Of a stretch of DNA of 64,000 bases, positions 1 to 64,000 are shown piece by piece. The DNA is from Waddliaceae bacterium (lineage in GTDB: Bacteria; Chlamydiota; Chlamydiia; Chlamydiales; SLFE01). Within the stretch, counting starts at the first letter, position 1, and every line of letters starts with the position of its first letter. Location: NCBI GenBank assembly GCA_963771045.1, contig CAVYRW010000004.1, forward strand, positions 1,088,001-1,152,000, in the 5' to 3' direction. The notes beneath the pieces are model-generated. The model worked only from the letters and a program-made list of their open reading frames with translations. It was not told the DNA's origin and searched no databases. A program made the translations under genes and the position numbers.

Positions 1-264
1 CCTGTGCACAATCCCTTTGACGGGACTGCGTGCGTTATCCCCGATGGGATCGGCCAGTTCTTCTTGTTTTACAGATAACTCTTTGGCATTGGGGACAAAT
101 TGAGCGGATATAGGATCATCGTCATTATTGATATCGATCAATCCTGCCATCTGATCAGTAATTGATAAGGAAAAGCGATCGACAACTTGCTTGAGTTCGC
201 TGACTTTTTCTTCTGGAATAATTCCTAAGTCATGCAGCTCATCAACTTTCTTAATTTTACCCAT
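1..264 (-). CDS. KamA-family radical SAM lysine 2,3-aminomutase-like protein, N-terminal 88 aa (continues beyond the window edge; not in the ORF track)
   Basis: My translation from ATG 264: MGKIKKVDEL...RFSLSITDQMAGLIDINNDDDPISAQFVPNAKEL...ELADPIGDNARSPVKGIVHR. DPI-xQFVP and DPIGD-SPVxGIVHR(YPD) are characteristic of KamA N-termini. Confidence 0.85.
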   Translation of the reverse strand, partial: MGKIKKVDELHDLGIIPEEKVSELKQVVDRFSLSITDQMAGLIDINNDDDPISAQFVPNAKELSVKQEELADPIGDNARSPVKGIVHR

Positions 265-288
265 AATTCTTCCCCCATTTTTTAATTG

Positions 289-1593
289 TCATTGGTGCAA
301 TACCGCCCCTTCCATTTTTAGGAAACGTTTTTCGATATCAAAAGCCTCTTCCAAAAGGTTGGAAAAAATGATATATCGTATTTTATTGTCAAGATGAATG
401 GTATTCGAATGAATAAGAACACCTGTTTTTGTTTCGGGATTGAACGCGATATTTTCATTTTCGATATATTCTAGAACACTCTCAAAGGTTATATCGCCGT
501 TAGCAACCGCGGCATCCTGCACCCAGCAGGTATGCGGATAATAGTCAGGATCAACCAATCTTCTGGCTAGATAATCAATGAATGTTCCTGCAGTGCGCCT
601 AAAATTGGACTCGGTCGCAAAAAACTGGCCTTGATCATCCAGGCAGCAGTCGACATCGCAAATTCCTCTAAATCCAAGACTGTGCAGATAATTGCCAAAT
701 CTTAAGCCGACATCGGAAAGCCTATTCTGCTGGTTATGGTCAATTGTATTTGGCGGCGTGACCATACCGCTGTAAGCGGCGCCTGGACATCTTTGGTCGC
801 AGATATATAAAATATGCGGCCCCTGCTCTGTTACCTCGATTTCAACACTTGGCAACGCGGTAAAATTAACGAACTGCTCAACGATAAAACGGAATGGCTG
901 GCTTGAGTAGCATGACAAGTTCTTCTCGAGCAATGCAAGAACAGTCGTGTTTTTAATATCCTCCTTGCCGATGATGACATGGCCGTAGCCGTTTGAACTT
1001 CTGTCGAATTTAATGATCACTTTGTCTGAGGAACAAAGCAGTTTTTCAACATTGGCAGCAAGATCCTGCAGACCGGAACAGAAACATCCTTTGACAGTCG
1101 GAATGCCAAGTTTATGCATCAACTTGCGGAAACCGGATTTTGTGTTGATGTCATAAAAGGCTTCCATGAGTTCGCGGGAAGGAAATTCCTTGTATCCCCA
1201 AATCGGAGATCCAACTTCCCATGCCAATGAAAGCGTTGGACGGTCCGAAGCAAAGGGGAGTAGAGAGGCATCCCGGTGATGTTTGACATAATCTCCCATC
1301 TTCTCGAAGGTATCGTCCATGCGGACGCGGTGGGCGAGAAGATCGGTCAATTCCCCTTTAGGAGTCAAGGTTTTGACTTTATCGGGGTTGATTCCAATTG
1401 TTTTGGCCACATACTTTTTAAAAACAGGATCGATAGGCACAGGTGTCACGATAAGGTCGTTTTCGTTTGCAATCCACATCTTTCTCGGCGTGATAGCCGA
1501 CATCGCTTTGGCATAGCGCATTGTCGGTATCTCAATCATCAGCTCGTTAACGACGTTGGCAAATATTATCCACGGTTTTCGATTGGTATTCAT
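289..1593 (-). CDS. ATP-grasp amide ligase, PGM1-like (pre-ATP-grasp, ATP-grasp and PGM1_C-like domains)
   Basis: 434 aa. INTKSGFRKL, IIKFDRSSNGYG, IVEQFV, GFRGICDVD, ESNFRRTAGT are ATP-grasp motifs. C-terminal AFNPETKTGVLIH...IRYIIF resembles PGM1_C. Confidence 0.75.
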   Translation of the reverse strand: MNTNRKPWIIFANVVNELMIEIPTMRYAKAMSAITPRKMWIANENDLIVTPVPIDPVFKKYVAKTIGINPDKVKTLTPKGELTDLLAHRVRMDDTFEKMGDYVKHHRDASLLPFASDRPTLSLAWEVGSPIWGYKEFPSRELMEAFYDINTKSGFRKLMHKLGIPTVKGCFCSGLQDLAANVEKLLCSSDKVIIKFDRSSNGYGHVIIGKEDIKNTTVLALLEKNLSCYSSQPFRFIVEQFVNFTALPSVEIEVTEQGPHILYICDQRCPGAAYSGMVTPPNTIDHNQQNRLSDVGLRFGNYLHSLGFRGICDVDCCLDDQGQFFATESNFRRTAGTFIDYLARRLVDPDYYPHTCWVQDAAVANGDITFESVLEYIENENIAFNPETKTGVLIHSNTIHLDNKIRYIIFSNLLEEAFDIEKRFLKMEGAVLHQ

Positions 1594-1602
1594 GATTTTC
1601 TC

Positions 1603-2358
1603 CTACTTTTTAAATCCGCCGTAAACAGCATGCCCTGCGCTTGCCCAAAAGACTTCGATAGAAGCAAAGCCCGCCTCTTCCAGCCACTTGAGCTGGTCAT
1701 AAAGGCTCGATGGTTTGTCAATGGGATCATTTTCAGCATTCGGATCGGAATAGTAATTCCACTCGGTTCTTTTAAATGCCTCGTAAGCAGATTCGCTGCC
1801 GAAAATTTCCAGCGAACGTTTTTGAGTTTCCTCATCCCAGTTATCTGCGAAAATCTTTTTTGATTCCGGAGAGTTAGGGTACATGAGATCGGCGATAATC
1901 AATGCCCCTCCGGGTTCTAACTGGCCATAGAGATCTTTAAAGAGGGCCTTTTTCTGCGCCGCATCTAAATGATGGACCGCCAGTGAAGAAACAAAAGCAT
2001 GGACAGGCTGGGGGAATGTTCTCCACTCCATTTCGGCAAGGTCGAATTGTTTGACTTCGATCCTATCGGAATACTCTTTGTTTTTTCTTTTAGTTTCGTC
2101 TAGCATTTTTTGGCTTAGATCCATTCCCCATACTGTTGCCTTTGGAATGTTTTCTAAAAGCGCTTTGCAAGTATCTCCGGAGCCGCAGCAAAGCTCGACA
2201 ATAATGCCTTTTTTTTCCATTTTGGGAATGGCTTTTATGAGAATTTCAATTTGCCTTTCTTTTTGCGGAACAAAGCAATCGCCATATTTGATAAAGATTT
2301 CACTCTCATCTTCAGTCCATTTGTTTTCCGTTGTTTCGTTCATGCTGACTACCTCCAT
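1603..2358 (-). CDS. Class I SAM-dependent methyltransferase
   Basis: Motif I VELCCGSG, GMDLSQKML, SSLAVHHL, LEPGGALIIAD. Ends 9 nt before the ATP-grasp start. Confidence 0.9.
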   Translation of the reverse strand: MEVVSMNETTENKWTEDESEIFIKYGDCFVPQKERQIEILIKAIPKMEKKGIIVELCCGSGDTCKALLENIPKATVWGMDLSQKMLDETKRKNKEYSDRIEVKQFDLAEMEWRTFPQPVHAFVSSLAVHHLDAAQKKALFKDLYGQLEPGGALIIADLMYPNSPESKKIFADNWDEETQKRSLEIFGSESAYEAFKRTEWNYYSDPNAENDPIDKPSSLYDQLKWLEEAGFASIEVFWASAGHAVYGGFKK

Positions 2359-2479
2359 TTTTTACATGACGATCGTACTCGAATCGATAATTAATGTTAA
2401 AACAAAAAAAAGAATAAAATTTTGGAACGTATTGATTTATAATAATATTTAGAAAATTTCCGCTGCGTAAATTCTCATG

Positions 2480-2625
2480 TTAAACCGGTGGTTGTAACCT
2501 AAAGGGTTATCTTACGATAAATTTTTCTTCCGTCATGTCTCAAGACATGCCTCTCGTCAAAATTTTCGAAATCCAACCTCCATCTGTAGCGCCCAGCTTC
2601 AGATTAGGCCGCAATCACGGGTTAA
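2480..2625. repeat. MITE/REP-like palindromic element, copy 1
   Basis: Imperfect terminal inverted repeats (TTAAACCGGTGGTTGTAACCTAA / TTAGGCCGCAATCACGGGTTAA). Internal hairpin CATGTCTCAAGACATG. Core 2515-2571 recurs at 17177-17234. Confidence 0.6.
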
Positions 2626-2719
2626 AGGTTGAATGTAAAACAGACAGCATGTATACCTTTATGATTTGTAAAAGCGATCTCATAGGAATAATGATAAACT
2701 TAAGCAACAGGGGAAAATC

Positions 2720-2917
2720 ATGAGCAAACGAAATTGTCCAAAATGCGAGTCGAAAGCGATCAAAAAAAATGGCTTTACAAGACACGGAAAACAAAATCAC
2801 CGCTGCCTTGATTGCGGGCGTCAATTTTCCTTGGAACCGAGCGATGAAGACTTTCAGGAATTTCTAAATCCGCAAATTCACGAGGAAACTTACATCAGCT
2901 GTAAAATCGTCGATTAA
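2720..2917 (+). CDS. Small IS1 InsA-like zinc-ribbon protein (stand-alone or IS1 remnant)
   Basis: CPKCES...KKNG...GKQNHRCLDCGRQF closely matches the N-terminus of the IS1 transposase at 11709. No DDE domain follows. Confidence 0.7.
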   Translation: MSKRNCPKCESKAIKKNGFTRHGKQNHRCLDCGRQFSLEPSDEDFQEFLNPQIHEETYISCKIVD

Positions 2918-5900
2918 TTATATGGCTGCATTTCCCAGGGAAAGGGTTGCGTTGTCGGTTTTGGAATTGGCTTTTGACCTAGCGTGCCGCCTAGAAGATC
3001 CATGAGTCCGCCGACAATCACCCCTTGAGGCCCTCCACGAAGCTGAGCGATAAACGCTGCAATCTTAGTCGAGGCTTTGTTTGAATTAATGCTCGGATCA
3101 GACAGGCTTCCCTTCATTGTCAATTGAAGATAATAATCTTTCGGAACGCCTTTCAACCCAAATGCCTGCCTCAGCGTCATTCCTCCAAGGCCGATCTTCA
3201 TATTGATATTATCATCGTAAAAATTCACCCTGCCCCAGGCAGCAACGGGATAGCGGCCAGCAACAAGCATGTCCACGCGGTTGATATCGGCCACGCCATT
3301 GTGATAGCTGAGATATAGGGGAGTGAACCATACGGAGATTAAATTCATGTCGGTCGAATACTTTAAAATGCTGAGGATCTGAGCAATTTGAAAGTCGTTT
3401 TTAAAGTACATCTTGCCTAAGTCGACTCTCATAGCGCCAACGGAAAATTGATAGGGGGCTTGAGACCACAACGGGTAGGAAAATCCATTTTGGTCAATGG
3501 TAACGCGTATCGGTTCTTCAGAACTATAGGCAGAATTCAAAAAGGGGAGCAGTTCATCCAGGATTGAATCCTGCAGTGTAGGCGTTATTGAAAACTCGGC
3601 GCTTAAAGGGGATTTGAGAGTCAGTATGCCCCGTGATAAGTAGCCGTCAAGCGACAATTTTCCGGTAGTTCCATTGATGGCTAATTGAATCGGTCCAGTC
3701 ATCTCCGACAAACTAACATTCAACTGGGCATTCACCCTGTGGCCGATTAGCGCTTTGACTTGATTAAGTACACTCTCATCCAGACATAAAAAGTTTGATA
3801 AAAGCAAAGCGGGAGCTTGGTGGGCTTCAGCCTGAACTTCCATAGAAGCTCCATGCCTGTTAAATGACCCGTCAGAATGAAAAATATCTTTAATGACAGA
3901 ACTAAAAGAAAATGGAGCTCTTCATTTTGCTCATTATAAATGCTGCCTCCGGCATCAAATTCAATCCCGATGGAATCAGATAAGTCGCTTGAGGCTGCGC
4001 GGGCGGCGACACCGTCAATGAATACCATGTCGTCTGTCATCGTGTCGAGGACATAAATACTTGCGGTATTCAGTTCGATAGCAATCGACGAATGGGAAGG
4101 GTTTATTAAAGGGATGACAAGATTCGAAATGTCTGCTTTTACCGAAGTTGATTGTTGAAGTTGCAGCTGATCGATAAGTCCGGTATTTTGACATAGTAAA
4201 TGTTTTCTGATTGCGGAAAATCTCTCAGGAGTCATTTCCCAATGTATAACAACAGGACGACTCGGGTCTTCGAGAGTCAACTGCTGGTCAGCCTTTAATG
4301 ATCCGGCAATGTCAAATTGATCCCCGTTGACCGAGAATATCACATGCCCTTCGCTGCCATCCAAATCGTCATAAACTTTGACAGCGGCATCAAGAGACGG
4401 GCCGATTAATCCATCAAGCTCGTCAATTTCTGTAAATGCGCTTATAACGACAACTGGAAATGCCGTTATCGCCGTTTCCGCATTCACTTTCCACTCTTCT
4501 ATATTACCGGTCCAGCCTGAGACCCGAACATGCCCTTCAAGCTTCCCTTTTTGTTCCATGTTTCGGTTGGCTGTGACGGCAGCAATGGTAAATGTTAACT
4601 CGTCATTTTTCGCATTTGCCGACCAGGGAATGAATATTTTTCTCAGAGATGCCATAGCATCCCCCTGATCTTCTCCTACCGATATTTCGTCGATCAAAAG
4701 CCGCCCTTTAGACGATATTTTGGACAATGAAAAATCGCGAACATCAAGTTTTACCTCATCGAGCAAAAGCTGCATTATGGCTGGAGAGCAGAGATGGTAA
4801 TCGTGCTGTTTTTGATCCTGAATCTCGGATAAAAGCTGAGGGGTTAGCATGTAGTTGATATATCCGGATAGGGCTAATTCGAAGGGGTTATCTGTTTTTC
4901 CACTGCCTGCCAGGTTTAAAACAAGCTGGCCATCTTCTGCGGCTAGGTCAAACTTCTCCACATGGGGGATAAAATCATCCGAGAGGTTGAGCTTAGAAGA
5001 CAATTTGAAGCGGAGTTCGTCTCCCAAAGATCTTGATAGGGGATTTTCCTGGTCAAATCGGTTGAGCCTTCCGATTAAAGAGAGCTGCAGGTGTTCTAAA
5101 GACAGGGCGTCAAGTGTTAATAAACCGTTCGTAAAATGGCATTGATTCACCCAGGGAAGATGAGAAAATTCGAGATCGCGAACCGAGATTGTGGATTGAA
5201 GGGCAATATCTTTAGGGGTGATTTTATCTGAAAGGTTTATGTTAAGGTGGTTGACTTGAATCGTTAAGGGAAGGGTTTTAGGCAGTATCTCGCTAAGGCC
5301 TGCATGGGGAGTATAATCAATGGCAATATTGATCGGCTCGACGAGTGCAATGTGAAAATCGTCCCACTCAAAAACGGCCTTCTGAATTTTTGCGGTGCTG
5401 GATGATAATTTCAATAAACCGTATTGTTCTTGATTTTCACGAACAAGGCGCAAAGACCCGTCAATATTGGAACCGAAAATTGATTTTGCCCATGTTTTGA
5501 ATCTTTTGTCTTGCGACAAGATAATTGAGAAGCGAGGCCCTAAGCCGTTTGCCTTCTAAAAGTAGATCATAATTCCTGTCTTCCGTTAGCGATAACCATC
5601 CTCGCACGGCTGCATCACTATCGCCGCCCTTATCGGTAATAATACCGGAGAGGTCAAAATCCAGTTTCTTAAGGTTGTCCGACAGCAAGACGATTCCTTC
5701 TGCATTTGTCAAGCTGACCCCGTTTTGCAAATCCATCCGAACAGGATTCAATTGGAATTTATAACCTTTTCCTGTCAGCAGGGAAATTTCCAGAGGGGTA
5801 TCGAAAGTCATGAAACCTTGCTTCTGCAATTTTTGTGCAAGGCTGTGCGGCATTGTATAAACGATCTTTCCTTCTTTGGAGAATACAGGCCCATTGTTTG

Positions 5901-6393
5901 TCATGCTGATATAGATATCGGCGTGTCCATTTTCCGACGAGGCGTCAATATGAATGATCTCATTATCCTGATCTACAGAAAGGTTAATGACTGGACCGGC
6001 AATTTCGGAGACGGTCAGAGATAAAGGAGTGAACGTCTCTTTGAATGTTTTTGCGGCCAAATGAGGCAGGGAAGCAGAGAGATTTTTCGTTTCAAATTTG
6101 TCTATCCACTCATTTGTGAACAAAAGACGGTAAATAGAGGAATTCACAGCAAGAGTGTCAAATTGAATATCGGATTCATCGCCGCCAGTCCAGTGAAAAC
6201 GGTTGGCTCGCTGAGGCCCAAACCAGCTGAGACGTACACGATCAACTTGAACCTTCCCTCCAAAAGTGTGCTCCAGATAAGGAATCAACAGATAATCCTT
6301 AGCCGGCCTTGTGGAAAGGATGAACGGTAGGGAGATGACAAATCCGATAAAAAATAAAACCGTATAGATGATTATTCGTAGACTTTTTGCCAT
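2914..6393 (-). CDS. Large AsmA/TamB-like envelope protein, split into three ORFs (5461-6393, 3747-5519, 2914-3843) by two frameshifts
   Basis: N-terminal anchor helix followed by LPFILST...GGKVQVDRVRLSWFGPQ. Beta-rich body. C-terminal LTMKGSLSDPSIN motif. Overlapping same-strand ORFs. Confidence 0.6.
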
Positions 6394-6677
6394 AGATTTC
6401 TCCTAAACAGTAGCATAAGTATAATACCTTCAATACTTGAATGCAAAGAAAATAATTGATTGATTATCATATAGTTAAAGCTTGATATTAGCAAACCTTT
6501 ATTTTGGGTGCCAACTGTAAATTTTTAGTTTTCAAGTTCTTAAAATAATTTCCTTTTTAATAAAAATTATTTACACATAAGTTTAGATCGCGAAATAAAG
6601 CGCGGATCTCTCGTCACAGTTTCTTTAAGAAGCGGATCTTCACCGCTTCTTGCCAACCGACAAACAGGAGGTGGCAA

Positions 6678-9209
6678 ATGAACAAGATAAACACATTGAA
6701 CAATTCTAAAAATTTGTCTAGAAATCATCAATCTTTTTCGGGTAATCCGGACAAATTTACCGCAGTCATTCGTAGAATGAATGAAGGAGAACTTGCGGAA
6801 ACCAATTGCGTTTGGATGAGTGCAAAAGATATGCAGCGATATTTTCCGGAGCAAAACGAAGATAATGCTGCCTTTGCGAGAATTGCCAACCGCGTTTACC
6901 GCATTGCCGAAAAATCGTGGATAAAACCGGGTGAAATCGGATTGAATCCGGTTCAATTCGAAGAAGTGTCTGCCGTTATCAATAAAGATGATACTGTCCT
7001 TATAACACCCTATAGGCAGAACCCTGCCTGCCGCCGGGACTTAACGGAAGCAAAATTCATCATATCGCCGCAAAGTCTGGATGATACCGTATCAATTAGT
7101 CAAAACATCCTCGACTTGGGCGAGATTAAAAACTACTTTCATCAGCATTATGAGGGGCATTTTCTTAAAGAAGGACAGGTTCTTCACTGCAATTTTAACA
7201 ACCGAGAATTTTTCGCCACATTTCATTCAGGCGAGGCGCATCAAACTCCTGAAAACAAACTTTTTTTTAGTACAATTATACCAACGACTGAATTATTTTT
7301 TGAAACTGTTGAAACCTCTCCTTACATTTTAAGCGAAAAGACAAATACTATTGAACAGCCGACATTTAAATTCGATGTCTTGATAACGGGACTCGATAAT
7401 TATCCCGATACCACGCGCCCTCTTATCTATAATGTGGAAAAGTTTGAGGAGAAGGTTAGGCTTGCGTTGCAAAACGAGTGGCTTGTCCCCGGCATGTTTG
7501 TCGAATACTCCATTGCAGCAGGGGTTAATATCAAAGTTATTTTAAAAGAAACCCTATTGCCTAAAAAAAACGTCCAGCTTGCAAGAAAAGGAGCTGTCTA
7601 TACAAAAGCTTACCGCCTAACCCCGGAGGCCAAACTCGAATTTATTTCCGATAATGCAGATGTATGCGGCGTCAGAGGGGAGCCTCTTAAGCCGAAGCGG
7701 GTCACATTTCGAATCTGCATGATTGACTCTCTTCCCGGTTTAGATTCCATGCAGGAAGATATTAGCAATTGGATCAACGTATCCGAAGTGGGTCAAAAAA
7801 TCAGGGAATCGATAGACCTCTTTTCGGCAAACACGAAATTTTTTGTCGAACATGAGGGGTATCTTCTGAATTTGGAAATCTTTGCTATCGATAATGAAGA
7901 TCTCGTTAAGCACGATTCCGTCAATATGAAGCATTGGGAATTGTCTGATGATACGCGGATCTTTCTCAATTTAAAAAACGGCATCGACCTCAATCTCATT
8001 CCCGATACGAAAACACATTCGCTGAAAAAAATGACTGTGTATATTTCGACTAAAAAAACCCAGAAAAACATTGAACTTACCGAAGTGGATTTGGATGCCT
8101 TAAAGCAGGCAATTAAAGACTATCTTCCCATAGAGAGGTGCCTCAATCAGAAATTTACAGTTGATTTAGGGGGTGATCTTCTCCTCGACGTCAAGGTTAA
8201 AAATATGGCATTCAAAACAAGCAGATATAACGGAACGATTTATCCCCACCTTGGAAAAACAACATCCGACACTGAATTGGCTATTGAATACGATAACTAT
8301 CAAATCTGGATGAGCCACAAGCCGAATATCATAAGATTTAAAAACGGCGATGCCCGCCAAACTCTAGAAGAAGCCGGTTTGACAGGGCTGCCTGATGAAA
8401 TCGTCGAAGCTTTCGAACTCATTGCATACCCTTTGGGAGAATTAAGAGAATTAGCAAAAAAAATGAAAATCAAGTCACCCAATGGACTACTTCTCTATGG
8501 TGCTCCGGGAACGGGAAAAACCACATTTGCCAACGCTCTTGGAAAACTTCTGGATGTGACCAAGGACAATATCGTACAAGTCAAGCATGCCAACCTGCTT
8601 AGCAAGTGGGTCGGAGAGACTGAAAAAAATGTTAAAGCACTATTCGATAAAGCCCATAATAATAAAGATCAAAGGTTCATTGTCATCTTTGATGAGATCG
8701 AATCTCTTTGCGAAAAACGATCGAGAACGACAAGCTCCCCAAGAGCCAGCCTGGTAAACACTTTGCTTGAAGAAATGAGCTCTGCGCAGGATCTCGACAA
8801 TCTCATTGTTATCGGAACGACCAACCAGCTAGAGAGGATCGACGAGGCCTTCTTAAGACCGGGACGTTTTAGTGAAAAAATCGAATTTCCTCTGCCGGAT
8901 GCAGCGGGAAGGAAAAAAATCCTGGAATACTATATCAAGGACTTGCAAGAAGAAGAGGTCATCGAAGATGATATCGACCTTGACCGATTTGCGGCTGCCG
9001 CAAAAGACTTCTCGGGAGACCACTTAAAAGGGCTTGTTAAGAAAGCATCGAAATTGCGTCTGAGAAAGCTCGCTTCACTTAAACTCACAAAGGAGCAGGC
9101 CGAAAAACATCCTGATCGAAAGATCACAAACGCCGATTTTCTGGAGGCATTCGATAGCGTCAAGCCGCTAGTAGCAGGAAACGCTCCACCTGTCCACATG
9201 TATGTTTAA
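6678..9209 (+). CDS. NSF/Sec18-like (vesicle-fusing) AAA+ ATPase with extended N region and a single AAA domain
   Basis: Walker A GAPGTGKT, pore loop SKWVGETE, Walker B IVIFDEIE, IGTTN, AFLRPGRF. N-terminal ELAETNCVW and PGEIGLN resemble the NSF N domain. RBS GGAGG at 6667. Confidence 0.8.
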   Translation: MNKINTLNNSKNLSRNHQSFSGNPDKFTAVIRRMNEGELAETNCVWMSAKDMQRYFPEQNEDNAAFARIANRVYRIAEKSWIKPGEIGLNPVQFEEVSAVINKDDTVLITPYRQNPACRRDLTEAKFIISPQSLDDTVSISQNILDLGEIKNYFHQHYEGHFLKEGQVLHCNFNNREFFATFHSGEAHQTPENKLFFSTIIPTTELFFETVETSPYILSEKTNTIEQPTFKFDVLITGLDNYPDTTRPLIYNVEKFEEKVRLALQNEWLVPGMFVEYSIAAGVNIKVILKETLLPKKNVQLARKGAVYTKAYRLTPEAKLEFISDNADVCGVRGEPLKPKRVTFRICMIDSLPGLDSMQEDISNWINVSEVGQKIRESIDLFSANTKFFVEHEGYLLNLEIFAIDNEDLVKHDSVNMKHWELSDDTRIFLNLKNGIDLNLIPDTKTHSLKKMTVYISTKKTQKNIELTEVDLDALKQAIKDYLPIERCLNQKFTVDLGGDLLLDVKVKNMAFKTSRYNGTIYPHLGKTTSDTELAIEYDNYQIWMSHKPNIIRFKNGDARQTLEEAGLTGLPDEIVEAFELIAYPLGELRELAKKMKIKSPNGLLLYGAPGTGKTTFANALGKLLDVTKDNIVQVKHANLLSKWVGETEKNVKALFDKAHNNKDQRFIVIFDEIESLCEKRSRTTSSPRASLVNTLLEEMSSAQDLDNLIVIGTTNQLERIDEAFLRPGRFSEKIEFPLPDAAGRKKILEYYIKDLQEEEVIEDDIDLDRFAAAAKDFSGDHLKGLVKKASKLRLRKLASLKLTKEQAEKHPDRKITNADFLEAFDSVKPLVAGNAPPVHMYV

Positions 9210-9217
9210 GAATCTTA

Positions 9218-9243
9218 AAGGCCGGAAGACAGCTTCCGGCCTT
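9218..9243. terminator. Hairpin between convergent genes, probable terminator
   Basis: AAGGCCGGAAG-ACAG-CTTCCGGCCTT. Confidence 0.7.
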
Positions 9244-9247
9244 CTCT

Positions 9248-9640
9248 TTACAGACCCCAAAAACCCATAATTGCCAGGTAGATTCCAAAGGCAAACATAA
9301 TAAAGCAAAGCAGATAGGCCGCTTTCTCATTTCTCTCCAGGAGCGAATGGCCAAGCTTGATAGCAGCCTGAGGAATCAGCACCCTGATCGCACCGACGAT
9401 TAGCATAATCCATCCAAAAATTGTAATGATTACCTGCCAGTTTGCTACCCAGATATTGTGGACCTCGATAACTAAAGCTCCTAAAACCAGAGAGATAAAA
9501 CCTGATATAAAAAGGATGACGGGCTGCTCTTCTATCGTGCGGACCGATTTTTGCAGCACCTTGAAATTGATTATGGCCCCTAAATACAGGATTGATAAAG
9601 TGATGCCCATCACGCGGGCTAAAAAAAATGAAATATCCAT
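9248..9640 (-). CDS. Small integral membrane protein (about 4 TM)
   Basis: Hydrophobic ORF with HNIWVANWQVIITIFGW. Start at 9640 preferred over the longer ORF call. Confidence 0.75.
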   Translation of the reverse strand: MDISFFLARVMGITLSILYLGAIINFKVLQKSVRTIEEQPVILFISGFISLVLGALVIEVHNIWVANWQVIITIFGWIMLIVGAIRVLIPQAAIKLGHSLLERNEKAAYLLCFIMFAFGIYLAIMGFWGL

Positions 9641-9739
9641 CAGAATCCTCATGTTAAAATTTAGGATTATCAGATCAACTGAGATGCCGCAACAAAAAAA
9701 TGCCAATATGTTATTTTACGAACAAAGGAGTCAAATTGC

Positions 9740-10249
9740 ATGAATAATGTCGCACATAGAATTATCGAGGCAAACGGGCCGTTTCCCAATAACCCTAAAT
9801 TGCCTCTTTTGCACTACAAAAAGGTGCTGCAAGACTACGACCCCAAAAAAATTCGAGAAGCCTTCGCCTCAAACGGCTGGATCAATTCCTGGGTGAACGG
9901 CATTTACTCATATCATCACTTTCACAGCAATACTCATGAGGCGATCGGCATATCGAGCGGATCTTGCCAAGTGCAGATTGGGGGAAGCGGCGGGCATGTG
10001 TTTACTTTGGAGGCCGGCGATGTCGTCATCATACCCGCCGGCGTCTCGCACAAAAATGTCGGCTCATCCGAACGTTTTACTTGCATTGGCTGCTACCCCA
10101 TTGACATTCCTTATGACATGCATGAGGGCAAAGAAGAAGAGCGTCCCGATGTGGACAAAAGAATTGCCAAAGTACCCCTTCCCGAGAAAGACCCTGTTTA
10201 CGGTGAATCCGGTCCGCTTCACCTGCATTGGAAATCTCCGAAGCTATGA
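9740..10249 (+). CDS. Cupin-domain protein (YjlB-like)
   Basis: PNNPKLPLL, YHHFHSNTHE, GDVVIIPAGVSH, DPVYG. Confidence 0.85.
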   Translation: MNNVAHRIIEANGPFPNNPKLPLLHYKKVLQDYDPKKIREAFASNGWINSWVNGIYSYHHFHSNTHEAIGISSGSCQVQIGGSGGHVFTLEAGDVVIIPAGVSHKNVGSSERFTCIGCYPIDIPYDMHEGKEEERPDVDKRIAKVPLPEKDPVYGESGPLHLHWKSPKL

Positions 10250-10347
10250 ATTTCTCCTGCAATCTATTTGCTTGCAATGAAGACATGATGTAATATCGTC
10301 GCATGCATATCTTATAAATTAGACAAACAAAAAAAAGGAATGACACT

Positions 10348-11466
10348 ATGTCTTTTCAAAAAAATAGAACGTTCTTGAAAAGAAAATTGAGCAATGCTTT
10401 GACCTTAGGAATGACTTTTCTGACCCTGGCAGGGTCTGCCGCCTCGCTGCCCGCTGCCTATGATGCGTGCTGTCCCGATCCATGCGAGACAAACTGCTGT
10501 GATCTTTGTTCTTGCTGCATGCCCGACTTTGTTGTTTGGGCCGACTTCATTTACTGGCAGGTTCATCCGGAAGGGCTGCAGTTTGCCAGAACCGATGGGA
10601 TCAGTCCGGATACGGCGACTCCGCTTGAAATCCCGGGCCATATAAAATCGCCCGATTGCAAAACCGAAGCGGGATTCAGAGTGGGAACCATTGTCGACAT
10701 TGGTTGCTGTAACTGGGACGTTTTTGCTCAATACACATGGCTTCGCCCATGTTTGAGCAAACGAATCGTTAACAACTTGATTCCCGATAGCGAGGAGGGG
10801 AGCGTCGGAGATTTGCACCCGCTTATTTGGAACCTGGCAGAGGACCTTGCCGGCGATCAGGCTATCAGTGAAGCCAAAGCAACCTGGCAAAATTCATACA
10901 ATGTCCTTGATTTTGGCATGGGACGAACGTTTTCCGTCAATTGCTGCTTTGATTTTCGTCCGCACTTAGGATTCAAAGCCACGTGGCAGCAAATGAAGTA
11001 CAACGTGTACTATACCAACCAAACATCAACGACAGACTCTGAAAGCATTCATCTCCAAAACAAGACGGATTTTAATGGAATCGGTCTTCGCGGCGGTTTC
11101 AATGCAGCTTGGAGATTTACCCCATGCGTCAGTCTTGTCGGGGGAGTTGCCGTTGCTGCTGTCTGGTCGGATATTGAGGTCCACCGCAAAGATTTTTACG
11201 AGTCGGGAAAAGTGCTTGACTTAGAAGACTGTCATTGCGCGTTGATACCGGCAACTGAACTTCTGCTAGGAATCCGATATGACACGACCGTGTGTTCTTG
11301 CTATAACATATTTGTTTTTGCCGGATGGGAAAATCAAATCTGGTGGAATCTCAATCGATTCATCTTTGTCAGCAACAGCTCAGGGGAGAGCAACAGCTAC
11401 CAATTCGGTTCTCACGGAAATGTCACTTATCAAGGGTTGACAGTGAGAAGCGGATTGATGTTCTAA
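10348..11466 (+). CDS. Lpg1974/MOMP-like pore-forming outer membrane protein, Cys-rich
   Basis: Signal peptide, Cys-rich N-terminus, ADFIYW, GFRVG, GIGLRGG, GWENQIWW, terminal GLTVRSGLMF beta-signal. Confidence 0.85.
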   Translation: MSFQKNRTFLKRKLSNALTLGMTFLTLAGSAASLPAAYDACCPDPCETNCCDLCSCCMPDFVVWADFIYWQVHPEGLQFARTDGISPDTATPLEIPGHIKSPDCKTEAGFRVGTIVDIGCCNWDVFAQYTWLRPCLSKRIVNNLIPDSEEGSVGDLHPLIWNLAEDLAGDQAISEAKATWQNSYNVLDFGMGRTFSVNCCFDFRPHLGFKATWQQMKYNVYYTNQTSTTDSESIHLQNKTDFNGIGLRGGFNAAWRFTPCVSLVGGVAVAAVWSDIEVHRKDFYESGKVLDLEDCHCALIPATELLLGIRYDTTVCSCYNIFVFAGWENQIWWNLNRFIFVSNSSGESNSYQFGSHGNVTYQGLTVRSGLMF

Positions 11467-11468
11467 GT

Positions 11469-11509
11469 AAAAAAAGCCCCAGTTATTTTATTTTAACCGG
11501 GGCTTTTTT
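11469..11509. terminator. Bidirectional rho-independent terminator
   Basis: AAAAAAAGCCCC...GGGGCTTTTTT. Confidence 0.75.
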
Positions 11510-11617
11510 GATTTAGATTTTCTTGTTGTAGGTTGAGTTAATTTTTTCTAGAATCTCTTGCAATTTGGCATCAGCTTCTCTAACTTTTTGGAGTAACTCC
11601 TTACTAGTTGAAGTTCT

Positions 11618-12443
11618 GGTGGTCCATAACATGTAATGCTCAATTTTTGAATTGACATTGATTTCCTTGTGCGTTTTCCTTTGTTTCTAAAACGAATGGA
11701 GGACCCAAATGACACCCACTTGTCCTAACTGTAAATCCACCAGTATCAAAAAGAACGGCCATATTCACAGTGGAAAGCAAAATCATAGGTGTTTGTCTTG
11801 TGGAAGGCAATTCGTCATCGATCCTCAGCAAAAAATAATATCAGATGAGACAAAATCAAGAGTAAGACAGGCATTGCTTGAACGCGTTTCTCTCGAAGGT
11901 ATTTGTAGAATCTTTGACGTCAGCATGCCCTGGCTTTTGAATTTTATGAACAGAATAATCGAAGATCTTCCAGAAGATTTGAATGCGGATGTCACTGGAG
12001 AAGAAGAGTTTGAGGTAGCTATACTTGAGCTTGATGAACAGTGGAGCTATGTAGGAAAGAAAAAAAATCCAATATGGCTTTGGCTCGCATTTCATTCAGG
12101 TACACGACAGGTATTAGCTATGCATGTAGGAAAAAGAAATAAGCAAGCAGCAGAATCCTTATTAGCGAAGCTCCCCGAGGACTTAAAAAAAAAGCCGTCT
12201 TTTATACGGATAAGTTCTCAATCTACTACGAAGTCCTTCCTTGGGAACAACATCGCCCAGTCGGAAAGGAGTCAGGTAAGACAAGCTACATTGAGAGATT
12301 TAATAACACGCTCAGGCAGCGATGCTCAAGGCTAGTGAGAAAAACCCTTTCATTTTCAAAGAAAATTGAGAACCATATTGGCATGATAAAATATTTTATA
12401 TGTGACTATAACCAGAGAAAAGCATTACAAGTTTAGGACTACC
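11618..12443 (+). mobile_element. IS1-family element
   Basis: 23-bp imperfect TIRs (GGTGGTCCATAACATGTAATGCT / AGCATTACAAGTTTAGGACTACC). 8-bp TSD GAAGTTCT at 11610 and 12444. Confidence 0.92.
11709..12436 (+). CDS. IS1 transposase, read through a -1 frameshift at an A9G run near 12185-12194
   Basis: Zn ribbon CPNC...CLSC, ELDEQWSYVG. The shifted frame continues FYTDKF...IERFNNTLRQRCSRLVRKTLSFSK. Confidence 0.85.
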
Positions 12444-12701
12444 GAAGTTCTATTGAGTTCCTTGTCAATGAGTTCAACCTGATCCTGAGCGGCAATAATA
12501 GCTTTAGAGATTAAATCAAGAGTTGGCTTAGCTTGGAATAAAGTAAACTCTCTATTATTGAGAGCCAAACAAACTGTATTATTCATATCTTGAAACCATT
12601 TAAGAGTATTCTCTGCAGCTTCTTTTGATTTTTTTAAAAGCTCAACTTCGTCATTAGTAAATTCTTCAAATATATCGGCTAAATTTTTTGGTTTAGAATT
12701 A

Positions 12702-14099
12702 GGTAGTGTAATCTGAACTGTGTAAATTAAGTTGCAAGTGTATTATAGTAAATACCTTGTAAACAAGTAGAAGGAGGTTCCTCCCCCTGCAGGGGGAGGG
12801 GCGACAAATTTTTAATTTTAATTTACACAGGAACAACTTATGAAATTCTCAAAACTAAAAATCGATCTCGATAAAGAGTTGTCGAAATGCGAAACCATGG
12901 ACGACTTATGTGGCAAAAACGGCCTTTTACAAAGGTTGTTGGGTGGTATGGTAGAACAACTCCTTGAGAAGGAAATGGAAGAGCATATCGGCTATTCCAA
13001 ATACTCACCTGAAGGCCATCACACCGGCAACAGCCGCAATGGCAAGCTTTCAAAATCTGTCCAAAGTTCCTACGGTCCTCTCGATTTAGAGGTGCCCCGA
13101 GATAGGAATGGTGATTTTGAGCCAAAAATCGTCAAGAAACGGCAACGAAATATTACCTCATTCGATCAGAAAATCCTCTCCATGTATGCAAAGGGAATGA
13201 GCACCCGGGATATACAGGCTCATGTTCAGGAAATATATGGTGCTGAAATATCCCCTACGGCCGTATCCCATATCACGGAAAAGGCTTTAGAAGTCGCAAG
13301 AGAGTGGCAATCAAGACCGCTTGAAAAGATCTACGCTATTACCTATTTTGATGCTATTCATTATAAGGTTCGTGAAGATGGAAAGGTGGTTACAAAAGCT
13401 GTGTATACCTGCCTGGGAATCGATCTTGAGGGGCGAAAGGATGTTTTAGGTTTATGGATCGGTGAAAACGAAGGAGCCAAATTTTGGTTACGAGTTTTCA
13501 CAGAGCTTAAAAATAGAGGCGTTGACGACGTTTTAATTGCCTGTGTTGATGGCTTAAAAGGAATGCCGGAAGCAATTAATGCCGTGTTTCCCGAGACTGA
13601 GATTCAGTTATGCGTCATCCATTTGATCCGAAATTCGTTTAAATACATTCCTCATAAGCATTCGAAGGAATTTGTGTCGGATCTGAAAAACATCTATCGG
13701 GCTGAAACAGAAATTTTGGCTGAGGAAAACCTGCTTGTTCTGCAGGAAAAATGGGCAACAAGATACCCCTTAGCCGTCAATCCCTGGGCAGACAACTGGG
13801 ATAATATCCGAACCTTTTTTAAATACCCCGAAGAAATTCGACGTATTATTTATACTACAAATGCCGTAGAATCACTCCACAGGCAGTTTAGAAAGACTAC
13901 AAAAAGCCGTTCTGTCTTTCCAACAGACGACTCTCTTTTCAAATTGCTATTTTTAACTGTCTCGGGCTTATCCGAGAAATGGACAAAGCCTATCAAAGGC
14001 TGGATATCAGCAATATCTCAGTTTTCAATTCTGTTTGGCGACAGGATGAAAAAAGCGATGGGGCTGTAAATGAGTTTACACAGTTTATTTTACACCCTC
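12702..14099 (+). mobile_element. IS256-family element, copy 1
   Basis: TIRs GGTAGTGTAATCTGAACTGTGTAAA / TTTACACAGTTTATTTTACACCCTC. 8-bp TSD TAGAATTA at 12694 and 14100. Confidence 0.95.
12840..14069 (+). CDS. IS256 (mutator-family) transposase
   Basis: RNG, VPRDRNGDFEP, FDAIHYKVR, DGLKG, QLCVIHLIRN, YTTNAVES. Confidence 0.95.
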   Translation: MKFSKLKIDLDKELSKCETMDDLCGKNGLLQRLLGGMVEQLLEKEMEEHIGYSKYSPEGHHTGNSRNGKLSKSVQSSYGPLDLEVPRDRNGDFEPKIVKKRQRNITSFDQKILSMYAKGMSTRDIQAHVQEIYGAEISPTAVSHITEKALEVAREWQSRPLEKIYAITYFDAIHYKVREDGKVVTKAVYTCLGIDLEGRKDVLGLWIGENEGAKFWLRVFTELKNRGVDDVLIACVDGLKGMPEAINAVFPETEIQLCVIHLIRNSFKYIPHKHSKEFVSDLKNIYRAETEILAEENLLVLQEKWATRYPLAVNPWADNWDNIRTFFKYPEEIRRIIYTTNAVESLHRQFRKTTKSRSVFPTDDSLFKLLFLTVSGLSEKWTKPIKGWISAISQFSILFGDRMKKAMGL

Positions 14100-14255
14100 T
14101 AGAATTATTATTTTCAACGTTCATCTTTCTTCTCCTTTTTTCCCAATTTTTAGAATGTAACTTTTCATACCTTAAGAGGATTAAGATTCGATAAAGGATC
14201 ACAATCCAATCCTTTTACATTTATTTTCGTATTCGCTATCTAAAGAGGAAATAGG

Positions 14256-15488
14256 GTGAGTATGGGCAATAACAAATTAACAAAATCGGAAAGAAATTTC
14301 TTAATTTTTCTAGGCATTCCGGCCTTCGGCATTGGGCTGGCCTATAATTTAGTCACAACTTACCTTCCTTATTTTATCGAGAGGCTTTCCGGTGCTGCAA
14401 TCACCGGGATGATGATCAGCATAGAAGGTGTTATAGCGCTGTTCATTCCTTTTATCATAGGATTTTGGTCCGACTCAATCTCCACAAAATACGGCAAGCG
14501 CTTCCCATTTTTCTTTCTTGGTTTGTTCATCATTTCCTCCATGCTGATTGTGATGCCGTTCAGCAGCGAAAATTTAGCCCTGCTAGGTATAGAACTTTTC
14601 GTATTTTTTATCGGCTTTTTTACATTATACGAAGCTTATTACACTTTCTTCCCGGACCTGGTTCCTCAAAAAGAAAGGGGGATATCGCAGGGAATACAAG
14701 GGGGCTTCCGCGAATTCGGACTGCTGCTAGCAATGGCTGGAGGAGGGTTCCTCATCGACGTCTGGAAACCTTTGCCATTTCTCCTTTTCACATTTTTATT
14801 ACTCCTAGCATCGGCCATTTTTACCGCAAAATTTTTAAAAAAAACCAGGCATTCCGAAGACACGCAAAGTGTGAAATGGTATAGCGCATTGAAACTTGTT
14901 AAAAACCCGAAAATCAAACTATGGCTTATCGCCAATATTTTATGGGAAGCCGCTTTTGCTGCTATTAGAGTGTTTATTGTCCTCTACTTTACAAGGGGGC
15001 TTTCTTTTTCGCTGACTCAAAGTTCGGGAGCCTTAGCCCTTGTCGGGGCAGCCGCAATTGTGGCAGCTCCATTTGCAGGGTGGTTGGCAGATAAATACGG
15101 CCACAAACCGGTTATCCTGGGTTCTGTCGTATTATTTGCGATCGGCCTGATTCCGCCTTTATTTACGACCAACATCTATTTTGTTTCCGCCATCATGCCT
15201 ATTGCCTTCTCCGCAGTCGTATTAATGACCCTTCCATTTTCCATTCTAATGGGATATCTCCCCAAAGAAGAGCAACATGGAGTCGGCGCTGCTTTATACA
15301 GTTTCAGCCAGGGCGTAGGAGCCCTTATCGGGCCCTTACTCGGAGGAGTTAGCGTTGAATTATTTAAGAACGTTCCGGTTTTAGCCTTTGAAAGCACACA
15401 TGGATACTCAGCCATTTTTCTAGTAGCCAGCCTCCTTTTGTTTGCGAGTGTCCCTTTTTCGATCCGTCTTTTTCAGCCCCAGCAGTAA
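14256..15488 (+). CDS. MFS transporter
   Basis: About 12 TM helices. Motif A copies GFWSDSISTKYGKR and GWLADKYGHK. Confidence 0.9.
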   Translation: MSMGNNKLTKSERNFLIFLGIPAFGIGLAYNLVTTYLPYFIERLSGAAITGMMISIEGVIALFIPFIIGFWSDSISTKYGKRFPFFFLGLFIISSMLIVMPFSSENLALLGIELFVFFIGFFTLYEAYYTFFPDLVPQKERGISQGIQGGFREFGLLLAMAGGGFLIDVWKPLPFLLFTFLLLLASAIFTAKFLKKTRHSEDTQSVKWYSALKLVKNPKIKLWLIANILWEAAFAAIRVFIVLYFTRGLSFSLTQSSGALALVGAAAIVAAPFAGWLADKYGHKPVILGSVVLFAIGLIPPLFTTNIYFVSAIMPIAFSAVVLMTLPFSILMGYLPKEEQHGVGAALYSFSQGVGALIGPLLGGVSVELFKNVPVLAFESTHGYSAIFLVASLLLFASVPFSIRLFQPQQ

Positions 15489-15559
15489 AAAATGTTTTCT
15501 TGCCTCAATATCAAGGCCTGGTTGATAATGTATAAGAATTTTCTTTTAGGAGGTTAGAA

Positions 15560-16141
15560 ATGGATTTACAATCTTTTGCACAGTTAGATTTGAATCTAAA
15601 AATTCTCAACCATTTGTTCAATCAAATGGAAACAGATGTTAACGTCACTTTTTGGGGATCGAGAATTGTCACAACCGGCGAATTCAGGGGATCGGCATAT
15701 CTAGCTGATTTTGCCGAACAGGTTTTGTGGTTTTCACGATTACCGGACAAGTCGGAATTGTCGCTTGAAGAGAGAGTAGCAGGTATCCAGCTAGTTGACA
15801 CGATTCGTAAGTCCTATCGAGAATCGGACAAGATTTTGGATAAATATCCTGTGAAAAAAGCATTTAACATTTTTTGGCAAATTACCGGATATGATAGGGA
15901 TGAAAAGGTTGTACTTCCCCTATCAACAAGATTATTTATTGAAGATGAAATCACTAGAAAGAGCTTTTTAAGTTTTACCGAAAAACAATTCCACAAAGAC
16001 TTTGGGGATCTACCCTTGCCATTTGGTTCCTTTATCGATGAAAAGAGCGGCAAGAGGCTTTATGTAGCGGATGAAGGGCTTATTAAGAAAAAATCAGAGT
16101 TGAAAACAAGCCTTGAGGATTTTTATACTGTTCTTACTTAA
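15560..16141 (+). CDS. Hypothetical protein
   Basis: 193-aa ORF with AGGAGG RBS. Confidence 0.7.
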   Translation: MDLQSFAQLDLNLKILNHLFNQMETDVNVTFWGSRIVTTGEFRGSAYLADFAEQVLWFSRLPDKSELSLEERVAGIQLVDTIRKSYRESDKILDKYPVKKAFNIFWQITGYDRDEKVVLPLSTRLFIEDEITRKSFLSFTEKQFHKDFGDLPLPFGSFIDEKSGKRLYVADEGLIKKKSELKTSLEDFYTVLT

Positions 16142-16538
16142 GCCAGTAGATGAAGGAGACGCGTAATGCGCCAATTTAGACTAAAAAGGGATAGGTAAAT
16201 CGTCAGCAATTCCCGCTGGAGCTGAAATCGCTGAAACAGAATTAGTTAAAACAGCCTCTTTCGTAGAATCGGTCTCTAATTTAACCGATCTTGAACTATT
16301 TTTAACCACTGACTCTTTTATCGCTCCCCTAGAGGAAACGCTTGAATCGCATTCTTTTTCCATGAAGCTTGAGTCAGAATTTCCAGCGGGAATTGCTGGT
16401 AAATCGTTAGATGGAGGATTCGCTCTTTTCTCCCATCTCTTATGTTTATAATCTAAGGTAATGTCTCAATATAAATTTATCAAATCTTAATACTAATTTG
16501 TTAAGTTGATATCAATTCATTAACAATAAGAGTATTAT

Positions 16539-17093
16539 ATGGGACAAAGATTTGAAAATATAAAAAACCTTCCTGGTCATTTTGGAGATGCTACGCTCGA
16601 TGCTGGCAAAGCCCTATGGGGCGGAGCCTGGACACCTGTAGCCGGAATAACATTGGGTCTTTGGGAAACAGCAAATAAGCAGGCCAATAAAACCTATCTC
16701 TCAGCGTCTGTTTTATCCCGGGTTTTTTCCGGAGTTATCAAGGTTATTAACCCTAAAGCAAATGTGATTGACACTGAGGATTCGGGCTGTTCATTTTTCA
16801 ACAATATTCCAGGTAAATTTTTAAATTTTGCTGTTGATTGCGCAGGTAGCGAATCATTTCTGACAAGATATGTGATTTCTCGAGGAGCTGCGACTCTCGG
16901 CGTACTTACGGCCGTTATTACAGGAATTGCGGATATGATTTTAGCGGTACCTACAACAGCCCTTGCCCTAATAACTTTTGGATGTTCTCCTAGAATCAAT
17001 AAAATCGCAGTCAATCAGCTAAGATTTCCTGAAGCCCTTCATTTCATTGGATCAGGCCTAAGGTTATTGGTGAATCCGCATCCACGTTATTAA
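16539..17093 (+). CDS. Hypothetical membrane-associated protein
   Basis: 184 aa with a long hydrophobic stretch (GAATLGVLTAVITG...ALITFG). Confidence 0.65.
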   Translation: MGQRFENIKNLPGHFGDATLDAGKALWGGAWTPVAGITLGLWETANKQANKTYLSASVLSRVFSGVIKVINPKANVIDTEDSGCSFFNNIPGKFLNFAVDCAGSESFLTRYVISRGAATLGVLTAVITGIADMILAVPTTALALITFGCSPRINKIAVNQLRFPEALHFIGSGLRLLVNPHPRY

Positions 17094-17118
17094 TTTTCAT
17101 TAATCTGAGCTAAGGACT

Positions 17119-17260
17119 ATAACCCGTGATTGTGACCTAATCTGAGGCCAATCATCTACAGCTGAAGATCATCTTTCGATAAATTTCTCCTCCGGCATGT
17201 CTTAAGACATGCCTCTCGTCAAAATTTTCGAAATGAAATTAGATTATGCGAGTACGATTA
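17119..17260. repeat. MITE/REP-like palindromic element, copy 2
   Basis: TAACCCGTGATTGTGACCTAATCTG end and GGCATGTCTTAAGACATGCC core shared with 2480-2625. Right boundary approximate. Confidence 0.6.
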
Positions 17261-17269
17261 GGAAACTTA

Positions 17270-17484
17270 ATGAAGCTGCCCGACCACTTGAGAAATGCTA
17301 CGCTCAATGCTGACAAAGCCCTATGGGCGGAGCCTGGACACCTGTAGCCGGAATAACATTGGGTCTTTGGAAAACAGCAAATAAGCAGGCCGATAAAACC
17401 TCTTTTTCACGGCGCGTTTTTCCTGAAATTTTTTAGGGGAGTTATCAAGGTTATTAACCCTAAAGTAAATGTGATTGACGCTGA
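17270..17484 (+). pseudogene. Degenerate tandem duplicate of the 5' part of the 16539-17093 gene
   Basis: Near-identical to about 16560-16777 (for example GCGGAGCCTGGACACCTGTAGCCGGAATAACATTGGGTCTTTGG) with indels. Confidence 0.8.
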
Positions 17485-17534
17485 TTTCGCAGGGAAATCG
17501 TCAAGTTTAAGAACTACCCCACGATGACGCAAAA

Positions 17535-18362
17535 TCAATGAAAATCAAGCTGATTTAGCTCATACACGGGAATTTCAGGATTAAAAAACATCGACCATTT
17601 ACTGAGATTTGACGTTGTGCGAATAAGATAATCGCCTTTAGAAAGCAATAAGCAATCCATGACAGCCTCTAAACCATGCTGGTAAGGGCTTTTAGCAGCG
17701 TAATGAAGGGGCTTGCCGTCTGTTGAGCGATTTACATTCGGAAGATAACAAACCTTTTCACCATAGGCATTTATCATATATTCAAGAAAGCTTTGCTCAT
17801 CAGTAGCCACGAATATTTTATAAGATTTTCTGGCATCATTTTGAATTACTTTATTAACTTGGTTTTTCGCCTCATCATATGGAACCGGAAACGACTCATG
17901 TTCAAACTTATCAGTTCCTCGATAATGAACGGAAATTACATAACTTCCATAAAAGTTTTCCCTTTCAAAGTCTTTTAACATATTGAGTATAAATGGCTTT
18001 ACATGTATATATTTATCAATGTAGGCCCTTGCTTGATCCCTAGTTAGTTGCCTATTAATCCAGGGCTTAGAGTGGGGGATATTCGCAAGAAGAAACACAA
18101 TTTCATCTTCAACATATCCCACTTGAACTGATTCGCAATAATACTCCCACCAGTTGTCTCCATAGTCCGGGTCATAGTAAAGCCCTTTTTTATCGAAGGC
18201 AATTTCAAAACCGGAAAAGTTTCCTTCCTCATATGAATGAATAAGGGAAAGAATTGTCATCCAACCGCTGAACATTCCAGAATTTCTTGATTGAAGAATC
18301 GCGTAATCTAATGCTTGTAAATTACTAAAAAACAACATGATAAATAGAAATAAATGTTTCAT
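17535..18362 (-). CDS. NodZ/GT23-like fucosyltransferase with signal peptide
   Basis: SGMFS, DNWWEYY, SVHYRGTDK, IFVATDE, AVMDCLLLSK, SNLS. Confidence 0.75.
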   Translation of the reverse strand: MKHLFLFIMLFFSNLQALDYAILQSRNSGMFSGWMTILSLIHSYEEGNFSGFEIAFDKKGLYYDPDYGDNWWEYYCESVQVGYVEDEIVFLLANIPHSKPWINRQLTRDQARAYIDKYIHVKPFILNMLKDFERENFYGSYVISVHYRGTDKFEHESFPVPYDEAKNQVNKVIQNDARKSYKIFVATDEQSFLEYMINAYGEKVCYLPNVNRSTDGKPLHYAAKSPYQHGLEAVMDCLLLSKGDYLIRTTSNLSKWSMFFNPEIPVYELNQLDFH

Positions 18363-18582
18363 TTACGCCTCATATTTGCTATAATTTTCTTATCTATTTT
18401 ATAAAAAAAGGAATACTATAAAAATACAAAACTTTATTTTAGCCCCTTCATCGCTAATTTTATTGTCACTCAAGTCAATCTCAGTAATAATATTATCCGT
18501 AAAGGCTCAATAATCGCCAACTTTGACATATGCATTGATGAAAAATTTAATTATCAGATTTTCAGAAACTTGTAAATTTGGA

Positions 18583-18610
18583 ACGTCTGATAATATATAT
18601 TATGTTAATT
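18583..18610 (+). other. dif-like XerC/XerD site
   Basis: ACGTCTGATAA-TATATA-TTATGTTAATT. 11-6-11 layout. Right arm matches the E. coli XerD arm TTATGTTAAAT at 10/11. Confidence 0.55.
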
Positions 18611-18821
18611 TAATCGATCTATTACAAAGGCAATGGGCACGATTTTTCTTAAATTAACAACATTGGGACCGCTCTCAAACCTTAAATATTGTATCCGTTC
18701 ACGGGGTAACTCTAGGAACGGCTACCGCCTCGCGCGCTACCCCACAAAAATAATAAAAATTTTATACGGCATAAAATAAGATTTTTATTATTATTCTGGT
18801 TGTTCAAAACCACTTTATAAC

Positions 18822-20219
18822 ATGAAGCCAACCTACGAAGAACTCTTTGAAAAGCTGAATAAAGCCTTGGAGGAAATTGAAATCCTCAAAAAGGAAAACC
18901 AGGCACTCAAGGCAAAAGTTAAGGAGCTCGAAGATAAACTCAACACCAACTCTTCGAATAGCTCTAAGCCCCCCTCGCAAGATCCTTTCAGAGCTCAAAG
19001 AAAGAAGGAACCTACGGGGCGTAAACAGGGAGCACAAAAAGGTCATAAGGGCCACCCCCGTCAACTAGTTCCAATTAATCAGGTGCAGTCGCTGCATAAC
19101 ATAAAGCCGGACACTTGTCCGAACTGCCACTCCCACTCGTTTAATTCGGAGGTGGTCAGAACGGATGTACGACAAGTAGTGGAATTACCGGACGCTCCTC
19201 CGGAAGTTACTCAATACAACATTCACACCTGTCAGTGTAGCGGATGTGGTAAGCATGTAAAGGCTGATATTCCCGAAGAAGCGCGATTTGGTTTTGGTCC
19301 CCGATTAATGGGTTTCGTCACCTCTCTTTCAGGAGAGTTTAGATTATCCAAACGTCAAGTCTGTGCTCTAATGGGCAGACTCAATATTCGGATATGTTCC
19401 GGCAGCGTGTGTAAAATCCATGTCCGAGCTAGTCAGATTTTAAAAGCACCATACGAAGAAATTAGGACACACACTCTAAATGAAGAACATATTTATGCCG
19501 ATGAAACGAGTTGGAAAACGATGTCGGAAAAGAGATGGATTTGGGTCGGAAGCGGCAAGGAAACTGTGTTTTTCGCAATCAAGGCTTCACGCAGCAACAA
19601 GGCATTCCGCGAGATCTTTGGTTCTTTCAAAGGGGGTTTAACAACCGATCGCTATAATGCCTATAATTCGCATGAAGGTCTGCGACAACTTTGCTGGTCG
19701 CATGCAGATAGAGATTTTGAAAAGATTGCAGGCAGGGATGGATTTGATAAATGGATCGGGGAACGGTTGTTAGAGTGTAAAAAGTCGATATTCAATCTTT
19801 GGCATAGCTACAAAAACGGTGAGATTGCAAGGGACGAACTGATCGAGAAGATCGAAATAGGCCCAAAAGAAGATTTGAAAGTCCTCCTCAAAGCTGGTGC
19901 AATTCACAAAGAATGTTGCAATAAAACGAGGTCGACTTGCGCTGATTTTTTTGGACGGTTCGAGATGTTATGGGTATTTGCCTATCATGAGAATATCGAA
20001 CCGACTAACAATACAGCCGAGCAACGTCTTAGAGGCGGAGTCATTTGGAGGAAGCTATGCTTTGGCTCACAATCAGAAGAAGGTGAGCGATTTGTCGAAC
20101 GGGTGTTAACAGTTGGTATGACATTGAAGTTACGTGCTCAAAATTCGTTCGATTATTTTACCGAATGTTTTAAAGCATACATTCATGGCGGACAAGCGCC
20201 GCCGATATTTTCAAAATAG
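18822..20219 (+). CDS. IS66-family transposase
   Basis: NSSNSSKPPSQD, Zn finger, ADETSW, TDRYNAY, QLCWSHADRDF, EPTNNTAEQRLR. Confidence 0.92.
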   Translation: MKPTYEELFEKLNKALEEIEILKKENQALKAKVKELEDKLNTNSSNSSKPPSQDPFRAQRKKEPTGRKQGAQKGHKGHPRQLVPINQVQSLHNIKPDTCPNCHSHSFNSEVVRTDVRQVVELPDAPPEVTQYNIHTCQCSGCGKHVKADIPEEARFGFGPRLMGFVTSLSGEFRLSKRQVCALMGRLNIRICSGSVCKIHVRASQILKAPYEEIRTHTLNEEHIYADETSWKTMSEKRWIWVGSGKETVFFAIKASRSNKAFREIFGSFKGGLTTDRYNAYNSHEGLRQLCWSHADRDFEKIAGRDGFDKWIGERLLECKKSIFNLWHSYKNGEIARDELIEKIEIGPKEDLKVLLKAGAIHKECCNKTRSTCADFFGRFEMLWVFAYHENIEPTNNTAEQRLRGGVIWRKLCFGSQSEEGERFVERVLTVGMTLKLRAQNSFDYFTECFKAYIHGGQAPPIFSK

Positions 20220-20312
20220 AAAACGGTTTCCTACGACACAAATTCACGAGGTAGTTCTCGGTTAACAAAACGTGTTAGAAGTTTACGACTCCCCCTGGGG
20301 GGGGGTACCCCC

Positions 20313-21551
20313 CAGGGAAATTGCATGAAGAAATGATTTGACATGTCAAGCCAGATTTTGAAGACTTTACCTTCTTAAAATGGAGGTATATAATGTCATC
20401 TCAAAATCTTATAAGTGAGACATCAATCATGATTAGCTTTTCCGTCCTGCCTGATCCTAGGGAATCGAGAAATCAAAAATATCCGTTATTCGATATTTTA
20501 ACTATAGCCATACTCGGGGTTCTTTGTGGTGCCGATGACTGGGTTGATGTCGCCTTATGGGGCGAATCTAACCAAGACTGGCTTAAACAGTACGGCATTG
20601 GAGAAAATGGTACTCCTTCACATGATACTTTTAGTCGTTTTTTCCGCTATGTAGACCCTGTTGCATTCGAAAAATGTTTCCTCTCTTGGACCCAGAAAAT
20701 TTCTAAAGCCGTTGAAGGTGTCATAGCTTTGGATGGAAAGACTATTTGCAATTCTAAAAGTTGCGGTACACAAGCTATTCATTTGGTAAGCGCATTCTCA
20801 GCCGAGAATGATCTTGTATTAGGGCAATTGGCCACTGAGGCCAAATCAAATGAGATAACAGCATTTCCATTATTGATTGAGATGTTGGATTTAAAAAAAG
20901 CTACTGTGACAATAGATGCAGCTGGCTGCCAAAAAACAATCGCATCTCTAATCCGCGAAAAAGGAGGCGATTACGTATTCGGACTTAAGAGGAATCAGGA
21001 AAATTTATACGCTGAAGCGGAACATTTTTTTAATCAAGCGCTTAACCTTAAGCCGGAAGAAGCTGAATGTGAATACTATATAACGGAGGAAAAATCAAGA
21101 AATCGTTTTGAGAAAAGAGAGGTGTGGGTAACATCGAATCTTGATTGGTTGCCGCAAGTGGAAGAATGGAAAGGTTTATCATCTCTGGCTTGTGTAAGGA
21201 GCACAAGGATTGTAAAAGAGAAAGAGACAGTAGAGCTAAGGTATTATATATCAAGTATAAAGGGCGATGCGGAAAGAATAGGAAAAGCCATAAGGAGTCA
21301 TTGGTCGATTGAAAACAAACTTCATTGGCAGCTTGATGTTTCTTATGGAGAAGATGGAAGCAAAGTTCGAAAAGATAATGGTGCGGAAAATTTTTCGATA
21401 ATTCGACGATCAACTTTGAATTTACTTAAAGCAGACAAGAAAACAAAAGCAGGTATCAAAAATAAGCGATCAAAAGCAGGTTGGAATAAGCAGTATATGA
21501 TAAATATTTTGACGGGAAAGTGTTAAATAATTTCTTCATGCAATTTCCCTG
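20313..21551 (+). mobile_element. ISAs1-family element
   Basis: 22-bp TIR CAGGGAAATTGCATGAAGAAAT. Duplicated palindromic target GGGGGTACCCCC (10-12 bp; homopolymer ambiguity). Confidence 0.92.
20393..21526 (+). CDS. ISAs1 transposase
   Basis: LPDPR, PSHDTF, ALDGK, KSNEITA, TIDAAGCQK, RSHWSIENKLHWQLDV. Confidence 0.95.
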   Translation: MSSQNLISETSIMISFSVLPDPRESRNQKYPLFDILTIAILGVLCGADDWVDVALWGESNQDWLKQYGIGENGTPSHDTFSRFFRYVDPVAFEKCFLSWTQKISKAVEGVIALDGKTICNSKSCGTQAIHLVSAFSAENDLVLGQLATEAKSNEITAFPLLIEMLDLKKATVTIDAAGCQKTIASLIREKGGDYVFGLKRNQENLYAEAEHFFNQALNLKPEEAECEYYITEEKSRNRFEKREVWVTSNLDWLPQVEEWKGLSSLACVRSTRIVKEKETVELRYYISSIKGDAERIGKAIRSHWSIENKLHWQLDVSYGEDGSKVRKDNGAENFSIIRRSTLNLLKADKKTKAGIKNKRSKAGWNKQYMINILTGKC

Positions 21552-21622
21552 GGGGGTACCCCCGTGAACAGATACAAAAAATACTAATATTACTCAAAGC
21601 TTTATCTTCATCTTCTTTATTT

Positions 21623-21720
21623 ATAGGGCCGGGCCGTGCATTTTGCATAACTATGTGCTATGTTAAAGCGATGAACTTGTGGGAAGATAATAGGGAAAGT
21701 TATGTACACGGCCCGGCCTC
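21623..21720. repeat. Short inverted-repeat element. The same motif recurs at 21817-21835 and 27463-27492.
   Basis: ATAGGGCCGGGCCGTGCATTTTGCATAACT ... AGTTATGTACACGGCCCGGCCTC. Confidence 0.65.
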
Positions 21721-21850
21721 TTTTCTCAATTATTTATTAAAACTCTTCTAATTTTTTTTTTAATATTCATTGAATTCATCAAACCATGTGCCTTTTGGAC
21801 CACTAGGGTGGGGAAAATTATGCGCAATGCACGGTAAATATAATTGATTT

Positions 21851-22516
21851 TCACTTTTGATACTCCGTTTCCTGAAAGAAATTCCCCATATTTGGATCGA
21901 GCTTGTCATCGTTTTTCCAAACTATATATGATTCCTGATCGTAGGCACTCCCAATTATGTATATGGCATCTCGTGAAATCTGTTCAAAATCATTCAATTG
22001 AAGACTTTCATTTTTAAGTTTTTCTCCTTCGCACAAAACAATGAGTAAATGGTAATTTGCATTAGCTACTAGGATAGTTTCATTTATTTCTTCTGTTGAC
22101 AATTTTTTTTGAAGAAAGTAGTAAACTTCTTTATCATAAAGAAAGTATTCGACAGGTGACTCTTTGACTACTTTATCATTCGGGCCATAACACACTTCCT
22201 CTGCCAAACCATAACGGTGGTTATTTTGTTCCAAAAATTTTTTTATAAATTTTGTCATTGAGTCATCAGTTGAAGGTATTAATTGCCAATATCCTTTATT
22301 GCTTGGAGTCCTCATCATAGGAGGTTGTGGAAGGATTCCTCCAGAATCGAGATTTTCAAGATAATCAATCTGAGAATCTTCTGGGAGAATTGTAAAAAAG
22401 TGTCCCTTTTTAAAATCAATTTTTTCTATAAGAAATCTTGATAATGAATTTCCCCATTCTATATGATCTTTAAAATATGGCCATGCCGTTTCGTAATTTA
22501 ATTTCCATTTTTTCAT
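21851..22516 (-). CDS. Candidate cognate immunity protein for the Rhs toxin
   Basis: ATG 4 nt after the Rhs stop. AT-rich, 221 aa. Function inferred from position only. Confidence 0.65.
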   Translation of the reverse strand: MKKWKLNYETAWPYFKDHIEWGNSLSRFLIEKIDFKKGHFFTILPEDSQIDYLENLDSGGILPQPPMMRTPSNKGYWQLIPSTDDSMTKFIKKFLEQNNHRYGLAEEVCYGPNDKVVKESPVEYFLYDKEVYYFLQKKLSTEEINETILVANANYHLLIVLCEGEKLKNESLQLNDFEQISRDAIYIIGSAYDQESYIVWKNDDKLDPNMGNFFQETEYQK

Positions 22517-22520
22517 GAAT

Positions 22521-25500
22521 TTACTTTCCTTTTTTCTTATTTTTACCTTTATTTTTTGGCTCACATCTTCCATCCGGATACAAGCGATAGCCTTTATGCT
22601 TTTTTTCTGGTTTATAATCCCAATGGGGACCTATTGGGGGTTTATGATCAAAATCGGGATTCAACTTTTCATCTCCTTTCACCCAGTTTCCTTTACCACT
22701 AGAAGGAGAACCCCTACCTTTCCATTCAAATCCATAATCAGCGGGTCCCTCGGGATTCCAACCAAAATGATCCCATTCATAAGGCACACCATCTCGAAAA
22801 CTTTGATTCATCCAATTTTCAATGTAGGGAACGGATTCATAGAATAGATATGTCACCGTAGCAGCTAGGACGGCTGAAGCGACTGTTTCGATGGCCGCTG
22901 CTCCAAAAATAAGCTCTAAGGCAATTGGAACAACTATAACAAAAGCGCCGTCGGGATCGGTGTATTTGAAGGGATTATTGAAGAGGTATTGGTAGAGGTT
23001 CGTTGAATCTTTGATTCCTGCAGGATCTGTTGTCATCCAACGAGCTAGGGCAGGATTGTAATATCTCTTCCCGAAATTGATGAGGCCTGTTTCAAAGTCA
23101 CACCTTTTTCCGGCATAGCGGTAAGGATTGGACCGAGTTTCTGAAGAGAGGGTTTCTCCAAAAGCAGAATAAGTGTAAGAGTGCGTTATTTTTTCGGCGG
23201 CAACATCAACAAGCTTTTTGACGTTTCCGAGGCAATCTAAAATGGGAGCAAAGGCTCTTCCCGAGAGCTCAATGGCAACAGGTTGGGAAGGCAGGCCAAA
23301 AACTCTTAAATCCTTTAGCTCCCCTTCATAGCAGGCAAGCTCTTGATCGTCATCGTAGAGATAATGCTCTTTTCTTTTTTCCGGAGAGCAGCAAGCGGTT
23401 GTTTTCGAGACCCTTCTGCCCAGGGGGTCATAGGAATAAGTGATTTTGAAGGCGTTATTTTGCGCTTCGACAAGACGATTCAAAGGGTCGTACTTAAAAG
23501 AAAATTGTCCATCCGAGGTGAGATTGCCTCTTCGGTCATAAGACTTGGAGACAAGTTCGTTTAAATCATTATAAGCAAAATACTCATCGTCTTTTTGAAG
23601 ACGGTTAAAGAGGGTATCAAAACAGTATGTATGGTCATTTTCGGATGTGAGCTGAGAAAGGGCGTCATAATCATAAAAGTTTTCCCTGTCATTTAGAGTT
23701 GATTTTATGAGATTGCCAAGTTCATTAAAGACGCAATTTTGCGAGATAAAAGGAGATGATACCGACAGTTTTCTTCCCATCTCATCATAGCTCGTGTAGA
23801 TCGTTCCCAAACCGCCGATCATAGACTCTTCTAGAAGATTTCCCGAAAGATCATACGAGTTAAAAGTATGTTCGTAGAGCAAATCATGATCGGTGTTATA
23901 CCTGGCCACGCGGCGAGGGTAAAGAGCGTCGTAGCTATATTCAATAACTCCTTCCGGAAAACGGATGAAAAGGGGACGATCCAGATGATCGTATTCTTTT
24001 TCTAAAACGAGCCCCTGAGCGCTTGTTTCTTTGAGAATATTGCCAAAGGGATCATATTCGCGAGTTATTGATAAAGACTGATTCACATCAGCCGCTTCTA
24101 AAACATCTCCTTTTTTGTTATAGCAGTAGCATAGATTAAGGGAACCATCAGATGAGCTCAGAGTTTCCATGAAACCCAAAGGGTTGTAGCCAAAGTAAAG
24201 TTTTATTCCATCGGGAAGAGTTTTTTCGGCTATTTTTCCCATAGGCGTATAAGCATATTCTACCCGCCTCTTACCAGATGCGGTCTCTGACTTAAGCCGG
24301 TTCATGCAGTCATAAGAGAAGGTAATTGTTTGGCTTCCATCGTTTAGAGAGACTAAATTTCCACATGCGTCGTAGGTTCTTTGACGGCTAAAAAGGGTTT
24401 CTCCCTTTTGATCGCAAGCCTCCTCTTTAACAATTCGGTCAAAGGAATCGTACATTGTCTGTTTTGAGAGTCCTTTTGGATCGATGGACACTGTTTTTAA
24501 GACGTAATGGCCCGAGGCTGTTTTCCATCTATCGTCATAGGCAGTGCTCGTATGGTTTCCTAGAGCATCTGTATGCATTGTTACGCGGTTAAAGGCATCG
24601 TAGGTAAAGGTCTCTTTTGCTTGGTTTTTAATAAGAGCGGATCGATTGTCATCGGTATCATATTCGTAGCCTATTTCAAATAAGATTTCTCCATCTGCAT
24701 CTGTTTTTGTTTCTTTTATGGTGCGGTCTAAAAGATCGTATTCATAGTGTTGAAAAAGCGGGCCTTTTTTCAAAGTTGCCAGTCTGCCAAGAGAGTCATA
24801 AATATACTCAAGGGTTCTTCCTTCCTTGACCTCCTTGATCTTTCTTCCGGCTCCATCGTAAGAATAATGGGTTGTGCAGCCATCTTTATCGGTTTCTTGT
24901 ATGAGATGAAAGGCGTTGTAGATAAAGGACTCTGAGGCAAGCTCTTCCCCTGAAGAAGAATAAATGGTCTTGGTAAGCACCCTTCCCAAAACATCTCGTT
25001 CGTAGACTATTTCTGTCCCTTCTTGATTCACATGTCTTGTGAGATGTCCCTGTTTTGAATAAGTGAAAGATTCCCGAGTCCCGTCGGGATAAATGATCTC
25101 TAAAGGAGACCCATACAGATTCGAACGAGTCCTTGTAGTATTTCCGTTAGGATCGGTTTTTGCGATCTCTCTTCCCAAGGCGTCGTATTCAATGGCAACT
25201 TGGACTTTTCGTTCCTGAGTTGAAGGGTATTCGACTAAAGCGGGTTTCAAAACGACGGGATCATTTTTGATGAGGGTAGCGTTTTGTTCATTGATGATTT
25301 TTTTGACAATAAGATCATTCAGATCATATTCATACTGAAAAGATTTGTATCCCCCTTCAGAGCCATAGTGCTTTTCAGTGATTAAGCGGCTTCTTAAATC
25401 ATAGGTGAACTCTTTTTTAAGTCTTCCGGAAAAAGATACCGAAGAGGTCAAGAGGCTGCCGTCATTATAAGTGTAGAGGGCCTTTTGACCTAGAGGATTG

Positions 25501-27293
25501 GTCTCGGATAACAGATTTCCTCTTTGATCATACTCTTTAAAGAGAGAATAGGCAAAGTTTCCGGCAGCATCATAAATATCTTCTTGGGAAACATTTCCAT
25601 ATTGGTCATAGCTTAAATGAGTTTTCTTAAGAGGCTTTTCTTCACCTCCCTCGCAATAACATTCTTGAATCCACTCGGGCATGTGAAGAAATGGGGTCTC
25701 TTGACGCAGAATATAGCGAGTGATTCTTCTTTGAGCCGTTCCCGAATCGCCGTCATCAACAATTTTTTGTATCAAATTCAGACTGTCGTCATATTCCCAA
25801 AACTCTCTTTGAAAAATTATTTCGCCATCGAGAGACATTTTTGATAGAGGGAGATTTGTTCCGGAAACATATTCAAAGACAACAGCTTTACCCTCCTCTT
25901 CTTCTTCTCGTAAAAGGAGGTTTCTTCCATCTTGAGAAAACTCTCGCCTTATAGAAAAAGTGATTGTCTCTCCGGTTATAGTTTCCAGAGTGGGATTGCC
26001 GAAGGCATCGTATTCATAATGTTTCTGACATAAGAGCTTATCGCCTTCAAAAAATTGCAAAGAAGAGAGCCTTTGATTTGAATCCCACTCAAACACTTTG
26101 ATTTTTTTGAGCGTCCCTTCGGGGGAAATTGTTTTGACGGATTGAAGGAGGAGGTTGTCGGTATATTCATAGACAGTTTTTGTTCCACTAGCGTGTTTAA
26201 ACGTTGTCTGTCCTCCCTTTTTTCGCGGCAGGTAGCTTATTTCTCCAATCATTCCCGAAGGAAAAGCAATATGGCTAGTTCTGTAGTGGGGGGCATTATC
26301 AGGAGATTCCACAGCTTCATATGAACAATGAAAAAATCCCTTCGGCGTTTTATATTCTGTGAGTGAAATGATGTCGGAATAAGAAATTGTCTCTTTGCCG
26401 GAGAGTGGGCTTTCCACAGATGTTAAAAGCCGAGGAGAGTTTATTGAATATTCAAACTTAGCTCCACCGTCTTTTCCCTTTCCTTCGGCTACTTGGTATC
26501 CATATTTGTATGTGGCTTTAGTAAAATTAGAACCAATAAATTCTTGTTCATTTAAATACGGAAACCCATGGACTTCTAAAGAAGAATAGATCGTACTTTC
26601 ATTGGAGTCCATGCTTTCAATTGATGTCAGGGCTTTGTGGTCATAGTGATACTTAAGGACTTTTCCATGGGGGAGAATTTCTTTTTCGAGTAAAAACGTC
26701 AATCCATTTTTATGTTCATAAACCCTGATTGTTCCATCGGGAAAATCAACTCGAAATTTATGATTCTCTGTTCTAATGCGGATATTGCGGACATCGTGCT
26801 TTCCGCTCGGCATTCCGCCAACAAAATTGCTGATTCCATAAAAACAACCGGCAAGTTTGTAACCTTCTTCTGTTTTCTCAAATTCCCATACTGCGCCATT
26901 CTGGTCGACGAGCTGAAGGATATTATTTGGCAAAACGACAAGTTTCAGATGAGGCAAACAGACAAAACCACGATAATGACCCAAAAGATTTGAATATCGA
27001 TAGAATTTATCGAGACCGGGATTGGAATGACAGGATAAGGGAAGAAAAGGAGCTATATATGTTCTATCCAGCCGGATATCCTGAGCCCCTTTGACGATCA
27101 GATCTGTTTTCTTAAGGCAAACCTGACCGCTTAGAGGGTTGATCCCCCCCCCAATTAACCAATCTTCATCGATATTCAAGTCGGAGACTTCATAGGAACT
27201 AGAAGGGATCAAGTTTTCCATTTTGTCTTCAGCAAATAAGGAAAAGTAAAATCCGAGCAGTAAAACGAAAATTGCTCTCACAACTCCCTCCAA
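22521..27293 (-). CDS. Rhs/YD-repeat polymorphic toxin with Ntox37-like C-terminal domain
   Basis: Signal-like N-terminus, many YDxxG repeats, core end RYYNPALARWMTTDP...NPFKYTDPDG. Tip FEWKGRGSPSSGKGNW...PDFDHKPPIGPHWDY...YRLYPDG. Confidence 0.9.
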   Translation of the reverse strand: MEGVVRAIFVLLLGFYFSLFAEDKMENLIPSSSYEVSDLNIDEDWLIGGGINPLSGQVCLKKTDLIVKGAQDIRLDRTYIAPFLPLSCHSNPGLDKFYRYSNLLGHYRGFVCLPHLKLVVLPNNILQLVDQNGAVWEFEKTEEGYKLAGCFYGISNFVGGMPSGKHDVRNIRIRTENHKFRVDFPDGTIRVYEHKNGLTFLLEKEILPHGKVLKYHYDHKALTSIESMDSNESTIYSSLEVHGFPYLNEQEFIGSNFTKATYKYGYQVAEGKGKDGGAKFEYSINSPRLLTSVESPLSGKETISYSDIISLTEYKTPKGFFHCSYEAVESPDNAPHYRTSHIAFPSGMIGEISYLPRKKGGQTTFKHASGTKTVYEYTDNLLLQSVKTISPEGTLKKIKVFEWDSNQRLSSLQFFEGDKLLCQKHYEYDAFGNPTLETITGETITFSIRREFSQDGRNLLLREEEEEGKAVVFEYVSGTNLPLSKMSLDGEIIFQREFWEYDDSLNLIQKIVDDGDSGTAQRRITRYILRQETPFLHMPEWIQECYCEGGEEKPLKKTHLSYDQYGNVSQEDIYDAAGNFAYSLFKEYDQRGNLLSETNPLGQKALYTYNDGSLLTSSVSFSGRLKKEFTYDLRSRLITEKHYGSEGGYKSFQYEYDLNDLIVKKIINEQNATLIKNDPVVLKPALVEYPSTQERKVQVAIEYDALGREIAKTDPNGNTTRTRSNLYGSPLEIIYPDGTRESFTYSKQGHLTRHVNQEGTEIVYERDVLGRVLTKTIYSSSGEELASESFIYNAFHLIQETDKDGCTTHYSYDGAGRKIKEVKEGRTLEYIYDSLGRLATLKKGPLFQHYEYDLLDRTIKETKTDADGEILFEIGYEYDTDDNRSALIKNQAKETFTYDAFNRVTMHTDALGNHTSTAYDDRWKTASGHYVLKTVSIDPKGLSKQTMYDSFDRIVKEEACDQKGETLFSRQRTYDACGNLVSLNDGSQTITFSYDCMNRLKSETASGKRRVEYAYTPMGKIAEKTLPDGIKLYFGYNPLGFMETLSSSDGSLNLCYCYNKKGDVLEAADVNQSLSITREYDPFGNILKETSAQGLVLEKEYDHLDRPLFIRFPEGVIEYSYDALYPRRVARYNTDHDLLYEHTFNSYDLSGNLLEESMIGGLGTIYTSYDEMGRKLSVSSPFISQNCVFNELGNLIKSTLNDRENFYDYDALSQLTSENDHTYCFDTLFNRLQKDDEYFAYNDLNELVSKSYDRRGNLTSDGQFSFKYDPLNRLVEAQNNAFKITYSYDPLGRRVSKTTACCSPEKRKEHYLYDDDQELACYEGELKDLRVFGLPSQPVAIELSGRAFAPILDCLGNVKKLVDVAAEKITHSYTYSAFGETLSSETRSNPYRYAGKRCDFETGLINFGKRYYNPALARWMTTDPAGIKDSTNLYQYLFNNPFKYTDPDGAFVIVVPIALELIFGAAAIETVASAVLAATVTYLFYESVPYIENWMNQSFRDGVPYEWDHFGWNPEGPADYGFEWKGRGSPSSGKGNWVKGDEKLNPDFDHKPPIGPHWDYKPEKKHKGYRLYPDGRCEPKNKGKNKKKGK

Positions 27294-27867
27294 AAAAAAT
27301 ATTTTAATCGAGATTTTATTATATGAAAAAGATTTAAAGCAAGATTATTTTAACGTCTACTCCTCGCAAAGAGCGAGGGGTTTTGCCACGGTACTTGTAC
27401 ATAATGTCGCGGTAGCAAGCGGCATCTTCAAAACGATGACCTTCTCGGAAGGTAATAGAAAAAGTTATGCACAATGCACAGCACGACCCTATCACTATCA
27501 CCGACCCTATCATGATATCGATTTGTCAATGACAAAAAACCAGATATTGTAAATAAACAAAGAATTTCGCGATAACCCCTTTGCGGCCCCTTCACAATCA
27601 AATCGAGAAATTAATAGTGAAAAAGAATGAAGATGAGTTAAAATGGATTTCGGTGTAGTAAATATAATATGATTTTCGGTTTACTCTATTATTTTCTTAA
27701 AAAAACTTTTAACATGCAAGATGCTGCAAAAAATGGCCTTGTTGCGTAAGTTCTAATTAGAGGAGATTCTTAGCCCTCTTTTCGTCCAATTCCTTTTTTC
27801 TTAGGCCATATATCCTACTGGCATCCCGGTTGCAGTCATCATATTCAAAATAAATCCTTTTAATTGG

Positions 27868-27937
27868 AGCTCATTGCTCTGGGCATTTTCTGAACGGCTA
27901 AACAATGTATCCCCAAAAATGCCCAGAGCAATGAGCT
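27868..27937. repeat. 70-bp element with a perfect 22-bp inverted repeat
   Basis: AGCTCATTGCTCTGGGCATTTT at 27868-27889 and AAAATGCCCAGAGCAATGAGCT at 27916-27937. Confidence 0.85.
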
Positions 27938-28569
27938 GTATTGGGATAATCGTGATTTGCTCACCATGTCAGTCGATGTAGTCCTGTACGATCTTACAAC
28001 TCTACGTTTTGAAAGCACTAGAGAAGACTTAGGACAACTTCGCCGTTTTGGATATTCCAAAGAGATGCGTAGCGACTGTACCCAGGTTATACTGGGTCTG
28101 CTAGTTGATACTGACGGTATTCCTCTTGGTTTCGAAGTTTATCCCGGTAACACCTTTGAGGGGGCTACTCTGGTTGATATTGTCCAGAGGATGCGCGCCA
28201 AATTCAAAGTGCGAAGATTTATTTTTGTAGCTGATCGAGGACTTTTCTCTGCAAAAAATCTGGAGCATATCCGAACTCAGTGCGGGCACGAAGCGGTTGG
28301 AGAGTTCATCGTGGGCATAAAGCTTGGACAGATCAAACAGCGACATGATGAATTTTACGATCGTGGCCGCTTTACTAAAGTAAACGATGATCTGGAATTG
28401 TATGAAACAAAACTTGGTGAAGATCGTTGTATCATTACTTGGTCTCGTCAACGAGCTGAACGCGACAGAAAAACCCGAGAAGATATTCTGACAAAGCTTA
28501 CAAAGAAAATCGCCAAAAAAAAGAAACCCACTCCCAAGGATTTTGTAACAAACAAAAACTACACCAAGT
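27938..28569 (+). pseudogene. IS1634-family transposase, central fragment (5'-truncated, cut by IS4)
   Basis: VLYDLTTLRFES, FGYSKEMRSDCTQV, YPGNTFE, VADRG. Confidence 0.85.
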
Positions 28570-29471
28570 CACTAGTGTCCGGAATTTAAATCAAATAGTG
28601 TTAATTGGTTAGAACCCTGTAACTCTCTTGATTTTTTTACGGAATACGTAAGCGCCTCACTTAGAGCTGTTTTCTCAAAGACAGTGAGACTCAAAATTTG
28701 TAGAATTTTGTAGAGGCTGGCCTCAATTTTCAACTCCTTTTTAATAATGGCAACAAGCACATAAACGGAGATAGCTATCCAAATCTGACTCTTTACTGCA
28801 TTCTCTGAAGTACCGAAGAACGCTTTGATACGCAAATGTTGTTTGATCCATTTGAAAAATAATTCAACTTGCCACCGGCATCGATAAAGTTCAGCGACTG
28901 TTAGGGCAGGAAGAGTAAGGTTATTTGTCAAAAACACAAAGGTCTTCTCGGTATCGGTGTCGTAGTACTTGATACGGCGCAATTTTTCAGGATAGTGTTG
29001 GGCTGATTGGGCACCAGTTAGCACAACTGTTTGGTCACACCGAAGACCCGTATTATTGTCTACTGCGGCAGAGTACAGACGCCGGAACTTGAGGTTAGAT
29101 TTCGCCCGGATAACAAAAAAGGAGCTTGCTAAATTGAGTTCGTAAAGCCGAGAGAAATCCAGGTATCCGCGATCCATTATATAAAAAGCGCCCGGCTCAG
29201 GAATTAACAAATCAAGTGCATTTACGTCATGAAGTTTGCCGTCAGATATATGGATGAAGCTCGGGATATTGCCACGCAGATCCAATAAAGTATGCAATTT
29301 CACTGCAGCCTTAGTTTGACGAAAATGTGCCCAGGGAAAGACGGATAGACACAGATCAATAGTTGATGCATCTAGTGCGTACACAGTGCTATTGAGTTCA
29401 ACCCCAAAATCCTCGTTTACATACAATCCGCGAGCTTTGCTAATCAACGATTGAGCAAAGTTTGGTAAGCG

Positions 29472-31049
29472 TCATTTAAGCCCATCTGGAAAAATTATTC
29501 CAGATTCTTTAGAGATCGAGAGCCCCTTTGCCTTAGCCCAGCGATCGGGGAGAAGTTCGTACAGCTTGTTTGCGGGGTGATCCATTAAACTGCGCATGAC
29601 ATCTTCAAGATATTCGTGGGGATTAATGCCAAGTTCACGGCATGTTTGAATAAGGGAGTATATGATTCCTGCTGCTTCCCCTCCATTAGCGCTTCCAAAA
29701 AAGAGCCAGTTTTTACGACCGATTGCTAAGGGACGTATTGCTCGTTCGGCAACATTGTTATCAAGATGGGCAAAAGGATTTTTAATATAGTTTTTAAGAT
29801 GAGGAATAAGGCCGCAAAAATACTTCAACGCTGCCATTAGTTTTGATTTTGGGAGAATTTTATGGTCTTGAAGCTTTTTTTTCGCCTGTTTGATCATTTC
29901 GCTGATGATCGGCTCCTCATCTTCCCGCCGTATTTTTAATCGTTCTTCGGGGGATTTTCCCCAAGCGATTTTTTCATACTTGTAAAGCTCCTGAATTTGG
30001 GCTAAAAACCAATCTTTAAACTCTTTATCGCCGCTTTGGATATCGAAAAATTTACGACGAATGTGCGCCATGCAGGGGCACCAGGTATACTGCTTCATAT
30101 TTGCCAGCGTTTCATAAGCTCCATATTTATCGGAATGAAGAGTCCCCTTGAAACCTTTTAAAAGTTCTTTCGCGTTGCAATGCTTGCGGTTTTCGAAAAA
30201 TTGATAAATCCGATAAGGCGGATCTTTTGTTTTTCCTCCAGCGAGCGCCCATACATAAGACTCTTTAGTTTTTCCTCTTCCGGGAGCCAGCATCTTGACA
30301 GGAGTTTCATCCGCAAAAGCATTTTCACTTTCAAGAATTTTTGTTTTCATTAATGTATACAAGGGTTTTAAGGCGAGACCCGCTTTTACAACCCATGTGC
30401 AAAGGTTTTGCCGGCTTATCCTAACATCTTCCCTTGCACGCATTTCACTTTGACGGTATAGAGGCAAGTGGTCGGCGTATTTCTTAACCATAATGTCTGC
30501 AAGCAGGCTTTCATCCGCAAAACAACGATCTAATAATGAACCCGGAAGCGGCGCTATTGAAACTCCATGCTCAGGACGATCCGGAGAAACGTACTTGGGA
30601 CGAACATACTTTTTAAGGTAATAGCTGGTGGGCTTGCAAGCAAGCTTATAGGTTACCTCTTCCCCCATTTTTACGAGAGGTTTTCCTGTTTCAGGGCATA
30701 CTTTCTCCTCTTCGGGAATGTCGACAGGAATAACTTCCGTTGGGATATCTTCGGGTAGAGTGATTTTGTCTTTTCCGTTTCTTTTCAGCTTTCGTCTTGT
30801 ATGGGAAGAAACCGTTTTTTTCTCTTCTTTTTCTTCTCCTTGAAGATTACCGAAGCCATCGAATTCCAGTTGATTTTCATTCTGGGGGATGATCTTTTCA
30901 GAGCGTTTGTCAAATATCTGGCGCTTGAACCATTCCAGTTGTTCTTTGAAGTAATTGATCTCATTTTTGAGTTCTGAATTTTCTTTCTGAAGCTGTTCTA
31001 TAGAAGGGTTTTGTATCGCTTTTATAGTCCATATTTTACCAAAAAACAC
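29472..31049 (-). CDS. tnpC: IS66 transposase TnpC
   Basis: KYADHLPLYRQ, ADETPV, CMAHIRRKF, DNNVAERAIR...GRKNWLF. Confidence 0.95.
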   Translation of the reverse strand: MFFGKIWTIKAIQNPSIEQLQKENSELKNEINYFKEQLEWFKRQIFDKRSEKIIPQNENQLEFDGFGNLQGEEKEEKKTVSSHTRRKLKRNGKDKITLPEDIPTEVIPVDIPEEEKVCPETGKPLVKMGEEVTYKLACKPTSYYLKKYVRPKYVSPDRPEHGVSIAPLPGSLLDRCFADESLLADIMVKKYADHLPLYRQSEMRAREDVRISRQNLCTWVVKAGLALKPLYTLMKTKILESENAFADETPVKMLAPGRGKTKESYVWALAGGKTKDPPYRIYQFFENRKHCNAKELLKGFKGTLHSDKYGAYETLANMKQYTWCPCMAHIRRKFFDIQSGDKEFKDWFLAQIQELYKYEKIAWGKSPEERLKIRREDEEPIISEMIKQAKKKLQDHKILPKSKLMAALKYFCGLIPHLKNYIKNPFAHLDNNVAERAIRPLAIGRKNWLFFGSANGGEAAGIIYSLIQTCRELGINPHEYLEDVMRSLMDHPANKLYELLPDRWAKAKGLSISKESGIIFPDGLK

Positions 31050-31069
31050 TCTCTAAAAAAAGGAAATAT

Positions 31070-31429
31070 TTAAGTTTTTTCGAGAAAAAATCGGGTGCTG
31101 ATCCGCTTGGGAATAATGCCTTCAAGCATCATGAAAAAATCCCTCCTGTTCATGGCAATTTTTCCGGAAGCTTTAAGAGGAAAGCGTCCTTTTTCAAGAC
31201 GCTTATACCAGATCGCAAGACCGTCATTATCCCAGTAGAGCACTTTCATTTTATTGCGCTGGCGATTGAGAAAAACAAAGAAAGCACCTGATGTCGGCTC
31301 TTCCAAGGATTGCTCTACGATAGCGCATAAACCCTCGAAACTCTTTCTCATGTTAACCGGCTCGCCGAAGACAAAAATACGAGCATTTCCTGTGATTGTC
31401 AGCATAGGTTTCCTAAAAGTTCCAGGCAT
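31070..31429 (-). CDS. tnpB: IS66 accessory protein TnpB
   Basis: NMRKSFEGL, KVLYWDNDG, KRLEKGRF. Confidence 0.92.
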   Translation of the reverse strand: MPGTFRKPMLTITGNARIFVFGEPVNMRKSFEGLCAIVEQSLEEPTSGAFFVFLNRQRNKMKVLYWDNDGLAIWYKRLEKGRFPLKASGKIAMNRRDFFMMLEGIIPKRISTRFFLEKT

Positions 31430-31716
31430 CGAGCAAGCGTAGATTGGTCAAAGTTAGTTGAAAGATGGATGCGGCCTGCAGCCGTTTCGATAATGATTCC
31501 GGCATCGGGTCGACTCTCATCCTTTAATTCCAAGAATCCTTTCGGAGATGAATGTTTCTCGCTTTGAGATCCCAAGAACCGCACCTTCCAATAAACGGTG
31601 CGAGAATAGACGAAATTATTTTCTCTGCTCCACTGAGCTAAAGACTTACCGCTAGCCTGCCAATCTTGGATTCTATCTTTCCAAACCAAAGCTGTATCCG
31701 ATAGTTCATTGTGCAT
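31399..31716 (-). CDS. tnpA: IS66 accessory protein TnpA
   Basis: WKDRIQDWQASGKSLAQWSRE HTH-like start; position upstream of tnpB. Confidence 0.85.
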   Translation of the reverse strand: MHNELSDTALVWKDRIQDWQASGKSLAQWSRENNFVYSRTVYWKVRFLGSQSEKHSSPKGFLELKDESRPDAGIIIETAAGRIHLSTNFDQSTLARCLELLGNLC

Positions 31717-32368
31717 ATCTTTCCTCCTCTTCTTTATCGAGTTTTGAGGAAAGAATAACCGGAAAGAAAATCAGAAAGAAGATGGGTTTAATTGACGCTT
31801 ACAAAGTTTGCGTAGATGCGCCAATCACGACGCTCATTAGCGTCTGCGAGTGTACTACGTGAAACATCTGAACGGATTCCCATATGATAGAGTTTATTCC
31901 GTTGAGCGCGGAGACAAGCTTCGATGTCGCGCAAACTTTCCCTGAAAGTGAGTTGAGCAAAGGCCATACACCTGTACTGATCTTGGCAGGTAAAAGTTTT
32001 AACATGTTTGTTACCCTCATATCTCTCAACGCATCGCCGGAAAGTATGCTGGGGAAGAAAGTTTAACACTTGAACGAAGATGATTTTGCCTGAATACATA
32101 TGTCGGCTCCTTTTGCACACATGGTTGCATCAGATGCTGACATTAGCGGTGATACAGTTCAACGGTTGAAGTCGCTAACAGGTCTTAAACGCATTTAAAT
32201 CACTGGTATTTATACTGATAAGAAAGGTTTTTATGAAATTTTCCGGACACTAGTGATCATCGCTAATAAATTTAATCCCAGCATAATAAAATGTATCAAA
32301 GTGCAGACCTCTCCTTTCTTTTTGAGGCCCCATCTGTATACAATCAGAAACCAGATTCCAAGGTAAAT

Positions 32369-33005
32369 CCCGAGTTTGACAGCTGATTTTCCCATGGCAC
32401 TGTGAATCAATAACATGAGAAAATTAAAAGTGCGTGTGCCACTACATTTTGAGAGGATGAACGGATTTAGATAGCTGAAGTGTGCTTCAACAATTTTGGA
32501 GGAATGGGTGCTCCAATGGCTTTGAGCAGCAGAGCGGCATTGCCTTTAATGTCACTCCTGACCCAAACGAGATTTTCTTTGAGCTTGACAGGCATGGCTC
32601 TCACTTCTGCTAATTCTTGCATTGCTTCCAGCACGGTTAGGGGTCTCCTGTCGATCTGCCCCTCACTAGTCGCTTTGCTTTCCAATATTACCTCTTTTTC
32701 TCGCAGCAATTTGGTCATTTGCGCTTCGCAAAAGTAGGCGAGAAAGCACATGGTGAGATGCCCTCTGATGCGAGCGTCATCCCAATGATAGATGGGACGT
32801 GTCTTTAGTGTTCCCTTGATTTCCCCAAACGCATCTTCTATTAACCAAAGGTGCTTGTAGGCCACAAGGACCTCATTTGCGTCCATTTGATCAGGTGACA
32901 CATTAGTAATGACCCCGAAGAACCCATCCTTATAAGCTTCCTGAGCAATTGCCTTTTCGTTGAGCTGGGGAGAGCCATTTTGTAAACCGACAATATACTT
33001 GGTGT
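32369..33005 (-). pseudogene. IS1634-family element, 3' fragment with right end, inverted relative to 27938-28569
   Basis: YKHLWLIEDAFGEIK...RPIYHW...IRGHLTMCFLAY. Probable end CCCGAGTTTGACAG at 32369. Shares the 9-bp TSD ACACCAAGT (28561-28569; reverse complement at 32997-33005). Confidence 0.85.
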
Positions 33006-33619
33006 CACTAGTGTCCGGAAAATTTCATAAAAACCTTTCTTATCAGTATAAATACCAGTGATTTAAATGCGTTTAAGACCTGTTAGCGACTTCAACCGTT
33101 GAACTGTATCACCGCTAATGTCAGCATCTGATGCAACCATGTGTGCAAAAGGAGCCGACATATGTATTCAGGCAAAATCATCTTCGCTCAAGTGTTAAAC
33201 TTTCTTCCCCAGCATACTTTCCGGCGATGCGTTGAGAGATATGAGGGTAACAAACATGTTAAAACTTTTACCTGCCAAGATCAGTACAGGTGTATGGCCT
33301 TTGCTCAACTCACTTTCAGGGAAAGTTTGCGCGACATCGAAGCTTGTCTCCGCGCTCAACGGAATAAACTCTATCATATGGGAATCCGTTCAGATGTTTC
33401 ACGTAGTACACTCGCAGACGCTAATGAGCGTCGTGATTGGCGCATCTACGCAAACTTTGCTCAATCGTTGATTAGCAAAGCTCGCGGATTGTATGTAAAC
33501 GAGGATTTTGGGGTTGAACTCAATAGCACTGTGTACGCACTAGATGCATCAACTATTGATCTGTGTCTATCCGTCTTTCCCTGGGCACATTTTCGTCAAA
33601 CTAAGGCTGCAGTGAAATT
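33006..33619 (+). mobile_element. IS4-family element, copy B, truncated by IS256
   Basis: CACTAGTGTCCGGAA end. ORF 33141-33629 nearly identical to copy A and lacks the IS66 insert. Confidence 0.9.
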
Positions 33620-35017
33620 GAGGGTGTAAAATAAACTGTGTAAACTCATTTACAGCCCCATCGCTTTTTTCATCCTGTCGTCAAACAGAATTGAAAACTG
33701 AGATATTGCTGATATCCAGCCTTTGATAGGCTTTGTCCATTTCTCGGATAAGCTCGAGACAGTTAAAAATAGCAATTTGAAAAGAGAGTCGTCTGTTGGA
33801 AAGACAGAACGGCTTTTTGTAGTCTTTCTAAACTGCCTGTGGAGTGATTCTACGGCATTTGTAGTATAAATAATACGTCGAATTTCTTCGGGGTATTTAA
33901 AAAAGGTTCGGATATTATCCCAGTTGTCTGCCCAGGGATTGACGGCTAAGGGGTATCTTGTTGCCCATTTTTCCTGCAGAACAAGCAGGTTTTCCTCAGC
34001 CAAAATTTCTGTTTCAGCCCGATAGATGTTTTTCAGATCCGACACAAATTCCTTCGAATGCTTATGAGGAATGTATTTAAACGAATTTCGGATCAAATGG
34101 ATGACGCATAACTGAATCTCAGTCTCGGGAAACACGGCATTAATTGCTTCCGGCATTCCTTTTAAGCCATCAACACAGGCAATTAAAACGTCGTCAACGC
34201 CTCTATTTTTAAGCTCTGTGAAAACTCGTAACCAAAATTTGGCTCCTTCGTTTTCACCGATCCATAAACCTAAAACATCCTTTTGCCCCTCAAGATCGAT
34301 TCCCAGGCAGGTATACACAGCTTTTGTAACCACCTTTCCATCTTCACGAACCTTATAATGAATAGCATCAAAATAGGTAATAGCGTAGATCTTTTCAAGC
34401 GGTCTTGATTGCCACTCTCTTGCGACTTCTAAAGCCTTTTCCGTGATATGGGATACGGCCGTAGGGGATATTTCAGCACCATATATTTCCTGAACATGAG
34501 CCTGTATATCCCGGGTGCTCATTCCCTTTGCATACATGGAGAGGATTTTCTGATCGAATGAGGTAATATTTCGTTGCCGTTTCTTGACGATTTTTGGCTC
34601 AAAATCACCATTCCTATCTCGGGGCACCTCTAAATCGAGAGGACCGTAGGAACTTTGGACAGATTTTGAAAGCTTGCCATTGCGGCTGTTGCCGGTGTGA
34701 TGGCCTTCAGGTGAGTATTTGGAATAGCCGATATGCTCTTCCATTTCCTTCTCAAGGAGTTGTTCTACCATACCACCCAACAACCTTTGTAAAAGGCCGT
34801 TTTTGCCACATAAGTCGTCCATGGTTTCGCATTTCGACAACTCTTTATCGAGATCGATTTTTAGTTTTGAGAATTTCATAAGTTGTTCCTGTGTAAATTA
34901 AAATTAAAAATTTGTCGCCCCTCCCCCTGCAGGGGGAGGAACCTCCTTCTACTTGTTTACAAGGTATTTACTATAATACACTTGCAACTTAATTTACACA
35001 GTTCAGATTACACTACC
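33620..35017 (-). mobile_element. IS256-family element, copy 2 (transposase 33650-34879)
   Basis: Near-identical to 12702-14099 (three aa differences seen). No flanking TSD. Confidence 0.95.
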
Positions 35018-35019
35018 CC

Positions 35020-35133
35020 TTCAAAATAGAAAACGGTTTCCTACGACACAAATTCACGAGGTAGTTCTCGGTTAACAAAACGTGTTAGAAGTTTACGACT
35101 CCCCCTGGGGGGGGTACCCCCGTGAACAGATAC
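35020..35133 (+). mobile_element. Right-end remnant of a second IS66 (ISBst12-like) copy
   Basis: Matches 20210-20312 plus 21564-21575, without the ISAs1 insertion. Confidence 0.9.
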
Positions 35134-35180
35134 TAAATATTTACTTCTAACCTAAAGACACATCTGTTAATTCTTAAGGA

Positions 35181-36476
35181 ATGAAGACAACTTTTATTCA
35201 CCTTAAAGAGAAGCTGATCAACAGTCTCTGGTTCATACCGGTTCTGATGACATTGGCCAGCCCTTTTTTTGCGATTTTTATTTTCGAATTAGACATTTAT
35301 TTATCCCATATCGGTAAAGAAGTATTCGCTTGGATATGGACCGGCAATTCCGAGGCTGCAGTTCAACTTTTCGCAGCTATAGTTACATCGCTTGTGACCA
35401 TGTCAGCTTTACTGTTTTCTGTAACCATGCTCGTCTTAACAGTTGTGTCTCAGCAATACGGTTCGCACATTTTGAAAGTCTTTCGATCAAATAATTTCAC
35501 CAAACTGGTGCTTGGTTGGTTTATTGGGGCTATTGTTTATTGCATGTTTGTCGTCACTTTCCTGGCAACTCTAAACGATCCTGACTTTCATCCCCAGCTC
35601 AGCATCATCATAGGAATTGCCGTTATGATCTTGTCCTTTATTATCTTTATCATCTTTATTCACCATATGTCGAGTATGATACAAAGCGATCATATCATTG
35701 AAACAGTAGCTAAAGAATTGAGGACCAAAATCGAAAAGCTTCAAGAAAGAGAGTTGAAATACGAAGAAGCGCCAAAAAATATTATTGAACGTATTGGTAC
35801 AGACAATGCTTTTAAAGCATCATCGTCAGGGTATATTCAGTTAATCGATATTGATTCGTTAGTTTCGATTGCAGAAAAAAAAGGCTCTTTTTTTCATATC
35901 TGTTTTCGAATTGGAGACTACATTCATAAAGGCGACGCGATCCTTTGTACAGAAAAATCATTTGATGAGCAGTCCTTATCCGATATTCAAAGCTGCTTTA
36001 AACTCGGATTTGAAAGAATGCCTAAAGATGATTTTGAGTTCAGGCTCGAACAGCTCATTGAGATATGCCTCAAAGCTCTCTCCCCGGGGATAAATGACGC
36101 CTACATCGCAATCACGGCAATCGATCATTTGGGCGATGCTCTTACTCTTCTTTCAATTAGACGGTTCCCTCCGGAATGCTATCAAGATTCAAAAGGAAAA
36201 CTCAGGGTGATCTCAAAACGATTCACCTATGAAAGTTTTGTTGATGCCGCAATCAATCCCATTAAACAAAATGCCAAGTCGCAGCCCATGGTCCTCATCA
36301 AGCTTGTTGATATGCTGGAGCGGGTTTTGGGGATCACCGAAGATGAAGAAAAACAGGCAATCCTCTTTTCCCACATCAAAAACCTCTATAATGTGGGAAA
36401 AAGAAATTTCAACGATGATGAGGATATTGCCGATCTTGAAAGCAGAATGGTTCGCATCAAAAAGACCGTCAGCTAA
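35181..36476 (+). CDS. DUF2254-like membrane protein
   Basis: SLWFIP, SQQYGS, FIHH, SGYIQ, KALSPGIND. Confidence 0.85.
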   Translation: MKTTFIHLKEKLINSLWFIPVLMTLASPFFAIFIFELDIYLSHIGKEVFAWIWTGNSEAAVQLFAAIVTSLVTMSALLFSVTMLVLTVVSQQYGSHILKVFRSNNFTKLVLGWFIGAIVYCMFVVTFLATLNDPDFHPQLSIIIGIAVMILSFIIFIIFIHHMSSMIQSDHIIETVAKELRTKIEKLQERELKYEEAPKNIIERIGTDNAFKASSSGYIQLIDIDSLVSIAEKKGSFFHICFRIGDYIHKGDAILCTEKSFDEQSLSDIQSCFKLGFERMPKDDFEFRLEQLIEICLKALSPGINDAYIAITAIDHLGDALTLLSIRRFPPECYQDSKGKLRVISKRFTYESFVDAAINPIKQNAKSQPMVLIKLVDMLERVLGITEDEEKQAILFSHIKNLYNVGKRNFNDDEDIADLESRMVRIKKTVS

Positions 36477-36768
36477 TCAATGGTTCAATAAAAAGGTATC
36501 CCAAAACAAATGCCGCAGGCAAGCATAAAAATGCAAATGCAAGTACATACCTTTTCACTGCCAAAAAATACCAGGCAAGTGCAGTAAGAAAAATCGGAAG
36601 AGTTGGAAGAACGTAAAGCGCTACCATAGCTGACCATGCCGGCACAGTCTCCCTTTCATATATATAAGCCCATACCACATTGGTAATAATAATAAGAAAG
36701 GGGTTCGCTATAGAGTATATAGCGGTAACAATGCCAAATAAAATGAGTAAAATTTGATGCGGCTTCAT
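36469..36768 (-). CDS. Hypothetical membrane protein
   Basis: 99 aa with three hydrophobic segments. Confidence 0.6.
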   Translation of the reverse strand: MKPHQILLILFGIVTAIYSIANPFLIIITNVVWAYIYERETVPAWSAMVALYVLPTLPIFLTALAWYFLAVKRYVLAFAFLCLPAAFVLGYLFIEPLIS

Positions 36769-36797
36769 TTATTTCAATCATGCGAATCAGGCATTTT

Positions 36798-37250
36798 TTA
36801 GGCAAGCCGGCCAAACAACAAACGTGACTTATCTACTATGACCCCCGATTCCTCGACAAGGCTGCGAAAACGCTTAAAATCACTAATCGGCAGGTTTTTC
36901 CCTGTTAACGATCCGACAACATCCTTTTTTGTCAGAATCCCCTCCCCCTGCCATTTCAGCATTTTTTTCATCAAAGCCACTTCATTCTGCCCTTTCATGC
37001 CATAGACTCCTCTAGGTTTAAATGACCGCCTCTGAAATTCAATTATAGAACAGAGCGACTTCCGGTTTCCGGAATAAAAGAGGCATTGTATATGCATGCC
37101 TTCGTTATCGCGATGATCGATAATCGTTTGAATAAGATAACGATGGGCTTCCGATAGGCCCTGGCTATCAAAGGAAAATCTTTTTTTAAAAGTAGTTTTA
37201 ACTTTCATCATTTCACCCAAAAGGATATTTATTTTACTTTTTTTCATCAA
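36798..37250 (-). CDS. Hypothetical protein
   Basis: 150-aa ORF. The start may be the internal Met near 37211. Confidence 0.5.
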   Translation of the reverse strand: MMKKSKINILLGEMMKVKTTFKKRFSFDSQGLSEAHRYLIQTIIDHRDNEGMHIQCLFYSGNRKSLCSIIEFQRRSFKPRGVYGMKGQNEVALMKKMLKWQGEGILTKKDVVGSLTGKNLPISDFKRFRSLVEESGVIVDKSRLLFGRLA

Positions 37251-37291
37251 ATCATTTAAACTTAAACTTCTGAAGTGTTAGGAGAAAAACC

Positions 37292-37696
37292 ATGCCTAAA
37301 TTTGTTTTGACTTTCATGACGCTCATCACAGCTGTTGCCGCCTGTTTTGGATCTCCAAGTAAATTTTTTACTGTGCAAGAAGATGCCTGGTCCCGCATTG
37401 CTTTGGAAATGGACCATGCCCCCATGGCATGCGTCCTTTCCACTCCCAATGTCTTGTATTCCCAGGATAAAACAGGTTCTTATTTTTTTGCCTTTTTCAA
37501 CGGCTTTCATACGATCACATGCCTTGAGGGTGAATACTATGGGTATCAGGTGTTTGTGGATGACAATGACGAAATATTTGCCCAAAGCAATGAATTCTAT
37601 TTTGAAGAAATGGACGGCGAAGAAATGATGGTTCATGAATATGAAGATGGCATCGTCTACACCGGAAAGGCCGTTCAAATCATTCAATTAAATTAA
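37292..37696 (+). CDS. Hypothetical exported acidic protein
   Basis: AGGAG RBS and signal-peptide-like N-terminus. Confidence 0.65.
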   Translation: MPKFVLTFMTLITAVAACFGSPSKFFTVQEDAWSRIALEMDHAPMACVLSTPNVLYSQDKTGSYFFAFFNGFHTITCLEGEYYGYQVFVDDNDEIFAQSNEFYFEEMDGEEMMVHEYEDGIVYTGKAVQIIQLN

Positions 37697-37775
37697 GTTG
37701 CTGAACATAAGATGATTGAAGGTTTTCTGCTATCATAAAAATTTTATGATATAATTGGTGTGTGGAGGTGAAAGT

Positions 37776-37973
37776 ATGAATACTTTTAAGTTTATTTTAG
37801 CCTTAGCGTTATTTTCTTCATGGGGCCTGCTCAGTGCAGATGACGACTTCAATAATGCCCTTCCCAACGATAAAAAAGTGAATGAAACTCCTGTGAAGGA
37901 TAGTCCGATTCATGACAGCCCGATAACTGATACTCCAATAAAGGATTCGCCTATCGAGGTTAATCCTCAGTAA
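37776..37973 (+). CDS. Small secreted protein with five [DE][ST]P[IV]x repeats
   Basis: GGAGG RBS, signal peptide, ETPVK-DSPIH-DSPIT-DTPIK-DSPIE. Confidence 0.7.
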   Translation: MNTFKFILALALFSSWGLLSADDDFNNALPNDKKVNETPVKDSPIHDSPITDTPIKDSPIEVNPQ

Positions 37974-37979
37974 TTTACC

Positions 37980-38030
37980 GAGGGAATTGCAAACATCGGT
38001 TTTTGCCTTAGTTTTGCAATTCCCTCTTTT
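37980..38030 (+). terminator. Rho-independent terminator
   Basis: GAGGGAATTGCAAA...TTTGCAATTCCCTC-TTTT. Confidence 0.7.
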
Positions 38031-38179
38031 ACATTTTTTGATGATGTAAAAGGGTAAATTTCAGGGCTTGCATCCTATAGGCTCATAATCGAAATCATAT
38101 TATATAAACCCGTTATTTTATTCAAATTAAGTGGATTAACTTTTTTCTTGCCCTCTTGACTTAAGGTAAAGTATAAGCG

Positions 38180-38300
38180 GTTCAGAAGGGCCTGCCCAGC
38201 AAAACGCGGGGCGCGGCTTAAAACATCCAGGGAACTTATAGTGGCAACACTCGGTACCGGAAGCCAAGACAAGCAAAATTCATATAGAGACCTTCGTTCA
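38180..38300 (+). ncRNA. Candidate structured RNA, class unassigned
   Basis: GC-rich island in an AT-rich spacer, downstream of TTGCCC-N18-TATAAG. Several stems, including the AGTG-GCAA-CACT GNRA hairpin. Confidence 0.4.
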
Positions 38301-38374
38301 ATTTCTTATTTAACTCGCATTTTCAGAAACTTCGGGATATTTGTGCTGCCATTTATGTATGGAGGAAATAATTT

Positions 38375-39019
38375 ATGTTATCTTATAGTCAGCATTCTTA
38401 CTGGTTTCATCTCCACACCAACGCCACAGAAGGACCTTTATCTGTGGAAGACTACTTTAAAATGTCTCAGCAATATGGGGTTGAGGAATTAATTTTTCTC
38501 GAACATATCTCCCGTACCCCTCAATATGATGTTGAAGAGTACTCCTCTTCAATCAAACAGTTCTCTCAAAATTACAACATTAAAGCAAGAGTTGGATTTG
38601 AAGCCAAAATCCTAGAAGATGGAGAACTGGACATATTAGACAAGCATCTTGAAATTGCCGATGTTATCGGCATCGCAGAATATGATTTTACGCCGAATTT
38701 TACTTTGTTTATGACAGCATGGAAAGAAGTTATCGATTTTGCCAAATCCCTAACTCCCGAAAAAGAGGTTGTTTGGGTTCATCCGGGCTTGTTTTTTAGA
38801 AAAAACCGCTTGATGATCACCCATAAACAGGAATATCAGCAGCTTCTCAGGCATGCATTGGAATCAGGGGTCCAATTGGAATATAACTTGAAGTACAATC
38901 TTTTAGAACGTCCCCTGCATTTGCAATTTCCTCATGTTTTGGGTTTAGACGCCTGCCAGGAGGAAGATATCATTCGTTGGGAAAATGCTTTGGCAGCTGC
39001 TATGATCTCTTCAGCTTGA
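38375..39019 (+). CDS. PHP-domain-like protein
   Basis: FHLHT-x3-EG, FLEH, GFEAK, WVHPG. Confidence 0.7.
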   Translation: MLSYSQHSYWFHLHTNATEGPLSVEDYFKMSQQYGVEELIFLEHISRTPQYDVEEYSSSIKQFSQNYNIKARVGFEAKILEDGELDILDKHLEIADVIGIAEYDFTPNFTLFMTAWKEVIDFAKSLTPEKEVVWVHPGLFFRKNRLMITHKQEYQQLLRHALESGVQLEYNLKYNLLERPLHLQFPHVLGLDACQEEDIIRWENALAAAMISSA

Positions 39020-40194
39020 CGCTTGCGTGAATATCTTTCAATAAAACCCTGCCCGCTTTTATGGAAAGTATCCTTTTCCATCAAAGCGAGCAGGGTTTTT
39101 TGTATTTCTCCGCCGGTTTTGCAAAGCGGCCCCGCACCGGCCGATCTGATCAACTGTCCCAATTCGCACTCCTCGGGTATTCCGACCCCCAAAATAGGCT
39201 TGCCTGCAAACAAGTACTCATAAATTTTACCGCTGACAAGCCCCCCATAGCGATCATAGTCGAAATGGATTTGCAAAAAGGCATCCGCCGACAGTTGGAC
39301 GCTCTTGATTTCATCGGAAGGGAGCAGCCCCTCATAAAAAACGACATCTTGTAAATGGTGCGAGACGATTGCATCATTCAAATAGCTCGATGGATGCCCG
39401 TAGAATAACAACTCGAACTTTTCGGAAAACTCACTGTCGCAGGCGATAAGATTCTTTAACGACACAAATAACGGCTCCAGGCGATGCCTGCCTTCATAGA
39501 TTGTCCCCGTATAGACCATGCGGAATTTTTTCTTGCGATCAGCAAAATACCGATTGGAGGCTTCTAAATAAGCTTCTTCGTCATAACCGTTAGGAATGAC
39601 GATAACCTCTTTTTGAGGATACTTCCTTGCGAGTACCTCTTTTAATCCGTTCGAGACCGTCAGCAGAGCATCGGCTTTACCGCACACTTTTTTCTCCCAC
39701 CATTTTTCCAAAATCGTAAATGGCCAAAGTCCCTGGTAATTGTGGTTGTCCACCCAAAGGTCGCGAAAATCAGCCAGCCAGACTCCACCGAGGTGTTTTT
39801 TTGCAAAATATCCGGCAATATGAGCCGACGGAGGTCCGTAAGAACTGATAATCAGATCATAACCGGACATTTTTTTGATCTCCCCGATTGCCGGAATGAT
39901 CCAGGGATCTGTCCTTCCGGGCAGCCTCTCGTTCATCCGAGTTCGATAAAACCGCATCAGCCAGGATTTTCTTTCTGACAATCTCTGTTTCATCTGTTCC
40001 CCGCCAAAAAAGGTGATCGGATCAAAATAGGGCGCTTCTATGACATGGGGACAGGGCGTTGAATCCTTTTTTGCGGTCGTTAAAACTGTCGTTTCATGGC
40101 CCATTTTACGGAAATACTTGTCCCAGGAGGCTATTCGCTCTGTGCCAATCCCTTGAAGAGGAGGAAAATACCGGGAAATGATTAAAATCTTCAT
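38932..40194 (-). CDS. Glycosyltransferase family 4-like
   Basis: MKILIISRYFPP, ADFRDLW, IPNGYD, YTGTIY, SGKIYEYL. Confidence 0.88.
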   Translation of the reverse strand: MKILIISRYFPPLQGIGTERIASWDKYFRKMGHETTVLTTAKKDSTPCPHVIEAPYFDPITFFGGEQMKQRLSERKSWLMRFYRTRMNERLPGRTDPWIIPAIGEIKKMSGYDLIISSYGPPSAHIAGYFAKKHLGGVWLADFRDLWVDNHNYQGLWPFTILEKWWEKKVCGKADALLTVSNGLKEVLARKYPQKEVIVIPNGYDEEAYLEASNRYFADRKKKFRMVYTGTIYEGRHRLEPLFVSLKNLIACDSEFSEKFELLFYGHPSSYLNDAIVSHHLQDVVFYEGLLPSDEIKSVQLSADAFLQIHFDYDRYGGLVSGKIYEYLFAGKPILGVGIPEECELGQLIRSAGAGPLCKTGGEIQKTLLALMEKDTFHKSGQGFIERYSRKRQAEEIIAAAKAFSQRMISSSWQASKPKT

Positions 40195-40246
40195 GAGATT
40201 GATTTTGACTGACAAAAAAAATTGGGTCAATGTTATAAAAGTTTTT

Positions 40247-40891
40247 ATGAATACAACTAAATACTGTGCACACCCCTATGATATGCAGCCGAGGGACAAA
40301 AAAAAGCGATGCATTACCTATGAACAAGTAAAAAAAGAGCAAGACGCTCATGGCATAAAATTCCAGGATCTCAATCTAAGACGAAGGCGCTATTTAGAGG
40401 GAAGACTAATTTCATCCTTCAACTGCAATATCATTGAGACTGAAGTACGAGGTGAATTAAAAAAGATCGACCCTCAGATCATTCTGGATATTACAAGAGA
40501 TACCTACAAGATCGAAGGCAAAATTGTGCCAAAGGATTCTACCGCCTTGAAGTTTGCGTTGGAGCGCATCGACCGGATATCCGAAGGCGATAATAAGCTT
40601 TTGTTGACCATTACCCAAATTTTTAACCAAACAATCGGAAACGATCTTTTCTGGTGCGTTAGCGATTCAATAGACGCGGTTAAAACCGGTTTTTTACCCT
40701 CAGAAACCACTTCTAAAAGATACTATGACTTATATAAAAAAAATGGGTGCGTTTATATTGAGGGGCATATTGAGGGAACCATACGAGACTTGAACAAAAA
40801 TGCCAAAATTCTTCCTATCAAATTTTCCGCTACCGTCAGATATAATCTTAACACTGATAAAGCGTTCCATGCCATTAGATTTAAAATCTAA
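40247..40891 (+). CDS. Hypothetical protein
   Basis: ORF of about 214 aa. Confidence 0.6.
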   Translation: MNTTKYCAHPYDMQPRDKKKRCITYEQVKKEQDAHGIKFQDLNLRRRRYLEGRLISSFNCNIIETEVRGELKKIDPQIILDITRDTYKIEGKIVPKDSTALKFALERIDRISEGDNKLLLTITQIFNQTIGNDLFWCVSDSIDAVKTGFLPSETTSKRYYDLYKKNGCVYIEGHIEGTIRDLNKNAKILPIKFSATVRYNLNTDKAFHAIRFKI

Positions 40892-41133
40892 CAAATTCGA
40901 AAAATTAATATATAAACTAAACAAACAATGGTTTATATACTCATATATGTTTATCAAAGTTTATTGTTTTTAACATAAGAAATATTCTGCTCTCGTCCGG
41001 CGGCAAACTGAAAGGGATTTTTAATTTGACAACAATGATCCTCTTATAAAAAATCAGGGCTATTGATTCATGACAAGCATTTTTTAGAAGCTTGTTATGA
41101 CTAAAATCAGGATTTTAAGAGGAGGCTTTTAAC

Positions 41134-42960
41134 ATGATTACCACACGCGAATGCAACACGGATAACGATAAGAGTTTAAACATTTATACAAGTTGGGGAG
41201 GCGAAAAACAGGAGATTTTCGCGGAACTATTAACCAAACTTTATGAGGAGCTAAAGACATCACCAACCGGTAATGAACCGAAAATTAAAAAGCTGTCTGA
41301 TAAGATAAAAGAGAAGGCACAACAAGAACTTATAAAAACTATGAATAAGGTCTCGCTCAATGTATTAAAAAAGGATGTTCCAGAGATCAAAAAAAGTGGA
41401 GTTCAGAATTGGATCAAAGCACAAAATGAGAGAATTAAAAGTATTTCTCAAAAAACTCTTACTTCAACTCGAAGAGTGACCAGATCTTCTAAGTCTAGGA
41501 AACCCAAAAAAACGGAATACCGTTTAAAAGAACGGATCAATCCCCCAGTGAAAATAGAAGAAAAAGAAATTATCAAAAATTATCCTGCACCAAAACCTCA
41601 ACAATCTCATCCACAGAAAAAATTAAAGGAACCATCAGCTACAACAGAAAAATTAACTAAGATGCCAATTGAAGACTCTCCAGACGCACTCTGGAAAGAA
41701 TTTTCAGGTATTACTGATTCTGCCCTTACTGTCAGTGAAAATATGACTGAAAATGAAGTGAACCCATTTGCGGCTCAACTCAAACAATGCAAGGAAATTC
41801 TGAAGGAACAAGAATCTCATATTTTGCTGGCCCAAAAGGTGAAGGAAACCATTTTATTGTGCGCGGCAGTATATAACAGAATTTCCATCGAAGTGCCGAA
41901 GGGAGTGTATGGAAGAGTTCGAGATCCGAATAAATTCATGAAACAATTTGAATTCGTTTTATCGCAACGAATTTGCAAGAATGTTTCATCCGATTCAGAA
42001 AGTACAAGAACAGCTGGAAAGTTATATCAAAGAAAACGAAAATATCTGGAACAAAATGATTGAAGATCTCGGGCAGACTAGAGAAGGTTTTTGTCCGCTG
42101 GATATTTCCAAGGAGGGGCTTGAACAATGTCAAGAGTCACTGCATCCCCACATCTTCAGAAACAAAAGAAAGTGTCAAATCCAGAAAGATCAGACAAAAA
42201 AAACAAGGGCAAAGAATCGAAACTCGCAAGCAAAATTTCACATTATCCTATTTTTGCCTTAAACAAATGGAAACACATCTCACTAAATTGAAACACAGAA
42301 CATCTGAAATCGGTGACAACTATTATAAAAACCCAAAGGTGGCTCAATACAAGGACAAGGAGGAAATAACACAAAATCATATCCTCAACAACAATAATAA
42401 AACTGAAGTTATCAATAATGGGTTCAGAGTCTTATATGAAATTCTATCGGCAAAAGAATTCATAGAACTAGTTCTTAGATCCCATGAGTCCATGAGGCCG
42501 ACCGACCGACAGGAATATCTAAAAACCCCCTATGGGGAATATAAAAAAATATTTGATAAAGAGAGAGAGGCTCTCAAAACAAAAGAAGAAAATACAAAAG
42601 CAACGTTGACGCAAACTATTGAACGTCTTGAAAGCGTCATTAGAGGAGAACGTCAAGAAAGACTATTCTAAAAAAGATAAAGAGGGGCTTAAAAAAGCAA
42701 ATTCTTCTGAGGATTATGAAAAACTGCTTCAAGAAGTTCAAGATTATCATGCCCGGTGGTATGCAGCTACGATTCAAAAAATAATTTTGGAAGAGCTCGT
42801 CAATAAAATTGATGAACGCATGAATATCGACGAAACCACAAAAGCTTCATATTTCACGCCCTTTGTTAAATTGACAGGGGCAAAGATCTCTGAAGGATTT
42901 CTTCCCCTTTATGAGAAATTCGTCGATCTCATCCCACCCGATGAAAATGAAAAACAATAA
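41134..42960 (+). CDS. Lys/Glu-rich helical hypothetical protein, probably one gene split by frameshifts
   Basis: Four overlapping same-strand ORFs with uniform composition. GGAGG RBS only before the first. Confidence 0.5.
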
Positions 42961-42986
42961 TCGCGCCTGAAAGATTTGGATGAGGG

Positions 42987-44698
42987 TTAACCTTCATCCA
43001 AATCTTTTATTTTCTCTTCGACAATTTCATTAATCTTACGAGCGTAATCACGATAGCTGTTCTCTATATCAGACTGAGATAACTCATTAATGACATGAGG
43101 GGCGACACCCAGGTTTTCAATCGGCTGTCCATTAGAGCGAATTCCTAGAGACCCGGTCAGCGTAATAACGGCAACTCCCAGCCTGTTGGCCATATAGTGA
43201 GGAAGGACATACCCTCCGGCACCCGCTGTCCTTGTACCGACAAGCGTCGCGCGGTCATTGTCTTTCATAATGGCCGGAAAGAAATCACCGCAGGAAAAAT
43301 CAAGGCTATTGGTAAGAAGGACAATTGGTTTTGTGAATTTAACTGCCGGGTGGGGATTGACGTGGTCGACGCTGTACATGTGAACCAGATCGGTGTATAT
43401 TTTTCCCTCTTTCCATTGGTCGATAATAAAACGAAAAAACTCTTTCATAAATTGAGCTATCTGATAATTCACAGGCGTTCCATAAAATGTGTCTCCCAAT
43501 AACGACTTTCGCATCGTCGTCAGACTCAATCAAATTAAGATAATCAATCATCATTGCCTGCTTCCATCACCTCTTCTTGCGAAAGAAGTATATGCTCTTT
43601 CGGCGTGACAAGAGGTTTATCAGTCAGCATTGAAGCAATGGCATACACAACAAACAGATTCCCTCCGGGATTATTCAGCTGGTCGATAACGAGCGCATCG
43701 GCGTTTTCATTCATGATCTGAAGAATTTCTTCGATTTCCTGAAGCTCTTCCAAATCGAGCATATAGTGCGGAATCCTAAGATACCCGACAGTCTTCTTCT
43801 CTTCATTGATATAAAGGTATGCGTGAATTGAATTGGATGAGTTGGTCTCCCAACAAACAGAACCAAGCGTTGGCAAAAATGATCTTTTTGCCCCGATTTC
43901 ATTCGGGTCCAGAGTCAGTGTCTCCTCTTCTCCGCAACAAAAAGAAAGGTAGTTTTGCGCAAGGGGCAACGCTCTGTCGCATTTCATTCTGTCTTTGTCA
44001 AGCCATTTAGGCAGCAAATGATTTTGAGGTTTAGCCACTACAAAATCTTGAACCTCTTCCGGCCGGTACGTCCAAATCATCTGATAGGTTTTCAATTCTT
44101 TCGTATCCTTATCCCTGACAGAAACGGTTACTGGCCCTTTTGGGACTTTGTTGCCGATACAGGCAGATCGTGCTGTGAGATTAATCTCGGCAAGGCATTG
44201 ATCTGTTTCAGGAGTCGCTGAATGACTTGCGAGAAGCATCAGCTCTTGAACCGCGTCATCGGGATGCCTACCGTCAAATTCGACAAGTTCATCGCCTGCA
44301 TGGAAGAAAGCAAATTTACCCTCGTCCACATAAGTGAGAAAATAGCGGTCTCCGAAACGCTTAGCCTTAAAGGGAAGGCAGGCAGATTCTGTGCAGTAAA
44401 AATAGGCATTAACATGGTAGTCTTTCATTGAGCGAATAAATTTTCCAAGCTGCCGATGAAAATCTTTGATGGTGGCCGTTCCCTCATTTTCAATACTGTT
44501 TTTGAACCGGGCAATCTCCTGATTCAGGTCCCACTGGCAATACTCTTGCTTCCAGTCTGCCGGGGCGTACCTGGAATAAAATAACGCATTGAGAGAATCG
44601 CTATAATTGATCATTTCTGCTTTGGAAATTTCGTAGCCTCCTTTTAGATTCGTGAAACTCAACAAAAGAAATACTATTACTGCAAAATGTTTTTTCAT
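42987..44698 (-). CDS. CPAF-like S41 protease (one frameshift near 43550)
   Basis: YAPADWK, DYHV, VIDQLNNPGG, DFSCGDFFPAI, GTRTAGAGG. Confidence 0.88.
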
Positions 44699-44867
44699 AT
44701 TTTACCTTCCTGATTCAATAATTCAATTATTCTACATTATTGGATAAGTTAACTTCAAGTCCTCTGAACCGGAAAGAAAAAATATATTTGAATGAATTGC
44801 AGGAATTTCTTTACAAAGTTGCATTGAGGCAGTAATATTAATACTGGTAAAAGATGGAGGAGAGGCC

Positions 44868-45624
44868 TTGTATACTTCTGAAATTACTTATGCCGTTAAC
44901 GGCGAAAATATGCGGGGATTTGTGGCTTATGAGGACGAGTTTTGATCATCCCAGACCCGCTGTCGTGATAGCTCATGCCTGGCGGGGGCTGGATGATTTT
45001 GCCCGTGAAAAAGCTGTAGCCTTGGCGGAAATGGGGTATGTCGGTTTTGCCGCTGATGTTTATGGCGGCGGCATCAATGCAGAAGACGACGAAGAGTCTA
45101 TGGCTCTAATGCTTCCCCTCTTTGAAAATCGCAAACTTCTGCAGAACCGGATCAATGCTGCCGTGAATTTGGTGAAAGATCTGAAGCAAACAGATGAAAC
45201 GCATATCTCTGCTATCGGTTTTTGTTTTGGCGGCCTTACGGTTCTTGAACTTCTGCGAAGCGGCGCCGATGTACGATCAGTTATTAGTTTTCATGGAGTC
45301 CTTGCAGATGTTTTAGGCGAAGTTAAAGCCAAAAGACCACCCAACGCCGATAAGTTGAAAGGATCAGTCTTATTTCTCCATGGCCATGACGATCCTATGG
45401 TTTCCGATACAGATATCAAAAAAGTTCTTCACGAACTCGACGAGGCCAATGTCGACTGGCAATTTCATATCTATGGCCACACAATGCATGCTTTTACGAA
45501 TCCAATGGCGCGCGATGCCGACAAAGGCACCGTATATCAGCCCCAAGCGGCCAAACGATCCTGGCAAACCGCGCAAAATTTTCTTGTTGAACAATTTAAT
45601 TTAGATAAGGAGCTGATTTTTTGA
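44868..45624 (+). CDS. Dienelactone hydrolase family protein (5' frameshift)
   Basis: HAWRGLD, GFCFGG, SFHG, HAFTNP. Likely TTG start at 44868 after GGAGG. Confidence 0.88.
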
Positions 45625-45950
45625 AAACATTATCAACCGTTGTCGGATTTTACGGTCTGCTGACCATCGCCGGAGGTTTAATCGGCTATTTCATCGCCGG
45701 AAGCACTACTTCTATCGTAACCGGGAGTCTATTCGGATTTCTGCTGGTAATTTCAGCTTTGCTGATTATGAAAGAGTTTATTTTCGGGCTCTACGCAGCT
45801 TCCCTCTTAAGTCTTCTATTGACAGCATTTTTCATTTATCGTTATATTTCTACTTCGAAATGGATGCCAGCAGGCTTTATGATGATTATAAGCCTTCTTG
45901 TGTTCGCAATAACTGTTTTGACATACATTGTGAAAGCGCCTAAAACTTAA
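45621..45950 (+). CDS. TMEM14-family membrane protein
   Basis: YGLLTIAGGLIGY...GSTTS, KWMPAG. Confidence 0.85.
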   Translation: MKTLSTVVGFYGLLTIAGGLIGYFIAGSTTSIVTGSLFGFLLVISALLIMKEFIFGLYAASLLSLLLTAFFIYRYISTSKWMPAGFMMIISLLVFAITVLTYIVKAPKT

Positions 45951-45951
45951 G

Positions 45952-47156
45952 ATGTCTTCAATCCAAGACGCAATTCAAGCCCTAAAGAGCGGGCAATTCG
46001 TTATCCTTGCCGATGACAAAGAGCGGGAAAATGAGGGCGACCTCGTCGTTGCTGCTGAAAAGATCACGGCTGAACATGTCGTCTTTTTCCTCAAACATAC
46101 CGGAGGAGTGATTTGTGTTCCCATGACTGAGGAAAGGCTCAATCAACTCACTATTCCGCAAATGGTCCAGAATAACACCGACCCTAACAAGACGGCATTT
46201 ACAGTAAGCGTTGACTATAAAATTGGGACAACTACCGGAATTTCTGCCCAGGATAGGGCAAAAACCATTCGAGCCCTGGCTCATCCCCAATCATGCCCAA
46301 GCGACTTTACGAGGCCCGGACATGTCTTTCCCCTCCAATACAAAAAAGGAGGGGTACTCAAGCGTGCCGGACATACCGAAGCGTCGATCGATCTGCTAGA
46401 ACTTGCCGGGATGAGTCCTGTAGCTGCCATTTCCGAAATTGTCAATCCCGACGGCACAATGACGCGCACTCAAGACCTCAACAGTTTTTCCGAAACACAC
46501 AACATTCCCCTCTTGTCGGTCGCCGATCATTATCACGATACCGAAGAGAACATGAAAATCTGGTTGAGTGCGTATCAAAGGCGGCAATCCCAACAGAATT
46601 CGGTCTATTTACCGCCTATGTCTATCGATCAAAACTGGACAATAACGAGCATATGGCCCTGGTTAAGGGAAGCCTGGAGGGACAAGACTAATGTTCTCGT
46701 ACGCGTCCACTCGGAGTGCCTGACAGGAGATGTCTTCGGCTCCTTGAGATGCGAGTGCGGACTGCAGCTTAAGGAAGCTTTAAGGCTGATTGCTAACGAA
46801 GGTGCAGGAGTTGTCGTCTACCTTCGCGGACATGAGGGAAGGGGCATCGGCCTTGGCCATAAACTGCGTGCTTATGGATTGCAAGACACAGGTCTCGATA
46901 CAGTCGAGGCTAATGAAAAACTCGGCCTTCCCGTAGATTCAAGAGAATATGGCATTGGCGCTCAAATCCTTTCCAGTCTCGGTGTGACCACGCTTAGGCT
47001 CCTGACCAATAATCCCGCAAAGTATGGCGGGATAGACGGATTCGGACTTAAGATTGTCGACAGCGCCTGCCTTTGATTCCCGAAGCGCCTGCTGAATGTC
47101 AAAAATACCTGAAAACAAAAAAAGAAAAAATGGGACATTTACTGGAGATTAATTAA
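45952..47156 (+). CDS. ribBA: Bifunctional DHBP synthase / GTP cyclohydrolase II (frameshifts near 46540, 46670 and 47065)
   Basis: DDKERENEGD, RPGHVFPL, RAGHTEA, VRVHSECLTGD, HEGRGIGL, LLTNNP. Confidence 0.93.
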
Positions 47157-47643
47157 ATGGAAAAGGAAATAAAAATCGGAATCATTGTCAGCTCATATCA
47201 TGAAGATATTACAGACGCATTATTAAATGAAACTGTAGGCCGTCTTGAAGAACATGAAATCTATGAGGAACAAATTGAAGTCGTGGAAGTTCCGGGAGCG
47301 CTGGAAATTTCCATCATAGCCAAACAGCTAACGCTATTTTGCGATGCCGTCATCTGTTTGGGAGCCGTTATTAGAGGTGAAACATCCCACTACGATATTG
47401 TCTGCCAAGAATCTGCCCGCTGCCTGTCCGATATAGCCCTGGATTCAGATGTTCCTGTCATAAACGGCATCCTCACTGTCGAGACCGCGATGCAGGCAAA
47501 GGAAAGAGTTCACGCGCGGCGCCTATTTCGCCGATGCCGCCATAGAGATGGCCTCCCTTATGCAAGAGTACAACCATGATGAAATCGACGACGCTATCAT
47601 GAACGTTTTAGAAAACATGAAAGACGGTTTCGAAGCCAATTAG
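47157..47643 (+). CDS. ribH: 6,7-dimethyl-8-ribityllumazine synthase (3' frameshift)
   Basis: VPGALEI, LGAVIRGETSHYD, PVINGILT. Confidence 0.92.
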
Positions 47644-47644
47644 G

Positions 47645-47780
47645 TTAAACCCCTGATTGTCCCCTAATCTCGTCTGCCGTTTTTTTAGAAGGTCTCGATA
47701 TGAATTGACAGGGCGAGGAGCGCAAGTTCTTAGATGGGCCTTCTAAAAAATCTGTCAAGCGACACAACTTGAGATCTAAA
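47645..47780. repeat. Palindromic element related to the 2480/17119 repeat
   Basis: TTAAACCCCTGATTGTCCCCTAATCT end. Internal inverted repeat TTTTTAGAAGG / CCTTCTAAAAA. Confidence 0.45.
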
Positions 47781-47852
47781 TGTTTTGATTAAACCATTTT
47801 TTTTTCAGGATTTGGAGCAGCAAATACTCCAAAGAATACTTCGTATCAGAGG

Positions 47853-48492
47853 TTAAAGGGGCTGCGGAGGCGATTTAAAGTCTGTCGTCAGAACAAATTC
47901 GCTTATAAAATGCTCAAATACACTCCTTTCGAATGTACTGGGGCTTGATGCATAAATCAGACTATAGACCGAATTATTGGCAAAAAAGGATGTGCCGTCG
48001 ATACGAACATTGGGATTTTGTATAGAAAAATCTATGGTTGGATGATTCTGGAAACTTGACTCCGAGATATCTCTTAAAATATTCTGATTATTGGCGTTCA
48101 GCAAATCAGCCATAGTTGATTTTAGGGCCTTTTGAATATCAGGAACTCGATAGCCTTTAGGATATCGCAACACACGAACCATCAATAGCGTCTCATCCGG
48201 CAGCCGAGAAATAAAAACATCGAGGGCGCCATCGATATCTTTTTTATTCGATATCTTTACCTTTTTGCTATCATATTCGGGAGGATTAGGAAAATAGGCT
48301 CGAAAGTAGTCGTTTTCAGATGTGCTATTCTTTCCAACCACTATAATCTTTTTCCTCCTTTTTAGTACTGACATTTCCGGGCAAGACCTTATAGCTGTCT
48401 TCCAATTGGGATTTACCGACCCAAAGGAGAAGAAAGAAAAATAAGAAACCGATAATCCCTATCCCTAAGATTTTGAGCTTTTTATCGTCCAT
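47853..48492 (-). CDS. Hypothetical membrane-anchored protein (frameshifted)
   Basis: ATG 48492 encodes a hydrophobic anchor, out of frame with the 47853-48374 ORF. Confidence 0.55.
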
Positions 48493-48641
48493 GAGACACC
48501 ACCTTTCAAAATTACATAATAATAACTTTAATAAATTTTATGTGAGCATTTTTTTAATGCTCTAGAATTGAGATTCTTAAGTATATCATTATTGATTTGA
48601 CAGGATTTGCCGCCATATGTTTTGATAATTAGCACGTATCG

Positions 48642-50271
48642 ATGAACAAAGGTGTTATGAGTTATTTAAAGCTTACTCTGGCGCTGCTCATCATAGCCGG
48701 CGGACTCATTGGATGCCGAAGTGATAGCCAAACTAGTGAAAAACAGGTCCTAAGACTCAATTTTTTCGCAGAACCCCCTACCCTCGACCCGAGAATTGGC
48801 AACTATTCAATTTATGCCAATATTCTCCCGATGCTCTACGACGGCCTCATGCGATTCGAGCCGAGCGGGAAACTGGCCCCATCCGTGGCTGAAGACGTGG
48901 AAGTTTCTGAAAACGGCCTGGTCTACATATTCCATCTCAAACACACCCTTTGGTCCAATGGCGACCCGGTTACAGCCTATGACTTCGAATACGCCTGGAA
49001 ATGGACGCTGAATCCAAGCAGCCCCGCTCCTATGGCCAGCCACCTTTACTGCCTCAAAAATGGAGAAGCCGCCCATGCCGGAAGAGTTGCTGTATCACAA
49101 ATTGGAGTCTTTGCAAGGGATGCCGATACGCTGGTTGTAGAACTAGAAAAGCCCATACCGTTCTTCTTAGAGCTCGTTTCTGTCTTTAACTTTTATCCAG
49201 TCAACCATCTGCACCCCGATTGCTTTAAAAATGGCAAATGTATAGGAAACGGCCCCTTTTATCTGAAAGACTGGAAGCCTGGTCAAGAAATGGTCCTCGT
49301 TAAGAATCTTAGATATTGGGATTTGGAGAAAGTCAAGCTCAATCAAATCGAGATATCCTTTGTCCAGGATATGAACACCGAGCTTCAACTTTTTAAAAAG
49401 GGGCTGCTCGATTGGGCAGGCGCTCCCCTCTCTCAAGGGTTGCCCTCAGACGCGTTTCCCAAACTGCGGGCAAAGGGCCAGCTGAAAACCCATCCGTTTC
49501 TCGGAACCTACTTCTATAGTTTCAACACAAGGCGGCCTCTTCTGAACAACCGTAAAATTCGAAGAGCCCTGACATACATGATACCGCGGGATGAAATTGT
49601 CAGGCACATTTCTCAGGGAAACGAAGTGCCTGCCTTGCGCTTTGTTCCGAAGCAGATCAATGTCCGAGACCATCCTACCGATTCATTTGATATCAAAGAG
49701 GCTAAGAAACTCTTCAGCGAAGGGCTTCAAAGAGTCGGGTGTGGATAAAGAACAGATACAAACGCTTGTCCTCAGCTATAATAAAAGCGAAATGCATCAC
49801 GCGATTGCTCAGACCATTCAACACAGGTGGAAAGAAGTCTTCGGGATCGATGTCAAGCTGAGAAGCCAGGATTGGAAGGCCCATTTAAGTGAAATACAGG
49901 CCGCAAACTTCGATATTGCCAGGCTGGCATGGAAAGGAATTTCCTCCGATCCCATTCACTTTCTTGAAATGTTCCAGGACTACAAACATCCGATGCACAG
50001 TTCGGGATGGATACATTCGACATTTAATGAATATGTCAAAAGAGCCGCCGGAGAGACCGATGAGGAGCAGCGTCATTTCTACATGGCCGAAGCAGAGGAA
50101 ATTCTCACAAGGGATATGCCTGTTGCCCCTATCTATCATTTGACGATCAGCTATGTGAAACATCCCGAATTTCACAATTTTGTGATCAACCAGTTAGGGT
50201 CGATCGATTTTAAATGGGCATCATTTAACAATGATGATGAAATCTTGACCACGCACCAAGAAGGTTTATGA
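48642..50271 (+). CDS. oppA: Oligopeptide ABC transporter substrate-binding lipoprotein (frameshift near 49735)
   Basis: Lipobox LIGC, EPPTLDPR, WSNGDPVTAYDF, GNGPFYL. Confidence 0.92.
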
Positions 50272-51210
50272 TCCGCTATATATTAAAAAAGTTGATTTAC
50301 GCTGTATTATCATTACTGGTCATGGTTACCCTGACATTTGTCATGATGAAATCACTGCCCGGAGACCCTTTCAGCGATGAAAAAGCCCTCCCTCGCGAAG
50401 TGATCGACAATCTCCGTCATCACTATGGACTTGACAGGCCTATCCTTGAGCAATATTGGCAATACATCGTCTCTCTTGCGACACTGAATTTCGGACCCTC
50501 TATCGTGTATCCTACCCGCTCTGTCGGCGACATTATCAAAACCAGTTTTCCGGTCTCCGCCGTTTTAGGAACTCAAGCCCTTCTCCTTTCACTTGGTGGA
50601 GGTATTTTTTTTGGAACTTTTTCCGCTCTTTTTAATAAGCACTGGCCCCAAAAAACATTGACCCTTATCGGCATAGTCTGCATTTCCATTCCCAGTTTCA
50701 TCCTGGCCAGCCTGCTTCAATATATTTTCGGCATTTATTTGGGCTGGCTCCCTATCGCCCGCTGGGGTGCCTGGGAACATACAGATTCTCCCCTCTATCG
50801 CTCTGGCAGCCCTGCCGCTGGCCTATATCGCCCGCCTTGTGCGAACCAACTTGACAAATGCTCTTAAGATGCCTTACATCAAAAATGCCAGAGCAAAAGG
50901 GCTGTCGGCAAAAGAAGTTTTGCTCTACCACGCCTTCCCAAATTCCTTAACCCCCGTTATTAGTTATTTAAGCCAATTTACAACAGCTATTTTAACTGGA
51001 AGTTTTATCGTTGAAAAAATATTCGGTATACCCGGTCTTGGCCAATGGTATGTCTCCAGCATTATGAACAGGGATTATCCCGTTATCATGGGAACAACCA
51101 TTTTTTATAGCGCGATTCTTTTGTTTCTGACATTTTCTCGCCGACCTTATTTACTGTACTTTGGACCCAAGAATTCAAGAGAGCGGAAATGCAGAATATA
51201 TATGACTTAA
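50268..51210 (+). CDS. oppB: Oligopeptide ABC permease (frameshifted)
   Basis: LPGDP, YGLDRP, ARAKGL, EKIFGIPGLG, RDYPV. Confidence 0.9.
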
Positions 51211-52086
51211 ATCCCGAGCTTTTCGAATCCGCTTGACCCTATGGATGCTCTGCAGCCGGCGCCGAGGCAAAAGCTGACTATCTGGAACCGATTCCTTAGG
51301 GAACGGCTCGGTGTCTTTTGCGCCCTTATTTTACTGCTTATTGTCATTGGTGCCATCATCTGCCCCTATATCAGCGGACATCAATTCGATCAGGCCAACC
51401 TTCCATTAAGAAACCAGGCTCCTTCCTGGAATTTCTGGTTCGGATCAGATGATTTGGGCAGAGACATTTTCACCCGTGTCTGGTATGGCGCGCGCATATC
51501 GCTTTTTATCGGATTTACAGCGGCGTTTATCGACTTGATTATCGGAGTCACATGGGGAGCGACATCGGCTTTTTTAGGAGGGATTTTCGATCAGCTTGGC
51601 ATGCGCATCTGCGATATTTTGTTTTCCTTGCCGAAACTTCTTGTTGTTATGGTCCTGACTCTTGCAATCGGAACAGGGTTGATGCCAATCATTATCGCAA
51701 TTGCATTGATCGGATGGGTTCCTATGGCGAGGATTGTGCGGGGCGAAGTGCTGGCAATCAAGCAGCAGGATTATATTCTTTCCGGAATTGCTCTTGGCCT
51801 CGGTTATCCAAGACTTTTGACAAAATATCTCATACCCAATGCCATGGGTCCCATTGTTGTGGCGGCAACGATGAATATACCCAAAGTGATCTTTATCGAA
51901 GCTTTTTTAAGTTTTGTCGGTCTTGGGGTTCAAGCTCCTCATGCAAGTTGGGGAACAATGGCACACGAAGCACTGCCAGCCATGATCTATTACCCTTGGA
52001 GAATGTTTTTTCCCGCGGCCTTGATGAGCCTGACGATTATATGTTTTAATTTTATTGGCGACGCTTTGCAGAAGGTTTTAAGATGA
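51189..52086 (+). CDS. oppC: Oligopeptide ABC permease (5' frameshift; main ORF from 51241)
   Basis: FGSDDLGRD, GARISL, EAFLSFVGLG, SWG. Confidence 0.92.
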
Positions 52087-53054
52087 GTTTGCTCGAAATA
52101 CAAAATCTTAACGTAGTTTTCAGGACTGACAGCGGCGAGCAGCATGCAGTCAGAAATGTGCCTCTTTCTATTGAACAAGGCGAGATCGTAGGGCTCGTCG
52201 GAGAATCGGGGAGCGGCAAAAGCACGATTGCCCAGGCAATCCTGCAGCTTTTCTCAAATGATGAAACAGCAGAGGTCAATGGCACTATCCTTTTTAATGG
52301 TGAAAACCTTATGGCAAAAAGTTCCAAAGAAATGGAACGGATCCGCGGAGCAAAAATAGGACTGATTTTTCAAGACTCGGGGGCATCGTTAAGCCCAACG
52401 ATGACAATCGGAGACCAAATCATTGAAGGAATGCGCAAACATCTTAAACTTTCAAAAGAAGATGCCTACACAAGAGCTGTCGAACTGCTCTTCAATTTAG
52501 GCATCAACCATCCTGTTGAAAGAGTTGAGCAATTCCCTTTTCAACTGAGCGGGGGCATCCGCCAAAGGATCATGTTTGCCATTGCCACTTGCTGCAATCC
52601 AGAACTTCTTATCGCCGACGAGCCGACAACATCGCTTGATGTTAGGGCAGAATCGCAGGTCCTTCAACTCCTCAAGAATCTGGACATGAGCGTATTATTT
52701 ATCTCTCACAATTTAAATCTCATTTCTAAAATTTGCGACCAGGTCTATGTTATGTACGCCGGACAAATCGTAGAGTCCAACAATACCAAAGATTTATTCG
52801 CCTCTCCAAAGCACCCATATACCCGGGCTCTCCTCCACTCCATGCCGAACCTGTCGATCAACCGCAATGCTTCGCTGCAGGTGATTCAGGGATCGCCCCC
52901 AAACCCCTTTCATACTCCTTCCGGCTGCGCATTCCATCCGAGGTGTTCAGTCGCTATGAGGATATGCCGGGAAAAAGATCCAGCCGAAGATCAAAGACTT
53001 TTAACCCCTTGTTGGAAATATGTTGCAAATACAACACCTGTCAAAAACATTTAA
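52083..53054 (+). CDS. oppD: Oligopeptide ABC ATPase
   Basis: GESGSGKS, LSGG, ADEPTT, HPYT, GCAFHPRC. Confidence 0.93.
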   Translation: MSLLEIQNLNVVFRTDSGEQHAVRNVPLSIEQGEIVGLVGESGSGKSTIAQAILQLFSNDETAEVNGTILFNGENLMAKSSKEMERIRGAKIGLIFQDSGASLSPTMTIGDQIIEGMRKHLKLSKEDAYTRAVELLFNLGINHPVERVEQFPFQLSGGIRQRIMFAIATCCNPELLIADEPTTSLDVRAESQVLQLLKNLDMSVLFISHNLNLISKICDQVYVMYAGQIVESNNTKDLFASPKHPYTRALLHSMPNLSINRNASLQVIQGSPPNPFHTPSGCAFHPRCSVAMRICREKDPAEDQRLLTPCWKYVANTTPVKNI

Positions 53055-53928
53055 CCTGAATCGAAAGCCCTTTTATGCCCTTTTCGATCTGAGCCTCAAT
53101 ATATTTCAAGGTGAAATCCTAGGTTTGGTAGGGGCCAGCGGATCCGGAAAGACAACCTTGGGGAAGCTCCTTCTTAATTTAATTGCCCCCACCGCGGGCA
53201 GCATTATTTACAACAATCAGCCAGCCTCTGCCATACCGCGAAAAAAAATGCAGATGGTCTTTCAAAATCCCCACAATTCTCTCAACCCGAAAATGACCGC
53301 CTTAGAATTGATTTCTGAACCGCTGATCGTTCATCGCCTTTGCCTGCCGGAAAAAATCAATACCCGCACCTATGATCTGGCCGACATGGTCGGATTGAGC
53401 CGCCAGCTGCTTGCAAGCTATCCGGATCAGCTAAGCGGCGGTCAGAAGCAGCGTGTCGCTATTGCCAGGGCCATTGCCGCAGAGCCGGAATTTATTGTCT
53501 TCGATGAAGCCGTTTCAGCCCTTGACGCCTCCGTCCAGGCCCAAATCATCAATTTGTTAAAAAAACTTCAGAAAAAGTTGAATCTGACCTACCTTTTTAT
53601 CTCTCACGATCTTTCAGTTGTCAAATACTTAACAGACCGTGTCGCAGTGTTGCAGGCGGGAAGGTTGGTTGAGGTCGCACCAACCCCAGTCATCTTTTCC
53701 GATCCGAGGCACCCTTATACAAAAGAGCTGTTAAACTCTTTGAAGCCTGCTGAAAAGGTCCGGCAGCTCAGTTTTATTCCTTCAAATTTTGCAATAGACG
53801 ACAAGCAACGCGACAAAGGCTGTCCCTTTTGCGATCATTGCGCTTATTCCGAGGCCATCTGCTGGGAAATCAGACCGGAAATCAAAGAATGCGGCTTTGA
53901 GCACTTCGCTGCCTGCCATAAATCGTAA
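53020..53928 (+). CDS. oppF: Oligopeptide ABC ATPase
   Basis: GASGSGKT, LSGGQKQR, DEAVSALD. Confidence 0.93.
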   Translation: MLQIQHLSKTFNLNRKPFYALFDLSLNIFQGEILGLVGASGSGKTTLGKLLLNLIAPTAGSIIYNNQPASAIPRKKMQMVFQNPHNSLNPKMTALELISEPLIVHRLCLPEKINTRTYDLADMVGLSRQLLASYPDQLSGGQKQRVAIARAIAAEPEFIVFDEAVSALDASVQAQIINLLKKLQKKLNLTYLFISHDLSVVKYLTDRVAVLQAGRLVEVAPTPVIFSDPRHPYTKELLNSLKPAEKVRQLSFIPSNFAIDDKQRDKGCPFCDHCAYSEAICWEIRPEIKECGFEHFAACHKS

Positions 53929-55555
53929 CCGTATGAGTTGCGGCATTACAAATATCTTCCGGGCCAAAAAATTGAATAGGTCCCGGGTAGCGATAGTCGT
54001 CATCAAAACGCCACAGCTTACGGTATTTGACAAACTCGCCAAAGACAGCGCCGTTTAAATCTACGAGGCTTTTTTTGACGACAAGTTTTTTCTTCCCTTT
54101 GCGCGTTTCGCTATGCATTAAGGGAACTAGCGGAATACCAAGAGGAGTCCATTGAGACGGAGGCTCGCTTAAATTTTGAATAGCGGCCATATAACCTGTT
54201 TTTTTTCTTGCAATCAACAGAGCCGCTGCCAAACCGAGGGAAAAGCAATAGTTGGCATCGAAGTTGGAAGGAAAGCACGAGCGTCCTTCATAGCCGCAAA
54301 AATAGGGTTGAGCGCTAAATTTCCCCTTATAGTCCTCTCCTCGATTTTTTAATTCGGCCTTTACCATTTGTATCAAAAGACGTTCGCTTTCAATTTTCGA
54401 GACCTGGACATTGCCGTGAGGATCGCGCTCTTTGAGAAGCTGAGCCTGAATGTTTTTCGGAAGATTTTTAAAACAATGCTCGCCGTCTTCACTCAAACGG
54501 TGCGTGATCAGCTCGGTTTTTACATGAACTGAAGATAAATCATTCATTTTCTGCTGAATTTCTTTCGACGAGAGAAGATTGTTCAACTCGGTGATCAAAT
54601 TCTTAATTTCAGGGATGAACTCAACAATCCCCTCCGGTATGAGGATGACGCCGTAATTTTTCCCTTTTTCTGCTCTCTCACAAATTAAATCGGCAATGTC
54701 GGCGACAATCTCTTCAAGTGATCTCTCTTCTTTTTTAACTTCTTCGCCGATCAGCGTATAATTGGCATGCGTTTGAAGGGCGCATTCAAGGACGATATGG
54801 GATGCAGAACGCCCCATGAGTTTAATAAAAAAATAGTATTTGCCCGCTGAAAGCGAATCTCTTGCAATGTTTCCTATAATTTCCGAATAGGTTTTGCAGG
54901 CTGTGTCAAACCCGAATGACATCTCGACAAATTCATTGGTCAAATCGCCGTCGATTGTTTTGGGAACACCGATGACACGGCAATCGACATTCTGCTGTAA
55001 AAAGTATTCAGCTAAAAAAGCGGCATTCGTATTGGAATCATCACCGCCAATAATAACAATACCATTAAGTCCGAGTTGTTTGACTACATCTTTTACAGCT
55101 TTAAACTGATCGGGCTGCTCGATTTTATCACGCCCCGAACCGATGAGGTCAAATCCTCCCTGGTTGATATAGCCTTCGATCAACTCCTCTGTCAGCTCTT
55201 TGTAATCATCAGTAATCAGCCCTTTGGGACCGCCGTTAAATCCATACAGGCTGCTCTCTTTATGAAATTTTTTAAGTGCTCTAAAGAGCCCCGCGAGAAC
55301 ATTATGCCCGCCTGCAGCCTGCCCTCCGGAAAATACAGTGCCAATTTTCAAGGGTCTGCAGCTAATGCCGGTTTTAGCCTTAAATTGAATCAATGGCTGC
55401 TCGAAAGATTTAGGAAAGGTTTCGATAAGTTCTTCTGCTTCCTCATCGCTAAGCTGTAAAAGCCGATCGTCGGCCGTTTCAAGATTTTCAAGATTTTGAA
55501 GAATTTTCGGAATTTCAGGCAGATAGTTTTGCCTGGCTTTTTGCAAAAATGACAT
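53882..55555 (-). CDS. pfp: Pyrophosphate-dependent phosphofructokinase
   Basis: SGGQAAGGHN, IGGDDSNTNA, VPKTIDGD, MGRSASH, GYEGR. Confidence 0.95.
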   Translation of the reverse strand: MSFLQKARQNYLPEIPKILQNLENLETADDRLLQLSDEEAEELIETFPKSFEQPLIQFKAKTGISCRPLKIGTVFSGGQAAGGHNVLAGLFRALKKFHKESSLYGFNGGPKGLITDDYKELTEELIEGYINQGGFDLIGSGRDKIEQPDQFKAVKDVVKQLGLNGIVIIGGDDSNTNAAFLAEYFLQQNVDCRVIGVPKTIDGDLTNEFVEMSFGFDTACKTYSEIIGNIARDSLSAGKYYFFIKLMGRSASHIVLECALQTHANYTLIGEEVKKEERSLEEIVADIADLICERAEKGKNYGVILIPEGIVEFIPEIKNLITELNNLLSSKEIQQKMNDLSSVHVKTELITHRLSEDGEHCFKNLPKNIQAQLLKERDPHGNVQVSKIESERLLIQMVKAELKNRGEDYKGKFSAQPYFCGYEGRSCFPSNFDANYCFSLGLAAALLIARKKTGYMAAIQNLSEPPSQWTPLGIPLVPLMHSETRKGKKKLVVKKSLVDLNGAVFGEFVKYRKLWRFDDDYRYPGPIQFFGPEDICNAATHTVTIYGRQRSAQSRIL

Positions 55556-55563
55556 TGGTGACC

Positions 55564-56360
55564 TCACAGCGTTTCGGCAAACCATTTACACGTTTCTTCA
55601 AGAGTATAAGCTTGATCTTCTGGATGGGCGAAATCGTGGTCTGTATTGGGGAGACGAATAATTTTAGTTTCTGCCGCAGCTCCCTCTCGATGCTTTTCAT
55701 ACTCATAGGCGTGCTCGATAGTGATCCCGGTATCTTTGACTCCATGTATATGAAGCAAAGGAACTTCATGCAAATGAACAAGATGATCTTCAAGCTTCAA
55801 AGCAAAAAATTCCCGTAAAAAGTGCTCATTGGCATGCAAGCCGTCAAACTTCATGAGCTGCTCTCTTGCTTCATCGGTCGTCTCTGGACTTTGAACAATT
55901 TCCCAAAGCTCGCGCCATTGCTCGAGCATGAAAGGTTGGAGCCCAAAGAGCCATAGATTTGATATGGCCGTGCTTTCTGGCAGCCATAACAGCCACCAGG
56001 CCTCCTAATGATTTTCCTAAAAACCCCATCCGCGATGTGTCGATTCCCCGAAAGATTGTCGACAACATCCAAAGCTTTCATGGCATCGGACACTTCCCGC
56101 CCAATCGTCATGTCAATCCAATCTCCTTCGCTGTCGCCGCATCCTCGGAAATCAAATCGGAAGGAGGCAATGCCGCATTTTGCCAGCATCTCCGCTTCTT
56201 TCACATAAACGCGAAAATCGCCTGCCTTGTGTCCCCCAAATCCATGAAACATCACCACAATGGGCGGATTTTTGACATCCAAAGGCCTATGAAGAATAGC
56301 AAAAAGTTTTTGCCCTTCATTTTCAAATTCCAAGCTTGTACGTGTTTCGAATTTCATCAT
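55564..56360 (-). CDS. Alpha/beta hydrolase (split by two frameshifts)
   Basis: HGFGG, RFDFRGCGDSEG, GKSLGG, IHGVKD, DHDF across three ORFs. Confidence 0.85.
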
Positions 56361-56419
56361 TAATATTCTGAAACATATATTGAGTGAAAGGGAAATGTCA
56401 AATAAAATTAAGCCTGGAT

Positions 56420-56492
56420 TAGCGGCAACTGGACTCGAACCAGTGACACGCGGATTATGATTCCGCTGCTCTACCAACTGAGCTATACCGCC
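56420..56492 (-). tRNA. tRNA with CAT anticodon, elongator-type Met
   Basis: GGCGGTATAGCTCAGTTGGTAGAGCAGCGGAATCATAATCCGCGTGTCACTGGTTCGAGTCCAGTTGCCGCTA cloverleaf. Confidence 0.93.
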
Positions 56493-56516
56493 ATGAAGCG
56501 ATTTGTTAGAGAAAAA

Positions 56517-56589
56517 TAGCGGGGGAAGGATTCGAACCTCCGACCTTTGGGTTATGAGCCCAACGAGCTAACCCCTGCTCCACCCCGCG
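56517..56589 (-). tRNA. Initiator tRNA-fMet (CAT)
   Basis: CGCGGGG acceptor start with an unpaired first position. GGG/CCC anticodon stem around CTCATAA. GGTTCGAATCC T-arm. Confidence 0.93.
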
Positions 56590-56627
56590 ATAACGTTTGA
56601 ATTTCTAAGAATATCAGACTCATTGAA

Positions 56628-57879
56628 TTATAAGCAACAGGATTTATGAATTATTTCGAATGTTTTCTTCGAGGCTCCTCGGTTGTCTTGAATCAGCCTG
56701 AGTCCGTTTTGTCCCAGGATATCCCGCTTTTCCTTATTTTCCAGAAGCGAACGCAGCGCCCATGGAAGCGCTTCGACTGTAGCCTGAAGCCCGGCTCCGT
56801 AGGTGATGCAAAGCTCTGTCAACTCGGGCTGAGACTGCATATTCGGTCCAAATATGACAGCAACTCCAAATTCTCCAGGCTCTAAGATATTATGGCCCCC
56901 AACCTCTTTAACATAGCTGCCCCCGACAAGTGCGGCATCGGCGATTTGATAACATTTTTTCAAAATGCCCATAGCGTCGACAAGCAGAATTTTAAATGGT
57001 TCATTGTTATTGTCTGTGTATTTCTTATAAGGCTGCCCGCACTGTTCAAGCAGCTCTTGCACTTCGCAAAACCGTTCCGGGATGGCGAGGAACTAGCAGA
57101 ACCTTAAGATTAGGAAAATCGTTCCACATTCCTTCAAGAATTTCAAGAAACCACCTCTCTTCCGGATGGTGAGTCGAGCCAATGACAAGAACTAAATCCC
57201 CTTTATTTAGCCCCATCTCCTCTTTGCTGCCCATAAAAACAGGCTCCTCGCTATCGAGTTTTAGGTTGCCGGTTATTTTGAGGACGTTTTTTTGGACACC
57301 CAGTTTTTCAAAGCGATGCGCATAGTGAAAACTTTGCACGCATATGCAGTCAAACAGAGAGAAAATTTTTCCGGCCCAAAAAGAAAACGCCTGGTAGCGC
57401 AAAAAAGTCTTCTCAGACATTTTTCCATTTACCAGAATCAGCTTGGCTCCCTCCTGCTTGCATTGGCTTAAAAAGTTATACCAAAGGTCGGTCTCGCAGA
57501 TAATCACCAGGTCGGGCCGAGCCCTTTTAACCAGCTTTTTCATTGTCCAGGTAAAATCAAGCGGGAGATATAGATAAAAATCGGCAAACGGGACAGCTTT
57601 TTCAGCTGCTTCCCTTCCGGATGCTGTTCCTGAAGAGACTAGAAACTCCGCATCGTCTCCATAGGCTTCTTTCATCATTTTCGCAAGCGGAGCAGCCGCC
57701 TTAATCTCGCCAAGGGAAACAGCGTGAATCCATACAAGGCGCGATTTCGTTTTCCGGGGCATTTCCGAGAGAAACCCAAGTCTTTCTCCCAGAGTTGCCC
57801 CTCCCTTCTTCCGAAGAACCAAAGAAGGCAGATAGAAGATAAACCCTAAAAAAAGAAAGAATTGGTATATATAAGCCAT
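56628..57879 (-). CDS. waaA: Kdo transferase (one frameshift near 57075)
   Basis: WIHAVSLGE, PLDF, TGNLKLD, GSTH, VPRHP, GGHNILEP. Confidence 0.93.
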
Positions 57880-57926
57880 AAGCAGGCATTATATCCCAAA
57901 ATGTGGTAGAATATAAGTGAAAAAGT

Positions 57927-58271
57927 ATGGCTGACGATCAAAAACAAAGCAAAGAAGACGTGAACCTGAGAAAAAGGTTAGAGGTGATTTTTGGTCTTCG
58001 CGACAAGATTGACCAGGCCCTGCACAAAGTTTACAAAAAAGGTGATTTCACACAAAAACAAATTTCCGACTATCTTGACAACCCAGGCAATTTTCAAACC
58101 ACCGAATGGGCTTTTATACAGCAGCAACGCGACAAAGTATTTAATTTCATCTGGGACACCCTGGGTCCCGAAGAAAAGAAAAAACATGAAAAAACTCAGC
58201 TTCAAAAAAAATCCAAGAAAAGAAAGCGAAAGTCAATCGGCCACCGCCGCAAATGGATCCAAATGGATTAA
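57927..58271 (+). CDS. Hypothetical protein with basic C-terminus
   Basis: 114-aa ORF. Confidence 0.7.
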   Translation: MADDQKQSKEDVNLRKRLEVIFGLRDKIDQALHKVYKKGDFTQKQISDYLDNPGNFQTTEWAFIQQQRDKVFNFIWDTLGPEEKKKHEKTQLQKKSKKRKRKSIGHRRKWIQMD

Positions 58272-59020
58272 CCCGAAAGATCTTCAAGAACTTGGGTCAA
58301 ATGCTTCAACGTTTTCCAGAACCGGAGGTGAGAGTTGCCGGAAGCTCCTGACATGCCGATTTTGTAGATCTTTTTCCTGACGAGCTCATCTTCGGAGATT
58401 TGCTCGATCAACTCTAAAAGTTTTTTATAATGTTTGGATTCGACAAGTTTTTCCGCCTTCCTTGGCAGCGAAATTTTGTGGAGAAATTGCAGAACCTCCA
58501 TCCTCCTGATAAGCTCCCGGATAAACTCCAAAAGAAGGTCTTCATCGGCTCCGCGGTCTTTGACAGCCGCAACAAAACGTCTGAACTCTTTTTCAGTAGA
58601 ATTCAAGAATTCAATGATCTCAAATCGTTCGACCTTGAGACCTTTCTTTTTAATAATGACTTCCTGCCTTTTCCGCTTCATTTTCTCAATGGTTTCTCCC
58701 AGGCTTAGAAGTACGTTGCCGAGGTTGGCATACTGCGAAGGCTTGGCAAATTGTCTGGCAAGTGCAGAGTTTGCTCCCAGGAAGGCGATCGCTTTTTCCA
58801 GGCGGTCAAGTGATTTGCTGTCTAGCCCCTCCGCTTTTGCACGAAAATCCCCTCTGGCTTCATTTCGTAAAGCCAACGCTTTTTGCTGAATCGCCTTGAT
58901 GAATTTTTTAGCCTGGGGTGAAGATATAGTCTGATTTCCTTGAGACAGGGAATCGGCAAATTTCTGAACATCGTGCTGCGCCGACGCGATAATATGATTT
59001 ATAGGGCCTAAAGATGACAT
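58268..59020 (-). CDS. Hypothetical helical protein
   Basis: 250-aa ORF. Confidence 0.65.
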   Translation of the reverse strand: MSSLGPINHIIASAQHDVQKFADSLSQGNQTISSPQAKKFIKAIQQKALALRNEARGDFRAKAEGLDSKSLDRLEKAIAFLGANSALARQFAKPSQYANLGNVLLSLGETIEKMKRKRQEVIIKKKGLKVERFEIIEFLNSTEKEFRRFVAAVKDRGADEDLLLEFIRELIRRMEVLQFLHKISLPRKAEKLVESKHYKKLLELIEQISEDELVRKKIYKIGMSGASGNSHLRFWKTLKHLTQVLEDLSG

Positions 59021-59068
59021 AATATAATTATACTCGATTTTTTATTATAAATCCATGATAATGTAGCT

Positions 59069-59833
59069 ATGACTTCATGGGAAAATGTCAGCAGCTGGTA
59101 TGATAAAATTGTGGGAAAAGAGGGGCATTATTACCATCGCCGCGTCATTTTCCCCAATCTTTTCAGGCTGATGAAGCTTGAAGATGAAGAAGCGCCAAAA
59201 ATTTTGGATCTCGCCTGCGGCCAGGGAATACTCGCCCGCTGCCTGCCTCCGAATGCCGCGTATGTTGGAGCAGACATCTCCTCGTCATTGATACGATCGG
59301 CTAAACAAAAAATCAAAAAGCACAGCTTTATCACGGCCGATGTCACTAAAAAGTTGAAGCTTGATGACTATGATTTTACTCATGCGACCATCCTGCTTGC
59401 CTTGCAGAACATTGAAAATCCCCTGCCCGCTCTTAAAAATGCCTACCGCCATTTGAAAAATGGAGGACGGCTTACTATCGTGATGAACCACCCCTGTTTT
59501 CGGATTCCCCGACAATCCTCCTGGGAAGTCGACCAGAAGAAGCAGATCCAAAGCAGACAGATCAACCGCTACATGACGTCCCTTAAAATTCCCATCCAAA
59601 CTCACCCCGGAAAAGGAAAAAAGTCCGAAACGACTTATTCATTCCACCATCCCTTAAACGACTATTTCCGCTGGCTTCAAGAAGCGGGTTTTTTAGTTGA
59701 AATGCTCGAAGAGTGGTGCTCGGATAAGACAAGTACGGGAGGGGCTGCGCGGATGGAAAACCGCGCTCGCAAGGAGTTTCCCCTCTTCCTCGCCATCGCA
59801 GCTGTCAAGTCCTCCAAGAAAAGATCCGTTTAA
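59069..59833 (+). CDS. Class I SAM-dependent methyltransferase
   Basis: LDLACGQG, GADIS, NHPCFRIPRQSSW. Confidence 0.9.
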   Translation: MTSWENVSSWYDKIVGKEGHYYHRRVIFPNLFRLMKLEDEEAPKILDLACGQGILARCLPPNAAYVGADISSSLIRSAKQKIKKHSFITADVTKKLKLDDYDFTHATILLALQNIENPLPALKNAYRHLKNGGRLTIVMNHPCFRIPRQSSWEVDQKKQIQSRQINRYMTSLKIPIQTHPGKGKKSETTYSFHHPLNDYFRWLQEAGFLVEMLEEWCSDKTSTGGAARMENRARKEFPLFLAIAAVKSSKKRSV

Positions 59834-62366
59834 GTTCCTTTTTTACTAAATCCGGCAGCTCTTGCGAGTTTAATTCTTCTAAAAACTCCCATGCCTGATT
59901 CTTTTTTTGGATTTCTGGGTGCCAGCGCTGATCCGAAATGGCGAAAGCGCAAAGGCGTCTTAGAGCCAGCACCCTTGTTACGGCGGACTCCTTATCAGTG
60001 CGCGCAATATCAAGCAACGCTTCATACTCAAGCTCAATTTTACTATTATATTCGCTTCCATGGCCATGTGCGTGATGTCGATTTTCCAAATCGAGTCGGC
60101 TCGTTTCAGGCTCATAACTTTTAATCAGTTTCTCGCTGTTTTGGCTGATCTTCAAGGCCGCGTTTCGTTTGAGCATCTGCAGCGCATCTACCGCTGCATG
60201 AGCATCATGTAAGCTTCTTTTGTTTGTAAATACTGAACATATTTTATTCTGAATTTCAGAATATGTTTCATAATCGGAGGTGTGAGACCCTATATAACCA
60301 AGAATTAAAAGCAGCTCATAAAGCGGATCCCAAGTGGTATCGGCAAATCCCAAAGGAGTCAGTCCCCTGGTTCTTTGCGCAAGGCGAGTTTCTTCTTTTT
60401 TGAGGACCTTATCAACTGATTCAAATAATCGTGATCGTTCTTTTTCAAGAATCGGACCACACATTTTCGCCCCGGCATGGCTAAGCAGATATAACAATTG
60501 TTGCCGGGTTCTTCGCTGATCGAGGGTTGGAAGAAGCCGCTCAAGCATTCTGGCGCAAGCAGCCCCTTCAAAAACCTCTTGAGGTTCCCCATTGAGGCCT
60601 TCATATAAATTGAGAGTTTCTCTTTGAATGATCTCACGCTGGCTATTGGCGATGATCATTTTCACGATTTCTTGAACGGCAGGATCCTCTTTAAATCGGT
60701 TAACCAGCTCCTTCAGCGCTTGAATACGCAGGATATAATATGAAGTGTAGGTATCTTGCATCATCGTCAACTTTAGAAGAGCCTTCTTTGCCTTTTCTCG
60801 AAGCGATTCAAGGTTAAGCGCAAAGCCGATGCCTTCAATAGACAGCATTGATGAAAGAAGATCCCGATCTTTTGCAGAAGCCGTTTCAACAAGTAAATCA
60901 AAGACGCCCGGCGCCTCCAGGTGTCTTTGGTACACTTTGAGGGCTTCTTTATCGATACAAGAATGTTGGACAAGATACGAAATATTTTCCTCATCTTTGG
61001 CATCGTTCAATGAATAAACTCGCGCATACTCGTCCGCTTGCCTCAGCCAGCTTTTAATTTCATGCGGTAGACGCTTCTCTAGTTTCTGAATCAAAGAATC
61101 GCGTAGAAATTGCTTTAACCCTTCAAAGTATCGAATAATTAATTGTCTTGCTTGGCCATGTTTCTCTTGAGCAAAGAGAACTGAGATGATCTGAAGCATT
61201 ATGCTTTCTCTAATACGGCCGAGGGTAAAAAGCTCGTCGATTAGGCGGGTGTCGACGATGCCATCTGCGAGCTTACCCTCAACAATCTCTTCAAGAAGAC
61301 AACCAAAGCTGTATGCCTTCCGCGCCATAAGCTCTGATAACTCATACTGTTTTAACTTCAAACAATGCCAAGCCATGTCGTTATAAGCATCGATATCGCC
61401 CCAGTTAGCACGTTTAGTAAACTCAATAGCCATTTCGTTTTTTTGCGCCTCGGCAGCTTTCTTTGCAACAGCGAGCAGGCAACGCCGCCCCCATTCTTCG
61501 TGGAGATCTGACAAACGCATCAAATCGTCTTGAATCCGAGCTAAAGCTTTCTGAGGCTCATCTTCACCTTCCATCCTTTTTTTTAAAATTTCCAGCAGCG
61601 ATTTCCCTCCTGTGTATTTATTTAACTCCTCCGCCATTTTCTGGCATTCCAAGGCGTTTTTTTCATCATTTTGCCGAAGGGCAAGCCGGCATAAAATTAC
61701 AAAGTTATTGGCTCCGTTATCAGCATCCAATTCTGAACATTGCTTGGCCGCTTGAAACGCCAGCTTCCAATAGCTGTGCTGTGCAAATATCTTCGACAGG
61801 TCTCGGTAACGCCAATCCCTACCCAGAAAAGAATTCGAAGTTTCCAGCCGAGAAAGGTCAGCTTCGGGGTAGTTGATGTACAGAATAATAAAACACGCAT
61901 GCTCGGTGGGAATCCCACGCTCTACTAAAGGTTTGACTCGATTCCAAAACCGCTTATCAGCTACCAATACAGAGTCATTGCCAGACTCTTGATAAATTTT
62001 TTCAGCGTTAGCTATATTCTCCAATGCCGGAATTTCGCCGCTAGAGAGGCTTCGCTCAACGCTTCCTCTAAGTAGTGGCAGGTGTGCATTAGTTACTTTT
62101 TTCACGTTAGAAACACCGAATTGAGACCGCCAAGCAGTCAAGACTTTTGCCATCGACTTGGCAGCACCATAATTGGCTAGCTCGCGCGAGAAAAGAAGGG
62201 GCTTTTCCTCCTGCTTGGAAAAGAGGGGGGCGATAAGTTTTGCGATATTATCTGTTAACGACTCGATATTTGTCTCATAAAGAAGCCCTTCTAAGGGGAT
62301 TAATTTTTGACATATAGCCTCCAGGGAAATCTTCGAGGGATCTGAGTAGTTTGTTGGCCCTGTCAT
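59805..62366 (-). CDS. Large alpha-helical (TPR/HEAT-like) hypothetical protein
   Basis: About 853 aa, rich in Leu/Ala/Glu helices. Confidence 0.65.
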   Translation of the reverse strand: MTGPTNYSDPSKISLEAICQKLIPLEGLLYETNIESLTDNIAKLIAPLFSKQEEKPLLFSRELANYGAAKSMAKVLTAWRSQFGVSNVKKVTNAHLPLLRGSVERSLSSGEIPALENIANAEKIYQESGNDSVLVADKRFWNRVKPLVERGIPTEHACFIILYINYPEADLSRLETSNSFLGRDWRYRDLSKIFAQHSYWKLAFQAAKQCSELDADNGANNFVILCRLALRQNDEKNALECQKMAEELNKYTGGKSLLEILKKRMEGEDEPQKALARIQDDLMRLSDLHEEWGRRCLLAVAKKAAEAQKNEMAIEFTKRANWGDIDAYNDMAWHCLKLKQYELSELMARKAYSFGCLLEEIVEGKLADGIVDTRLIDELFTLGRIRESIMLQIISVLFAQEKHGQARQLIIRYFEGLKQFLRDSLIQKLEKRLPHEIKSWLRQADEYARVYSLNDAKDEENISYLVQHSCIDKEALKVYQRHLEAPGVFDLLVETASAKDRDLLSSMLSIEGIGFALNLESLREKAKKALLKLTMMQDTYTSYYILRIQALKELVNRFKEDPAVQEIVKMIIANSQREIIQRETLNLYEGLNGEPQEVFEGAACARMLERLLPTLDQRRTRQQLLYLLSHAGAKMCGPILEKERSRLFESVDKVLKKEETRLAQRTRGLTPLGFADTTWDPLYELLLILGYIGSHTSDYETYSEIQNKICSVFTNKRSLHDAHAAVDALQMLKRNAALKISQNSEKLIKSYEPETSRLDLENRHHAHGHGSEYNSKIELEYEALLDIARTDKESAVTRVLALRRLCAFAISDQRWHPEIQKKNQAWEFLEELNSQELPDLVKKELKRIFSWRT

Positions 62367-62630
62367 AATTATCTCCAATTAAAATCTTGAGGCTAAATGT
62401 TAACACCTAGACAAGAAAAGATCAAGAAGTCAAGATACCCGCGTTTTGCAAAATTTCCAGGGGCCACGATTCGGTAAGGCTCACTTTAATAATTGATTGT
62501 CTTAACCAGTTTAACGAGTTGTGGTCTTTCATTTCGCTTACAGCTTTTGAATGCATGGCAATTTCACAGCGCTCTTGCAGGTAATAACCTGACTATTGCA
62601 ACAATTTCACCGCTATTGCCTTTGTTGACA

Positions 62631-63179
62631 TCAGATAAGCTTCCTAGCCAGCCATTGGCTATAAAATATAAGAAGGGGCATGATAAACATCCACACCAAA
62701 CCAACAATTAACGAAACCACAAGGTCATTGGGATAAAATGACGCCGCTCCCACTTTGGCGGCGGCATAGTAGCTGACAGCGGCGCCGCCGGAGCCAAAAA
62801 CTGCAGCTATGTAGGGATTGTACCTGAGCCACATGAGAGAGTGATTGACGCTCATGGCAAGGAGCACCCAAATGCTAGTCACCCATAAAGGAGCCAGCCA
62901 GGGAATACTTTGATATCCCCCATGATACTTAATCATCCCGATATTGAGGTAGATGGTATCATTTATGGTGCCAAAAAGGCCGACCGTTAGCATCAGCACA
63001 ATTTCCGCAAGCTGAAAGCGGAGCTGAAACAAATGATAGAGGACAAAAAAGGCAATAATTATCGGCCCCTGATAGGGACGGCCGCTCACAACACCCGACA
63101 GACAAAAACCCCAGCCAAGATAAAACAGGAGAAAATTAAAGATCCGCATCAAAAACTGAGGTCTTATCTTAAGCTTCAT
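62631..63179 (-). CDS. DUF2878-like membrane protein
   Basis: NFLLFYLGW, APLWVTSIW, NHSLMWL, SYYAA. Confidence 0.8.
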   Translation of the reverse strand: MKLKIRPQFLMRIFNFLLFYLGWGFCLSGVVSGRPYQGPIIIAFFVLYHLFQLRFQLAEIVLMLTVGLFGTINDTIYLNIGMIKYHGGYQSIPWLAPLWVTSIWVLLAMSVNHSLMWLRYNPYIAAVFGSGGAAVSYYAAAKVGAASFYPNDLVVSLIVGLVWMFIMPLLIFYSQWLARKLI

Positions 63180-63684
63180 TCTTTCTTGTTGTTTTCCAAA
63201 TTTCCAGGGTCGCTTGCCTAATGCCATGGTAGAGGAAATAGCCGGCCAGCAAACCGATAAAGGCCCAGACGATCCCCTCAATCGAGATATTGACAGCAGG
63301 AGTGAAGTGTTTGAAAGTGCCCAGAAACAAATCGGAATTAAAGTGTGAAGCAAAAACAAAAGGCCTTGCCAGCCACCCTGCCCCTTCAAGGTTTGTTAGA
63401 GCTTCGCTTAAAGACGCATAGCGGTTCAAAATAGCCTCAAGCATATCTCCCTGGGCTTGAAAAAGAGTGTCGCTGCTTCCTTTGAATTTTGCCATGTAAT
63501 CAGCAATGGTCAAGTCGCCGTTTTTGGCAATTTGATGAATTTGATCGACCTGAAGCCTAAGTTCGTGGACGCTTCCGGCAAGCTGCTGGGTATACTGCTG
63601 AATGAAAGCCGGCGCCTGGGAGAAGATCAAAGCTCCCAGCACAGCAAAAATCCGGTCTAAAACAGTGTCTAGCAATTTTCCCAT
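63169..63684 (-). CDS. DUF2937-like protein
   Basis: SQAPAFIQQYTQQLAG. Confidence 0.8.
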   Translation of the reverse strand: MGKLLDTVLDRIFAVLGALIFSQAPAFIQQYTQQLAGSVHELRLQVDQIHQIAKNGDLTIADYMAKFKGSSDTLFQAQGDMLEAILNRYASLSEALTNLEGAGWLARPFVFASHFNSDLFLGTFKHFTPAVNISIEGIVWAFIGLLAGYFLYHGIRQATLEIWKTTRKNEA

Positions 63685-63712
63685 ACTTCCTTTTATACAC
63701 GAATTGACTATT

Positions 63713-64000
63713 TTAATGGTCATTTGGATAAAAGGGCTCCAAATGGACCATGACGTCCCGAACAGAGGGCCACTTTCGCTGGATTTCGGCACGGACGTGC
63801 TGGCTGATCAAGTGCGCCTCTTCTACGTTTATTTTCGGATCGACTTCCACATCAATGTCCACATGAGCGTCAGGACCCGATAGCTGTATCCTCAGCTTTT
63901 CCGTACCTAAAACACCTTCAACTCGGCCGGCAGTTTCCCGAACCAAATGAAAGTATTCTTTATCCGGAATCTTGTCCATAAGCTGATGGATGTTGCTTCT
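63713..64000 (-). CDS. Cation diffusion facilitator, C-terminal dimerisation domain (partial)
   Basis: LMD...VEGV...HVDIDVEVD...EEAHLI...DVMVHLEP. Confidence 0.85.
   Translation of the reverse strand, partial: RSNIHQLMDKIPDKEYFHLVRETAGRVEGVLGTEKLRIQLSGPDAHVDIDVEVDPKINVEEAHLISQHVRAEIQRKWPSVRDVMVHLEPFYPNDH

Follow-up and report, generated by a model that had tools for sequence, protein, structure and literature searches.

An IS66-bounded block carrying a predicted Rhs toxin and its likely antidote in a Waddliaceae bacterium

Architecture of the block

The window analysed here, 64,000 nucleotides of contig CAVYRW010000004.1 from a Waddliaceae bacterium (assembly GCA_963771045.1), contains a 16.4-kb block at 18683..35141, of which about 62% is IS DNA (Table 1). 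Apart from IS genes, the block has just two intact ORFs, an rhs gene and the gene downstream of it. The initial annotation had named this toxin pair as the sole intact non-IS cargo, and an ORF and family search of the block revealed no other.

The IS66 element found at both ends of the block consists of one ORF in 1.63 kb, a single transposase ORF with a DDE_Tnp_IS66 domain and no tnpA or tnpB, and its terminal inverted repeats span 16 bp with one mismatch. Based on its ORF, terminal repeats and duplications, it belongs to the ISBst12 group of the IS66 family. ISDge4, a member of this group, has a single 449-aa ORF, 8-bp direct repeats and imperfect terminal inverted repeats according to the accessible part of PMC12898284. 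The present element likewise combines a single 465-aa ORF bearing PF03050 with imperfect terminal repeats and 8-bp duplications, but its ends begin with GTAT and, unlike ISDge4 as described there, it brackets 14 kb of other DNA. Ten other full-length copies in this genome encode a protein 100% identical to the copy 1 transposase. Near-identical copies of the element are spread across this genome, while the element was not found in the congener G001 or in G002 (88% and 82% complete); the IS66 ends of the block therefore stem from a recent resident expansion. ISAs1 sits in a GGGGTACCCC palindrome 24 bp inside the right tip of copy 1. The second copy is a stub truncated where IS256 adjoins it, and the tails of the two copies share 102 bp.

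Several other IS families are represented between these ends. The two IS1634 parts carry the two copies of a 9-bp duplication made by IS4, one at the end of the middle part (28561-28569) and the other at the opening of the 3' part (32997-33005). No nucleotide copy of the cargo IS4, IS1634 or IS903-type pieces was found elsewhere in this genome, IS4 copy X likewise having none beyond the block; the 185-bp IS903-type fragment is 100% identical to G001:C19:3499-3683. The degenerate uvrB tail is identical at 69/87 nt to this genome, 71/91 to G001 and 53/80 to G003. No partner flank of the IS256 element was found among the IS256 ends of this genome. An inversion between the opposed IS256 copies at 12702-14099 and 33620-35017 was considered and rejected, as the first keeps its own duplication.

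Table 1. Features of the IS66-bounded block (window coordinates).
Feature	Position	Strand	Remarks
TAAATATT, 8-bp target duplication, left-hand copy	18683..18690	+	Single copy at the G001 empty site
IS66 copy 1, single-ORF, ISBst12-like	18691..21575	+	Interrupted by ISAs1 near the right tip
IS66 transposase, intact, 465 aa	18822-20219	+	PF03050, E 8e-30; NF033517, 268 bits (cut-off 180)
ISAs1-family IS	20313..21551	+	NF033564, 380 bits; ends and flanks
~90-bp element with inverted arms, genus-level repeat	21624..21716	.	Downstream of the immunity gene
Likely immunity gene	21851..22573	-	221-240 aa; ORF of at most 240 aa, probably starting near 22516
Intact predicted Rhs, 1,586 aa	22521..27281	-	PF05593, TIGR01643, TIGR03696 (84.6 bits, above cut-off)
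Degenerate uvrB 3' tail	27357..27443	-	Joined to second arm of the genus-level repeat, to ~27491
IS5/IS903-type right-end fragment and 22-bp fold-back	27740..27937	-	185-bp fragment
5'-truncated IS1634 transposase, middle part	27938..28569	+	NF033559
IS4-family element, copy X	28570..32255	-	NF033592, DUF4372; IS66B inside
IS66B, canonical three-ORF IS66	29465..31802	-	PF03050, PF05717; own 8-bp duplication CAAACTTT
IS1634 3' part and right end	32369..33005	-	Inverted relative to the first IS1634 part
IS4 copy Y, 5' part	33006..33619	+	Duplicates X in inverted orientation (99.8-100%); cut by IS256
IS256-family element	33620..35017	-	NF033543; flanks unmatched, being IS4 and the IS66 tail
Second IS66 copy, last 114 bp alone	35020..35133	+	Right terminal repeat intact
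Right copy of TAAATATT	35134..35141	+	DUF2254 gene then starts at 35181

The Rhs protein and its candidate immunity gene

From its RHS/YD repeats and an Rhs-associated core preceding a variable tip, the large gene is predicted to encode an Rhs polymorphic toxin; its N-terminus has a hydrophobic stretch that was read by eye as a signal peptide. The tip (~22521-22800) resembles Ntox37 (PF15535; 22.5 bits, E 1.8e-4) at a score below the Pfam cut-off of 27.8. Its predicted structure is a beta-meander (mean pLDDT 66.8) whose top structural match, 4ntq_A, is weak (Z 4.3, rmsd 4.1, 67 aligned) and tied with unrelated folds, and Foldseek matched it weakly to an E3-type CdiA tip (E 2.7). 4ntq is an rRNase of the colicin E3/CdiA-CT(ECL) type, whose members cleave 16S rRNA. 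The Rhs protein would be Sec-exported and would release a small all-beta tip likely to cut RNA in rival bacteria, the downstream protein neutralising it.

Ntox37 Rhs toxins, in the available part of PMC3482391, have RHS repeats and an all-beta tip, are listed in chlamydiae, are exported by the T2SS and go with Imm32. The present protein resembles them in its RHS repeats, core, predicted all-beta tip, small downstream gene and apparent tip exchange. Unlike theirs as described in that source, its tip stays under the family threshold and the downstream gene matches neither a Pfam Imm family nor a solved structure.

No Pfam family at cut-off (Imm32 was not hit) and no NCBIfam match was obtained for the downstream protein. 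A strong Ntox37-like tip lies directly upstream of members of its family in 9 of 15 non-seed independent loci; one of the remaining loci has a weak tip and five have none within 1.5 kb. Given this neighbourhood, the gene is likely the cognate immunity gene of the Rhs toxin. Its structure prediction is confident (pLDDT 88.9) and had no PDB match by sequence or Foldseek, the best with VIA reaching only Z 4.3, which does not by itself establish a new fold. Of 200 genomes of the order, 29 contain the family, and this genome has 13 whole or partial matches to it. As a side observation, this unnamed family may already stand in Additional File 1 of PMC3482391.

Identity between the trunk of this Rhs protein and every other copy in the genus is 51-57%, but its tip shares 88% identity with a resident tip, identity to a paralogue rising from 55-69% to 79-91% near 22800. 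The Rhs core falls in a 7-row clade of the genus (100/100) as sister to the other six (97/97), and the closest N-terminal homologue among 5.8 billion proteins is only 47% identical. Sequence comparison shows that the trunk did not arise by recent duplication of any resident copy. Recombination at the end of the Rhs core, near 22800, would have exchanged the toxin tip and the immunity gene with a resident-type array. Since G001 and G002 are incomplete, the Rhs gene could instead be an old paralogue of this lineage that moved from another locus of its own chromosome.

Target duplication and empty site

The 8-mer TAAATATT abuts the left end of IS66 copy 1, which begins with GTATCCGTTCACGGGG. The right end of that same copy (21575) is followed by AAAAAATA and not by TAAATATT, which recurs directly after a right end at 35133 oriented as copy 1. 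This arrangement, already pointed out in the initial annotation, is read directly in the sequence, and the 8-bp target duplications then ascribed to IS66 are borne out by nine other copies in this genome, with duplications of 8-9 bp. All ends of this IS66 in this genome, including a variant end on contig C1, were compared all-against-all (14 left, 16 right). Ten of the 14 left ends have a partner right end bearing the same 8-bp duplication (9-bp in one case), the 18691/35133 pair among them, and this pair is the sole one to skip a nearer right end. Four of the 14 left ends and six of the 16 right ends have lost the matching flank, indicating that IS66-bounded rearrangement is common in this genome, which speaks for recombination as the route of arrival.

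If the Rhs gene were native to this locus, the two 8-mers would match by chance. TAAATATT is AT-rich and occurs 242 times in this genome (4.7e-5 per position), yet with the pair set aside there are five orphan left and seven orphan right ends (35 pairs), and only ~0.002-0.005 chance matches are expected, before demanding co-orientation and proximity. A native gene is moreover contradicted by the joined flanks of G001, and we regard this explanation as scarcely credible. An empty site in a relative had been set as a test beforehand, and G001 provides it: left flank, one TAAATATT and right flank are joined, with no Rhs gene and no IS. To either side of the block, the window and G001:C5 are collinear (86.2% over 16,166 bp; 84.1% over 2,576 bp ending at 35134 and 84-85% leftwards). 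The intergenic region of G001:C5 matches 18575-18680 (local score 78, against a mean of 24.8 and a maximum of 38 in 500 shuffles) and then continues from 35134 onward, across the single 8-mer. This empty site belongs to a different species; it lacks the NodZ-like gene and has 18 additional bases ahead of the 8-mer. The block is very probably an acquired IS66-bounded insertion.

Route of arrival

As in a composite transposon, the target duplication lies outside the outer ends and a relative has the empty site; as for the two IS copies, the first is complete but interrupted by ISAs1 and only 114 bp are left of the second. The initial annotation had proposed entry either as a composite transposon or as a circle recombined into a resident IS. 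The insertion itself stood, but neither route is singled out, as both yield an identical structure.

We favour, at roughly even chances, a circular DNA recombining into a resident IS66 over composite transposition. Such a circle, from a related chlamydia within the same genus-level gene pool, would have borne the predicted Rhs toxin-immunity pair and one IS66 copy, and would have recombined into an IS66 already lying between two TAAATATT repeats, the crossover falling within the homologous IS66 sequence, in its full 1.6 kb or in the 102 bp common to both tails. An IS256-ended deletion, before or after arrival, would have removed the rest of IS4 copy Y and most of the second IS66, and perhaps also a replicon. 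Against this route, the left end of copy 2, where a preceding AAAAAATA would mark the circle, is gone. No IS66 left end in this genome is preceded by AAAAAATA, hence no donor scar, and none was seen among its IS66 or IS256 ends. No plasmid genes were found in the block. A plasmid origin from contigs C1 or C3 was rejected, since mreC, sdh, trpS, uvrB, thyX and others of this kind lie on them; this annotation of chromosome-type genes took in C1 and C3, with C2 and C5 outside it. Further against a plasmid origin, G001:C43 connects the ends of C1 and C4.

Composite transposition, which we find possible though less probable, would start from a donor whose cargo lay between two directly oriented IS66 copies, with the transposase using the outer ends and making the TAAATATT duplication on arrival; use of the outer right end may have been promoted by ISAs1 lying inside the inner one. 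Both outer ends and the transposase are intact, the 8-bp duplication is perfect, and 114 bp of copy 2 would be enough if the terminal repeat suffices. However, two IS66 insertions around the cargo are needed on the donor, the resulting structure equals that of the circle route, so that nothing singles it out, and no second copy of the unit was found in this genome or in 5 family genomes.

In a transposase-made cointegrate, the IS66 of a donor replicon would have moved replicatively into TAAATATT, fusing the replicon to the chromosome, with IS256 trimming afterwards. The end structure would be the same, and the inverted IS4 pair around an inverted segment indicates that duplicative rearrangements occurred in this DNA. 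We nonetheless deem it improbable: no other cointegrate-like pair was found among the IS66 ends of this genome, and the available part of PMC12898284 presents an ISBst12-group element as copy-and-paste and reports no cointegrates.

An assembly misjoin is more improbable still. A separate 14.8-kb circle (20210-35019) would have been threaded into a plain IS66 via the shared tail; the block junctions are spanned by no public contig, and C1 genes are split as if by assembly error (uvrB in two frames). Yet the block lies inside a 2.29-Mb contig with internal repeats of at most 2.3 kb, and the 14.8-kb circle has no replication gene and would even so be the intermediate of the favoured circle route. 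None of the contigs of three sequencing runs (shares 0.14, 0.08 and 0.00) bridges any block junction; X1 and X2 may be the assembly's own source and are not independent of it. A 20209-35020 joint in X1 was rejected as an empty site, being a collapsed IS66 repeat whose loose ends match other IS66 flanks.

The cassette had been called mobile, which is borne out only as one past arrival: the unit has a single copy in this genome, no read crosses its junctions and its second IS66 is cut to 114 bp. A check for the cargo at other loci or on plasmids had been proposed; a plasmid search with 27700-29464 returned 7 IS4 matches at 64-75%. Metagenome and genome scans for a donor context gave only relatives at 22-31%, none close.

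Relation to other toxin cassettes

According to the accessible part of PMC11481896, the Ralstonia T6SS clusters aux8 and aux12 have IS1021 at their flanks, and aux12 holds an RHS toxin. As there, a toxin-immunity pair, here a predicted one, lies between two directly related IS ends and would have moved as a unit. Unlike those clusters as described, the present block has a single-ORF IS66, a second IS reduced to a stub, a demonstrated duplication and empty site, a chlamydial host, an Rhs protein that appears Sec-type and no vgrG. The literature searched, mostly non-subscription, contained no description of a mobile Rhs cassette that is bounded by IS66 or chlamydial; the element is of a known kind and the host group is new.

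A second Rhs array, 72 kb downstream and surrounded by IS91-like repeats, is 94-98% identical to the sister species and looks recently acquired from a G001-like species. At least two Rhs arrays of this genome are IS-bounded and show signs of having arrived recently, which, together with the 13 immunity-family matches, points to rivalry and gene exchange among chlamydiae. An IS66-bounded block with a predicted toxin and a likely antidote suggests that host-dwelling chlamydiae trade weapons against each other. More tentatively, and as a scenario that we would not yet call probable, environmental chlamydiae of this genus may fight one another inside shared hosts with Sec-exported Rhs RNases, swapping whole toxin-immunity cassettes between species via any IS (IS66, IS91-like); the protector would be an unnamed immunity family without a clear solved fold, and the 16.4-kb unit, with its intact transposase and outer ends, could still jump. 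What stands out is the host group and the unnamed immunity family, not the transposition event, which is ordinary; the small predicted toxin-immunity pair lends itself to tests in laboratory E. coli.

Boundaries of the insertion

The block is a real, well-bounded insertion. Contig C5 of the congener G001 is collinear with the window on either side of it (84-86% identity), and an intergenic region of this contig aligns to window 18575-18680 (score 78, reached by 0 of 500 shuffles) and then from 35134 onward across a single TAAATATT, the 8-mer found outside both outer ends of the block. The empty site anticipated by the initial annotation is thereby found in a sister species, with neither Rhs nor IS between the joined flanks. 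The match is imperfect, the G001 site having 18 more bases ahead of the 8-mer. The right-flank DUF2254 gene is present in 3 of 30 relatives, and the IS66 of the block was not found in the incomplete genomes G001 and G002. A NodZ-like fucosyltransferase gene beside the block is also missing, with its surroundings (17100-18575), from the G001 site, which is a separate gain or loss.

The three IS66 junctions (left end 18691; right ends 21575 and 35133) match their first description. Flanks of every end of this IS66 in the source genome (G000) were compared all against all, with one variant end added. Duplications of 8 bp, once 9 bp, pair a left with a right end for 10 of 14 left ends, including the 18691/35133 pair, while chance would yield about 0.002-0.005 such matches among 35 orphan end pairs. 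Duplication of 8 bp, initially taken as a property of IS66 elements, is thus demonstrated for the very element in the block. A report on Deinococcus describes a single-ORF IS66 with 8-bp repeats (PMC12898284).

Anatomy of the block

IS-derived sequence makes up 10,165 of 16,443 bp, with approximate boundaries.

Features of the block and its left flank (window coordinates)
Feature	Coordinates	Position and remarks
Short dispersed repeat, ~195 bp family	16204-16398	
Short dispersed repeat, ~115 bp family	17117-17234; 2509-2596	
NodZ-like gene	17535-18362	
Single-ORF IS66 (copy 1)	18691-21575	Leftmost in block; intact transposase; ISAs1 sits 24 bp inside right tip
Inverted-arm repeat	21624-21716; 27422-27491	Brackets Rhs-immunity unit
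Immunity candidate (-)	21851-22573	Right of IS66 copy 1
Rhs (-)	22521-27281	Follows immunity candidate
uvrB 3' tail, then IS903-type right end	27357-27443 (uvrB)	Right of Rhs
IS1634 split by IS4	28561-28569; 32997-33005 (duplication)	9-bp duplication
Two inverted IS4 copies		Intervening DNA inverted; one IS4 contains canonical IS66 with own duplication
IS256		Right edge, before IS66 copy 2
IS66 copy 2, last 114 bp	35020-35133	Right edge

The sequences bordering IS256 differ, IS4 at one end and the IS66 tail at the other, and none of the IS256 ends in G000 supplies a partner flank; we infer a deletion that ended at IS256. Adjacent deletions by IS elements are reported as a general phenomenon (PMC9330008). 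Two additional bases lie between IS256 and the IS66 tail, at 35018-35019.

Four times in the genome (window 20301-20312; C4 103770, 817727 and 1520048), the ends of ISAs1 lie within the GGGGTACCCC palindrome of an IS66 right end, suggesting that ISAs1 prefers this target. In G000, all five pattern matches to the inverted-arm repeat are located at Rhs loci, as are 3 of the 4 in G001; the 16 in G002 are dispersed, and reversed-pattern controls gave 0. TA precedes many arms, and IS630-type MITE ends follow TA; the repeat-bracketed segment is possibly an older, inner mobile unit. Both families of short dispersed repeats, with many G000 copies, are MITE-like.

Route of arrival

A duplication outside the outer ends would result from composite transposition, from a circle recombining into a resident IS66 or from a replicative cointegrate, and the flank that would decide between them, left of IS66 copy 2, is deleted. 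The initial reading of a composite transposon or a circle thus stands as to an IS66-bounded insertion, and the shared end structure singles out neither route. We favour, at about even odds, an IS66-bearing circle recombined into a resident IS66 copy, since the partner flank has been lost from 4 of 14 left ends and 6 of 16 right ends of this IS66 in G000 and identical targets are many. Circular DNA carrying IS66 would have recombined into the resident copy, and the IS256-ended deletion, which also favours this route, could have removed a replicon or itself produced the circle. Composite transposition is a possible but somewhat less probable origin.

The G000 assembly (2.57 Mb, 5 contigs, completeness 90.6%), in which the window spans C4:1088001-1152000, abounds in near-identical IS copies, and IS expansion is reported in chlamydiae (PMC9723776). 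An assembly misjoin keeps a very small probability because no read spans any junction of the block. On contig C1, uvrB lies in two frames and aconitase and other genes look split, which suggests more sequence errors there than on C4.

The Rhs protein and its putative immunity partner

The intact Rhs has 1,586 aa, its RHS/YD repeats and core score above cut-off, and its named homologues are from Chlamydiae, in agreement with the initial assignment. By eye, a signal peptide is predicted at the N-terminus. The tip matches Ntox37 below cut-off; its model folds as a predicted beta-meander, with an E3-type CdiA tip as the top, weak, fold match. A published listing places Ntox37 in chlamydiae, alongside RHS repeats and T2SS export (PMC3482391).

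For the downstream protein, no Pfam family reaches cut-off and there is no NCBIfam or PDB match. Of the 200 genomes of the order that were scored, 29 contain a match to its profile. Five of the 20 best loci belong to profile-seeding genomes; at the 15 others, a strong tip lies directly upstream on the same strand at nine and a weak one at one, and no Ntox37-like tip occurs within 1.5 kb at five. Toxicity and export of the Rhs, and protection by the downstream protein, are putative functions.

Origin of the cargo

The core tree comprised 16 sequences (seven genus copies and the best match from each of nine other genomes, further matches being left out). The window Rhs falls inside the genus clade (support 100/100), sister to the other six copies (97/97), with which it shares 51-57% identity; the five full-length copies in G000 and G001 share 73-99% with one another. 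In the last bin of the window Rhs, identity to the copy at C4 1.198 Mb reaches 88%, and nucleotide identity rises near 22800 from 55-69% to 79-91%. Accordingly, the trunk appears to come from a third lineage of the genus, joined to a tip and immunity gene of resident type, a tip exchange as usual for polymorphic toxins. No closer relative occurs in the collections searched, so the donor was not found; the Rhs may also be a paralogue long present in the G000 lineage that moved here from another locus.

At the nucleotide level, the pieces of IS4, IS1634 and IS903-type elements are found nowhere else in G000, and the last is 100% identical to a G001 element over 185 bp. Identity of the uvrB tail is 78-79% to the G000 and G001 sequences and 66% to that of G003. 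It lies directly upstream of Rhs; a different uvrB fragment lies ~300 bp upstream of Rhs in G022 (L098:9816-9956), a member of another family.

Other Rhs loci and probable exchange between species

Of the 31 genomes searched, 26 contain related Rhs genes, and the upstream neighbours of these genes differ among the relatives read. IS-flanked toxin-immunity clusters are described in a Ralstonia report (PMC11481896); in the literature searched, we found no report of an IS-bounded Rhs cassette in chlamydiae. The finding gains importance if interspecies trade and immunity function are confirmed.

A second G000 Rhs-immunity array (C4 1195758-1205036) is flanked on both sides by part of an IS91-like transposase, as 509-bp direct repeats, with a traC fragment 0.6 kb upstream. 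Its region (C4:1195251-1205545; L068, L069) shares 94-98% identity with the native array of G001:C43 and its surroundings, over a background of 84-90%. Its flank genes show 96.8% identity to G001 versus 87.5% to G000's own C1 copy, which suggests transfer of this array between species.

A 19-kb stretch with a third Rhs array and an RND pump (G000:C3 24891-44129; L058, L100) is 99.4-99.8% identical to G001:C44, which could be recent transfer or mixed binning. At the locus of a G001 Rhs array, G000 (C1:40755-43068; L062) retains only the immunity gene, split by the block's IS66 type with its own 8-bp duplication. On G003:C24, a housekeeping operon forms 2,271-bp direct repeats (99.96%) on either side of an Rhs and a small downstream gene (repeats at L096:8852-11122, 16977-19247), as expected of circle integration by homology or of an assembly artefact.
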